32,000 bases of DNA from an uncultured Chloroflexia bacterium (GTDB lineage: Bacteria; Chloroflexota; Ktedonobacteria; Ktedonobacterales; JADMIN01). How positions within the stretch are numbered: position 1 is the first letter of the stretch; each line of letters starts with the position of its first letter. The notes under the pieces were generated by a model. That model had not been told where the DNA came from. It was given only the letters and a program-made list of their open reading frames with translations, and ran no database searches. Below are positions 1 to 32,000 of this stretch, one piece after another. The DNA lies in contig CAVRAI010000003.1 in NCBI GenBank assembly GCA_963718915.1, forward strand, positions 60,001 to 92,000. The letters are read 5' to 3'. The translations under genes were made by a program, and so were the position numbers.

Positions 1-719
1 GTGACGATGGGGCGATCCTTCGGCAGAGCCTCTGCCCTGGCGGCGAGCTTTTTGAGTTTATCCAGCGGCAGATTGCGCGCGCTGGGCAGGTGTCCGGCAG
101 CGTACTCTTTGGCGCTGCGCACGTCGATGATGAGCGGTTGCGGCGAGGCGCTCTGTATCTGCTCTGGCGTCATCAGGTCACAAGTGACGGTATACGGCTC
201 GCCATGCACGCTGGCCAGCCGCGCGTGGATATCGGCGGCGCGCGCCATCTCGCCTCTCCGTTGATAATACTTCTCGATCTCCTGTAATGCCCAGGTGAAG
301 CCGTTGGCCAGAATCTCACCCTCGATAGGGCCAGGAGGATAGTCGCCATAGTAGTTCGGGGTTCGCAGGAACGCCTCGGAGGACCGCTCGACCGCCGTGG
401 TCAGCGCCTCCAGGTCAGTTCGTGTCGCCTGGGCCACCTCATCCCATGTCAGGCTGGCCTGCCTGGCAAGCTCGTCGCGGTTGAGCGCGTCGAAGTCTAC
501 CTCGCGTGGCGGCTCCTCGTCTCGCGCATAAAACCCCATGCGCTCGACCATGTAGCGCATCCAGAAGCCGGTGAGGGCCACCAGCTCTTTGGCCGAATAG
601 TCGTCATCCTTTCTGCCGCCAGCGTCGGCTCGTTCATTCGCGCTCCGGCTCGCCAGAAAATCGTCGAGCGCCTCACCCGTCTGTACAAACGCCACCAGCA
701 GTTCCGCTTTCCTCGCCAT
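1..719 (-). CDS. Partial CDS (3' end lies beyond window start): ClbS/DfsB-like (DUF1706-type) helical N-terminal domain fused to a rhodanese-like C-terminal domain
   Basis: Absent from the supplied ORF track because it has no stop inside the window. Reverse-strand ATG at 719-717 lies 5 nt after GGGAGG (rc of 725-730). My translation MARKAELLVAFVQTGEALDDFL...FWMRYMVERMGFY...NYYGDYPPGPIEGEILANGFTWALQEIEKYY... stays open to base 1. It ends ...PLIIDVRSAKEYAAGHLPSARNLPLDKL...PKDRPIVT, a typical first half of a rhodanese domain. The + ORFs 1..264 and 90..287 are antisense shadows. Confidence 0.6.
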   Translation of the reverse strand, partial: MARKAELLVAFVQTGEALDDFLASRSANERADAGGRKDDDYSAKELVALTGFWMRYMVERMGFYARDEEPPREVDFDALNRDELARQASLTWDEVAQATRTDLEALTTAVERSSEAFLRTPNYYGDYPPGPIEGEILANGFTWALQEIEKYYQRRGEMARAADIHARLASVHGEPYTVTCDLMTPEQIQSASPQPLIIDVRSAKEYAAGHLPSARNLPLDKLKKLAARAEALPKDRPIV

Positions 720-887
720 ACATACCTCCCATCAAACCAGTCTATCCGTTCGAGCTATCATCAGTGTACAGCGGCCAAGCAGACATCTCCTGTCATATTT
801 GGCCGCCGCCCTGGTACATACCAATCACTCCTGTGCTAACATGCTTGTGCGGAAAAGCGTCTCCCAAGTCTTCCAAGGATATCTGAC

Positions 888-2006
888 ATGAGCAGCAACT
901 ACGGCAGCTACGAGGCCCGCATTGGCGCGCTGGCCAGCGGCGAGAAGATTGACCTGCGCAGCGACACCGTGACCCATCCCTCGCCCAACATGCGCGAGGC
1001 GATGTATCGCGCGGAGGTCGGCGACGATGTCTATGGCGAGGATCCGACCGTCAACCAGCTGGAAGAACTGGCGGCGGCGATGTTGGGCAAAGAGGCGGGT
1101 CTCTTCGTCGTCTCAGGCACGATGGGCAACGCTGTCGCGATGCTGACCCACTGCCGCCGGGGCGACGAGATCATCATGGGCGACCGCGCGCACACCTATC
1201 TCTACGAGGTCGGCGGCCCGGCCCGGCTGAATGGCTCGGCCACGCGCCCGGTGCCGACGCTGGCGGATGGCACGCTCGACCGCGAGCGGCTGGCGCGCGC
1301 CTTTCAGGGCGACGACATCCACGAGGCGCGCACGGGGCTGCTCTGCCTGGAAGATACGCACAATATGGTTGGCGGGCGAGTGCTCTCGCCGGAGACACTT
1401 CGCGAGCTGGCGGCTCCCGCGCGGGCACGTAACCTGCCGGTGCATATGGATGGCGCGCGTGTCTTCAACGCTGCTGTGGCGCTGGGCATCCCGGTGAGCG
1501 CGCTGGCGGCGGAGGTGGATAGCGTGCAATTCTGCCTCTCGAAGGGGCTCAGCGCGCCGGTTGGATCGATGGTGGTTGGGTCGCGCGCTTTTATCGACGA
1601 GGGTCGGCGCGTTCGCAAGCTGCTCGGCGGCGGCATGCGCCAGGCGGGCGTCATCGCGGCGGCGGGCGTCGTTGCGCTGAACGAGATGGTCGAGCGGTTG
1701 GCCGAGGACCATGTCAACGCGAAGAAGCTGGCCAACGGGTTGGCGGCGATTCCGGGCATCACCATCGCGCCAGAGACCATCGAGACGAACATCCTCTTCT
1801 TTGGCGTGCGCGGCGAGGATGGCCAGGCGGGCGATGTGACGCCACTGGTGACGGCGGCGGCGCAGGCGGGTGTGCTGCTCTCCGGCGGCGACGATGGCCG
1901 CATCCGCGCGGTGACGCACTACGGCATCTCCGAGGCGGATATTGAGCGCTCGCTCGCGGTGCTGGCCGAGGCGATGGAAGGATTGCAAGCGCCAGTCGGA
2001 GCGTAG
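888..2006 (+). CDS. ltaE: Low-specificity L-threonine aldolase (PLP-dependent)
   Basis: 372-aa ORF. DLRSDTVTHPSPNMREAM, GDDVYGEDPTVNQLEE, SGTMGN, HMDGARVFNA, FCLSKGLSAPVGS (PLP-lysine motif) and GGGMRQAG run co-linear with E. coli LtaE as I recall it. Long antisense ORFs (1113..1988 and others) are Arg/Ala-rich GC shadows. Confidence 0.88.
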   Translation: MSSNYGSYEARIGALASGEKIDLRSDTVTHPSPNMREAMYRAEVGDDVYGEDPTVNQLEELAAAMLGKEAGLFVVSGTMGNAVAMLTHCRRGDEIIMGDRAHTYLYEVGGPARLNGSATRPVPTLADGTLDRERLARAFQGDDIHEARTGLLCLEDTHNMVGGRVLSPETLRELAAPARARNLPVHMDGARVFNAAVALGIPVSALAAEVDSVQFCLSKGLSAPVGSMVVGSRAFIDEGRRVRKLLGGGMRQAGVIAAAGVVALNEMVERLAEDHVNAKKLANGLAAIPGITIAPETIETNILFFGVRGEDGQAGDVTPLVTAAAQAGVLLSGGDDGRIRAVTHYGISEADIERSLAVLAEAMEGLQAPVGA

Positions 2007-2020
2007 AAGGTATCACCATG

Positions 2021-2155
2021 GCTGATACCAATTCCGGCTGGGTTGTTGTATTTGTGGAGCGTGCCGGAGCCTAAAGGCCCCGGCGAATGGGCCAGAGCGG
2101 GATGGAAATTCGCCGTAGCGTTCACGCTACGGCCTGCCTTCGTATGACAACAGTC
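2021..2155. repeat. GC-rich palindromic intergenic repeat, copy 1 (family shared with 11652..11760)
   Basis: gctgataccaattccggctgggttgttgtatttgtggagcg matches 11652-11692 in direct orientation. The core ccggagcctaaaggccccggcgaat...gaaattcgccgtagcgttcacgctacgg (2064-2133) matches the reverse complement of 11697-11756. It contains hairpins cggcgaat/attcgccg and ccgtagcg-ttca-cgctacgg, and the outer ends ggttgttgta / tatgacaacag are inverted. Confidence 0.55.
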
Positions 2156-2309
2156 CAATCGGATGTAGTATTATCAGTCCGCCATTCATGCCGTGAAGGC
2201 GGTTCAGACCTTACCGTGCTCAGATTCAGAGCATGACAAACGCGCCGGACGACGTGAATGTCATCCAGCGCGCGAGTATCGCCAAGAATGCGACGAGTAG
2301 AGGCTTCGC

Positions 2310-2813
2310 CTAGTAGGCTGGCTGCACTGGGCCGCCCGACCACTTCTCAGCCAGGTTGCCGACGATGGGCAGCTTGGTGTACTTGCCGGTAAACCCAGAG
2401 ACCATGCCCCAGATCACCAGGCCCAGGAAGCCAATCGCGCCAACGAAGTAGAGGCAGCTTAGCAGGCAGCCAATCAGGCCACCACCAGTGGCAAGAAGGC
2501 CCGTACTTCCTGCGGCGGAGTCGGCCGCGGTGCTACCAACGAGAATCACACCCTGGATGATGAAGAGGACGATGAAGAAGACCACGTACGCGGCGCCCAA
2601 CAGGATCGACTGCATCGCGTGGAACTTCACGAAGCGGTTGTTCTTCTCGATGAGGAAGAAGATCAACGGCAGGATTGGCGAGAAGAAATAGCCCAGACCC
2701 GCCGCGATATGCGCCTCCATCCCCATCGAGGTTGGACCCCACTTGGCTCCGGCGCTCTGTGCCTGCATCGGTGGCTGCATCGGCGGCTGCCCATAAGGTG
2801 GCTGATCACCCAT
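2310..2813 (-). CDS. DUF4870-family small membrane protein with Pro/Gln-rich N-terminus
   Basis: 167-aa ORF. AHIAAGLGYFFSPILPLIFFLIEKNNRFVKFHAMQSILLG plus further hydrophobic helices fit the DUF4870 pattern. The N-terminus MGDQPPYGQPPMQPPMQ is low complexity. Confidence 0.7.
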   Translation of the reverse strand: MGDQPPYGQPPMQPPMQAQSAGAKWGPTSMGMEAHIAAGLGYFFSPILPLIFFLIEKNNRFVKFHAMQSILLGAAYVVFFIVLFIIQGVILVGSTAADSAAGSTGLLATGGGLIGCLLSCLYFVGAIGFLGLVIWGMVSGFTGKYTKLPIVGNLAEKWSGGPVQPAY

Positions 2814-3343
2814 GTGATGTGTTCCCTTCCTAGCGGAAATATCTACTCCGCTACGCTAAAACAAGCCATCAAGAGTGGCCATGACCGAACGCAAACACAG
2901 GCCGAAAGTGAGAAAATGGACGAATGCGGCTCGCAAGAGACGTTGGCCGGTGCGTCCACCTCGACTGGAGGTCTGGTCTGGCCAGCAAAGACATACCAGT
3001 GAACCTGGTGTGCCTAGAGTGACATCGCTCCCGACCAAAACCGGGAGCTTCCTGGGGTCGTGCCCCACGCCATGATGCCTCAGGGCGAGAGCCTAAACTC
3101 ACAAGCAGTGTAACTGATGTTTAAGTTCTTGTCTACTGTGTGTTTTCCACAACCGCCCTACGAATCCGCGTTTCGACAACCGACCTGGTATTGAGCGCGC
3201 ATCGTTCAAAGGGCACGAACATTTTGGGGGTTCGCAGATGGCGCCCGCGTGTCACTGGATGCCCTGCCATTTGGGCTAGTCCGCTGCCTGCGCCACGCGA
3301 CGTGGCGTCATTCGCGCCATTCGCGCGCGGGGTCGCTATGGCT

Positions 3344-3349
3344 TATAAT
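3344..3349 (+). promoter_or_regulatory. Candidate -10 hexamer (TATAAT) upstream of the thiolase gene
   Basis: A perfect TATAAT in a GC-rich background about 95 nt upstream of the ATG at 3445. The 11-mer ttataatgaac (3343-3353) recurs identically at 15056-15066. No convincing -35 was found. Confidence 0.3.
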
Positions 3350-3444
3350 GAACGGTGCAGTCTTGTGATACATCATCCGTAATACCATACACCCGGAGAC
3401 GCACCCATTCGCTGGCTCCGGATGCGCAAGAAGGAGCCATCGTT

Positions 3445-4632
3445 ATGAGCGACAGGGATCCCGTTCTGGTCAGCGCGGTACGTACCCCCACGGGTCGTTT
3501 TCTCGGCGGACTCGCCAGCCTTCAGGCCACCGAGCTTGGCGCGCGGGCGATTCGCGCGGCCATCGAACGCGCGGGCAACTTCCCGGTGGATGAAATAGAC
3601 GAAGTCATCATGGGCAACGTCGTCACCGCTGGCGAGGGGCAGGCTCCCGCGCGGCAGGCGGGTATTGGCGGCGGCGTTCCCGTGGATATTCCCGCCGTCA
3701 CCGTCAACAAGGTCTGCGGCTCGGGCCTCAAAGCGGTGATGCTCGCCGCCCAGGCCATCAAAGCGGGCGACGGCAACCTCTATATCGCGGGCGGCATGGA
3801 AAGCATGAGCAACGCGCCCTATCTGCTGCCGCAGGGCCGCACCGGCTACCGGATGGGCAACGGCGAGGTCGTGGACGCGGTCGTCAACGACGGGCTGTGG
3901 TGCGCCTTCGAGCATATCCACATGGGCGAAGAGGCGGAGATCATCGCCGACAAGTTCGACATCTCGCGTGAGGCGCAGGATCGGCTCGCCTACGAGAGCC
4001 ACATGAAGGCCCAGGCAGCCACCGAGGCCGGGCGCTTCGCCGACGAGATCGTGCCCATCGAGATTGCCGACAGGAAGGGCAGTTTCACCGTGGATCGCGA
4101 CGAGCCGATTCGCCCCGATACCACGCTGGCGGCGCTTGGCAAACTTGGCCCGGCGTTCCGCAAGCCAGGCGGCACTGTCACAGCGGGCAACGCGCCCGGC
4201 CTGAGCGACGGCGCATCCGCGACGGTGGTTGCCAGCGAGGAATACGCCCGCGCGCACGATCTGCCGATTCTGGCGCGCATCACCGGATACGCCGCGGCGG
4301 CCATCGAGCCGAAGTACATCTTCGCCTGCCCGCCACGCGCCGTCCATCGTCTGCTGGAGCGCACCGGCCAGAAGATGAGCGACTTCGACCTGATCGAGGT
4401 CAACGAGGCCTTCGCCGCGCAGGTGCTGGCCAACGGCAAAGAGCTGGAATGGGACTGGGCGCGTGTCAATCCCAACGGCGGCGCGATTGCCCTCGGCCAT
4501 CCGATTGGGTCGAGCGGCTCGCGCGTGCTGACGACGCTGGTGCATGAGCTACGGCGGCGTGGCGGCGGGCGCGGACTGGCGACGCTCTGCCTGGGCGGCG
4601 GTGGCGCGGTCGCGATGTCGGTCGAGGTGTAG
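3445..4632 (+). CDS. Acetyl-CoA C-acetyltransferase (thiolase II)
   Basis: Track ORF 3355..4632. I prefer the ATG at 3445 (MSDRDPVLVSAVRTPTGRF) because AAGGAG lies at 3431-3436 and thiolases begin this way. Motifs: VNKVCGSGLKAV (active-site Cys), NEAFAAQ, NPNGGAIALGHPIGSSG, CLGGGGAVAM. Confidence 0.92.
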   Translation: MSDRDPVLVSAVRTPTGRFLGGLASLQATELGARAIRAAIERAGNFPVDEIDEVIMGNVVTAGEGQAPARQAGIGGGVPVDIPAVTVNKVCGSGLKAVMLAAQAIKAGDGNLYIAGGMESMSNAPYLLPQGRTGYRMGNGEVVDAVVNDGLWCAFEHIHMGEEAEIIADKFDISREAQDRLAYESHMKAQAATEAGRFADEIVPIEIADRKGSFTVDRDEPIRPDTTLAALGKLGPAFRKPGGTVTAGNAPGLSDGASATVVASEEYARAHDLPILARITGYAAAAIEPKYIFACPPRAVHRLLERTGQKMSDFDLIEVNEAFAAQVLANGKELEWDWARVNPNGGAIALGHPIGSSGSRVLTTLVHELRRRGGGRGLATLCLGGGGAVAMSVEV

Positions 4633-4691
4633 GGGCTATAATACCGTTTTGCACAATAGGAGGTGCACGCCATACTGGCTGGCGGCTGAAG

Positions 4692-4819
4692 CCGCGCCTA
4701 GGGGCTCCGCCGCAAAGGCCGCCTGCGCGGCCTCCAGAACATGTGTCTATGTCTGTCTCTGTCTCTGGAGCCTGCGCAGGCAGGCTTCGCGGCGGAGCGC
4801 AGCGGAGCCCTTAGCCGCG
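4692..4819. repeat. Long imperfect inverted repeat (about 45-bp arms) with a TGTCT-rich loop, in the thiolase-mutase spacer
   Basis: The rc of left arm 4692-4736 (ccgcgcctaggggctccgccgcaaaggccgcctgcgcggcctccag) aligns with right arm 4765-4819 (ctggagcctgcgcaggcaggcttcgcggcggagc[gcagcggagc]ccttagccgcg). Loop 4737-4764 is aacatgtgtctatgtctgtctctgtct. The inner perfect hairpin is ggccgc-ctgc-gcggcc at 4717-4732. Confidence 0.55.
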
Positions 4820-4935
4820 TGTTCACGCGCCAGGGCTGTCCCGACGGGCGTTTACGCCCTTCTGTAGTCTCTACCCCGGCCTTTCAAGGCCGGGATGGTA
4901 CATCGAATTGCCTCAACGAGGAGGGCGAGATCGAG

Positions 4936-6702
<1,767 letters not shown>

Positions 6703-8086
6703 CCCACTGAGCCTCTCCACGGCGGCCCTTTCTCTACAATGGGGAAGGGTCGCTTTTCATCTTTCTTCGGCCAGGAGACCTCTGCCTTTCAGGCATGGGG
6801 AGGAATGGCCGTCTCCTTTCGTGCTACTCGTGCTACGCGCGTGGCGTTTTCACACACTATGCGTTATATTGTGAACATGAGACAGAAACGCGCTTACCGT
6901 TATCGCTGCTATCCAACCGCCACGCAAGCCGCCGTGCTGGCGCGGACGTTCGGGTGCGCGCGCTATGTCTACAACTGGGCTTTGCGGGTGCGCACGGATG
7001 CCTACTATGAACGTCAGGAACGGGTGAGCTACGCCGATACCTCCGCTGCGCTGACCACGCTCAAGCAGCAGCCCGCTACCACCTGGCTCAATGAGGTGTC
7101 CAGTGTGCCGACACAGCAGGCATTGCGCCATCTGGATACGGCTTTTCGTAACTTCTTTGAAGGCAGAGCCAAGTACCCGCACTTCCATAAGAAGCGCGGC
7201 AAACAATCGGCGGAGTACACCACGTCCGCCTTCCGCTGGAATGCCGCGACCCGTACCCTGACCCTCGCCAAGATGACGACACCGCTGCACATTCACTGGT
7301 CGCGGCCCCTGCCTGCCCTGCCCGATGGCGCACAGCCCACCACGGTCACGATCAGCCGTGATACGGCTGGGCGCTACTTCGTGAGCATCCTGCTTGAAGA
7401 GGAGATTGCTCTCCTGCCTGAAACGAGCGGACAGGTGGGCATTGACCTTGGATTGCATGATATGGTCGTGCTGGATAGTGGCGAGAAGGTCGGCAACCCC
7501 CGCTTCTTTCAGGCGGATGAAAGGAAGCTGGCGAAAGCGCAGCGGCGTCTCGCCAAGAAACAGCGCGGTTCCAAGAATCGCGACAAGGCCCGCCGCAAGG
7601 TCGCCCGCATCCATGCCCGGATTGCCGACCGTCGCCGTGATTTCACCCACAAGCTCTCGACCCGCATCATTCGTGAGAACCAAACGATTTGCGTAGAGAG
7701 TCTGCGGGTGAAGGCGATGGGCAAGCATCCAACGCTGGCGCAAGCGATTCACGATGTCGGCTGGGGCGAGTTCGTCCGCGAGTTGGAGTACAAGGCCACC
7801 TGGTATGGACGCACCCTCGTCAGAATTGACAAGTGGTATCCCAGTTCCAAACGCTGCCATGCCTGCGGCCATGTGCTCGACTCCTTGACGCTCGCCATTC
7901 GCCACTGGACATGCCCGGAATGTGGCAGTGTCCATGACCGCGACGTAAACGCCGCACAGAACATTTTGGCCGCTGGGCTAGCGGTCTCAGCCTGTGGAGA
8001 AGCTGTAAGACCGGGACGGGTTCGCCCAACCACGGCAGGCTTCCGTGAAGCAGGAATCCCCCGGCTTTAGCCGTGGGGAGTGTCAA
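6703..8086 (+). mobile_element. IS200/IS605-family (IS1341-type, TnpB-only) element; the left boundary is approximate
   Basis: tnpB has no tnpA. The left-end region carries nested hairpins (aggagac 6773-6779 / gtctcct 6811-6817 enclosing tgcct-ttc-aggca 6783-6795). The right end has hairpin cccccggc-ttta-gccgtgggg (8058-8078) and ends ...gagtgTCAA at 8083-8086, like the TCAA right terminus of IS608. An abrupt switch to AT-rich DNA follows. Confidence 0.55.
6877..8070 (+). CDS. tnpB: RNA-guided endonuclease TnpB (IS200/IS605 OrfB)
   Basis: Track ORF 6739..8070. The family-typical start is MRQKRAYRYRCYPT at 6877. The RuvC triad context is intact (VGIDLGLHD, ICVESL, HDRDVNAAQNI), as is the zinc finger CHACGH...CPECGSVH. 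Confidence 0.9.
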   Translation: MRQKRAYRYRCYPTATQAAVLARTFGCARYVYNWALRVRTDAYYERQERVSYADTSAALTTLKQQPATTWLNEVSSVPTQQALRHLDTAFRNFFEGRAKYPHFHKKRGKQSAEYTTSAFRWNAATRTLTLAKMTTPLHIHWSRPLPALPDGAQPTTVTISRDTAGRYFVSILLEEEIALLPETSGQVGIDLGLHDMVVLDSGEKVGNPRFFQADERKLAKAQRRLAKKQRGSKNRDKARRKVARIHARIADRRRDFTHKLSTRIIRENQTICVESLRVKAMGKHPTLAQAIHDVGWGEFVRELEYKATWYGRTLVRIDKWYPSSKRCHACGHVLDSLTLAIRHWTCPECGSVHDRDVNAAQNILAAGLAVSACGEAVRPGRVRPTTAGFREAGIPRL

Positions 8087-8103
8087 TTGCCCTCTTTTGC
8101 CTG
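7930..8103 (+). ncRNA. Predicted omega/reRNA of TnpB (scaffold overlapping the tnpB 3' end plus guide beyond the right end); extent approximate
   Basis: By analogy with characterised TnpB systems, the guide RNA derives from the tnpB 3' end and right end. The terminal hairpin at 8058-8078 straddles the stop codon (8068-8070). The predicted guide is the flanking ttgccctcttttgcctg (8087-8103). No covariance model could be run. Confidence 0.3.
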
Positions 8104-8362
8104 CAATAAATCACAAAAATCAAAAAACTAAAGCCGCTTGAATTCAGTGTAGATCGCCATCTTCGGTCAATTGGTCGAATGATTTCAACAAATATCATGT
8201 TACGAATCGTTTGCCAGCACGTTGCTTTCCATAGCAGAGTGTCCGATGGCTAACACGCAACCTTCCGCGATGTCACGAATTCTAATCACCCCGTTAGCCA
8301 TCCCGCCGCACTCATAGCACATCGAGTAACACCAGATGTGGTGGGTAGTTCGTGGAGGCAAC

Positions 8363-9232
8363 ATGCGTATGCGCAAAGACACTGGCTCGAAGTTGCGCCA
8401 GGGGGCTGGCGGAAAAGTGAACACCCGACTTTTACGTTGGGGAATGATTATCACGACCATGCTCGGCGTGGTTGCATTATCGATTGGCGGAATCTTCACC
8501 GTCGTGGAGCGTGCGGGCGCGACAGATGATGTCTGTGCGAGCGGCTGCCCGTTTACATCTATTCAGGCCGCCATCAACGCCGCCTCTTCTGGTGGCACGG
8601 TGACGGTAGGCTCTGGTACTTATAATGAAGCGATCACGATCAACAAGCCACTCTCGCTCGTTGGGGCAAACGTCGGCGTAGACCCGGTCACCACCGCGCG
8701 CGGCGCCGAAAGCATCATTGACGCCACGGGACATGCGGTCGCGGTGACCGTCACTGCCGCGAACGTGACGATCAATGGCTTCACGATCTCTGGCGCGCAT
8801 GGCACGAATGCTCCTTCCTATATCACGAGCGCGGGCATCACCGGGCCAAGCGGTGTTGACGGTCTGCAAATCGTCAACAACATCATCACGGACAATTACA
8901 ACGGCATCTGGGAACTGGGCGGCACGACACTCACCATTGCCCAGAACATCATCCGTGATAATAGCGCCGCGCAGTTCGGTGGCTCCTGCTTTGGCGGCAG
9001 GCCATATTGCAACGGCATCTTCATCGGCGCGCACTTCACCTCGTTGAACATTACCGGCAACACGATTGATGAGTCGGGCCTGCCGGGCAGCTTCTCCACT
9101 CACTTCCAGCGCGCGATGAGCATCAATCCCTCGCCACAGGGAACCCTCACGGTGACGGGCAATACCCTCTACAACTCATCCACACTGGGGAACGTCACCG
9201 GAACGTTCAGCCAACAACAATATCTCGGGTGA
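8363..9232 (+). CDS. Surface protein fragment 1 of 3: signal/anchor helix plus right-handed parallel beta-helix (NosD/CASH-like) repeats
   Basis: Track ORF 8336..9232. The ATG at 8363 follows GGAGG (8354-8358). Features: hydrophobic MIITTMLGVVALSIGGIF, then CASGCPFTSIQAAINAASSGGTVTVGSGTYNEAITINKPLSLVG and repeated xITGNxI turns. It stops at 9230-9232, but the repeat continues in frame +1 (see findings). Confidence 0.75.
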   Translation: MRMRKDTGSKLRQGAGGKVNTRLLRWGMIITTMLGVVALSIGGIFTVVERAGATDDVCASGCPFTSIQAAINAASSGGTVTVGSGTYNEAITINKPLSLVGANVGVDPVTTARGAESIIDATGHAVAVTVTAANVTINGFTISGAHGTNAPSYITSAGITGPSGVDGLQIVNNIITDNYNGIWELGGTTLTIAQNIIRDNSAAQFGGSCFGGRPYCNGIFIGAHFTSLNITGNTIDESGLPGSFSTHFQRAMSINPSPQGTLTVTGNTLYNSSTLGNVTGTFSQQQYLG

Positions 9233-9245
9233 CTTTGGCATTCGC

Positions 9246-10106
9246 ATGATTGGCGGTGTCAGCACCTTTACCATCGCCGCGAACACATTCTCCGGGCTGT
9301 TCTCGAACGCGATTGTCTCGCACGTGAGCAACAACTCGAACCTGACGATTGTCTCGAACACGGTGACGCAGGATATCGGTGATATTCAGTACGCCGCGGG
9401 CTGGGTCTACGGCGGATCAGATAACGCCACCTTTGATCTTGACAAGCTGACCGGAACCAACAGCATCAGCGGCAATACGATCACGTTCTCCGGCAGCAAC
9501 GCCTACCCGAGCGCTTCCGTCGAGGCTATCCGCCTGCGCTCGGGAGCAACCGGCACATTCAGCATCAACAGCAACACGTTTGATGGTGGCGGTGTGGGCG
9601 GTCCCGATACCACCGCACTGATGCTCGATAGTGGCGTCGCGCTTGGCGCGAACTCGGTCAACGGCAACCTCTTCCGCCGCTTTACCAACGGCGTGAACGA
9701 CTCCACCGCCGCGACCTATACCTTCGGCGTCAACAACTGCATCACGGGCAATAGCTCGTACGGCTTCTCCGCCAGCGGCGGCGCGGTCAACGCGCAGCAT
9801 AACTGGTGGGGTTCGGCCAACGGCCCCAGCCTGACCGGCCCCGGCACCACCATCGGCTATGGCAACCCGGTCACAGCCGCCGTGGACGCTTCGAGCTTCC
9901 TGACGTCCACACCAAATTCGGCCTGTGGCGGGCCAGTGGCGTCGAACGTGCAGAGCAGTGTGAATCCGCTGCCGCTCGGTGTTGCCTTCAACCTGACGGC
10001 GACGCTGGACACGACGACCACCAGCAACTCGCCCGTTCATATGGGCTACTACACGCTGGACGGCGGCTCCCCAACATACGATGACCACCACCAGCGGTAC
10101 CTATGA
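9246..10106 (+). CDS. Surface protein fragment 2 of 3: beta-helix repeats continuing into a beta-sandwich region
   Basis: The frame is open from 9156. ...SANNNISGDFGIRMIGGVSTFTIAANTFSGLFSNAIVSHVSNNSNLTIVSNTV continues the repeat register of fragment 1. It contains NAQHNWWGSANGP, typical of the end of such beta-helix modules. Confidence 0.7.
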   Translation: MIGGVSTFTIAANTFSGLFSNAIVSHVSNNSNLTIVSNTVTQDIGDIQYAAGWVYGGSDNATFDLDKLTGTNSISGNTITFSGSNAYPSASVEAIRLRSGATGTFSINSNTFDGGGVGGPDTTALMLDSGVALGANSVNGNLFRRFTNGVNDSTAATYTFGVNNCITGNSSYGFSASGGAVNAQHNWWGSANGPSLTGPGTTIGYGNPVTAAVDASSFLTSTPNSACGGPVASNVQSSVNPLPLGVAFNLTATLDTTTTSNSPVHMGYYTLDGGSPTYDDHHQRYL

Positions 10107-11568
10107 CAGCAGCAATTCGGTGGATGTCACCGCGTCACTGGCGGCCTTCAACTCCGTTGGCAGCCATACACTGTGCGTCTACGGCGTGGATGTCTACATC
10201 CAGACAGGCGACCCCGTCTGCATCACGCTCGACGTGACCACCGCCGACACGACCACGACCGTCACCAGCAGCGACAATCCCTCGCTGGCCGGGCATAGCG
10301 TGACCTTCACGATCACGGTGGCAGGCACGGCGGGCACGCCAACTGGCACGGTCACACTCAAAGATGGCTCGAATACGCTCGCGGGTCCGCTGGCGCTCGA
10401 TGGCTCCGGCCAGGCGACCTACACGACCTCCGCGCTGGCGGTGGGCACTCATCTGATTACCGCCGAATACCCCGGCGATAGCAGCGGCTCCCCCATCTTC
10501 GCGGCGTCAACCTCGTCCACGCTCAATCAGGTGGTCAACCTGGTCAGCACGACGACGACGGTGACCACATCGCCCAATCCGTCGGTCAGCGGCCAGACAG
10601 TGACGTTCTCTGTGACGGTCAACGCCGCCGATAGCTCGACGCCGACTGGCACCGTGGTGATCAAAGATGGCGTGAACGTGCTCGGCGCGGTTACCCTGAG
10701 CGGTGGCACGGGAACCTTCAGCAGCTCGTCGCTCAGCGTCGGCACGCATAACATCACTGCCGCGTACGGCGGCGACAGCACACACGATCTGTCGAGCGGC
10801 GCGACGACCCAGACGGTGAACGCGACACCCGCGGTGCCAACCGGCGCGAAGAACGCCTACATCCGCATCGTGCAGGCGAGTGAAGAGTATACGACCAGCG
10901 ATATTGGCATCGATGGCAACATCACCTTCCCGAATGTGGCGGCCTGCACGGCCCAGGCGTACTATCCCATCGCGGCGGGCAACCACACCTTCACGGTGAA
11001 CAATCCCAGCGGTGGCTCGACCGTCATCACCCAGGCCGTCAGCCTGACCGCGGGCCAGTACTACACGATTGCGGTGGTGGGCAGCACTGTCCACTCTGTG
11101 ACTCCGGCGCTGTGGGTCTTCCAGGATGACAACAGTGTCACGCCCAATCACGCCAAGGTGCGCGTCTACCATCTCTCCGACACGTTGGGGCCGGTGCAGG
11201 TGAATCAGGGGAGCAATGTCATCGCGGCGAGCCTGACCTTCACCAACGCAACGGGCTACAACAGCTATAGCCCCGGCTCGGTGGCATACAGCTTCCAGCC
11301 GACCAGTGGCCCGGCGATCAACGATACGCTCAATGTCGCGGCGAATCAGGTGTACAGCGTCTTCCTGATGTGCAACGGACAGGTGACGAACACTGCGGCG
11401 ACAGGCATACCGACTGGATTGCCACAGACTGGCTACGGGCAACAGCCCTGGCTGAACGCGCAGATCATCAGAGTCCTGCTGCTTGTGGGCACGGTTCTGC
11501 TGGTGATCGGTCTCGGCGGCCTCGGCTCCTACTTCATCATCGGACGCCGCCGCGAAGCGCTTCAGTAG
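10081..11568 (+). CDS. Surface protein fragment 3 of 3: tandem Ig-like domains, DUF4397-like domains, LPQTG cell-wall sorting signal
   Basis: Two near-repeats occur: TTTTVTSSDNPSLAGHSVTFTITV...GTVTLKDGSNTL...TH.ITA.Y.GDS and TTTTVTTSPNPSVSGQTVTFSVTV...GTVVIKDGVNVL. These are followed by YIRIVQAS.../AKVRVYHLSD... (DUF4397-like) and LPQTG plus a hydrophobic helix plus RRRE. Confidence 0.8.
   Translation: MTTTSGTYDSSNSVDVTASLAAFNSVGSHTLCVYGVDVYIQTGDPVCITLDVTTADTTTTVTSSDNPSLAGHSVTFTITVAGTAGTPTGTVTLKDGSNTLAGPLALDGSGQATYTTSALAVGTHLITAEYPGDSSGSPIFAASTSSTLNQVVNLVSTTTTVTTSPNPSVSGQTVTFSVTVNAADSSTPTGTVVIKDGVNVLGAVTLSGGTGTFSSSSLSVGTHNITAAYGGDSTHDLSSGATTQTVNATPAVPTGAKNAYIRIVQASEEYTTSDIGIDGNITFPNVAACTAQAYYPIAAGNHTFTVNNPSGGSTVITQAVSLTAGQYYTIAVVGSTVHSVTPALWVFQDDNSVTPNHAKVRVYHLSDTLGPVQVNQGSNVIAASLTFTNATGYNSYSPGSVAYSFQPTSGPAINDTLNVAANQVYSVFLMCNGQVTNTAATGIPTGLPQTGYGQQPWLNAQIIRVLLLVGTVLLVIGLGGLGSYFIIGRRREALQ
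11419..11568 (+). other. C-terminal sortase sorting signal (LPQTG, TM helix, basic tail)
   Basis: ttg cca cag act ggc at 11419-11433 encodes LPQTG. It is followed by IIRVLLLVGTVLLVIGLGGLGSYFII and GRRRE before the stop at 11566-11568. Confidence 0.85.
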
Positions 11569-11651
11569 CGGACATCGCGCACGGCGAGCCACTAGCGGGC
11601 GGGAGTTGGCAGAGACGCCAGCTTCCGCCCTATTCTTCCCTGGCAAGGGCA

Positions 11652-11760
11652 GCTATACCAATTTCCACTGGGTTGTTGGTGTTTTGCGAGCGCTGGCCGT
11701 AGCGTTGACGCTACGGCGAATTTCCTGGTCTATTCGCCGGGGCCTTCAGGCTCCGGTACC
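11652..11760. repeat. GC-rich palindromic intergenic repeat, copy 2 (core inverted relative to copy 1)
   Basis: gctataccaatttccactgggttgttggtgttttgcgagcg is direct with 2021-2062. The core ccgtagcgttgacgctacggcgaatttcctggtctattcgccggggccttcaggctccgg is the rc of copy 1 core. Confidence 0.55.
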
Positions 11761-11798
11761 CCTCCAGAAGTGAAGCAACGAAAAGGCGGTGAACGGAG

Positions 11799-12482
11799 AT
11801 GCGATCACGGCGAATGCTGGGAATAGTGGCGCTCATCGTGGCGCTGATTGGCGCCAGTGTCGTCTCCGTCGCGCTCTGGAATCTGCACGAGCAACAGGCC
11901 GCGACCGGTAGCGTCTCCGCCGCCAGAGCCACGCCGCGCCCGACCGCGACCACCTGGACCGATCAGCGCACGCAACAGCTCACCCAGTACGCGCCCACCC
12001 GCCTCACGATCCCCAGCATCCACCTCGACGTTGAGATCATCGGCGTCGGCGTGACCGCGGCGGGCGCGATGGATGCGCCCCGTTGCAATGCCAATAGCGA
12101 CCCTATCTGCAACGAGGTCTACTGGTTCAACGGCGGCTATCTGCCGGGCGAGACTGGCAACGCGGTCATCGCCGGGCATGTCAACCGTCCCGATCTCTCA
12201 CCCGCGCCATTCTGGAATCTCCATCTGGTGAAGAGAGGCGACAAGATTATCGTGCAACCGACCACTGGCCCGGCGCTGACCTTTGTCGTCACCTCCGTCA
12301 CCTGGATTTCAGCCTATGCGCATGGCAGCGGCGATACGACGCTTGGCGAGGTCTTCGGCCCATCCACCACCCGCAACCTCAACCTGCTGACGTGCATCGG
12401 CGACTGGGATGGCCATACCTTCGATCACCGTCTCTTTGTGCAGGCGCAGCTACAAGGGCCAAACCCCTTCCCGCAGGCGTAG
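11799..12482 (+). CDS. Sortase-family transpeptidase (class E/F-like)
   Basis: N-terminal anchor helix MLGIVALIVALIGASVVSVAL; TRLTIPSIHLDVEIIGVG; catalytic His in VIAGHVNR; Cys in LNLLTCIGDW; Arg in DHRLFVQA. It lies immediately downstream of the LPQTG protein. Confidence 0.85.
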   Translation: MRSRRMLGIVALIVALIGASVVSVALWNLHEQQAATGSVSAARATPRPTATTWTDQRTQQLTQYAPTRLTIPSIHLDVEIIGVGVTAAGAMDAPRCNANSDPICNEVYWFNGGYLPGETGNAVIAGHVNRPDLSPAPFWNLHLVKRGDKIIVQPTTGPALTFVVTSVTWISAYAHGSGDTTLGEVFGPSTTRNLNLLTCIGDWDGHTFDHRLFVQAQLQGPNPFPQA

Positions 12483-12494
12483 ACGAGATTGGGC

Positions 12495-12524
12495 AAAAAA
12501 ACGACGAGAGGCAATCGCTGCCTC
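12495..12524 (-). terminator. Candidate intrinsic terminator between convergent genes
   Basis: On the minus strand, gaggca-gcgat-tgcctc (12524-12508) is followed by tcgtcgTTTTTTT (A-run 12495-12501 on +). It lies just past the stop at 12558. The U-tract is offset 6 nt from the stem, hence modest confidence. Confidence 0.35.
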
Positions 12525-12557
12525 CCGCCGCATGAGCTCACCGCCCGCGAAACCGCG

Positions 12558-13094
12558 CTAACTCTCCTCTTCAGGGCCATCCGAATCATTAGCTGGGGCA
12601 TCATCGCCACGGAACGCATTGGCGGCGTCGCTGCCAAGCAGGTCTGCCCCGCTGAGCGAGCCACGTGGCGCGGGCCGGTCGGCGTTATCGGGGGCGCCGC
12701 TACCGGGCCAAAGGGGGCGCGAAGGGCCAGCCGGGCGCAGGGAGAACCCACCGCTGTCCTGTTCGTCTGATGGGACATCGTCGGTTCCATCGGGCGCCGG
12801 GTGTTGCGCCGAGGACTGCTGCGCCATATCACTGCTCTTTTGAACCGTATCCAGCGCCGTGAGTGTCCAGGCAATGCCGGTATCGGCGTTGCGCACCGTG
12901 CGCGAGAGCACGCCAAGCTCCTGCGCGAATGCCGCGACCGCGCGTTCCTGCTGATTCAGTTCCTCGCCAATTTGCAGCAGCAGATGCCACACCTCGACCA
13001 GTTCCACCGGGAGCTCGTCGCCCGTTGCAAGCGCCCGACCGTTCGCGCCGTTCGCGCCGTTCGCGCCATTGTGCTCCGCTCGGCCGACTCTCAT
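12558..13094 (-). CDS. C-terminal fragment of the disrupted membrane/coiled-coil protein (acidic, Pro/Asp-rich tail)
   Basis: The translation ...AEHNGANGANGANGRALATGDELPVELVEVWHLLLQIGEELNQQERAVAAFAQELGVLSRTV... has protein-like composition. Over the same DNA, the frame of the upstream ORF gives Arg/Gly junk (QWRERRERRERSGACNGRRAPGG...). Confidence 0.6.
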   Translation of the reverse strand: MRVGRAEHNGANGANGANGRALATGDELPVELVEVWHLLLQIGEELNQQERAVAAFAQELGVLSRTVRNADTGIAWTLTALDTVQKSSDMAQQSSAQHPAPDGTDDVPSDEQDSGGFSLRPAGPSRPLWPGSGAPDNADRPAPRGSLSGADLLGSDAANAFRGDDAPANDSDGPEEES

Positions 13095-14628
13095 CGGCGG
13101 ACTGGCTGGAGTCCATCGTGGGCAGGGGCATGGTCAGCGGCGCGATATTGGCCTCGGCGGGCGTGGCGGGCGCAAGCGTCTCAAATTCATGCGTCAGACC
13201 TGGCTCGACGCCGATGCCCAGCCCCTTGAGCGCGGGATCGCCGCCTTCGTGTGGGTCCGCCGTCTGGGTAATCTGTGGTGGCAGCACCACGGCCATCATG
13301 CGCCGGGCTTTCCCCAGCAACTCCAGCTCCTTCTGCAGCGACGCCTGCAACGACTCCGCGCGCGAGATCAGCGCGCCAGCCTGTCGCCGCGCCGCGACGA
13401 ACTCGTCCGATGCGTTGGTCAGACCATCGCGGCTATGGGCAACGCCCGCCGAGACACGCCCAAGCTGTTCTTGCAGGCGCGCAAGGCGGCGGTTGTAGTT
13501 GTCGGCGATGCGGGTGACCATCACCGAGACATTGTCGAACGGCGTATCGGTCTTGATGGTATGTACCGGAGTAATCGTATCGTTCACATTCAGCCGATTC
13601 AGGCCTTCGGTGATCGGCAACACCGCGCCGGTCATTCGGGCGTTTTCCTGCTGCACCTGCACCATCGAGTCGAAGGTATCGAGCAGCAGATTCAGGCTGT
13701 TCTCCACCACCTCCAGATCGCCGGGCGCCACTGGTACGCGCACGGTATAGTCGCCGGTAATCGCCTGCGCAATCGCCACCTGAATGCCGCCGATGCTGCC
13801 GTCGAGCTGCTCCTGACGCTCGCGCTCATGCGTCTTCATCTGCTGGAACTGCGCCTGCCGAAATTCGAGATCCTGCGCGTGCTGGGCAGTGACCGCCGTC
13901 GCGTAGATGAAATGCGAGAGCAGCCACGAGAGGATGGCCGTCAGCGCCAGCGGACTGAGGGTATAGAGCACGACCACATAGATCTGCGGCCCCGAGACAT
14001 CGTTGTTGAAGGCGATCAACAGCAGCATCGCCCCGGTCAGCGCAAGCGACGCCCCCACGACGATCACCGTCACCTCGGGAGTCAGCAGCAGGCCGGATTC
14101 AAGCATGACCGCCAGGAAGAAGAGCGCAATGTGGCCCGTGGCCTCGGCGCTGCCCGTAAACATGGCGGCGAAGACCTGAGCGGTGATGGCAAACCCGCCG
14201 CCGAAGACCAACATATAAGCGGCGAAGTGATCGTTCTTCAGCACATTGCCAACGACCAGCGCGGCCAGATAGACCGCCAGCGAGCCGAGCATAATCGGGA
14301 AGATAAGGCCGGGTTTATCATGGTAACCAAACGAGACGGCCGCTGTGATGAGCAGTTGCACGATGATGAGCGTATTGATGAGCTTATGGCGCTGCTCCTC
14401 GCGCTCGTCCATCACATTGATCGTCTGGTCGATCACCGCCGAGAGCGCCAGACGCGGCTCCGCTGGAACCGCTTCCTCGCGGATTGGCCGGGTCAATTTG
14501 GGGTTCTCGCGCGGCGTGAATGCGCCGTTCTCTGCTCCTTCAGCGGCCATCCGGTTATCTGGCGATGAATTACTCCGGCGCAACCATTGTGGTGTCCGGC
14601 GCGAAGGCCTGGGTTCCTTGTTCATCAT
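12829..14628 (-). CDS. Polytopic membrane protein with HAMP-like linker and coiled-coil region; the last ~85 codons of the ORF look like out-of-frame read-through
   Basis: Track ORF 12829..14676; the start is uncertain (ATG 14628 used). About six hydrophobic helices (LINTLIIVQLLITAAVSF ... LALTAILSWLLSHFIY). Then QVAIAQAITGDYTVRVPVAPGDLEVVENSLNLLLDTF (HAMP-like) and heptad-rich RLARLQEQLGRVS...LQASLQKELELLGKA. Sensible sequence ends near ...MDSSQSADES (about 13085). Confidence 0.65.
   Translation of the reverse strand: MMNKEPRPSRRTPQWLRRSNSSPDNRMAAEGAENGAFTPRENPKLTRPIREEAVPAEPRLALSAVIDQTINVMDEREEQRHKLINTLIIVQLLITAAVSFGYHDKPGLIFPIMLGSLAVYLAALVVGNVLKNDHFAAYMLVFGGGFAITAQVFAAMFTGSAEATGHIALFFLAVMLESGLLLTPEVTVIVVGASLALTGAMLLLIAFNNDVSGPQIYVVVLYTLSPLALTAILSWLLSHFIYATAVTAQHAQDLEFRQAQFQQMKTHERERQEQLDGSIGGIQVAIAQAITGDYTVRVPVAPGDLEVVENSLNLLLDTFDSMVQVQQENARMTGAVLPITEGLNRLNVNDTITPVHTIKTDTPFDNVSVMVTRIADNYNRRLARLQEQLGRVSAGVAHSRDGLTNASDEFVAARRQAGALISRAESLQASLQKELELLGKARRMMAVVLPPQITQTADPHEGGDPALKGLGIGVEPGLTHEFETLAPATPAEANIAPLTMPLPTMDSSQSADESRPSGAQWRERRERRERSGACNGRRAPGGTGRGVASAAANWRGTESAGTRGRGIRAGAWRALAHGAQRRYRHCLDTHGAGYGSKEQ
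13041..13067. repeat. Perfect 3 x 9-bp tandem repeat (gttcgcgcc) encoding (NGA)3 on the minus strand
   Basis: gttcgcgcc occurs at 13041-13049, 13050-13058 and 13059-13067. The repeat lies about 10-25 nt from the inferred frameshift site. Confidence 0.9.
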
Positions 14629-14969
14629 ATCGTATGCCGTTTCTATCGCGCTTCTCGCGCGCACGCGAAAGCACACCCACCCACCTCATCCCCAGAAGAC
14701 TGAGGTGGCGCATTGTCTGAAACAGTCTCTGGCGCGTCGATCTGGAAAGGCTATCGTATCGTCGCTAGCCTCTGCCATCCCACGCCTAAAAAAACCAGAC
14801 GGGCGGCATCCAGCCAGCAAGCGCCATCAGGCACTGTATTTTAGGCGAGCGCGCGGTATCTGGCAAGGGGCAATAGGGCAGAAGTCGTGCCAGCCCGCAT
14901 CGCGCCCACAACACAAGAAATAGCGCCGACTGGTACTTGTGTCAGGGGGTATCGCCCTGGCAGGGCGCC

Positions 14970-15005
14970 CGGCTCCTCGCCCAGCTCCTCGCTCGGCTCC
15001 TGGCT
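14970..15005. repeat. Three imperfect 12-bp direct repeats upstream of the nuo-like operon promoter
   Basis: cggctcctcgcc (14970-81), cagctcctcgct (14982-93) and cggctcctggct (14994-15005). The array ends about 50 bp upstream of the -10 element at 15057. Confidence 0.5.
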
Positions 15006-15053
15006 GGCGGATGAACCGAACGGTGTGTGCGGGTGGGCAGGGCGCGGTGGTTC

Positions 15054-15062
15054 TGTTATAAT
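15054..15062 (+). promoter_or_regulatory. Candidate extended -10 promoter (TGtTATAAT) for the nuo-like operon
   Basis: tgttataat at 15054-15062 is a perfect TATAAT with an upstream TG in GC-rich non-coding DNA, about 170 nt before the nuoB-like ATG (15232). Confidence 0.4.
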
Positions 15063-15231
15063 GAACTTTGGGCTACCGTGCGCCCCGCGTTACAGCGCCC
15101 GCACGGCTCCGCCACAGATACACATGCTCATTCAACACCGTCGGCGCGCAATGTCCCCCTGGCGCGTAGCAGTTGCCCGGCCAGGCGCATGAACACGAAG
15201 ACGCGCCGGTGCAGAAGGGATTGCCTTCATC

Positions 15232-15831
15232 ATGAGTACAGATAATGCCAATCGCCCCGCGTCGGGCAGTGGTGTCCCGCGTGGTATCACCGTCCAGATG
15301 CTGGACCAGAGCACCAAACGGCGCACCGGCGAGTATGTTCCCGGCAGCCAGGAGGGGCAGGTGGCGCTGACCAGCGTCGCCGATATGCTCAAATGGGCGC
15401 AGAACTACGCGCGCAGTCGCTCGATCTGGCCGCTGGGCTACGGCCTGGCCTGCTGCGCCATCGAGATGATGGCCGCCGCGCAGAGCCACTACGACCTCTC
15501 GCGCTGGGGATCCGAGGTTTTCCGCTCCAGCCCGCGCCAGGCCGACCTGATGATCGTCGCGGGCACCGTCTGCATCAAGATGGGGCCGCGCCTCGTCCGC
15601 CTGTGGGAGCAGATGCCTGATCCCAAGTGGGTGCTCTCGCTCGGCCAGTGCGCCACGTCTGGCGGCGAGTTCTATGATAGCTATTACACTGTGCAGGGCG
15701 TGGATACGCTCGTGCCGGTCGATATCTACGTGCCAGGCTGCCCGCCCCGACCAGAGGCGCTGATCGAGGGCATTCTCAAGTTGCGCGAGAAGATTGAGAA
15801 GCAGGGTCTGAAGATTCGCGGCGAAGACTAA
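15232..15831 (+). CDS. nuoB: NADH:quinone oxidoreductase subunit B (NuoB/PSST, cluster N2 carrier)
   Basis: [20 protein letters not shown] (tandem Cys), [27 protein letters not shown] and [25 protein letters not shown] are all four N2-ligand contexts in canonical order. Confidence 0.9.
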
Positions 15832-15845
15832 ATAAGGAGCAAACG

Positions 15846-16532
15846 ATGCGCGGAATACTTCAGGGTCTGGGCCTGACCTTGAGCCACGTGACCCGGCCCA
15901 AGGTCACCCGGCTGTATCCCTACGAGAAGCGCAAGCTGCCGCCGCGCAGTCGCGGCCTGATCCAGCTGATCCAGGAGGATGGGCAGGCAACGCCGTTCAA
16001 TCTGAAGTGTGAGGCGTGCCTGCTCTGTGAGAAGGCCTGTCCGCCACGCGCCATCACCATCGAGGCGCGGCCCACGTTGCGCTTCCGCCGCCGACCCTAC
16101 TTCTCGCCGACATCGGTGGCCGGCTATTACACGCCGCGCATCTCCGAGTACGCTGTCAACTATCCTAACCGGCCGTTCTCGCCGCCCGTGCTGACGCCCG
16201 TCACCACCGAACTGGAGCAGCCAGCGGATCTTGCCAGGGCCGACGAAATTCTCGACCGCGCGCCCTTCGACGCCTGGGATCTGACGGCGCTGCTCGACGA
16301 GCTGATGGACGCCTATGACGGGATGCCGCAGGCTGTGGCGTGGCGTGTGGTGGAGCGACGCGGCGTCGATATGAGCGATATCTTCGGCATTGTGACCGCC
16401 AGCGAGCGCTTCAAGCCTGCCGCCGCCGCCACACCAGGTGTGCTACGCACCGACGGAGCCGAACGCGGCCCCTCGGCGGCGACGCGCGGCAAGTATGGCA
16501 GCATCAACCATCGGAGGGCGCAGCGTGCCTGA
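15846..16532 (+). CDS. NuoI N-terminal half (single CxxCxxCxxxCP motif) fused to a Cys-less region weakly resembling the NuoE N-terminus
   Basis: TRLYPYEKRKLPPRSRGLIQLIQEDG...KCEACLLCEKACPPRAITIEA parallels E. coli NuoI ...[49 protein letters not shown]. The second ferredoxin motif is absent. The later segment LTALLDELMDAYDGMPQAVAWRVVERRGVDMSDIFGIVTASERF is NuoE-like but lacks the 2Fe-2S cysteines. The tail is low complexity. Confidence 0.7.
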   Translation: MRGILQGLGLTLSHVTRPKVTRLYPYEKRKLPPRSRGLIQLIQEDGQATPFNLKCEACLLCEKACPPRAITIEARPTLRFRRRPYFSPTSVAGYYTPRISEYAVNYPNRPFSPPVLTPVTTELEQPADLARADEILDRAPFDAWDLTALLDELMDAYDGMPQAVAWRVVERRGVDMSDIFGIVTASERFKPAAAATPGVLRTDGAERGPSAATRGKYGSINHRRAQRA

Positions 16533-17838
16533 GACGCAATCGTATTTGCTGACAACATCCGGCCCGGCGCTGACGAGCTTTGACGCCTACGCGCAGCAGG
16601 GCGGATTCACCGGACTTCGCCAGGCGCTGACGAATATGACGCCAGCGCAGGTACTGGGCGAGTTGCGTACCGCTGGCCTGCGCGGACGCGGCGGCGCTGG
16701 CGTGCTGACGGCGGAGAAGCTCAAGCTGGTGGCTCAGGCGGTGGCCGACGAGAAATATCTTGTCTGCAACGCCTACGATGCCGATATGCGATCTGCGGCG
16801 GCGAGCAGCCTGCTGGAACGCAACCCCTTCCTCGTCATCGAGGGCGTCGCGCTGGCCGCCTATGCCATCGGCGCCACCGAGGCCTACCTCTACGTCCGCA
16901 GCAGCCGCACCGCCGCCGCCGAGAGTATTCGCGCGGCGCTCACCAGCGCCCAGGAGCGCAATGCGCTGGGGCGGGGCATCTTTGGCTCGCAGACCGACCT
17001 GAATATCACGCTGGTCGGGGTCGAGCGCGGCTTCATGGCAGGCGAGGAATCGTCCCTGCTCGAAATCATCAAGGGTCGCCCGATGAAGGCGCAGCAGCGT
17101 CCGCCGTATCCGACCGAGTACGGGTTGCAGGGCCAGCCCACCGTCGTGCAGAACGTCGAGACGCTGGCGAATCTGCCGGTGATTGTAGCGCGCGGCGGCG
17201 ACGCCTTCCGTAAGCTGGGCACCGAGGGCAGCCCTGGCACGAAGCTGCTGACGGTTATCTGGCCAGGCTCGCCACAGGGGGTCATCGTCGAAGCTCCCTT
17301 TGGCACGAAGATTCGCGATGTGCTGGCGAAGGCTGGCGCGCCGGTCAATGAGAGCACGACACGCGCGGTGGTCGTCGGCGGCGGCGAGGGTGGCGCATTG
17401 CCGCTCAGCCTGCTGGATACGCCCTACGACTATGAGCCACTGGAAGAGGTCGGCGTCATCGTCGGCTCTAGCATCATCGAGTTGCTCCCCGCGGACACCT
17501 GCATGGTGCGCTGGGCCACTGAGCGCTCGAACACGCTGGCCCGCGAGTCCTGTGGCAAGTGCGTGCCGTGTCGGGTGGGCGTCAAGCGCATCGGCGGCAC
17601 GCTCGAAGGCATCATCAGCAGCCTGGGCACGCAAGACGATCTGGCGCTGCTGACCGAGTTCGCGCAGTATGTGCCCGATGGCTCGCTCTGTGGTTTCGGC
17701 GTCAACGCCGTTAAGCCGCTGACGACGGCGATGAAATACTTCGCCGACGACTTCACCGCTCATCTCGATGGCACATGCCCGACTGGCGTCTGCGAGCCGG
17801 TGCGCGCGCATCGCTACGCGACCAAGCATGTGCTTTAG
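16525..17838 (+). CDS. NuoF-like (51-kDa family) subunit with retained N3 [4Fe-4S] motif but divergent FMN/NADH-binding motifs
   Basis: Track ORF 16438..17838. I prefer the GTG at 16525 (GGAGGG at 16513-18, overlapping the upstream stop as GTGCCTGA); the alternative is ATG 16495. Motifs: GLRGRGGAG, YLVCNA, IEGVALAAYAIGA, AGEESSLLEII, PPYPTEYGL.GQPTVVQNVETLANLP, GTKLLTV, ESCGKCVPCRVG...SLCGFG. Confidence 0.85.
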   Translation: MPETQSYLLTTSGPALTSFDAYAQQGGFTGLRQALTNMTPAQVLGELRTAGLRGRGGAGVLTAEKLKLVAQAVADEKYLVCNAYDADMRSAAASSLLERNPFLVIEGVALAAYAIGATEAYLYVRSSRTAAAESIRAALTSAQERNALGRGIFGSQTDLNITLVGVERGFMAGEESSLLEIIKGRPMKAQQRPPYPTEYGLQGQPTVVQNVETLANLPVIVARGGDAFRKLGTEGSPGTKLLTVIWPGSPQGVIVEAPFGTKIRDVLAKAGAPVNESTTRAVVVGGGEGGALPLSLLDTPYDYEPLEEVGVIVGSSIIELLPADTCMVRWATERSNTLARESCGKCVPCRVGVKRIGGTLEGIISSLGTQDDLALLTEFAQYVPDGSLCGFGVNAVKPLTTAMKYFADDFTAHLDGTCPTGVCEPVRAHRYATKHVL

Positions 17839-17870
17839 GCATCTTGAGGCAATCTGGGAAGAGGCATTCT

Positions 17871-20276
17871 ATGGCAGTCACGATTCGTGAAGATTCCGCC
17901 GCAACGCCAGGCGGGCAGCCGTTCGAACGGAACGACCATGGCCAGCCATCCTTCACGCTGACCATCGATGGCCGCCCGATGCGCGCCTACGAGGGGCAGA
18001 CTATTCTCAGCGTTGCGGTGGATAACGGGATTCTCGATATTCCGAATCTCTGTAACGATGAGAAACTGGAACCCACCTCGGCCTGCCGCATGTGTCTGGT
18101 GGAGATCGAAGGAGCGGAACGCCCGCTGCCCTCGTGCAATACACCCGCCGCGCCGGGGATGGTGGTGCGCACGAAGTCGGACCGGCTACAGAACATCCGC
18201 CGCACCAACCTGGAGATGATGCTCTCCGACCACAACGCCTATTGCCAGCCACCGTGTCAGGTCGGCTGCCCGACGCATATCGATATTCCGGGCTACCTGG
18301 AACTGATCGCGCAGGGGCAGAATCGCGAGGCGGCGCGGCTGGTGAAGGAAGTGTTGCCCTTCCCCTACATCCTCGGCCTGACCTGTCCGGCGCCCTGCCA
18401 GGATGTCTGCCGCCGCGGGCTGGTGGACGAGGAGATCGCCATCTGCCGCATGCATGGCTATGCCGCCGAACAGTGCATGGACGACCCGCCAACGCCGTGG
18501 GTACAGGAAGCCACCACCGGCAAGAAGGTCGCCGTCGTCGGCGCGGGGCCGTGTGGGCTGACCGCCGCCTACTATCTGGCGCTCAAGGGCCACTACTGCA
18601 AGGTCTATGACATGATGCCCCAGTCGGGCGGCATGCTGCGCTATGGCATCCCGGAGTATCGGCTGGAGAAGGATCAGATTGATCGTGAGTTCGAGGGCGT
18701 CTGGAAGCTCGGCGTCGACGTGCAGTACAACGTCAAGCTGGGCGAAGACTTCACGATTGACGATCTCTTCAACGAGGGCTTCGACGCGGTCTACCTCGCC
18801 ATCGGCGCGTGGACCTCGAACGAGTTGGGCCTCGACGGCCAGGATTTGCCCGGCGTCATCAACGCCATCGCGTACTTGCAGGATAAGACGCGCGGCCTGA
18901 CGCAGCCGGTGAACGACACCAAAGAGGTGATCGTGCTGGGCGGCGGCTTCACGACATTCGACTGCACACGCACCTCGCTCCGCCTGGGTGCGAAGGTGCA
19001 CACGGTCTATCGCCGCGGACGTGGTGAGATGACGGCCACCTTCGAGGAGGTCGAGGATGGCGAGAGCGAGGGCACTGACCTGCAACTCTTCGCGTCGGCG
19101 ACGAAGGTGATCCACGACGGCACGAAGGTCACTGGCCTGGAGTTCCAGCGGATGCAACTGGGCGAGCCAGACGCCACGGGCCGCCGCCGCCCGGTGCCGA
19201 TCCCCGGCAGCGAATACCAGATTAGCTGCGATACGGTGATCCCAGCCTACGGGCAGAAGCCCGATAAAGCGGTGCTGCCGGAGAGTAGTGGCGTCATCTG
19301 GACGAAACATCAGACCATCGAGACCGACCCGTACAACTTCATGACGGCGCGCAAGGGCGTCTTCGCGGGCGGCGACGCAGTGATCGGCGCCTCGACGATT
19401 ATCGAGTGCGTGGCGCAGGGCAAGCTGGCCTCCCGTTCGATTGACGCCTATCTGCGTAGCGAGGATATGGCGGTCGTCTCGAAGACCATCGAGGCGGAGG
19501 AGCGCAAGCCGGACCTCTTCGACATCGTGCCCTACAAGCCGGTCGAGCCGAAGGTCAAGATGCCGATGCTGCCCTATGACGAGCGGGATCGCAACTTCCG
19601 GCTGATCGAGATGGGTTACACCCAGGAGCAGGCCGAGCGCGAGGCGGGCCGCTGCTTGCAGTGCGCGTGCCCGGCGGCGGGGCAGTGCGATCTGCAAAAA
19701 TACAGCATCGAGTACAACCTCGAAAACAACCGCTTCCATGATGGCGAGCCAAGCGACTACCACGACTACGAGTTCGATCTGTCGCATAGCTTCATCCTGC
19801 GCGACCCGAACAAGTGCATCAACTGCACCCAGTGCGTGCGCGTCTGCCACGACGTGATCGGCCCGAACTGCTATGGCATGTTTGGCCACGGCTTCGATAC
19901 GATTGTTTCGACGCCGTTCAACGCCTCGCTGCACGAGACGGACTGTGTTTCGTGTGGCGCGTGCGTGCAGGTCTGCCCGACCGGCTCGCTGATGATGGCG
20001 GAGCGCGAGCTGGTGCGCTGGGACTTCGCGCTGGATCGCTGCATCTTCTGCGGCGACTGCGTGGAGGTCTGCCCGCACGGCGCGCTCGGCGAGACGCCCA
20101 ACTTCGAGCTATCGTTCTACAACCGCTTTGGCCGCGATATCTCGATGCCGATGCAGGATGTGGCGCGCGCGCCGTCGTTCCTGGTGCGCCAGCCCGTGCC
20201 GCGCAACGAGGACGAGCGCCCCAATGGACTGAACCCGCTGGTGCGTCCGCTGCCCGCGCGCCAGATTCGCGAATAG
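17871..20276 (+). CDS. Multidomain Fe-S flavoprotein: NuoG/HydA-type N-terminal [2Fe-2S] domain, GltD-type (glutamate synthase small-subunit-like) FAD/NAD(P)H module, NuoG-type 2x[4Fe-4S] region, NuoI C-terminal half
   Basis: Track ORF 17775..20276; the ATG at 17871 follows GGGAAGAGG. Domains in order:
- [2Fe-2S]: LTIDGRPMRAYEGQTILSVA...NLCNDEKLEPTSACRMCLVEIEG...SCNT
- GltD-like: HNAYCQPPCQVGCPTHIDIPGYLELI...LTCPAPCQDVC, VAVVGAGPCGLTAAYYL, GGMLRYGIPEYRLEKD, VFAGGDAV
- 4Fe-4S region: RCLQCACPAAGQCDLQ, CINCTQCVRVC, CVSCGACVQVCPTGSL
- tail: WDFALDRCIFCGDCVEVCPHGALGETPNFELSFY, resembling NuoI [34 protein letters not shown]. Confidence 0.85.
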   Translation: MAVTIREDSAATPGGQPFERNDHGQPSFTLTIDGRPMRAYEGQTILSVAVDNGILDIPNLCNDEKLEPTSACRMCLVEIEGAERPLPSCNTPAAPGMVVRTKSDRLQNIRRTNLEMMLSDHNAYCQPPCQVGCPTHIDIPGYLELIAQGQNREAARLVKEVLPFPYILGLTCPAPCQDVCRRGLVDEEIAICRMHGYAAEQCMDDPPTPWVQEATTGKKVAVVGAGPCGLTAAYYLALKGHYCKVYDMMPQSGGMLRYGIPEYRLEKDQIDREFEGVWKLGVDVQYNVKLGEDFTIDDLFNEGFDAVYLAIGAWTSNELGLDGQDLPGVINAIAYLQDKTRGLTQPVNDTKEVIVLGGGFTTFDCTRTSLRLGAKVHTVYRRGRGEMTATFEEVEDGESEGTDLQLFASATKVIHDGTKVTGLEFQRMQLGEPDATGRRRPVPIPGSEYQISCDTVIPAYGQKPDKAVLPESSGVIWTKHQTIETDPYNFMTARKGVFAGGDAVIGASTIIECVAQGKLASRSIDAYLRSEDMAVVSKTIEAEERKPDLFDIVPYKPVEPKVKMPMLPYDERDRNFRLIEMGYTQEQAEREAGRCLQCACPAAGQCDLQKYSIEYNLENNRFHDGEPSDYHDYEFDLSHSFILRDPNKCINCTQCVRVCHDVIGPNCYGMFGHGFDTIVSTPFNASLHETDCVSCGACVQVCPTGSLMMAERELVRWDFALDRCIFCGDCVEVCPHGALGETPNFELSFYNRFGRDISMPMQDVARAPSFLVRQPVPRNEDERPNGLNPLVRPLPARQIRE

Positions 20277-20307
20277 CCTGTAGCGCAATAGAATAGGCAT
20301 AGCAAGA

Positions 20308-20340
20308 GGGTGATCGGTGGAATGCCGGTCACCTTTTTTG
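20308..20340 (+). terminator. Rho-independent terminator of the nuo-like operon (also left copy of the islet-flanking repeat)
   Basis: gtgatcgg (20310-17) - tggaatg - ccggtcac (20325-32) forms 8 bp with one G.U pair. It is followed by TTTTTT (20334-39), about 30 nt after the stop at 20274-76. Confidence 0.7.
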
Positions 20341-20355
20341 TGCCTTATTGCCACT

Positions 20356-20369
20356 AGAAAATTCGTTCT
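20356..20369. promoter_or_regulatory. Candidate LexA (Cheo-type) SOS box upstream of the dinD homologue
   Basis: AGAAAattcGTTCT matches the Gram-positive/Dehalococcoides-type AGAAC-N4-GTTCT palindrome at 9 of 10 positions. It lies 8 nt upstream of a TATACT -10 candidate (20378-83) and about 50 nt before the start codon. Confidence 0.4.
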
Positions 20370-20418
20370 TCGCCATGTATACTGATAGCAGGCAAACGTT
20401 CGCGAGATGGAGGGATAC

Positions 20419-21237
20419 ATGAGTCCGTTCGAGGCGATCCGGCACAGCGATGAGGATGGGCAGGAGTTTTGGTCAGCGCGCGAGCTGGCAGTTATTCTTG
20501 ACTACTCCAACTGGCGCAACTTCGTGAAGGTTATAGGCAAGGCGCGTGAAGCCTGCGAGAACAGTGGTTATGCAGCTTCAGACCATTTCGTCGAAGCCGA
20601 CCAAATGGTCACTCTAGGCAGTGGGGCACAACGTCAGGTTGCAGATTTCTCCTTGTCGCGCTACGCCTGTTATCTCATCGTGCAGAATGCCGACCCCGAA
20701 AAACCCATCGTCGCGCTGGGGCAGACCTACTTTGCCGCGCAGACCCGTCAGGCAGAACTGGCCGAAGACGCCGAGCGTGTCTACCTGCGCGATCAGATGA
20801 GCGAGCACAACAAGACGCTGGCCGCCTCAGCATACGAAGCCGGAGTGGTTACTCGAAGCGACTTCGCCATCTTCACCGACCACGGCTATATGGGCCTCTA
20901 CAGTGGTGAGCGAGCACGCGACATCGCCGCACGCAAGGGATTGAAGCGCAGGCAGCCTATCCTCGACTGGATGAACACTGAGGAACTGGCTGATAATCTC
21001 TTCCGGCAGGTGCAGGCCGAGGCACGCATCCGTCGTGAAGGAGCCGCCAGCAAAGAGGAGGCCAACCGCATCCACCATCAGGTCGGACAGCAGGTGCGTC
21101 GCTTTATCATCGAGGAGTTAGAGGGAACGCCGCCGGAATTTCTACCGACGCCGAGCGAGAGCGTGCAGACGGTGCGCGCCCGCGAACAGCAGCGGATCCA
21201 GGCGGAACGACAGCCGTCACTCTTCCCCCACGGATGA
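20419..21237 (+). CDS. dinD: DNA-damage-inducible protein D homologue (DinD; BRO-N-like N-terminal domain)
   Basis: Track ORF 20407..21237; the ATG at 20419 follows GGAGGG (20409-14). SPFEAIRHSDEDGQEFWSARELAVILDYSNWRNFVKVIGKAREACENSGYAASDHFVE...LGSGAQRQVADFSLSRYACYLIVQNADPEKP...GQTYFAAQTR is co-linear with E. coli DinD as I recall it (QPFEEIKH...GQEFWSARELAPLLEY.DWRNF...). Confidence 0.85.
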   Translation: MSPFEAIRHSDEDGQEFWSARELAVILDYSNWRNFVKVIGKAREACENSGYAASDHFVEADQMVTLGSGAQRQVADFSLSRYACYLIVQNADPEKPIVALGQTYFAAQTRQAELAEDAERVYLRDQMSEHNKTLAASAYEAGVVTRSDFAIFTDHGYMGLYSGERARDIAARKGLKRRQPILDWMNTEELADNLFRQVQAEARIRREGAASKEEANRIHHQVGQQVRRFIIEELEGTPPEFLPTPSESVQTVRAREQQRIQAERQPSLFPHG

Positions 21238-21247
21238 CGCATAGCCG

Positions 21248-21302
21248 TTGACAGGGTGGTCAGCACGTGCCAAAATCTAGGTAGATAATTACAATTACCT
21301 AG
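21248..21302 (+). promoter_or_regulatory. abiE promoter (TTGACA-17-CAAAAT) with adjacent perfect 7-bp inverted repeat, a likely AbiEi operator
   Basis: TTGACA at 21248-53, a 17-nt spacer, then CAAAAT at 21271-76. ctaggta (21277-83) and tacctag (21296-302) flank AT-rich gataattacaat. AbiEi antitoxins are known to autorepress via inverted repeats in their promoter. Confidence 0.5.
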
Positions 21303-21319
21303 AGGTCAGAACGGATTCC

Positions 21320-21946
21320 ATGACAACGAAACCCGAAGAGCTATCTAACGGGGATCGCGCGCGTCATCTCATTCAGGAGGTGGGCGTGCTGCGTCCGCGC
21401 GACCTGGCCGCGCATGGCATCCCTCCACGCTATGCGTCTCGCCTCGCGCGGGAAGGGCTGCTAGAGCGGGCGGATCGCGGCCTCTATGCTGTGACAGATG
21501 GTGCTATCCATGAGCATCAGACGCTGGTTGAGGTGAGCCGACGGATGCCTCACGCCGTGATCTGCTTGCTTTCTGCACTACGCTTCCATGACCTGACAAC
21601 TCAAGCGCCATTCGAGGTGTGGGTAATGGTAGATGTTCACGCCTATGTGCCGCGCACGACACAACTACCAGTGCGTGTCGTTTATGCCTCGGGCAAAGCG
21701 CTTACCGAAGGTGTCGAGCAACATCTCATTATGGGCGTGCTAGTGCGTGTGACCACTCCGGCAAAGACAGTCGTGGACTGCTTCAAATACCGCTCGAAAG
21801 TTGGGCTTGATGTAGCCCTGGAGGCGCTACGTGAGACCTGGCGCGAGCGACGCGCGACGATGGACGAGTTGTGGCGCTACGCCCAAGTCTGTCGTGTCGC
21901 ACAGGTTATGCGCCCGTACCTCGAATCGCTGGAGACGCTCTCATGA
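21320..21946 (+). CDS. abiEi: Type IV toxin-antitoxin system AbiEi-family antitoxin (wHTH transcriptional autoregulator)
   Basis: 208 aa. ARHLIQEVGVLRPRDLAAHGIPPRYASRLAREGLLERADRGLYAV is the AbiEi_4-type N-terminal wHTH. The stop overlaps the next start as ATGA (21943-46). Confidence 0.8.
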   Translation: MTTKPEELSNGDRARHLIQEVGVLRPRDLAAHGIPPRYASRLAREGLLERADRGLYAVTDGAIHEHQTLVEVSRRMPHAVICLLSALRFHDLTTQAPFEVWVMVDVHAYVPRTTQLPVRVVYASGKALTEGVEQHLIMGVLVRVTTPAKTVVDCFKYRSKVGLDVALEALRETWRERRATMDELWRYAQVCRVAQVMRPYLESLETLS

Positions 21947-22869
21947 GCGATTCCACTGGTGGCAAAAAACCTCGTGCAATACCAACACCCAGGGATCTGC
22001 CAGCATCCATTCGTGGCAGGCTGAAGAACCAGGCGCGGGCGCGTGGTGAGGACATGCTCTATGTACTATCACGCTATGCGCTCGAGCGATTGCTCTTTCG
22101 CCTCGGACGCTCCTCATATGCTGACCAGTTCGTGGTAAAGGGCGCGCTTCTTTTCTCGCTCTGGAACGAGCACTCCCACCGCCCAACACGTGACCTGGAT
22201 CTGCTCGGCTTTGGTTCTGAGGACGCCAACCGCATCCAGCTGATCTTCACCGATCTGTGCACGCTGCCCATCAGTGAGGCAGATGGTCTGATATTCCAGC
22301 AGGAATCCATACAGGTGACGCCTATTCGCGAGACGCAGGAGTATGGAGGACTGCGCGTAGCAATGTGGGCATTGCTTGGGCAAACTCGCATTCGCGTGCA
22401 GGTGGACATCGGCTTTGGTGATGTCACCACACGTGCGCGTCTATCCGCCTGAGACAGTTGTCGCGGAGAAGTACGAGGCGCTCGTGCGGTTGGGGGTAAT
22501 CAACAGCCGGGTGAAAGACTTTTATGATCTGTGGACATTGGCCAGCGAACGCGCCTTCACTGGCACTATCCTCGCGACGGCGATCAGTGCGACGTTCACC
22601 CGACGTGATACGCCACTCCCGACGGCTACGCCACTCGCGCTCACTGACGACTTCATCGCTGACCCGGCAAAGCTACAACTCTGGCGCGCTTTCGTGAGCC
22701 GCAACAAACTCGATCCTGCTGCGCCTTCTCTCAACTGCTCCGCGCTTTCCTCTTGCCGCCCACACAATCACGGCTCTCTGGAGAACCATTCGATCAGCAA
22801 TGGGCGCCAGGTGGTCCATGGCAACGACCGCCCCTGGCTGCAAGTGATTCCTCCGCCGATGCAAAGTAG
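21943..22869 (+). pseudogene. abiEii: AbiEii/AbiGii-family nucleotidyltransferase toxin, disrupted (internal deletion/frameshift near 22425 and 1-nt deletion near 22725)
   Basis: Frame 1 (21943-22452): MSDSTGG...LERLLFRLGRS.YADQFVVKGALLFSLW...RPTRDLDLLGFG...QVDIGFGDVTT, then junk and a stop. Frame 2 (about 22425-22725): HVRVYPPETVVAEKYEALVRLGVINSRVKDFYDLW...LWRAFVSRNKLDPAAP. Frame 1 again (about 22726-22869): FSQLLRAFLLPPTQSRLSGEPFDQQWAPGGPWQ...*. About 15-20 residues normally between GFGD and the (R)xYPxET segment are missing. Confidence 0.75.
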
Positions 22870-22888
22870 GCAGACTCATATGTGACGA

Positions 22889-22920
22889 GTGATCGGTTGT
22901 ATGCCAGTCACCCTCTTTTC
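22889..22920 (+). terminator. Degenerate copy of the 20310-20339 terminator hairpin (right copy of the islet-flanking repeat)
   Basis: gtgatcggttgtatgccagtcacc (22889-22912) matches 20310-20333 at 21 of 24 positions and is followed by ctctttt. The stem has one mismatch more than the left copy. Confidence 0.45.
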
Positions 22921-22939
22921 GCGGCCAGTATACGGCATC

Positions 22940-22948
22940 TGCTACAAT
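22940..22948 (+). promoter_or_regulatory. Candidate extended -10 (TGcTACAAT) for the ABC ATPase gene
   Basis: tgctacaat lies at 22940-22948, about 80 nt upstream of the ATG at 23029. Confidence 0.35.
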
Positions 22949-23028
22949 AAGGCTGGCCGTAAAGCTGAGATGCCGTGGGGCGTCATATCCAGCGGGCGAG
23001 CGTCATCGGAGCGAGGAGTAGCGCAGGC

Positions 23029-24009
23029 ATGCAGTGGGGAACACCGCAGGGGCAGAGCGACAAAGATCGAGCGAACGGGCCCTATCAGCCATACCAGCCG
23101 TACGAGCCATACCAGCGGCCACCCGAGGATATTGATACCGCGCCAGTGATGCCCGCTATGCCTGCTATGCCATCGATGCCTGCCGCTCTAGCTGCGCCAG
23201 TCACGTCTTCAGGGCCAAAGCCTCTGCTTATAGCGCAGGATGTGGTCAAGCAGTTCAAGGTTGGTGGCGGCGGCACAGTCACCGCGCTACGGCACGTCAC
23301 GCTCACCGTTGGTGAGGGGCGTATCGTCGCCATTCGCGGACGCTCCGGCGCGGGCAAAACGACCCTGCTCAACATCATCGCTGGGCTGGATTCTCCCACC
23401 AGCGGACATGTGGCGCTCTTCGGACGCGACCTCGCCACACTCAACGAACGACGACGAACGGAACTGCGGCGGCACGATCTCGGCTTCGTCTTTCAGGCGG
23501 CCCACCTGAACCCCGTTCTGACCGCGCGCGAGAACGTCGAGGTGCCACTACGGCTGGCGCGCACCGCCCGCCGGGAACGCGAGGGCCGCTCGCACGAGGC
23601 GCTGGCGCTGGTGGGGCTGGCCGAACGTGAGAAGCACCGCCCGCCCGAGCTTTCTGGTGGCGAACAGCAGCGGGTGGCCATCGCGCGGGCGCTGGTCCAT
23701 GCGCCACGGCTTGTGCTGGCCGACGAGCCGACCGGCAACCTCGATAGCCATACCGGCCTCGCCATCCTCGACCTGATGCGCCGCGTCGCCCATCGCGCGG
23801 GCATCACCTTCATCGTCACCACACACGATCCGCAGGCGTCGCAGATGGCCGACGAGGTCTACGACATCAGCGACGGCGTGCTGTCACCAGGGCAACGAGA
23901 TCCCCCCCCTAATGCGCCGACGACTACTGATATGGCTGATCGAACCGCTCGCGCGACACCACCTCGCCAAGCGGTTTGCGTTTCTTCTTGCCCGCGCCCG
24001 CCGCTTTGA
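23029..24009 (+). CDS. ABC transporter ATP-binding protein (MacB/LolD-type ATPase) with Pro-rich repetitive N-terminal extension
   Basis: Track ORF 22975..24009; the ATG at 23029 follows GAGGAG (23013-18). Motifs: Walker A GRSGAGKTTLLN, Q-loop FVFQ, signature LSGGEQQRVAIARAL, Walker B LVLADEPTGNLD, H-loop TTHD. The N-terminus carries PYQPYQPYEPYQ and PAMPAMPSMPA. The C-terminal ~45 aa past DGVL are low complexity and overlap the convergent gene. Confidence 0.85.
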   Translation: MQWGTPQGQSDKDRANGPYQPYQPYEPYQRPPEDIDTAPVMPAMPAMPSMPAALAAPVTSSGPKPLLIAQDVVKQFKVGGGGTVTALRHVTLTVGEGRIVAIRGRSGAGKTTLLNIIAGLDSPTSGHVALFGRDLATLNERRRTELRRHDLGFVFQAAHLNPVLTARENVEVPLRLARTARREREGRSHEALALVGLAEREKHRPPELSGGEQQRVAIARALVHAPRLVLADEPTGNLDSHTGLAILDLMRRVAHRAGITFIVTTHDPQASQMADEVYDISDGVLSPGQRDPPPNAPTTTDMADRTARATPPRQAVCVSSCPRPPL

Positions 24010-24448
24010 CCGGGTAGCCGAACGGCACAATCGCCAGCACGTCGAGGTTATCGGGTATGCCCAGCAGCGGCTTGACCGCATCCAGGCCATGGAAGCCCAC
24101 CCAGTTCGAGGCGACGCCATGCGACCACGCCGTCAGCACCATCGACTGGATCGCGCGGCTGGCATCCGAAACAGCATAGGGGCTGTCTTCGATAACGACA
24201 ACGATGGCCAGCGGCGCCTGCGGGATATATGGCCCCGTTCTGGCCAACCGCCCAAGCTGCTTCAGCGTATCTTCGTGCTGTATGACGATGAAATGCCACG
24301 GCTGACCGTTGATGCTACTGGCGGTCAGATGCGCCGACTCGACGATCTCCCGCACGACATCATCGGGAATCGGCGTATCGCGGAACTGGCGCGTCGCCAG
24401 CACAGTGCGCACAGACTCGAATGTCTCCAAAGTGGCGCCTTCCTTCAC
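23924..24448 (-). CDS. Nitroreductase-family protein
   Basis: 174 aa. TRQFRDTPIPDDVVREIVESAHLTASSINGQPWHFIVI...ASRAIQSMVLTAWSHGVASNWVGF...AIVPFGYP is the typical nitroreductase fold signature. Confidence 0.8.
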   Translation of the reverse strand: MKEGATLETFESVRTVLATRQFRDTPIPDDVVREIVESAHLTASSINGQPWHFIVIQHEDTLKQLGRLARTGPYIPQAPLAIVVVIEDSPYAVSDASRAIQSMVLTAWSHGVASNWVGFHGLDAVKPLLGIPDNLDVLAIVPFGYPVKAAGAGKKKRKPLGEVVSRERFDQPYQ

Positions 24449-24462
24449 TGACAGTATCGTGA

Positions 24463-25107
24463 CTATTTCTCCAGCGAGACCGCCGTGAATCGCTGTCGGA
24501 TCGCCTGTGGCTGCTCGATCTCATCCAAGAGCGCAAAGGCGTAGTCTTCGACAGAGATATAGCTTTCGCCCTGGTCGTTGGTCAGCAGCTGGTCGCCGCC
24601 ACGCCGATACTTCCCGGTACGCCGCCCTGGTTGAATCGTCCGCGAGGGGCAGAAGAACGTCCAGGTGATCGGCGCGGTGCGGTACATCACCAGTGTCTCG
24701 GCCTGAGCGTCTGCGGTTGGCCGAGCAGCTGCGGGGAAATCGGGCGCATCCTTCAATAACTGCCCCGGCGCCACCTCAAGACTGCCCGCGCCGCCGACGA
24801 CGATCAGCCGCTGCTCGCCCGCGCGCCCAAAGGCTTCGATCAGCGCCTGGGTGGAGTCGATGTAGAAGGCGTGCGTGTCGAGACTCTTGCGCCCGCTGGT
24901 CGCGTTGACGACGACATCGGTATCGGCGATTGCTTCGAGAATGCTGGCAGGATCAAAGATATCCACCTGCGCCTCGGTCAGCCGTGGATGTGTAATCGGG
25001 CCATTCAGGTGGTGCGCCAGGGATTTCACGTCGTGCCCGCGCACCAGCGCCTCCAGCGTCACCCGCTGGCCAATCATGCCGCTCGCGCCAAAGAGACCAA
25101 TCTTCAT
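24463..25107 (-). CDS. NAD(P)H-binding NmrA/atypical-SDR-like oxidoreductase (NAD_binding_10 type)
   Basis: Track ORF 24463..25122; the preferred start is MKIGLFGASGMIGQRV (25107), giving the N-terminal Rossmann GxxGxxG. Also LIVVGGAGSL and WTFFCPS. Confidence 0.8.
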   Translation of the reverse strand: MKIGLFGASGMIGQRVTLEALVRGHDVKSLAHHLNGPITHPRLTEAQVDIFDPASILEAIADTDVVVNATSGRKSLDTHAFYIDSTQALIEAFGRAGEQRLIVVGGAGSLEVAPGQLLKDAPDFPAAARPTADAQAETLVMYRTAPITWTFFCPSRTIQPGRRTGKYRRGGDQLLTNDQGESYISVEDYAFALLDEIEQPQAIRQRFTAVSLEK

Positions 25108-25204
25108 AGCATCTGCTCTCATTCGCTCTACATACGCTAAAGTCGCTTATCCGCACAAAGCTACACAAACGGAAGCAAGCCACTCAAACAATAGCATATC
25201 CTGT

Positions 25205-25362
25205 CGAATTGTTCATGCGCATCTGGAGAGCGTGGGCGTGCGAGCAGGGGCTTACCCTTCCTCGCGCTCGGCGCAGGGATAGCGAACAGTCGCGCCCGCG
25301 CCTTCTACGCCCGCCACGGCTACCAGGAGGAAGACTTACGGCTGGCGAAGGCGCTGCGATGA
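25205..25362 (+). pseudogene. 5'-truncated, frameshifted remnant of a GNAT acetyltransferase
   Basis: ...MRIWRAWACEQGLTL (frame 0) then, after a +1 shift near 25255-25262, LALGAGIANSRARAFYARHGYQEEDLRLAKALR* (stop 25360-62). This corresponds to only the last ~50 residues of a GNAT fold (N..A..FY.+.G[YF]). Confidence 0.45.
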
Positions 25363-25516
25363 CTTTACCTCGACCTGCGACCACCTCAAAGGGAGCGAGC
25401 TATTGGAATGCTCTGATCCCTCTCTCCTGTGGGAGAGACTGCCAGGGGCCAGCTTCGATAGCGGCGTGAGGCAGTCAGACGCGCCTACGCCCCGACGAGC
25501 ATATGCGCGGATTCGC

Positions 25517-26476
25517 TCAGATAAGCATCTCCGCGGTTTGGAGGAACGGCCGGCCCAGCTCCTCGATGCCCAGTTCGAGGCAATACAGGCCGCTGGACAC
25601 CCGTTCGAGGAAGCCCCACTCCCAGATCGCGGTCCCCTCGATGCCGGTCTGAGCGCTCAGCAGCGCGCAGTACCGGCGGGCTAGCGCCGCGGCAGCTTCC
25701 GTGGTTCCCGTAGCGAGGAGCTGCTCGCACCAGTCGCGCAGCACCACCCCCAGGTCGTAGGCGGGGTCGGCGAGGAATCCGACCGGGTCCACGAAGACGA
25801 ATCCCGCCTCCGCTCCCACCCGCGGCGCGAGCACTTGCAGCGCGTTCCACGGATGGGGATCGCCGTGGACCACGACGCAGCGCTCCAAGTCGAACGCGGC
25901 CGCGCGCCGCTCGGCATACCGCAAGGCCTCGTTCACGACCCGCTCCGAACACGGATGGCCCAGGTCCTCCCACAGGCGGCTGACCATGCGGGCGAGTTGC
26001 CCTGCCTTCTCGTCGTCCGGCGTCACCACCAGACCAGCCAGGCGCGGCGCCTGCCACACCTGGCGCAGCATCTGGCATAAGAGCGCGATCTTCTGCTCTG
26101 GCAGCAAGGCGAGCGAGGCCATCGGCGGGCCAAGGGCCTCAAGGAGCATCGCCTCGCGCTCGCGGTCGTAGGCCAGCAGGCGCACATAGCCGTGCCCTTG
26201 CGCGCTGGCGAGCACGCGCAGCTCGTCGGCAAAGCCCACCTCAGGGATCGCGATCTTGAGGATGGCGTCGCCGCCCTCCGCCGTCCGCGCTCGGGCCACA
26301 TACGAGCCGGTTCCGCCCGTGAGCGCCTGACCAACCGTGATCGACCACATGCGTTCCAGGTGCGCGATCACATCTGGAAGCTCGGCAAGCCACCGCTCGC
26401 CCCGTTGCCCGAGGTGCATGACTCGCTGCCGGACTAACCCCGGCACCTGCACCAACCGCCCGTCCGCGTCATCCAT
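25517..26476 (-). CDS. Aminoglycoside/hydroxyurea-resistance-type kinase (APH(6)/StrA-like phosphotransferase)
   Basis: 319 aa. AILKIAIP, LLAYDREREAMLLEAL, VVVHGDPHPWNAL (HGDxHxxN catalytic loop), FVDPVGFLADPAYDLG. Confidence 0.72.
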   Translation of the reverse strand: MDDADGRLVQVPGLVRQRVMHLGQRGERWLAELPDVIAHLERMWSITVGQALTGGTGSYVARARTAEGGDAILKIAIPEVGFADELRVLASAQGHGYVRLLAYDREREAMLLEALGPPMASLALLPEQKIALLCQMLRQVWQAPRLAGLVVTPDDEKAGQLARMVSRLWEDLGHPCSERVVNEALRYAERRAAAFDLERCVVVHGDPHPWNALQVLAPRVGAEAGFVFVDPVGFLADPAYDLGVVLRDWCEQLLATGTTEAAAALARRYCALLSAQTGIEGTAIWEWGFLERVSSGLYCLELGIEELGRPFLQTAEMLI

Positions 26477-26580
26477 GACAGCATCATAGCGTACCCAGCG
26501 GCGCCACTGCCACTGCTAAATCGCTGCAACTTCCTCTGAGATGGTTCCAGATCTTGGCAAACGAAAGCCAAGCGCAGCGC

Positions 26581-27393
26581 TCATCCTCGCTTTGTCCCCA
26601 CCTGTAATGCCCGCAGGAAGTCTACGCCCGCCTGGACGCTCTTGTTTGCCGGGGCGGCGTCCACCGCGTTGAGCAGCGCGCTGGCGACGACCGCGCCCTC
26701 GGCCATCGCGCCAATCTCGGCGACGTGCTCCGGACGCGAGACGCCGAAGCCCACCGCCAGCGGCAGATCGCTGTGGCTGCGGACGCGGGCCAGGAACGCC
26801 GCCAGATGCTCCGGCAGGCGGTCGCGCGCGCCGGTTGTGCCGCTGAGCGAGACGCAGTAGAGGAATCCGCCGGAATCTTTGGACGCCTCGGCCACCTGGG
26901 CCAACCGCTCGTCCGGGCTGGTCGGCGTCACCAGATAAATCAGCGCGATGCCGTATTGGCTGGCAGCCGATTGCAGTGGCTCAGATTCCTCCGGCGGCAG
27001 GTCGGGGACGATCAGGCCGACGATGCCCGCCTGGGCCGCCCGCTCGCAGAAAGACGCGATGCCCGCGCTGAAGATCGGATTGTAGTAGGTCATCAGCAGC
27101 AGCGGCGTCGCGATGCGCGCGTGGATGCGTCCGGCCAGCGCCAGCGCACCCTCCGGGGTCATGCCGCCTTCGAGCGCGTGGTGGCTCGCCGCCTGAATCG
27201 TCGCGCCGTCGGCCATCGGGTCGGAGAACGGCACGCCCAGCTCCAGCAGGTCCGCGCCCGCCTCGCCCAGCGCCACCGCCAGCGCCTCACTGGTCGCGGC
27301 GTCGGGATAGCCCGCCATCACGTAGGGCAGCAGCGCGGTGCGGCCGTCCTCACGCGCGCGGGCGAACGCCGCCGTTATAGCATGTACAGACAT
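26581..27393 (-). CDS. trpA: Tryptophan synthase alpha chain
   Basis: Track ORF 26581..27411; the ATG at 27393 follows GGAAGGA. Motifs: ALLPYVMAGYPD, ADLLELGVPFSDPMADGATIQ, GIVGLIVPDLP, YCVSLSGTTG, VGFGVS. Confidence 0.92.
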   Translation of the reverse strand: MSVHAITAAFARAREDGRTALLPYVMAGYPDAATSEALAVALGEAGADLLELGVPFSDPMADGATIQAASHHALEGGMTPEGALALAGRIHARIATPLLLMTYYNPIFSAGIASFCERAAQAGIVGLIVPDLPPEESEPLQSAASQYGIALIYLVTPTSPDERLAQVAEASKDSGGFLYCVSLSGTTGARDRLPEHLAAFLARVRSHSDLPLAVGFGVSRPEHVAEIGAMAEGAVVASALLNAVDAAPANKSVQAGVDFLRALQVGTKRG

Positions 27394-27444
27394 GGTCACA
27401 TTCCTTCCCAAGCGTATTACGTCGCAGCCGACGACCCAGTGGAG

Positions 27445-28200
27445 TCAGTCTGCGTCGGCTTCCGCCGTGTCGAGGCGTGCGTGAATTTTCTCCATGGCCC
27501 TGAGCAGCGCATCCTGAAATTCATAGCGCCGCCCGTGATGTTCGCCGACGTCGGTCTCATCTTCTTCCGCTTTGCTGGCTTCATAGGCGGCCATCAGCGC
27601 CTCCAACACTCGCTCGTCTCCAAGTTCCCCCAGCGGGTGGACCGTTGAATCTTTCATCATGCGAGGGATGGCGGCATTCTGTAGTATCTCCAGCAGCGGC
27701 CCGACGGCTCGTGGATCGCCGCACTCCCCGAGCGCCAGCGTCGCATGGTACCGCATCCCCTCGGCGACGCGAGTGGAGCTATCGTTCTCCTGAATGATCT
27801 CAAACAGAAAGTCGACAATGCGTGGATCATGTGAACGCGGATAGACCATCTTTAGCCAATCGATGGCAGTATGGCGGCGCTCTGGCCGAGGATCGCGCAC
27901 TATTTCGAGCAGCACCGACACAGCAGGAGCGCCAAGTTTCGAGAGCGCGAATCCCGCGCGCAGCCATCTCCAGCGTTCATTACCAAGCGCCATCTCGCTT
28001 AGCAATGGAAGTGCTCGCTCGCCATGGTGCAGCGCCAGAGTCATCAGAACGTCAGACGCGGATCGAGCGCTTTCCTCGTCTTCCCCGCTTCTCTCGCACA
28101 AAACGCGCAACCGCGTCAAAAGCTCGGTCGTCGTCAATGGACGCCAATTCACCGATAGCTCGTCTACGCGCCTTAGATGAAGGGTCATGCAGCGCCGCAA
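27445..28200 (-). CDS. HEAT-repeat protein, C-terminal fragment (fragment F of a disrupted gene)
   Basis: Convincing from about 28100 downstream: ...LALHHGERALPLLSEMAL...LGAPAVSVLLEIVRDPRPERRHTAIDWL...HATLALGECGDPRAVGPLLEIL...PLGELGDERVLEALMAAY (PBS-lyase/HEAT-like periodicity). The stop lies 51 nt before the trpA start. Confidence 0.65.
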   Translation of the reverse strand: MRRCMTLHLRRVDELSVNWRPLTTTELLTRLRVLCERSGEDEESARSASDVLMTLALHHGERALPLLSEMALGNERWRWLRAGFALSKLGAPAVSVLLEIVRDPRPERRHTAIDWLKMVYPRSHDPRIVDFLFEIIQENDSSTRVAEGMRYHATLALGECGDPRAVGPLLEILQNAAIPRMMKDSTVHPLGELGDERVLEALMAAYEASKAEEDETDVGEHHGRRYEFQDALLRAMEKIHARLDTAEADAD

Positions 28201-28314
28201 GCAACGGTTCCACTGCTCTGGTATCCTTCAAGTAGCCCAACGCAGAATATGGCGGCGACCCGTACGTCCTCATCGTCATCGCGCCGCGCCGCAAGCAGCG
28301 GTTCGACGGTGCGC

Positions 28315-28800
28315 TCATCCTCGATCAGACCAAGCGCGCGCGCCGCATTGACTACGCTGGTATGCCGGTCGCGCCTGATCTTCCAGCGCGGCAATGAGCA
28401 GTGGGACGGCTGCGCTGCCAGGACGTGCGAGCTTGTCATATGGGTCATTCCCTAGAGGTCTGGGATCAGGTTCCTCTGCAAGAAGCAGATCGAACACGCG
28501 CAGATCACCAAGTCGCCCAAGCGACAACATAGCCATGCGGCTCACATCTTCATCGGGATCATCCAACGCGACCAATAAGCGCCTCGCGCACCTCCTCGTT
28601 ATCGAAGCTGCTACCAGCACATCCGCCGCGCCCGCGCGAATATTCTCGTCTTCCGCGTGTCGCAGTGCGTCGAGCAGCGCTGGGGCGGCTGGAGCGCCCA
28701 TCTGTCGGAGAGCAGTGCTCACATGCTGGAAGACCGACATGTCCGTAGTAGACATCGCGGCAATCAGTGGAGGAATGGCGGCCTCACCGAAGAGTCGCAA
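28315..28800 (-). CDS. HEAT-repeat protein fragment (fragment C)
   Basis: LFGEAAIPPLIAAMSTTD...ALRQMGAPAAPALLDALRHAEDENIRAGAADVL...ALDDPDEDVSRMAMLSLGRLGDLRVFDLLL...SAVPLLIAALEDQ, then junk. It has only a TTG start. Fragments D (28185..28448) and E (28052..28318) carry the next repeats in other frames. Confidence 0.55.
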   Translation of the reverse strand: MRLFGEAAIPPLIAAMSTTDMSVFQHVSTALRQMGAPAAPALLDALRHAEDENIRAGAADVLVAASITRRCARRLLVALDDPDEDVSRMAMLSLGRLGDLRVFDLLLAEEPDPRPLGNDPYDKLARPGSAAVPLLIAALEDQARPAYQRSQCGARAWSDRG

Positions 28801-29008
28801 GTCGTTGGCAGGCCGAGTTCGCCACCTCGTAGACCGGGCTGTCGAAGCATGCGATCAGCGGTTCGATGGCGCGCGGATCGCGCAATACGGCAAGTTGCCG
28901 TGCGATTATCTGCCCACGTACTTCTTCACCCTTGGCCTCACGCAGCAGTGTGAGGAGCGCCTGAAAGTCCCTCCTCGCCTTGCGAGCGTAATGCCCGCGT
29001 CGCCGCAT
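28784..29008 (-). CDS. HEAT-repeat protein fragment (fragment B)
   Basis: ...RQLAVLRDPRAIEPLIACFDSPVYEVANSACQRLA. It runs into fragment C after a +1 shift near 28790-28805. Confidence 0.5.
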   Translation of the reverse strand: MRRRGHYARKARRDFQALLTLLREAKGEEVRGQIIARQLAVLRDPRAIEPLIACFDSPVYEVANSACQRLATLR

Positions 29009-29017
29009 GAGCTATTG

Positions 29018-29320
29018 CTATTCCACGCGAGAAACCCAGGAATAATAGTTTTCGCGCCGCAGTATCGCCTCTGCCGCTGCCACGATGCGCGGGTCGCGGT
29101 ATCGCCTGAGCGCCTTGAGCGCAGCCTCAACCACGGGCCAATCAGGATCGGCCAATAGCGCAAGCAGTTGATCGAGCGCCTGCGGGTCCGCGTGTCTGCC
29201 AAGCCGCAACGGCGCCTTCGCGCGACGAAAGAGATCGGGGCTTCCCAACTCGTCGCGCGTTCGCGATTCGGCGGAGATGTCATCTCTCGAATGTGAATCC
29301 ATATCGCCTCCTGCCCTCAT
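29018..29320 (-). CDS. HEAT-repeat protein fragment (fragment A), starting 6-24 nt after the trpB stop
   Basis: ...LGRHADPQALDQLLALLADPDWPVVEAALKALRRYRDPRIVAAAEAIL. It ends in TAG CAA TAG (29020-29012), in the same frame as fragment B. AGGAGG precedes the internal ATG at 29302. Confidence 0.55.
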   Translation of the reverse strand: MRAGGDMDSHSRDDISAESRTRDELGSPDLFRRAKAPLRLGRHADPQALDQLLALLADPDWPVVEAALKALRRYRDPRIVAAAEAILRRENYYSWVSRVE

Positions 29321-29325
29321 ATCAC

Positions 29326-30564
29326 CTACAGTGTCACACCGAGCGCGTCGGCGACGGTGTTGATGTCTTTATCGCCCCGGCCAGAGAGATTGATGATTAC
29401 CGTCATCTCGGCGGTGAACGCGCCACGCTCGCCCTGCTCCAGCACCCAGGCGACGGCGTGCGCCGACTCCAGCGCGGGAATGATGCCCTCGTCCTCGCTC
29501 AGTATCTGGAACGCTCGAAGCGCGGCGGCGTCATCGGCGGCGACATAGCTGGCGCGGCCCGTCGCCTTCAGGTAGCTATGCTCCGGCCCAACGCCGGGAT
29601 AGTCTAGCCCGGCGGAGATACTGTGCGTCTCGATCACCTGCCCATGCTCATCTTGCAAGAGATAGCTCAGCGCGCCGTGGAGCACGCCCGGACGCCCGCC
29701 CACCAGCGTCGCCGCATGCGCCCCGCTGGCGATACCACGCCCGCCCGCCTCCACGCCCACCAGCCGCACCGAGGCGTCTTCCGCGAAGGGGTGGAACATG
29801 CCGATGGCGTTGCTGCCGCCGCCGACGCACGCCACCACGACATCAGGCAGCTTCCCAGCCTCAGCGAGCATCTGCGCGCGCGTCTCTTTCCCAATCACCG
29901 ACTGGAAGTCGCGGACGATGCGCGGGTAGGGATGCGGCCCGACCGCCGAGCCGATGAGATAATGGGTCGTCGCGACGTTGGTCACCCAATCGCGCAGCGC
30001 CTCGTTGATGGCGTCCTTGAGCGTGCGGCTGCCCGCGCTGACGGGACGCACCTCCGCGCCGAGCAGCTTCATGCGAAAGACGTTGAGCGACTGGCGGCGG
30101 ATGTCCTCCTCGCCCATGTAGACGACGCATTCGAGTCCCTGCCGGGCGCAGACGGTGGCCGTGGCGACGCCATGCTGGCCCGCGCCAGTCTCGGCGATGA
30201 TGCGCCGTTTGCCCATCCGCTCTGCCAGCAGCCCCTGGCCCAGCGCGTTGTTGATCTTGTGGGCGCCGGTATGCGCCAGGTCTTCACGCTTGAGATAGAC
30301 ACGCGCGCCCACCCGCTCGGATAGCCGCCGCGCGAGGTAGAGCGGCGTGGGGCGTCCGGTGTAGGTGCGCTCGAGGTCGGCGAGCGTCGCGGCGAAGTCG
30401 TCGTCGGCGCGGGCGGCATCGTACGCCTGCTCCAGTTCGGCCAGCGCGGCCATCAGGCTTTCGGGGACGAAGCGCCCGCCGAAGTCGCCGTAGCGTCCGC
30501 GCGCGTCGGGGTAGACGCCGTGGCGGTAGGTGGATGGTGATGTGTTGGTGGATGGTGTTGTCAT
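29326..30564 (-). CDS. trpB: Tryptophan synthase beta chain
   Basis: 412 aa. [30 protein letters not shown] (PLP Lys), [23 protein letters not shown] and [11 protein letters not shown] are a canonical TrpB. Confidence 0.95.
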
Positions 30565-30646
30565 GGGTTATCGCTCCTGCGCGGGCGGTTGAAACCGCGC
30601 CTGAATGGCCTGCGGCCACGAAACCCGCCTGCGCGGGTTCAAAGAA

Positions 30647-32000
30647 TCACTCCTCTACATCTGGCCATCGGGGACTGGTTCGCGCCACGCGCAGAAACGC
30701 GGCGATTTTGGCGAGGTCTTTGACGCCATCGGTCTCGACGCCGCTGCTGACATCCACGCCGCGCGGGGCGACCGTCGCCAGCGCATCGGCGAGATTGGCC
30801 GGTGTCAGGCCGCCCGCCAGGATGATGGGCCAGCGCCGCGCCGCCTCCGCCGCCAGTCGCCAGTCGCCGGTCTGGCCCGTTCCGCCGTAGCCGCCGTCGT
30901 ACGCTGGCGTATCGAGCATCAGGATTGCCCCGGCCAGCGCATACTCGTCCAGCAGCGACAGGTCATCCATTGCATGCAGACGCAAGGCGCGCAGGACAGG
31001 CAACCCAGTCTCATGAGCCACCGCGGCGCATGTTTCTGGCGACTCATCGCCGCTAAGTTGGATGGCATCCAGCCCGACGGTCGCGGCGATCTCGGCGATA
31101 CGCGCTATCGGTTCGTTGACGAAGACGCCGATGGCGAGAGCGCTGGCGGCTAAAGCCGCGCCTAAGGGACCTCGCTCGTGCTCGGCCACAAAGTCCGCCT
31201 GCGCGGACTCCACAGTATTTGAGCGCGCGACTTCAACCAACTGTCGGGCGTGGTCGGGTGTGACCTGGCGGCGGCTGGGCGCGAAGACCAGCCCGAAGGC
31301 GTCGGCGCCTGACTCGACGACGGCACGCGCCTGTTCTGCCGTCTTCAAGCCGCAGATTTTGACGTAGGGAACGCCTGTCGCGCTGAAGAATTGGGCCATT
31401 GCTCCGCCGGGAGCGCTCGATAACCCGCGCGCCAATATCTCCGGTGATTCTGAGCGCATCAACGCCTCACCTACCAGAATCGCGTCGGCGCGGAAGGCAC
31501 GAGCACGGGCGGCGCCCACCACATCGCCGATGCCGCTCTCGGCGACGAAGAGTCGGCCGGCGGGAACCAGCGGGCGCAGCCGCCGCACGACATCATGGTC
31601 AACGGCGAAGGTGCGCAGATCGCGGCTGTTAACGCCGATAACACGTGCATCCGATGCCACAGCCCGTCGTGCCTCGGCAGCATTATGCGCCTCGACCAGC
31701 GCCTCCATCCCCAGCAAGCGGGTGAGCGCCAGCAGGTCCCGCAGCGTCGCGTCATCCAGCAGGGCGCAGATGAGCAGCACAGCATCAGCGCCCGCCGCGC
31801 GCGCCTCGTAGATCTGGTAGGGATCGAGCAGGAAGTCTTTACGCAACACGGGAACATCCACCGCCGCCCGCACCGCGCGCAGGTCATCGAGCGAACCACG
31901 GAAGAAGTCTGGCTCGGTCAGCACGCTGATGGCAGCAGCTCCGCCCGCCCCATAGGCTCGCGCCCGCGCCACCGGATCGAACCGCTCGGCCAGTAGCCCC
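30647..32000 (-). CDS. trpCF: Bifunctional indole-3-glycerol-phosphate synthase / phosphoribosylanthranilate isomerase (TrpC-TrpF fusion), 5' end beyond window
   Basis: The track starts at GTG 31972, but the frame stays open to 32000 (GLLAERFDPVARARAYGAGGAAAISVLTE...). TrpC motifs: VPVLRKDF, VLLI, GVNSRDL, ESGI. TrpF half: VKICGLKTAEQA...GADAFGLVF...VGVFVN...IQLSGDE...GGTGQTGDW...ILAGGLTPANL. Confidence 0.9.
   Translation of the reverse strand, partial: GLLAERFDPVARARAYGAGGAAAISVLTEPDFFRGSLDDLRAVRAAVDVPVLRKDFLLDPYQIYEARAAGADAVLLICALLDDATLRDLLALTRLLGMEALVEAHNAAEARRAVASDARVIGVNSRDLRTFAVDHDVVRRLRPLVPAGRLFVAESGIGDVVGAARARAFRADAILVGEALMRSESPEILARGLSSAPGGAMAQFFSATGVPYVKICGLKTAEQARAVVESGADAFGLVFAPSRRQVTPDHARQLVEVARSNTVESAQADFVAEHERGPLGAALAASALAIGVFVNEPIARIAEIAATVGLDAIQLSGDESPETCAAVAHETGLPVLRALRLHAMDDLSLLDEYALAGAILMLDTPAYDGGYGGTGQTGDWRLAAEAARRWPIILAGGLTPANLADALATVAPRGVDVSSGVETDGVKDLAKIAAFLRVARTSPRWPDVEE

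Follow-up and report, generated by a model that had tools for sequence, protein, structure and literature searches.

A four-gene cluster of Ktedonobacteria with a split NuoI and an inserted GltD module, probably belonging to the peripheral arm of an unusual complex I

Four open reading frames, here called g1 to g4, lie on the + strand of the window (the whole 32,000-nucleotide stretch of DNA analysed) at 15232-15831, 15846-16532, 16525-17838 and 17871-20276. The tight, co-oriented arrangement described in an earlier note on this DNA is therefore real, with one correction: the start codon of g3 at 16525 is GTG and not ATG. A GGAGGG precedes it, and its overlap with the g2 stop amounts to 8 nt. 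The flanking signals of that note were also recovered, as pattern matches only. A consensus scan found a promoter-like site (15034..15062, + strand; TGGGCA, a 17-nt spacer and TATAAT with TG upstream, i.e. an extended -10), and a terminator-like hairpin, GGTGGAATGCCGGTCACC, followed by TTTTTT, lies at 20316..20339 (+ strand). Domains were called by profile scans of g1-g4 with Pfam and NCBIfam, which bore out every domain previously assigned. Nine tblastn queries (NuoA, C, D, H, J, K, L, M and N) gave zero matches in the window, so the claim that it holds no NuoC, NuoD, NuoH or antiporter-like subunits, and no other nuo genes, stands.

The first gene, g1 (15232..15831, + strand), encodes a complex-I-type NuoB of 199 aa. 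It matched Oxidored_q6 (E 1e-28) and the NCBIfam NuoB subfamily (229 bits, cutoff 116), and its closest solved relative is T. thermophilus Nqo6 (E 3e-57). All four cysteine ligands of the N2 [4Fe-4S] cluster (C74, C75, C140, C170) are kept, as had been noted, while the N-terminal ~33 residues are a variable extension. Over residues 34-199, identity was 84-90% in most Ktedonobacteria loci; NuoB genes within nuoABCDH contexts were 57-68% identical to g1. Weaker matches were found to Mbh/FHL (~1e-30) and to hydrogenase small subunits (~1e-7); g1 as a hydrogenase small subunit was ruled out, the match to complex-I-type NuoB being far better.

NuoI is here in two halves, one at the N-terminus of g2 and the other at the C-terminus of g4. 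Only the first ~80 residues of g2 are NuoI-like: residues 1-83 (15846..16094, + strand) match bovine TYKY 30-105 (E 3e-12) and positions 1-71 of the NCBIfam NuoI profile, and carry a single CxxCxxCxxxCP motif (C55, C58, C61, C65). When g2(1-83) was spliced in silico to g4(714-801), the product aligned to bovine TYKY 30-141 without gaps at 93 bits (E 1e-25), compared with 50 bits for g2 alone, in agreement with the split first proposed in the earlier note. This N-terminal segment is the most invariant g2 stretch across the family, with T21, Y24, P25, R36, G37 and the four cysteines unchanged. A linker (84-127) leads to the N-terminal helical part of a NuoE/HydC/StnA-type protein (residues 128-191; 16227..16418, + strand), and a poorly conserved tail follows (192-228). 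The helical part was called with A1, the profile of the g2 family, of which positions 119-237 match HydC, NfnC, StnA and 9bov_C (E 1e-25 to 1e-26). The thioredoxin-like 2Fe-2S domain is absent from the NuoE part of g2, as are its four cysteines, which longer relatives carry.

The third gene, g3 (16525..17838, + strand; 437 aa), is NuoF/BfuB-core-like by Pfam (Complex1_51K and NADH_4Fe-4S), PDB alignments and family comparison. The four cysteines of the N3 motif reported previously are present (C343, C346, C349, C389). The flavin/NADH pocket motifs are altered, reading GRGGAGVLTAEKL, CNAYDADMRS and RGFMAGEESSL where solved relatives show CNADEGDPGAF and GRGGAGFPT, and the pocket differs from that of every solved relative compared. 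The nearest of these are the B subunits of Stn/NfnABC, of which g3 spans the BfuB core only (e.g. residues 118-526 of 9bov_B); alignment to 9bov_B showed that the N-terminal and C-terminal cluster domains of BfuB are absent. Among g1-g4 it is g3 that is conserved least, with 51-67% identity in the majority of the remoter Ktedonobacteria loci.

The largest protein, g4 (17871..20276, + strand; 801 aa), fuses a NuoG/HoxU-type N-terminus with an inserted GltD module and the NuoI C-half (Pfam, NCBIfam), with Pfam domains Fer2_4 (28-103), Fer4_20 (124-203), Pyr_redox_2 (218-516), Fer4_Nqo3 (642-707) and Fer4_7 (692-738). Residues 28-103 (17952..18179, + strand; Fer2_4, E 4e-21) form an N1b/C4-type [2Fe-2S] ferredoxin domain that aligns with the N-termini of NuoG, HoxU and HydA. 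The GltD/NfnB-type module described earlier is complete (residues 121-594; 18231..19652, + strand), holding HxxxCxxxCxxxCP and a 2x[4Fe-4S] region, a FAD site (GAGPCG, 224-229) and an NAD(P)H site (GGGFTTFD, 357-364) followed by YRRGRGEM (380-387). The YRR motif recurs in the NADPH-using NfnA, NfnI-L and GltD. The borders of the insertion follow from a HoxU-like 265-aa protein of a related contig (L083), because this aligns only on both sides of it, to g4 28-126 and 600-748. Next comes a NuoG/HoxU-type [4Fe-4S] region (595-713; 19653..20009, + strand; Fer4_Nqo3, Fer4_7) with CLQCACPAAGQC, CINCTQCVRVC and CVSCGACVQVCP, which is kept in all relatives and matches the NCBIfam HoxU model at 172 bits. 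The NuoI C-terminal half, LVRWDFALDRCIFCGDCVEVCPHGALGETPNFELSF, and a conserved tail, PLVRPLPARQIRE, complete the protein (714-801; 20010..20273, + strand; placed by the TYKY splice alignment), and this half is kept in all g4 orthologues and paralogues. Pfam and alignments both indicate that g4 lacks the NuoG molybdopterin-like domain.

The g1-g4 gene order, which the earlier note had suggested searching for in other genomes, is kept in 63 Ktedonobacteria loci. Neither the window nor the 10 kb around the cluster in 78 fetched loci contained nuoA, C, D, H or J-N. Extra g4 copies occur in Ktedonobacteria, solo or in tandem, and one locus has an additional solo nuoB; such copies are also explicable by a soluble, diversifying enzyme family.

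Outside the Ktedonobacteria, seven types of related contig carry genes like g2, g3 and g4 (the triad) directly beside other nuo genes. The arrangement is nuoA-B-C-D-H-triad in L094 and L095, nuoD-H-triad-J-K in L079, nuoD-H-triad in L081, nuoH-triad variant-J-K-L-M-N in L083, nuoA-B-C-D-H-g2-like in L084 and nuoB-D-triad in the Limnocylindria L089 and L090. None of these clusters contains a separate nuoI, nuoE or nuoG, and some non-Ktedonobacterial triad clusters encode antiporter-like subunits besides NuoD and NuoH. In the Limnocylindria MAG GCA_035651155.1, nuoB-D-triad and nuoA-C-H-J-K-L-M-N occupy separate contigs; provided that the MAG binning is correct, the two together hold each core function exactly once.

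From domain content and gene context, g1-g4 probably belong to the peripheral arm of an unusual respiratory complex I, an NAD(P)H:menaquinone oxidoreductase, in which they would form the electron-input and connecting section. The remaining nuo genes are most likely elsewhere in the Ktedonobacteria genome, and g1-g4 would assemble with the membrane arm that they encode. A complex I with this extra NADPH-binding flavin domain is most likely common in soil Chloroflexota. Its NADH module would derive from a Stn/NfnABC-type (Bfu-family) enzyme and not from canonical NuoEFG, with the bifurcation-specific domains lost. Hydride from NADPH, the presumed substrate of g4, would pass to the FAD of the GltD domain, and electrons would then run through the two GltD [4Fe-4S] clusters and the NuoG-type clusters of g4 to N6a/N6b, held in a ferredoxin fold that may form only once the g2 and g4 halves of NuoI meet. 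From there they would reach N2 in g1 and finally menaquinone, at a NuoD/NuoH site whose genes would lie in another part of the genome; its reduction would drive the proton pump of the membrane arm. StnC offers a precedent: its chain from FAD to the clusters has been solved and is functional, and its motifs, including YRR, are retained in g4. The NuoE-like helical domain of g2 may tether g3, which could serve as a second (NADH) entry or be a partly degenerate structural subunit; since its flavin pocket is unlike those of all solved relatives, the two-entry model is uncertain. The complex might also run in reverse, from quinol to NADPH.

The earlier note had instead read the cluster as lacking a quinone module and as possibly soluble. 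In Ktedonobacteria g1-g4 would then be a free-standing NAD(P)H oxidoreductase or non-bifurcating NADH/NADPH transhydrogenase without a membrane arm, the Fe-S wire stopping at N2 of NuoB and reducing an unknown soluble acceptor. The absence of nuoC, D, H and antiporter-like genes from the window and from the 10 kb around the cluster in the 78 fetched loci is consistent with this, as are the solo and tandem paralogues of g4, the solo nuoB paralogue and the absence of the nuoD that the Limnocylindria cluster contains. Moreover, the clusters link an FMN-type site (g3) and FAD (g4), as in the soluble Stn enzyme. We nevertheless consider it unlikely. The triad lies within or adjoining nuo genes in every non-Ktedonobacterial relative examined, and the exact peripheral and membrane complement of the Limnocylindria MAG argues against it further. 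In addition, conservation within the cluster is among the highest in g1 and in the NuoI N-segment of g2; in solved complex I, NuoB and the NuoI N-terminal segment contact NuoD and NuoH. No solved structure searched has an N2-type NuoB without a NuoD-type partner, and according to published surveys of genomes, Ktedonobacteria encode a nuo complex (PMC13374853, PMC6776052).

The view that the architecture does not match Nfn layouts had to be given up, as g4 30-730 is colinear with 9bov_A, StnC (8oh5_C) and NfnA (9n5u_A) at E 1e-147 to 1e-181. The order of 2Fe-2S domain, GltD with FAD/NADPH and NuoG-like clusters is shared with these solved proteins, together with the HxxxCxxxCxxxCP and CxxCxC junction motifs. 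A bifurcating Stn/NfnABC-type transhydrogenase would oxidise NADPH and reduce NAD+ and a low-potential acceptor, the NuoI/NuoB clusters standing in for the ferredoxin-reducing branch. While the best solved relatives are indeed NfnABC/StnABC subunits (B for g3, A/C for g4 and C/A for the C-terminal domain of g2), this reading is very improbable. The cluster domains that define bifurcating members (Schut 2022) are missing from g3 and the StnA/BfuC 2Fe-2S domain from g2, so the bifurcation core is lacking; g4 has no FdhF-like domain, which builds the Stn tetramer. Unlike Stn/NfnABC, which is soluble and found in anaerobes, the g1-g4 system adds NuoI halves and NuoB, is nuo-linked and occurs in aerobes. 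Least credible of all is an ordinary complex I whose genes simply lie at a distance from the remaining operon, a scenario the earlier note had raised against itself. Dispersed nuo genes are known (e.g. NUO-2 of Nitrospina gracilis, PMC3578206) and g1 alone is an ordinary NuoB. A location of the remaining nuo genes elsewhere is the part of this scenario that most likely holds. The architecture, however, is far from ordinary and already contradicts the remainder. Shared with complex I (NuoA-N / Nqo1-14) are the tandem-cysteine N2 site, the eight-cysteine NuoI cluster pair, a NuoF-type subunit with N3, the NuoG-type 2Fe-2S and 4Fe-4S clusters and the nuo operons of relatives. In contrast, NuoI is split onto two other proteins, the NuoE 2Fe-2S (N1a) and NuoG C-terminal molybdopterin-like domains are absent, a full GltD FAD/NADPH module is inserted, the g3 pocket is unlike that of all solved NuoF and the genes are dispersed.

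No published description of this four-gene system was found in the literature, the nearest being the Stn/NfnABC transhydrogenases and the predicted "Nuo-Bfu". According to Schut et al. 2022 (PMC9304861), "Nuo-Bfu" (e.g. of Geobacter) is likewise a complex-I-like quinone reductase in which a Bfu-type module replaces NuoEFG. However, its BfuB is still full and bifurcating, with ferredoxin-type domains, its NuoI is intact and its operon has 14 genes; a GltD domain such as that of g4 is not mentioned in the text consulted. The HoxEFU diaphorase of bidirectional [NiFe] hydrogenases also has a NuoE/F/G-N-type module, whereas a hydrogenase large subunit is missing here, g1 is of the NuoB and not of the HoxY type, and GltD is inserted in g4. 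Mbx-like complexes (Thermotoga, some proteobacteria; Degli Esposti 2015, PMC4758237) resemble g1-g4 in placing a GltD-type NAD(P)-binding flavoprotein on a complex-I-like membrane module. In those complexes GltD reportedly takes the place of NuoI, in a ferredoxin:NADP+ system that lacks NuoF and NuoG, whereas here it lies inside the NuoG-like g4 and NuoI is kept as two pieces.

The four genes of the operon lie on the forward strand, co-oriented and tightly packed: g1, a NuoB (15232-15831); g2, the N-terminal half of NuoI fused to a truncated NuoE (15846-16532); g3, a NuoF-like protein (16525-17838), which starts with GTG and shares 8 nt with the end of g2; and g4, a fusion of the N-terminal part of NuoG, GltD and the C-terminal half of NuoI (17871-20276). 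Purine-rich stretches resembling ribosome-binding sites are clear 5′ of g2 and g3 and weaker 5′ of g1 and g4. Pattern matching placed a promoter-like site with an extended -10 at 15034-15062 and a terminator-like hairpin followed by a T-run at 20316-20333. The flanking genes identified by Pfam are unrelated (sortase, Ig-like surface protein, BRO-N, AbiEi/AbiEii, ABC ATPase), and tblastn with NuoA, C, D, H and J-N as queries gave no match in the window. The sequence description in the earlier note, of four ORFs, a candidate promoter, a terminator and no further nuo gene, is therefore correct.

All four ligands of cluster N2 are present in g1 (C74, C75, C140 and C170, including the tandem CC), which scores 229 bits against the NCBIfam NuoB subfamily model (cutoff 116). 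Among solved structures, Thermus Nqo6 is its best relative (E 3e-57), well ahead of Mbh/FHL homologues (about 1e-30) and hydrogenase small subunits (about 1e-7). On these matches, g1 is a complex-I-type NuoB. A [NiFe] hydrogenase (Hox, Mbh or Ech) was rejected, g1 being far nearer to Nqo6 than to the hydrogenase small subunits; a Complex1_49kDa or NiFe large-subunit gene is absent from the window by Pfam and tblastn. A second, solo nuoB occurs at one related locus (L045:16815-17519, minus strand). It encodes 234 aa with 83% identity to the operon NuoB of that locus, and is flanked by a UbiE/MenG-type methyltransferase on one side and a polyprenyl synthetase on the other, which are quinone-biosynthesis-type genes.

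Residues 1-83 of g2 match the N-terminal half of NuoI and its bovine homologue TYKY, including the first cluster motif (E 3e-12). In a profile of g2 and its relatives, positions 4-80 match NuoI and positions 119-237 match the NuoE-type proteins HydC, NfnC and StnA (E about 1e-26). Only the helical start of NuoE is left in g2 of the window, the 2Fe-2S domain and its cluster cysteines having been lost; more distant g2 relatives still keep this domain. Two CxxCxxCxxxCP motifs with NuoI-specific flanks occur, but on separate proteins, g2 and g4. When g2(1-83) and g4(714-801) were spliced in silico, the product aligned without gaps to TYKY 30-141 with a score of 93 bits (E 1e-25), compared with 50 bits when g2 was aligned by itself. 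The break point lies in the loop that connects the two cluster motifs. A NuoI split between g2 and g4 was the boldest anatomical claim of the earlier note, and this gapless fit bears it out. Each cluster of a 2x[4Fe-4S] ferredoxin fold draws cysteines from both motifs, so that g2 and g4 would have to associate to bind either. A two-cluster ferredoxin fold made from two different polypeptides is unusual and of interest for protein design. The exact g2 protein is on record from a 910,535-bp NCBI/ENA contig. Besides g2 proteins labelled 'hypothetical protein' or 'ferredoxin', its 163-member 90% cluster includes 199-aa entries labelled NuoB, a mixture that looks like an artefact of clustering or gene calling.

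Residues 30-730 of g4 align in a single colinear stretch with the NfnA and StnC subunits of NfnABC/Stn (9bov_A, E 7e-181; 8oh5_C, 8e-162; 9n5u_A, 9e-147). A 2Fe-2S domain comes first, followed by a GltD module, which has sites for FAD and NAD(P)H, and by NuoG-type clusters. The nucleotide site reads YRR, as is common to the NADPH-using NfnA, NfnI-L and GltD. Present too are the HxxxCxxxCxxxCP and CxxCxC junction motifs, noted in StnC by Kremp et al. The protein ends at residue 801 with the NuoI C-half, its C-terminus being RWDFALDRCIFCGDCVEVCPHGALGETPNFELSF, at the position where StnC (1172 aa) goes on into an FdhF-like domain. Relative to NuoG, the N-terminal cluster region is kept, a GltD module is inserted and the C-terminal molybdopterin-like domain is missing, with the NuoI C-half in its place. 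A stand-alone GltD of glutamate synthase was rejected, since GltD is an internal domain of g4 and even the best NCBIfam model, at 579 bits, does not reach its cutoff of 916; a Pfam scan found no GltB domain in flanking genes. Against plasmids, tblastn with g4 returned only Stn-like and GltD-like genes of unrelated bacteria.

The NuoF-like g3 retains all four N3 cysteines. Its pocket motifs (GRGGAGVLTAEKL, CNAYDADMRS and RGFMAGEESSL, versus GRGGAGFPT..KW, CNADEGDPGAF and GAGAFVCGEETAL in the solved relatives) are unlike those of every solved relative, and we take them to line the FMN/NADH site in the Thermus structures. The protein scores 302 bits against nuoF_fam (cutoff 559), resembles the core of Bfu-type B subunits more closely than it does complex I NuoF, and is the least conserved of the four. 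NAYDAD is kept across Ktedonobacteria and Limnocylindria, which argues that the motif change was selected and does not reflect decay. In two outgroup lineages the NuoF-like protein lacks one N3 cysteine each (L079:3766-5091, CGKTIPC; L081:2811-4217, CGRCIPG). These losses hint that the NuoF branch is dispensable for electron flow in this family.

Genome contigs were searched with g4 as the query, and distant proteins joining the NuoI N-half to NuoE came from an exhaustive g2 search. The four-gene order is kept in 63/78 loci from Ktedonobacteria genomes, with hosts including Ktedonobacter, Dictyobacter, Tengunoibacter, Thermosporothrix and Thermogemmatispora. Neither nuoC/D/H nor antiporter-like L/M/N genes occur in the window or in the 78 loci, and flanking-gene clusters of the 63 loci contain no nuo gene and no obvious partner. 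Some of the conserved flanking genes resemble, judged by eye, isopropylmalate-dehydrogenase-like, CheA-like kinase and GH1 glycosidase genes; others are homologous to two proteins of L045, a BON-domain protein and a Cys/Met PLP enzyme.

Other relatives carry the g2-g3-g4 triad, or a variant of it, in one cluster with further nuo genes (L079, L083, L094, L095). With I' and I'' denoting the halves of NuoI, the order is nuoA-B-C-D-H-[I'E']-F-[G'::GltD::I''] in L094 and L095, nuoD-H-triad-J-K in L079, nuoD-H-triad in L081, nuoA-B-C-D-H-[I'E]-... in L084 and nuoH-[I'E]-[E::F::GltD]-[HoxU-like::I'']-J-K-L-M-N in L083. In two Limnocylindria loci (L089, L090) it is nuoB-D-triad, followed by a Methyltransf_28 gene. 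No separate nuoI, nuoE or nuoG was found in these clusters. The third cluster motif is conserved in all their g4 homologues, as are the NuoI-type tail and YRR. Contig 25 of the Limnocylindria assembly GCA_035651155.1 carries nuoA-C-H-J-K-L-M-N and no other nuo gene, and thereby complements the nuoB-D-triad locus of that assembly exactly. Judged by gene content, the triad in these relatives replaces NuoE, F, G and I within nuo operons. In genetic terms, a Stn/Nfn-like module sits inside nuoI, its first gene fused to the N-half and its last to the C-half. The Ktedonobacteria cluster, nuoB plus the triad, is the most reduced layout.

Several features of individual loci are also recorded. The Methyltransf_28 (PF02636) genes lie at L089:15583-16638 and L090:15535-16638; this is the family of NDUFAF7, the complex I assembly factor that methylates the mitochondrial NuoD homologue. 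In L083, which is from a lower-GC lineage (49% GC), GltD forms the C-terminus of a 1048-aa NuoE::NuoF protein (L083:2076-5222), and the NuoG-like protein has only 265 aa and still ends in the NuoI C-half. With GltD fused to NuoF and not to NuoG there, its placement varies within the family. On a 48-kb ENA contig, a single 607-aa polypeptide (P0190) fuses the NuoI N-half to a NuoE-like helical part and to NuoF; one member of its cluster is annotated as a Thermoleophilia bacterium, so the family reaches into Actinomycetota.

Extra copies of g4 are found in some genomes, several with YYR instead of YRR. In Dictyobacter aurantiacus, three tandem copies follow directly 3′ of the operon (L032:10001-17660), of which b and c are near-identical and read TTYYRTRADM at the nucleotide site, versus YRRGRTEM in the operon copy; all three keep the NuoI C-half and tail. 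Solo paralogues lacking upstream g1-g3 occur in L063, L066, L067 and L039 (each at about 10001-12400) and in L053 (8634-11039), with YYR in L063 and L066 and YRR in L039 and L053. The neighbours in L063 are unrelated (M4 peptidase, AidB-like, TPR regulator).

The simplest reading of the sequences is that the Ktedonobacteria cluster encodes the input and connecting part of the peripheral arm of this variant complex I, the remaining genes (nuoA, C, D, H and J-N) lying in other parts of the genome. That such genes exist is supported indirectly, Ktedonobacteria encoding nuo according to PMC13374853 and PMC6776052; the supplementary tables of these papers and of PMC4453560 yielded no usable per-genome nuo content for the class. 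The earlier note had proposed a soluble four-gene Fe-S module without a quinone module. For the Ktedonobacteria cluster a soluble enzyme would fit the failure to find nuoD or nuoH of any Ktedonobacterium: among the 120 matches listed for a NuoD query (from locus L086) only Limnocylindria-type proteins appeared, and among the 120 listed for a NuoH query (from L081) none was labelled Ktedonobacteria, 98 belonging to one large Limnocylindria-type cluster and the rest to a few small lineages. The extra g4 copies and solo nuoB of some genomes are also in its favour; they are equally compatible with exchangeable input subunits. Set beside the nuo operons of the relatives, a soluble enzyme seems to us improbable. 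A bifurcating enzyme is unlikely, because bifurcation-specific domains are missing. Bfu B subunits have 584-630 aa with an additional 2Fe-2S and 2x[4Fe-4S], whereas g3, for all its closeness to their core, comprises that core only (437 aa), with no ferredoxin-type domain by Pfam. These extra clusters define the bifurcating core according to PMC9304861.

The closest characterised enzymes are Stn and NfnABC, whose A/C subunits share with g4 the order 2Fe-2S, GltD (FAD, NADPH) and NuoG-like clusters. They differ in that their NuoE-like small subunit carries a 2Fe-2S cluster, absent from the truncated NuoE-like part of g2, and in the FdhF-like C-terminal domain of StnC/NfnA, the tetramer core, which g4 lacks. 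The closest concept is 'Nuo-Bfu', a system predicted by Schut et al. 2022 with BfuABC in place of NuoEFG in a 14-gene operon (PMC9304861). There NuoI is intact, the B subunit is bifurcating and the portions consulted mention no GltD domain, whereas the present variant combines a split NuoI with GltD. The GltD that takes the place of NuoI in Mbx-like operons (Degli Esposti 2015, PMC4758237) is a different arrangement. In the literature searched, whose coverage was incomplete, no account was found of a complex I with a GltD domain or a split NuoI; this is no proof of novelty.

In the variant complex I, electrons would pass from NADPH to FAD, through the g4 clusters to N6a/b and N2, and on to menaquinone, with g3 as a second electron entry or a structural remnant. 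In complex I, this half of NuoI passes electrons towards N2 and quinone. Stn has a solved, functional path that runs from FAD via the GltD clusters to those of NuoG type; its additional cluster branch, in the FdhF-like domain, is described as a non-functional remnant (PMC10482914). This path, with the FdhF-like domain swapped for a NuoI half in g4, suggests the proposed NADPH-to-menaquinone route. On sequence grounds the reverse direction is equally possible. We put forward only tentatively, as more doubtful than probable, that the whole is an NADPH-using, proton-pumping complex I, acting as an NADPH:menaquinone pump or, in reverse, as a pmf-driven NADP+ reductase, which could draw on quinol generated when atmospheric H2 and CO are oxidised. 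In such a pump the split NuoI might serve as a plug: g4 paralogues with the same NuoI C-half and differing in YRR versus YYR could dock on one g1/g2 core, retuning the coupled pyridine nucleotide. Were the g3 flavin site also active, the enzyme would in addition be an energy-linked NADH/NADPH junction.

Complex I is NADH-specific in textbooks. A version widespread among soil bacteria and with a built-in NADPH-binding flavin module, if true, would recast the link between NADPH and the respiratory chain in Ktedonobacteria and Limnocylindria, which are abundant in soils and caves and partly live on trace gases. A Stn/Nfn-type module within nuoI would also be a natural, testable case of input-module grafting onto the 11-subunit core. 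The variant architecture should interest specialists in complex I and flavin enzymes, contingent on the membrane partner in Ktedonobacteria and the nucleotide used. In public annotation, g2 is a 'hypothetical protein' or 'ferredoxin', the annotation model that best matches g4 is that of a putative glutamate synthase small subunit, and these clusters have no nuoI or nuoG call, so surveys of pathways may miscount complex I in these phyla.

Two further features of the window lie beside the operon. Between its terminator and an AbiEi/AbiEii pair sits a BRO-N domain gene (20407-21237). The pair (21320-22885) consists of an AbiEi antitoxin gene and a seemingly broken AbiEii toxin, whose ORF (21871-22452) spans only positions 1-112 of the 238 in the profile and is overlapped by a second ORF in another frame (22376-22885). 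Upstream, a divergent 615-aa ORF (12829-14676, minus strand) has no Pfam match; its N-terminal half includes several hydrophobic segments. Only the closest relatives (9 loci, L001 among them) have this ORF in the same place.

Follow-up and report, generated by a model that had tools for sequence, protein, structure and literature searches.

Complex I is among the most studied of enzymes, and its 14 core subunits and seven-cluster wire are regarded as fixed. In the 2x[4Fe-4S] ferredoxin fold, each of the two clusters is bound by three cysteines of one motif and a single cysteine of the other. The window analyzed here, a stretch of 32,000 nucleotides from an uncultured Chloroflexia bacterium, carries four complex I-like genes on its forward (+) strand, and two ferredoxin-type cysteine motifs stand without a partner on two different products, raising the question of whether they are the halves of a divided NuoI, how such a division could have come about and what kind of enzyme it would serve. 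Gene 1 (15232–15831) encodes a NuoB of 199 aa (PF01058, NCBIfam NuoB) that scores 229 bits on the NCBIfam NuoB profile, above the cutoff of 116, shares 68% identity with the NuoB of the split-type operon L081, and retains the N-terminal helix region and all four N2 ligands (C74, C75, C140, C170), including the tandem CC. About 170 nt upstream of its start, a consensus scan weakly suggests a promoter-like site (TGGGCA-17-TATAAT with an upstream TG, 15034–15062), and a hairpin followed by a T-run 40 nt 3′ of the gene 4 stop codon (20316–20343) tentatively suggests a terminator.

Gene 2 (15846–16532) encodes 228 aa in which the N-terminal half of NuoI is fused to a NuoE-type helical domain (NuoE′). 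The earlier note had placed the end of this gene near position 16080; the gene instead extends to 16532, and its residues ~110–200 (16173–16445) form the NuoE-type domain, a four-helix unit predicted with a pLDDT of 85–96. The top Foldseek matches of this domain are all NuoE, HydC, NfnC, StnA or NDUFV2 (rmsd ~1.5 Å, 66 columns). A PDB fold search with the gene 2 model yielded no hit within E ≤ 0.001, the best being 0.015, but chains of the NuoE type made up nearly all of the top 45. The NuoI half (residues 1–83, 15846–16094) comprises an N-terminal helix, the segment YPYEK...PPRSRG, the first cluster motif and the strand AITIE. Its residues 7–82 match positions 1–71 of the 121 positions of the NuoI profile TIGR01971 (E 1e-12) in a profile search, and residues 4–83 match positions 30–105 of NDUFS8/TYKY (E 3e-12) in a comparison with solved structures. 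The lone motif of this half, motif D (CEACLLCEKACP, of the form CxxCxxCxxxCP; residues 55–66, 16008–16043), holds all four cysteines of the protein, and the thioredoxin-like 2Fe-2S domain of NuoE is accordingly absent; the 2Fe-2S cysteines of NuoE are retained in distant relatives. When gene 2 is modeled alone, a helix is predicted at residues 2–16, only the NuoE′ domain is confident and the NuoI half has a pLDDT below 50, which is compatible with a missing partner but also with the shallow alignment. Orthologues of 224–246 aa are conserved in 77 Ktedonobacteria genomes.

Gene 3 (16495–17838, start uncertain, with an open reading frame from 16438) is NuoF-like. Pfam recognizes only Complex1_51K and NADH_4Fe-4S in its product, which keeps the N3 cysteine motif and is devoid of the extra Fe-S domains of the Bfu-type NuoF. 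Its score on TIGR01959 (302 bits) lies below the cutoff of 559, and its FMN/NADH-site motifs have diverged to GAGVLTAEKL and NAYDADMRSAAAS, as against the canonical GAGFPTGxKW and NADEgEPGTFKD. Gene 4 (~17871–20276, 801 aa) combines a NuoG-type 2Fe-2S domain, a GltD insert, an N5-like cluster site, a HydA-type 2x[4Fe-4S] domain and the C-terminal half of NuoI. Its reading frame opens at 17775, but the start is most likely at 17871 (Met33 of the frame), because orthologue alignments begin at residues 25–33. The 2Fe-2S (N1b-type) cysteine motif (18051–18137, PF13510) is followed by the flavoprotein insert (18240–19418), in which Fer4_20 and Pyr_redox_2 (PF14691, PF07992) make up the Fer4_20 plus two-Rossmann FAD/NAD(P)H fold of GltD/NfnB flavoproteins; on NF009454 the insert scores 579 bits, below the equivalog cutoff of 916. 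The sequence VYRR after the second GGG Rossmann turn, the one feature used for this assignment, suggests that the site probably uses NADPH. Aligned to StnC, NfnA and HydA, CLQCACPAAGQC (19653–19688) corresponds to the His-ligated N5/FS4C cluster motif but has cysteine at every ligand position, and the relative L080 has the canonical HxxxCxxCxxxxxC at this site. Motif A (CINCTQCVRVC, 19815–19847) and motif B (CVSCGACVQVCP, 19944–19979) constitute a HydA/StnC-type two-cluster ferredoxin domain (19815–19979), and the NuoI C-half (20007–20273) closes the protein with the strand WDFALD, the lone CxxCxxCxxxCP motif C (CIFCGDCVEVCP, 20040–20075), PNFELSF and a conserved tail ending in PLVRPLPARxIRE, the segment WDFALDR...ELSFY spanning 20019–20120. 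This tail alone matches TIGR01971 positions 78–111 (E 8e-10), and it is 43% identical to the C-half of a canonical NuoI.

The two halves of NuoI are thus encoded on two polypeptides, each fused to a neighboring subunit, and this arrangement is conserved. The earlier note had proposed such a division, with exact sequences and coordinates for motifs C and D, and it is borne out by the complementary stretches of the NuoI profile that gene 2 and the gene 4 tail cover. Its reading of motifs A and B as an already complete pair likewise agrees with the alignment of this segment to the solved two-cluster domains of StnC (8oh5_C, E 4e-26), NfnA (9bov_A, 2e-24) and HydA (8a6t_A, 9e-22). Since A and B form a complete pair, neither motif C in gene 4 nor motif D in gene 2 has a partner on its own chain, and the motif count (three in gene 4, one in gene 2) reaches parity only between both chains. 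Joined in silico, gene 2 and the motif C half give a single colinear NuoI match over positions 1–111 at 96 bits, against 47 bits for gene 2 and 55 for gene 4 (the curated cutoff of 113 is reached by none), and the joined halves are 34% identical to a canonical NuoI over 125 aa. Furthermore, the four cysteines and the proline of each lone motif are invariant even at 26–30% identity, all eight NuoI-type cysteines being present and invariant, and across ~60 complete orthologues of gene 4 the tail and the two lone motifs show practically no variation, well beyond what chance would produce. Motif parity, invariant cysteines and profile complementarity therefore point, at the level of sequence, to two halves that would reassemble into a single two-cluster fold.

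The distribution of the arrangement bears on how the division arose. The four-gene unit of nuoB, IN::E′, nuoF and G′::GltD::IC, where IN and IC denote the two halves of NuoI, is intact in the 77 Ktedonobacteria genomes, cultured isolates included. Clustering of the flanking reading frames of these 77 loci revealed nothing conserved beyond the four genes, and no other nuo gene lies within 7 kb of the cluster in any of the genomes. Beyond the Ktedonobacteria, the IN::E fusion occurs in 46 loci, and annotation pipelines call it no more than NuoE, ferredoxin or formate dehydrogenase gamma. A 279-aa type of the fusion is abundant. Where the contig is long enough, the operon of these relatives reads nuoA-B-C-D-H-[IN::E]-F-[G′::GltD::IC]-J-K-L-M-N, 13 loci extending to nuoJ beyond the IC half, and six canonical control operons from the same data set read nuoH-[unsplit nuoI]-nuoJ. 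The window, whose genes 1–4 are nearest to the split-type operons L081 and L083, is itself without nuoH and nuoJ, and it is in the relatives that the cassette bracketed by the NuoI halves is seen in the nuoH/nuoJ slot. The suggestion that a cassette had been inserted into an ancestral nuoI is upheld by this comparison: the order nuoH-[IN::E]-F-[G′::GltD::Fd::IC]-nuoJ in relatives has its counterpart in canonical operons, which hold an unsplit nuoI at the matching position between nuoH and nuoJ, and the E-F-G cassette hence lies inside nuoI. In some lineages GltD is fused to NuoF rather than inserted in NuoG. The split-nuoI arrangement is widespread in the Chloroflexota.

The motifs of gene 4 also admit a different pairing, in which B and C form an ordinary in-chain dicluster domain, A holds a single cluster in the manner of N4 in NuoG, D pairs with A or carries one cluster unaided, and NuoI is not reconstituted as such. 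Pfam and NCBIfam profiles can indeed treat B and C as a single dicluster domain whose spacing resembles that of NuoI, with Fer4_7 and the NuoI profiles covering residues 720–784 of the gene 4 frame. PDB chains of NuoI align to B plus C, and 21 residues, a ferredoxin-like gap, separate these two motifs in all lineages and at every split-type locus. Such a pairing is nonetheless quite improbable, and it was rejected: motifs A and B and the 32 residues between them align over their full length with the StnC, NfnA and HydA domains, so that B is fully used; D would lack a fourth-ligand partner although its four cysteines and proline are invariant; and the 96-bit join of D to C is the best on the NuoI profile, ahead of D joined to B (72 bits) or to A (56 bits). 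The halves, moreover, occupy the two ends of a cassette at the nuoI position. The notion that a chimeric assembly, a frameshift or a pseudogene in decay accounts for the split could draw on the overlap of genes 2 and 3 in different frames, and on some long-read relatives in which gene 4 is frameshifted (for example, L079), but it carries a negligible probability and is already refuted by conservation, with the same gene boundaries and lengths in 77 genomes and dozens of independent metagenome contigs, and near-invariant gene 4 tails.

What the divided NuoI would connect to is suggested by a second locus. A nuoA-nuoC-x-nuoD-nuoH locus was found in three Ktedonobacteria genera (Ktedonospora, Thermosporothrix and Thermogemmatispora), which are relatives of the window's organism and not its own genome; its NuoD is 60–62% identical to that of L081, and in Ktedonospora formicarum it shares a contig with the four-gene cluster. 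With nuoB lacking from this locus, the cluster in the window is most plausibly the whole flavin/Fe-S arm of a variant complex I that is fragmented, and we consider it highly probable that the four genes form such an arm, rather than a free-standing flavoprotein docked on NuoB. It is correspondingly unlikely that the Ktedonobacteria cluster encodes a stand-alone soluble enzyme, an NAD(P)H oxidoreductase or transhydrogenase resembling Stn/Nfn. On that view the variant complex I would survive there as a remnant, and the rebuilt NuoI and NuoB would do no more than carry electrons out to ferredoxin or a different soluble acceptor. Membrane subunits are missing within 7 kb in all 77 genomes, among solved structures gene 4 matches best StnC and NfnA, which belong to soluble bifurcating enzymes, and the nearest outgroup operons, L081 and L170, are likewise without nuoJ-N nearby, all of which would fit a soluble enzyme. 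Genomes of the three genera, however, keep a nuoA-C-D-H set missing exactly nuoB, with a NuoD closest to those of split-type operons; across the class NuoB (70–97%) is far better conserved than NuoF (45–67%), with its N2 ligands and N-terminal helix region kept; and NuoF lacks the extra ferredoxin domains of bifurcating HydB/StnB-type subunits. A purely soluble Stn/Nfn-like enzyme was rejected on these grounds.

The best explanation, and in our judgment a very probable one, is hence that genes 1–4 encode the flavin/Fe-S arm of a variant Chloroflexota complex I with its electron-input cassette inside nuoI. In this model, the cassette would consist of NuoE, NuoF and a subunit resembling the N-terminal part of NuoG with a GltD flavoprotein insert, and its position inside nuoI explains why the NuoI N-half starts the NuoE-like protein and the C-half ends the NuoG/GltD protein. 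The N-half would supply the membrane-proximal helix, YPxEK..PxRxRG and the first CxxCxxCxxxCP, and the C-half the strand, the second CxxCxxCxxxCP and PNFELSF. Together they may build one 2x[4Fe-4S] ferredoxin fold, in which either cluster would draw three cysteines from one half and its fourth from the partner half, so that both N6a- and N6b-type clusters would be ligated across the interface between the gene 2 and gene 4 products. Electrons would enter at the FAD site of GltD, which VYRR marks as a probable NADPH site, at NuoF, or at both, and would pass through the gene 4 clusters to N6a/N6b and on to N2 in NuoB (gene 1), presumably ending on quinone in a NuoD/NuoH pocket that is encoded, in the Ktedonobacteria, at the separate nuoA-C-D-H locus.

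Several known systems share parts of this architecture. NuoI/Nqo9/NDUFS8 (TYKY), the connecting subunit of complex I that carries N6a and N6b, agrees in its N-terminal segment, in both CxxCxxCxxxCP motifs, and in the strand preceding motif 2 and the [PD]xFE[LM] following it, as well as in its nuoH-nuoJ operon slot when relatives are compared, but it is one chain, whereas here two halves are fused to NuoE and to the NuoG/GltD protein. With the canonical nuoA-N operon, relatives share A, B, C, D, H, J, K, L, M and N in the usual order, and NuoB, NuoF and the N-terminal domain of NuoG are recognizable in the window; the canonical E-F-G genes, however, lie between nuoD and nuoH rather than inside nuoI, and the molybdopterin-like part of canonical NuoG is absent here, GltD being inserted instead (or fused to NuoF in some lineages). 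The Ktedonobacteria depart further, with scattered genes (A-C-D-H apart from B-IN::E′-F-G′) and a NuoE without its 2Fe-2S domain. StnABC/NfnABC, the Bfu-type NuoEF transhydrogenases (PDB 8oh5, 9bov, 9n5u), have NuoE- and NuoF-like partners, and StnC/NfnA reproduces the gene 4 architecture through motif B (2Fe-2S, GltD insert, N5-type cluster, two-cluster ferredoxin domain), but ends in a molybdopterin-like domain where gene 4 has the NuoI C-half. The additional ferredoxin domains of their NuoF and the 2Fe-2S of their NuoE are both missing here, and the present genes are embedded in nuo operons beside NuoB. In the Mbx-like operons of Thermotoga and some proteobacteria, a gltD-related flavoprotein replaces NuoI (Degli Esposti, 2015; PMC4758237). 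In these operons, too, a GltD-type NAD(P)H flavoprotein takes the NuoI position on a Q/P module resembling that of complex I, but there NuoI is described as substituted, whereas here a genuine nuo operon retains it, split around the E-F-G/GltD cassette as a whole. HoxFUYH and NiFe-HydABCSL (PDB 7t2r) share a diaphorase and a NuoB-family protein, a NuoG-like subunit wiring NuoEF to the NuoB-like small subunit; they have a [NiFe] large subunit and no NuoI, whereas here NuoI would link the modules and the partner would be NuoD/NuoH.

No account of this arrangement emerged from a literature search covering split NuoI, NuoI-NuoE fusions, nuo operons with GltD and complex I of the Ktedonobacteria. 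Many Chloroflexota have been recorded as having no NuoG or no complex I (Spero, 2015; PMC4453560), an outcome attributable to the split arrangement and to fusions that are labeled otherwise. A wider reading, which we advance tentatively and which falls a little short of an even chance, is that these loci represent a large, undescribed Chloroflexota clade of complex I with the N-module transposed into nuoI. N6a and N6b would each be ligated by two chains, GltD would provide the NADPH site, the NuoF site and NuoE cluster would have decayed in the Ktedonobacteria, and the scattering of genes would have left all Fe-S subunits in one operon; the enzyme might act as a proton-pumping NADPH:quinone oxidoreductase or as a pmf-driven NADP+ reductase. 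If true, a TYKY/NuoI ferredoxin fold divided between two chains by insertion of the input module would be a rare split metallo-domain, and would give direct insight into how the 11-subunit ancestor acquired its N-module. The cultured hosts Thermosporothrix, Ktedonobacter and Thermogemmatispora make these proposals testable in the laboratory. The variant complex I may use NADPH and, if run in reverse as a pmf-driven NADP+ reductase, it would be useful to scavengers of H2 and CO.

Four genes in one orientation occupy positions 15232-20276. Gene 1 (15232-15831, + strand) encodes a full NuoB (PF01058; 229 bits against the NCBIfam NuoB model, above its cutoff) with all four N2 ligands (C74, C75, C140 and C170). 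It is followed on the same strand by gene 2 (15846-16532; 228 aa), which joins the N-terminal half of NuoI to a NuoE-type helical domain, by the NuoF-like gene 3 (ORF 16438-17838, with its start likely at 16495), identified by Pfam and profile matches, and by gene 4 (ORF 17775-20276), for which Met33 of the ORF, at 17871, is the most likely start. A promoter-like site 5' of gene 1 and a terminator-like hairpin 3' of gene 4 are consensus matches only. Divergent from nuoB and upstream of it lies a 615-aa ORF (12829-14676, − strand) with a multi-span membrane region, a coiled C-terminal part and no Pfam match, which most relatives do not keep beside the cluster. A Bro-N domain gene (20407-21237) comes directly after the cluster, and at 21320-22885 an AbiEi antitoxin gene precedes an AbiEii toxin in two overlapping ORFs (21871-22452 and 22376-22885), likely a frameshifted toxin. 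Elsewhere in the window, an IS605-family OrfB/TnpB gene (6739-8070; Cas12f-like TNB domain) adjoins a methylmalonyl-CoA mutase gene.

The earlier note had proposed that NuoI is split between genes 2 and 4, and its coordinates and sequences for the NuoI-like segments proved exact on re-reading. The two segments hit complementary parts of the NuoI model TIGR01971 (121 positions), with gene 2 residues 7-82 matching positions 1-71 (E 1e-12) and the gene 4 tail alone matching positions 78-111 (E 8e-10). In a search of solved structures, NDUFS8/TYKY 30-105 aligns to gene 2 residues 4-83 (E 3e-12). Joined in silico, gene 2 residues 1-82 and the gene 4 tail yield one colinear NuoI match over positions 1-111, scoring 96 bits, approximately the sum of the separate scores; control joins of gene 2 to the ferredoxin motifs B and A of gene 4 gave 72 and 56 bits. 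Since 96 bits falls below the curated cutoff of 113 bits, the joined halves constitute a divergent NuoI, which the canonical NuoI of locus L142 matches at 34% over 125 residues. Gene 2 contains exactly four cysteines, all within its lone CxxCxxCxxxCP motif D (CEACLLCEKACP, 16008-16043), and its predicted structure retains the N-terminal helix characteristic of NuoI. The gene had been thought to end at about 16080, but it runs on to 16532 with a NuoE-type four-helix domain (residues ~110-200, pLDDT 85-96 in the predicted structure). Of the 45 best Foldseek matches of this domain, nearly all are NuoE, HydC, NfnC, StnA or NDUFV2 (lowest E 0.015, with no match under 0.001; smallest rmsd ~1.5 Å over 66 columns). 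The 2Fe-2S thioredoxin-like domain is missing, and we denote this shortened NuoE as E'. The linker between NuoI half and E' (16095-16172; P0121) is rich in proline and aromatics and partly conserved (YYTPRISEYAVNYPNRP); in the Ktedonobacteraceae it carries an 18-residue extra insert.

Distant relatives of gene 2, recovered at 29-45% identity by an exhaustive search of representative proteins, join the NuoI N-half (IN) to NuoE, whose 2Fe-2S domain is complete in many of them; one is further fused to NuoF. These relatives are encoded in complex I operons. A profile search found a 279-aa IN::E form (:: denoting fusion) to be abundant in soil metagenomes; annotation pipelines call it simply NuoE or formate dehydrogenase gamma. 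BLAST against a reference set served to annotate another 86 loci (L079-L164), of which a metagenome scan had supplied 80. IN::E occurs in 46 loci, none of which carries an unsplit nuoI; nuoH lies directly upstream wherever the contig extends, and in the 13 loci that reach nuoJ/K these directly follow the gene ending in the NuoI C-half (IC). Locus L079 reads nuoA-B-C-D-H-[IN::E]-F-[2Fe-2S::GltD...::B::C]-J-K-L-M-N and L080 nuoH-[IN::E]-[E::F::GltD]-[NuoG-N::A::B::C]-J-K-L-M-N, with motifs A to C in the last bracket. The scan also yielded six canonical operons, with the order D-E-F-G-H-[unsplit I]-J. The earlier note had suggested checking relatives for an intact nuoI in the equivalent place, and this test supports the insertion that it had envisaged. 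In the synteny of dozens of loci the E-F-G cassette sits inside nuoI. Most lineages carry the GltD module as an insert in the NuoG-like subunit, but L080 has it fused to NuoF. In some lineages IN::E is accompanied by a second NuoE-like unit, in an E::F or E::F::GltD fusion (L080 2076-5222; L085; L088). Among single proteins, P0190 (607 aa) fuses IN::E' to NuoF, and in P0161 IN::E' runs into a C-terminal segment of NuoH, probably by a frameshift or as a chimera of assembly or gene calling.

Gene 4 comprises, in series, a NuoG-type 2Fe-2S domain, a GltD flavoprotein insert, an all-Cys counterpart of the N5-type cluster motif, motif A (CINCTQCVRVC, 19815-19847), motif B (CVSCGACVQVCP, 19944-19979), motif C (CIFCGDCVEVCP, 20040-20075) and a C-terminal tail of ~65 residues. 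From the N5-like motif through motif B it aligns to the solved domains of StnC (8oh5_C, E 4e-26), NfnA (9bov_A, E 2e-24) and HydA (8a6t_A, E 9e-22), in agreement with the earlier view that A and B already form a complete pair; we take them to be the ligands of two [4Fe-4S] clusters, as in those proteins. After motif B, StnC, NfnA and HydA continue into a molybdopterin-like or H-cluster domain, whereas gene 4 has the NuoI C-half. The clusters of a 2x[4Fe-4S] fold are each held by three cysteines of one motif and a fourth from its partner; with three ferredoxin motifs in gene 4 and one in gene 2, parity closes only if C pairs with D. The main structural rival, a dicluster unit formed by B and C within gene 4, draws on Pfam and NuoI profiles that can also align B with C in this manner, but it would strand both motif A and motif D, whose four cysteines and proline are invariant in alignments down to 26% identity. 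The gap between B and C is 21 residues in every split-type locus, with the four cysteines and proline of C kept, and 34 residues separate the two motifs of canonical NuoI. That the two NuoI halves would complement each other in trans is a well-founded inference.

A cluster of nuoB, gene 2, nuoF and gene 4 recurs in 77 Ktedonobacteria genomes in a scan of one genome per species, including Ktedonobacter racemifer, Thermosporothrix hazakensis, Ktedonosporobacter rubrisoli, Dictyobacter kobayashii and Ktedonospora formicarum. Relatives of gene 2 with the same length number in the hundreds, and the window's copy is 98% identical to that of a soil MAG of the Ktedonobacterales. Orthologues share an all but invariant gene 4 tail, FALDRCIFCGDCVEVCPHGALGETPNFELSF, conserved as far as its extreme C-terminus, PLVRPLPARxIRE. 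This recurrence and the near-invariant tail exclude assembly error or pseudogenisation. No conserved flanking genes were found around the cluster in the Ktedonobacteria loci, and the four genes therefore act as a self-contained unit.

The closest relatives of all four proteins belong to a rarer split-type lineage (L081, L083 and L170; NuoB 68%, gene 4 57%, gene 2 44% and NuoF 40-46% identity). The eight-gene operons of L081 and L170 read A-B-C-D-H-[IN::E']-F-[G'::GltD::IC], G' being a NuoG-N-terminal-like subunit, and no nuoJ-N genes were found in the ~4-6 kb after them. A rubrerythrin gene, reported at the end of mbx-like operons (Degli Esposti, 2015; PMC4758237), is the second ORF downstream in L170 (16861-17744) and lies several genes on in L081 (14330-18414), where a 2-oxoacid:ferredoxin oxidoreductase cluster is also present. 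After its own lineage, the next matches of the L081 NuoD (60-62%) include Thermogemmatispora, Thermosporothrix, Ktedonospora, Tengunoibacter and Ktedonobacteraceae MAGs. In these related genera, as distinct from the genome of the window, they lie in a syntenic nuoA-nuoC-(small membrane ORF)-nuoD-nuoH locus with no nuoB between nuoA and nuoC; no further nuo genes occur within 10 kb of it. The Ktedonospora formicarum locus shares a contig with the four-gene cluster, ~2 Mb away. The small ORF (L165 9404-9790, L167 9583-9903, L168 9409-9732), roughly in the neighbourhood expected for nuoB, has a basic N-terminus, a predicted membrane segment and no Pfam match. The simplest reading is that an ancestral operon was broken up, with nuoB relocated to the front of the cassette. 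One operon would then supply all flavin and Fe-S subunits (B, I in two halves, E', F and G'/GltD), and another A, C, D and H.

All parts belong to known families (NuoB, NuoI, NuoE, NuoF, NuoG-N and GltD), and up to motif B the architecture of gene 4 is that of the soluble Bfu-type StnC/NfnA. What is new is a nuoI divided by the input cassette, a NuoG without its molybdopterin-like part, a GltD insert within a true nuo operon and, in the Ktedonobacteria, a fragmented operon with a relocated nuoB. Our literature search turned up no description of this arrangement, the near-misses being many Chloroflexi with 13/14 subunits and without NuoG (Spero et al., 2015; PMC4453560) and mbx-like operons with a gltD-related flavoprotein in place of NuoI (Degli Esposti, 2015).

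Motifs for the N2, N3, N1b-type, N5-type and A/B cofactors and the GltD module are present. In the GltD module VYRR comes after the second Rossmann turn, making NADPH a likely substrate; in GltD/NfnB this motif marks 2'-phosphate binding. The flavin/NADH-site motifs of NuoF are strongly diverged in the window and its close relatives, gene 3 having GAGVLTAEKL and NAYDADMRSAAAS in place of the GAGFPTGxKW and NADEgEPGTFKD that the L080 relative retains. The FMN/NADH-site motifs of gene 3 (16495-17838; RGRGGAGVLTAEKL, NAYDADMRSAAAS) have diverged while its N3 cysteine motif is kept. All split-type NuoF proteins end in a conserved CPxGxCxP...R segment (window 17740-17838; L055, L064, L079, L081 and L083), which is missing in the canonical NuoF of L078 and at which the fused GltD of L080 starts. 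The NuoF site may be decaying, and this divergence, together with the loss of the NuoE cluster domain, hints, speculatively, at GltD as the working electron entry in this lineage. Across the class, NuoB (70-97%) is far more conserved than NuoF (45-67%), which is also much less conserved than gene 4 among the Ktedonobacteria; this, and the NuoI-type N-terminal helix kept in gene 2, fit a four-gene product that is part of a membrane complex and not a free diaphorase. Each half is homologous to NuoI, the halves flank the cassette and the eight cysteines are invariant; in trans, the halves would assemble into one ferredoxin fold with N6a- and N6b-type clusters each ligated by both chains, and electrons entering at the GltD FAD and/or NuoF would travel by way of gene 4 to N6a/N6b, then N2 and finally quinone.

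Follow-up and report, generated by a model that had tools for sequence, protein, structure and literature searches.

An old insertion of dinD and abiE genes bracketed by a duplicated terminator hairpin in an uncultured Chloroflexota bacterium

The DNA analysed here, a window of 32,000 nucleotides from contig CAVRAI010000003.1 of an uncultured Chloroflexia bacterium, harbors a 2.6-kb islet of accessory genes in the spacer between a complex-I-like operon and a gene for an ABC ATPase, bracketed by two copies of a terminator hairpin. The spacer is a recurrent insertion hot spot with turnover of its cargo. Probably, the arrangement goes back to an old insertion of accessory genes with duplication of the terminator, followed by vertical inheritance, exchange of cargo and precise loss, all without a dedicated recombinase. 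The features of the locus are listed below; positions are those of the window.

17775..20276, + strand: left flank gene, the last gene of a complex-I-like Fe-S module (Pfam, NCBIfam)
20305..20339, + strand: HP1, intrinsic terminator of the upstream operon and left repeat copy; extended 13-bp stem, 7-nt loop, T6
20334-22888: insert, between the repeat copies
20340..20406, + strand: left end of the insert and dinD promoter (TAGAAA-17-TATACT, 20355-20383)
20407..21237, + strand: dinD-like gene for a DNA damage-inducible protein D with Bro-N domain; assigned by PADLOC to PDC-S13, a candidate defence family
21248..21302, + strand: abiE promoter (TTGACA-17-CAAAAT, 21248-21276) and palindrome (CTAGGTA-N12-TACCTAG, 21277-21302)
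21320..21946, + strand: abiEi, antitoxin/repressor gene; intact, 208 aa; PF13338, PADLOC AbiEi 2.9e-81
21943..22866, + strand: abiEii, toxin pseudogene; frame segments 21943-22431, 22418-22744 and 22714-22866
22870..22888, + strand: right-end segment of the insert; 13 of 19 positions in common with the thymidine-kinase islets of two relatives (G001 and L042), not with G005
22889..22918, + strand: HP2, right copy of the terminator hairpin, decaying; original CTCTTT tail
22919..23028, + strand: original downstream flank, with ABC promoter and leader, conserved across the genus
23029..24009, + strand: right flank gene for a LolD/MacB-type ABC ATPase, which adjoins the left flank gene downstream in empty-site genomes

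The sequence-only reading of this DNA had drawn attention to a 24-mer that recurs behind the islet with 21 of 24 positions matching, each copy being followed by a T-rich run. Both copies were located, GTGATCGGTGGAATGCCGGTCACC at 20310-20333 and GTGATCGGTTGTATGCCAGTCACC at 22889-22912, and the identity is as described, or 25 of 30 if the T-run is counted in. The extended stem of HP1, AGAGGGTGATCGG/CCGGTCACCTTTT, has a free energy of -22.6 kcal/mol and is predicted to be a strong terminator, whereas HP2 is weaker (-11.7 kcal/mol), contains one C-A mismatch, and ends in CTCTTTT instead of T6. The inner 8 bp of the two stems are identical, but the outer arm bases are unlike (AGAGG vs GACGA, CTCT vs TTTT), and two of the seven spacer positions differ. 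When the 5.45-Mb genome was searched with up to 4 mismatches, the two copies at this locus were the only ones detected, and across all eight genomes of the genus the 24-mer is limited to this single locus. A dispersed hairpin family of the REP/BIME type, or a common terminator, was rejected on these grounds. In 100 shuffled windows with preserved dinucleotide composition, the repeat was not matched with up to 3 mismatches, and the expectation for it to arise by chance is essentially zero. The hairpin stem includes a T-G pair and is thus not caught by a genome-wide scan for duplicated hairpins with perfect stems, which returned only the genome's REP-like families. Other REP-like hairpin families are abundant in this genome and have sequences unlike this hairpin.

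The genes on both sides allowed the spacer to be followed in relatives. The left flank gene encodes a protein of 833 aa, a NuoG-N::GltD-like::NuoI-C fusion that is conserved in all relatives and 80-97% identical in 40 of them; on the right, the start of the ABC ATPase gene was corrected to ATG 23029, and its promoter has the extended -10 element TGCTACAAT at 22940-22948. In a metagenome contig of the same genus, L041, there is exactly one hairpin behind the complex-I-like gene, and the ABC ATPase promoter adjoins it directly. This contig reads ...AGAGGGTGATCGGTGGAATGCCGGTCACCCTCTTTTCGCGG...TGCTACAAT...ATG(ABC), that is, the left flank of the window, the repeat in a single copy, and then the flank on the right. 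Its single hairpin matches the 24-mer of HP1 at 24 of 24 positions, as does HP1 of L042, and the 3' part of HP2 with the adjoining flank is colinear with the empty site. In seven other genera, the two genes are also adjacent without an insert, and the terminators are unrelated. Since an empty site persists in a related genome, the insertion event is real, and the proposal of an insertion at the terminator hairpin with duplication of its target is borne out by the empty sites, the uniqueness of the repeat and the lack of a recombinase gene inside.

The gene content proposed from the sequence, dinD, abiEi and a remnant of abiEii, was backed by Pfam, PADLOC and NCBIfam matches. The dinD product matches the DinD equivalog NF008573 with 349 bits and PDC-S13 with 1.7e-101, and about eight dinD-like paralogues or fragments are present elsewhere in the genome. 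AbiEii matches PF08843 and PADLOC AbiEii (1.9e-54), but its gene contains two frameshifts, and some 13 codons present in the intact orthologue of the sister species G005 are missing from it. The AbiE pair is non-functional because the toxin reading frame is broken. The islet had also been described as visibly more AT-rich than its flanks; a difference exists, but it is mild: the GC content is 58.2%, that of the genome 61.5%, and among windows of 2.55 kb the islet ranks at the 12th percentile. Codon usage points in the same direction (GC3 of 56-69% in the islet vs 71-84% in the flanking genes), in favor of the sequence-only reading.

Comparison of the spacer among relatives revealed dinD and abiE, abiE with another gene, thymidine kinase, ABC-2/MarR genes, hicAB, or no insert, depending on the lineage. 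In G005, an open reading frame X of no known identity and abiE are found together with a 68-nt dinD remnant, while G001 and L042 carry thymidine kinase. G004 contains other genes, and the whole terminator is repeated there over 45 nt with 93% identity, in an insert seen in part only as the contig ends without overlap. An insert without duplication is present in G003 and, with hicAB as cargo, in G017 of another genus. In G002, G006 and G007, the spacer gave no information, the sequence being missing or broken by contig ends. The duplicated stretch differs in length among independent events, 24-30 nt here and 45 nt in G004.

HP1 is unchanged at 24 of 24 positions in this genome (G000), L041 and L042. 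The right copy, on the other hand, is decaying in every lineage: three of 24 positions are changed here, further changes and also an indel are found in G001 and L042, and the 5' half is gone in G005. This decay argues against an att site in present use. The locus is probably not an active mobile element today. The islet of G000 and its counterpart in G005 are 77% identical (the ABC block, 87%); together with the broken AbiEii and the decaying right hairpin, this indicates that the insertion event is inherited and old rather than recent. Trees gave a less simple picture. In a tree of the downstream flank, based on about 2 kb, the empty-site contig L041 is nested among insert-bearing lineages, in conflict with the distribution of the islet, and the tree of the upstream 833-aa gene, also on a basis of about 2 kb, is an unresolved polytomy. 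The nesting of L041 among filled lineages requires precise loss or allele replacement.

As had been claimed, no integrase or transposase lies inside the islet: recombinase or transposase domains were not detected with Pfam, PADLOC and NCBIfam profiles in any open reading frame from 17775 to 24009, and no terminal inverted repeats were found at the ends of the insert. An insertion sequence, transposon or MITE was rejected for lack of such repeats and because of the variable duplication of 24-45 nt, and an integrase-mediated genomic island because no tyrosine or serine recombinase gene is located in or next to the islet. Sites of the attC type measure about 57-141 nt, contain R''/R' cores of the sequence GTTRRRY, and occur with IntI or in attC arrays. 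An integron cassette or attC array was dismissed, as the hairpin palindrome comprises 24-33 nt, the GTTRRRY core is absent, and there are two copies only. Outside sources were not apparent either. A degenerate pattern of the hairpin had 29 matches in IMG/VR, all in unrelated, coding-like contexts without AbiE or DinD, and plasmid matches were limited to distant dinD and abiEi genes. The genome has seven more loci with a dinD paralogue; within 5 kb on either side of these, no 21/24 direct repeat was detected, and a general mechanism tied to dinD was discarded. Homologues of abiE elsewhere, in G016 and G022, have unrelated flanks without the hairpin.

According to the preferred explanation, accessory defence and addiction genes entered the short stretch that lies behind the terminator of the complex-I-like operon and ahead of the ABC ATPase promoter, and the terminator hairpin was copied to both sides by the insertion. 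HP1 retains the upstream context and goes on terminating the operon; HP2 closes the islet, and what originally lay downstream, the CTCTTTTCGCGG tail and then the ABC promoter, has stayed with it. Both neighboring transcription units thereby remain intact. The cargo consists of a dinD-like Bro-N protein, a candidate defence protein of the PDC-S13 family with a LexA-box-like palindrome in its promoter, and an AbiE type IV toxin-antitoxin system, of which the repressor/antitoxin is intact and the nucleotidyltransferase toxin now dead. A break across the palindromic terminator, either staggered or induced by structure, may have been the point at which foreign DNA was joined; alternatively, a circle bearing the terminator may have integrated through a single crossover. 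Afterwards, the locus would have been inherited vertically, its cargo being swapped by recombination, and it may have been lost precisely one or more times, either between the hairpin copies or via allele replacement.

Insertions whose target duplications are long and vary in extent constitute a class described by Nobusato 2000 (Gene 259:99) and Furuta et al. 2010 (PMC2853133), and the islet fits an insertion of this kind at a hot spot of the minimal-mobile-element type. The class shares with the present case small gene blocks without transposase or integrase, addiction or defence modules as cargo, direct repeats on either side that both align with the one copy present at the empty site of a relative, and a repeat of variable length that is located at gene ends and found nowhere else in the genome. 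Cargo in the published cases is restriction-modification instead of toxin-antitoxin and dinD-like genes, and the operational cut-off of Furuta et al. (PMC2853133) is a target duplication of >30 bp. With 24-30 nt, comprising precisely the stem-loop of an intrinsic terminator, the repeat here is at or below this threshold and of a length also found among integrase att cores, which counts against the preferred explanation. The host, a soil Chloroflexota, differs as well, and so does the age, the event being ancient and the right copy decaying. The minimal mobile elements or insertion hot spots of Neisseria, as far as they are cited in PMC1797815 and PMC3787668, resemble the locus in that one spacer between conserved genes contains varied whole-gene cassettes or none, without mobility genes; a duplicated terminator is not defining there, and in our analysis species of a genus were compared rather than strains. 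Exchange of cassettes may plausibly proceed via homologous recombination in the conserved flanks; the signs of it are indirect, namely the conflict between the flank tree and the distribution of the islet, and the combination in G000 of abiE cargo as in G005 with the right end of the thymidine-kinase islets. With this locus, a clean and fully documented case is available from beyond the usual model organisms, in which small defence or toxin-antitoxin cargo has settled in a chromosome without a mobility gene, behind a copied terminator that leaves both neighboring transcription units undisturbed. Filled, otherwise-filled and empty alleles within one genus provide a natural series for the rise and decay of insertions with long target duplications, for which the mechanism is still unexplained in the literature.

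A different and rather unlikely interpretation would regard the hairpin as a site for a tyrosine recombinase encoded by the host and acting in trans. The islet would then be an integrase-less cassette between attL (HP1) and attR (HP2), and at the empty site excision would have restored attB. Inverted 13-nt arms flank an asymmetric 7-nt spacer, and this 13-7-13 geometry, which is that of a tyrosine-recombinase core site, makes a trans-acting enzyme conceivable; the same geometry, however, is typical of any intrinsic terminator. The junctions fit attL = B-O-P' and attR = P-O-B', with differing outer arms and the inner 8 bp in common, but the two spacer differences would block strand exchange, and HP2 decays in all lineages. 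Precise excision is suggested by the empty site nested among filled ones, and such loss would be easier to explain by a site-specific system than by the preferred route; about 19 nt beside HP2 are also common to different cargoes. On the other side, the hairpin is found at one locus only, the extent of the duplication varies (absent altogether in G003 and G017), and neither the site in the phage contigs nor the islet in the plasmids searched was detected. Integrase-less elements that use host recombinases include IMEX at dif and the pdif modules of Acinetobacter plasmids, the latter being bracketed by inverted sites. Like the islet, they carry toxin-antitoxin-type cargo between short imperfect palindromes and no recombinase gene inside; here, there is one locus with direct repeats of variable extent and a decaying right copy. 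That the terminator stem-loop also serves a chromosomally encoded recombinase as its core site, at which integrase-less defence cassettes enter and are precisely excised, with the terminator as attB in a Chloroflexota analogue of IMEX/pdif, appears slightly less likely still. If true, the nesting of L041 and the right-end sequence common to different cargoes would be traces left by several rounds of integration and excision.

Separate arrivals of thymidine-kinase and dinD-abiE cassettes with conserved ends, each inserted at the hairpin, are similarly improbable. The left junctions are indeed unlike, being located after CACC in G000 and G005 and after CACCCTC(TT) in G001 and L042, no abiE or dinD remnant was found in the thymidine-kinase islets, and G004 shows that the site is open to separate hits. 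Homology between the left ends of the thymidine-kinase and abiE islets was considered and dropped as too weak. The right ends tell otherwise. The HP2 copies of G000, G001, L042 and G005 all carry a derived CCAG where HP1 has CCGG, and the first three also have 'cga' and about 13 of 19 bases upstream of HP2 in common, which points to one origin of HP2; moreover, a crossover at the spacer borders predicts that the CCAG arm comes from the chromosome and not from the element. The sequences behind HP1 and HP2 are alike only in a heavily gapped alignment, and the idea that the original duplication was larger and took in the promoter was not accepted for this reason. A tandem duplication of the terminator, such as slippage on the palindrome could produce, with DNA landing between the copies later, or a coincidental or REP-type likeness, is very improbable: chance insertion between repeats is a class in Furuta et al. 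(PMC2853133) and REP-like hairpins are plentiful in the genome, but two adjacent hairpins free of cargo occur in no relative examined, the 24-mer is not dispersed, and the chance expectation is about zero; the chance and REP versions are largely refuted.

A LexA-box-like palindrome is located in the dinD promoter at 20356-20369, and the left end of the insert is homologous in G005 as far as about position 20386. The perfect TTGACA, noticed before as part of a promoter, belongs to the abiE unit, in which abiEi and abiEii are bicistronic with a 4-nt overlap at the abiEii start. Such an overlap of a winged-helix AbiEi gene with the AbiEii nucleotidyltransferase gene and an operator-like palindrome after the promoter are characteristic of AbiE type IV systems, from which the islet differs by its toxin pseudogene, intact in G005. 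AbiEi is 85% identical to its G005 counterpart at the amino acid level. The palindrome CTAGGTA-N12-TACCTAG is likely the operator of AbiEi; in G005, the left arm is the same, the right arm is one base off (CACCTAG vs TACCTAG), and the inner 12 nt are variable.

The 24-mer hairpin sequence is present twice, at 20310-20333 (HP1, the left copy) and 22889-22912 (HP2, the right copy), with 21 of 24 residues identical, or 25 of 30 if the T-rich tail is counted. The two copies bracket an islet of defense and toxin-antitoxin genes, the region being arranged as follows:

17775-20276, 833-aa gene closing a complex-I-like Fe-S module (fusion of NuoG-N, GltD-like and NuoI-C parts)
20310-20333, HP1
20407-21237, dinD, DinD equivalog with Bro-N (NF008573, 349 bits, cut-off 242; PADLOC PDC-S13, 1.7e-101)
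21320-21946, abiEi (AbiEi)
21943-22866, abiEii (AbiEii), in three frame segments
22889-22912, HP2
23029-24009, LolD/MacB-type ABC ATPase gene, start ATG at 23029

Shuffled windows yielded no match with three or fewer mismatches, and no third copy with up to four mismatches was detected in the 5.45-Mb assembly, in which the window occupies C3:60001-92000. As an empirical control, the remaining seven dinD paralogue loci in the genome were inspected, and at none did the 5-kb flanks on the two sides share a 21/24 direct repeat. HP1 forms an extended stem (AGAGGGTGATCGG/CCGGTCACCTTTT) with a loop of 7 nt and a folding energy of -22.6 kcal/mol, followed by T6, and is a strong terminator; HP2 is weaker (-11.7 kcal/mol). 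Membership of the 24-mer in a genome-wide REP or terminator family, considered in the sequence-only reading as a source of coincidental copies, is not borne out. Hairpin families of the REP-like kind are abundant in the genome, namely AAATTCGCCGTAGCGTTCACGCTACGGCCTGCC, GGCCACRAAGTCCGCCTGCGCGGACTT and CGCCACAAAACCCGCCTGCGCGGGTTT, and CCCCTCTCCTCGCAGGAGAGGGG, the last in arrays with a period of ~133 nt, and none is akin to the HP1/HP2 hairpin. They occur in the window at ~2114, ~11698 and ~31192 and genome-wide, e.g. at C1:481399-488982.

Seven other genera of the family have the ABC gene directly after the 833-aa gene; the spacers measure 220-460 nt, and every genus has an unrelated terminator of its own. 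A scan of metagenome contigs revealed two loci from the same genus, L041 and L042. L041, which is 99% identical to the window in the C-terminus of the 833-aa protein and 91% in the ABC protein, has an empty spacer reading ...TAA caacactagccgttagca AGAGGGTGATCGGTGGAATGCCGGTCACCCTCTTTTCGCGGGTAGTATACGCCATCTGCTACAAT... to the ABC start. It corresponds exactly to the left flank of the window including HP1 (24/24), continued by what stands after HP2 in the window, namely the tail CTCTTTTCGCGG and an extended -10 region, TGCTACAAT. The stem of the single L041 hairpin is 13 bp long; its outer 5' half, AGAGG, persists next to HP1, and its outer 3' half, CCTCT, next to HP2. Because L041 consists of left flank, single hairpin and right flank, 20334-22888 together with one hairpin copy is an insertion. 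The proposed insertion at or next to a terminator with target duplication is supported.

As suggested from the sequence, the islet has promoter-like sites of its own, before dinD (20355-20383) and before abiE (21248-21276, TTGACA-17-CAAAAT). The latter is followed by a palindrome, CTAGGTA-N12-TACCTAG; in the same-genus genome G005, its left arm is the same, the right arm has one base changed and the interior is variable. The dinD promoter contains a LexA-box-like palindrome, AGAAAattcGTTCT (20356-20369), partially conserved in G005 as GAAAACAATGTTCT with the -10 TATACT retained. Compared with the intact G005 orthologue, AbiEii has suffered two frameshifts and lost ~13 codons. The AT-richness noted for the islet is confirmed but mild: its GC content (58.2%; whole genome, 61.5%) falls only at the 12th percentile. 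GC3 is clearly below that of the flanking genes. In the genome of the window, abiE is single-copy; dinD-like genes form a family of ~8 copies or fragments (C3:438908-439750, C15:190490-191326, C1:419186-419947, C3:749449-750150, C6:9102-9827 and fragments).

Spacer contents in the genus, from the 833-aa gene to the ABC gene
G000 (genome of the window): dinD and abiE
G005: 396-aa coiled-coil ORF, intact abiE, 68-nt dinD remnant; only the 3' half of HP2
G001 and L042: gene for thymidine kinase, preceded by HP1 and followed by a degenerate HP2 (G001 pieced from two contigs overlapping by 140 nt)
G004: whole-terminator repeat of 45 nt, 93% identical; unknown gene, ABC-2 transporter pair, MarR-like gene
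G003: other DNA right after the T-run, without duplication
L041: empty

Missing sequence or contig breaks leave G002, G006 and G007 without a spacer state. No thymidine kinase gene is present anywhere in the G000 assembly. In G017, from an eighth genus, the spacer harbors a HicB/HicA toxin-antitoxin pair (G017:C3:82500-85162, locus L025) with its own, different terminator, which is not duplicated. The spacer is a recurrent hot spot. The G005 ORF (L015, reverse strand, 3213-4403) takes the place of most of dinD, whose promoter is conserved ahead of it, and precedes the dinD remnant; it has no Pfam family and only faint PADLOC matches to LmuB and JetC coiled coils (E ~1e-3 to 1e-4). G003 either carries a very large insert or has been rearranged at the same breakpoint. 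A BNR-repeat protein (Pfam) and, by eye, a sigma-factor-like and a long regulator-like ORF follow HP1 there (G003:C24, L018 1783-9501), and, also by eye, Rhs/YD-repeat-like ORFs and an SMI1/KNR4-immunity-like ORF lie upstream of the ABC gene (G003:C16, L019 reverse, ~1-5050).

The insertion is ancient. Between the abiE promoter and the ABC gene, the islets of G000 and G005 show 77% identity, and the 55 nt following HP1 are also common to both; for the ABC block downstream, the identity is 87%. HP2 of G000, G001, L042 and G005 carries a derived CCAG where HP1 has CCGG, and in the first three 'cga' and 13 of 19 upstream bases are also common. Since these features are shared, a single origin of HP2 with later cargo replacement appears most likely. 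HP1 is conserved 24/24 in G000, L041 and L042 and HP2 is decaying in every lineage, which argues that the right copy is not kept up as terminator or recombination site. A tree of the downstream flank (2.1 kb) gave (G000,(G005, L041,(G001, G007))) with support 98/98, G007 being included without a readable spacer state; the upstream gene gave no resolution. With groups named after seeing the data, forcing G000 and G005 together yielded p-AU 0.02, and forcing L041 outside the other four clade genomes 0.008. Taken literally, these results would make the L041 empty site a secondary precise loss or allele replacement, not an untouched ancestor.

The absence of an integrase or transposase from the islet was confirmed, no ORF containing a recombinase or transposase domain, and terminal inverted repeats were not found at the insert. 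Phage contigs contained no related hairpin copy and plasmids no related islet copy. Duplication length varies between independent events at the terminator (24-30 nt, 45 nt, none). Foreign DNA may have been joined where the palindrome had suffered a staggered or structure-induced break; alternatively, a terminator-bearing circle could have entered by a single crossover. Selection would favour events that spare both the terminator upstream and the promoter downstream. A tyrosine recombinase acting in trans on a 13-7-13 hairpin as core site is disfavoured by this variable extent, by the HP1 and HP2 spacers differing at 2 of 7 positions, by HP2 decay and by confinement of the hairpin to one locus.

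In insertions with long target duplications, the repeats are genome-unique, align to a single copy where the site is empty, and often extend across gene ends (PMC2853133, which cites Nobusato et al. 2000 for the same class). The islet repeats are likewise genome-unique and align to the single copy of L041. Cassette turnover between conserved genes, here the 833-aa and ABC genes, resembles minimal mobile elements (PMC1797815, PMC3787668). The islet structure is of a known kind; this, the ancient date of the event and the recurrent hot spot are what is added to the sequence-only reading.

At 23079-23114, a 9-nt periodic repeat specifies a run of (P-Y-Q/E) motifs within the N-terminal extension of the ATPase; it is kept in genus orthologues. 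A second variable spot lies ~2.1 kb beyond the start of the ABC gene, at 25110-26585: G000, G005, G001, G007 and L041 are colinear to ~25107 and again from ~26585, and divergent between.
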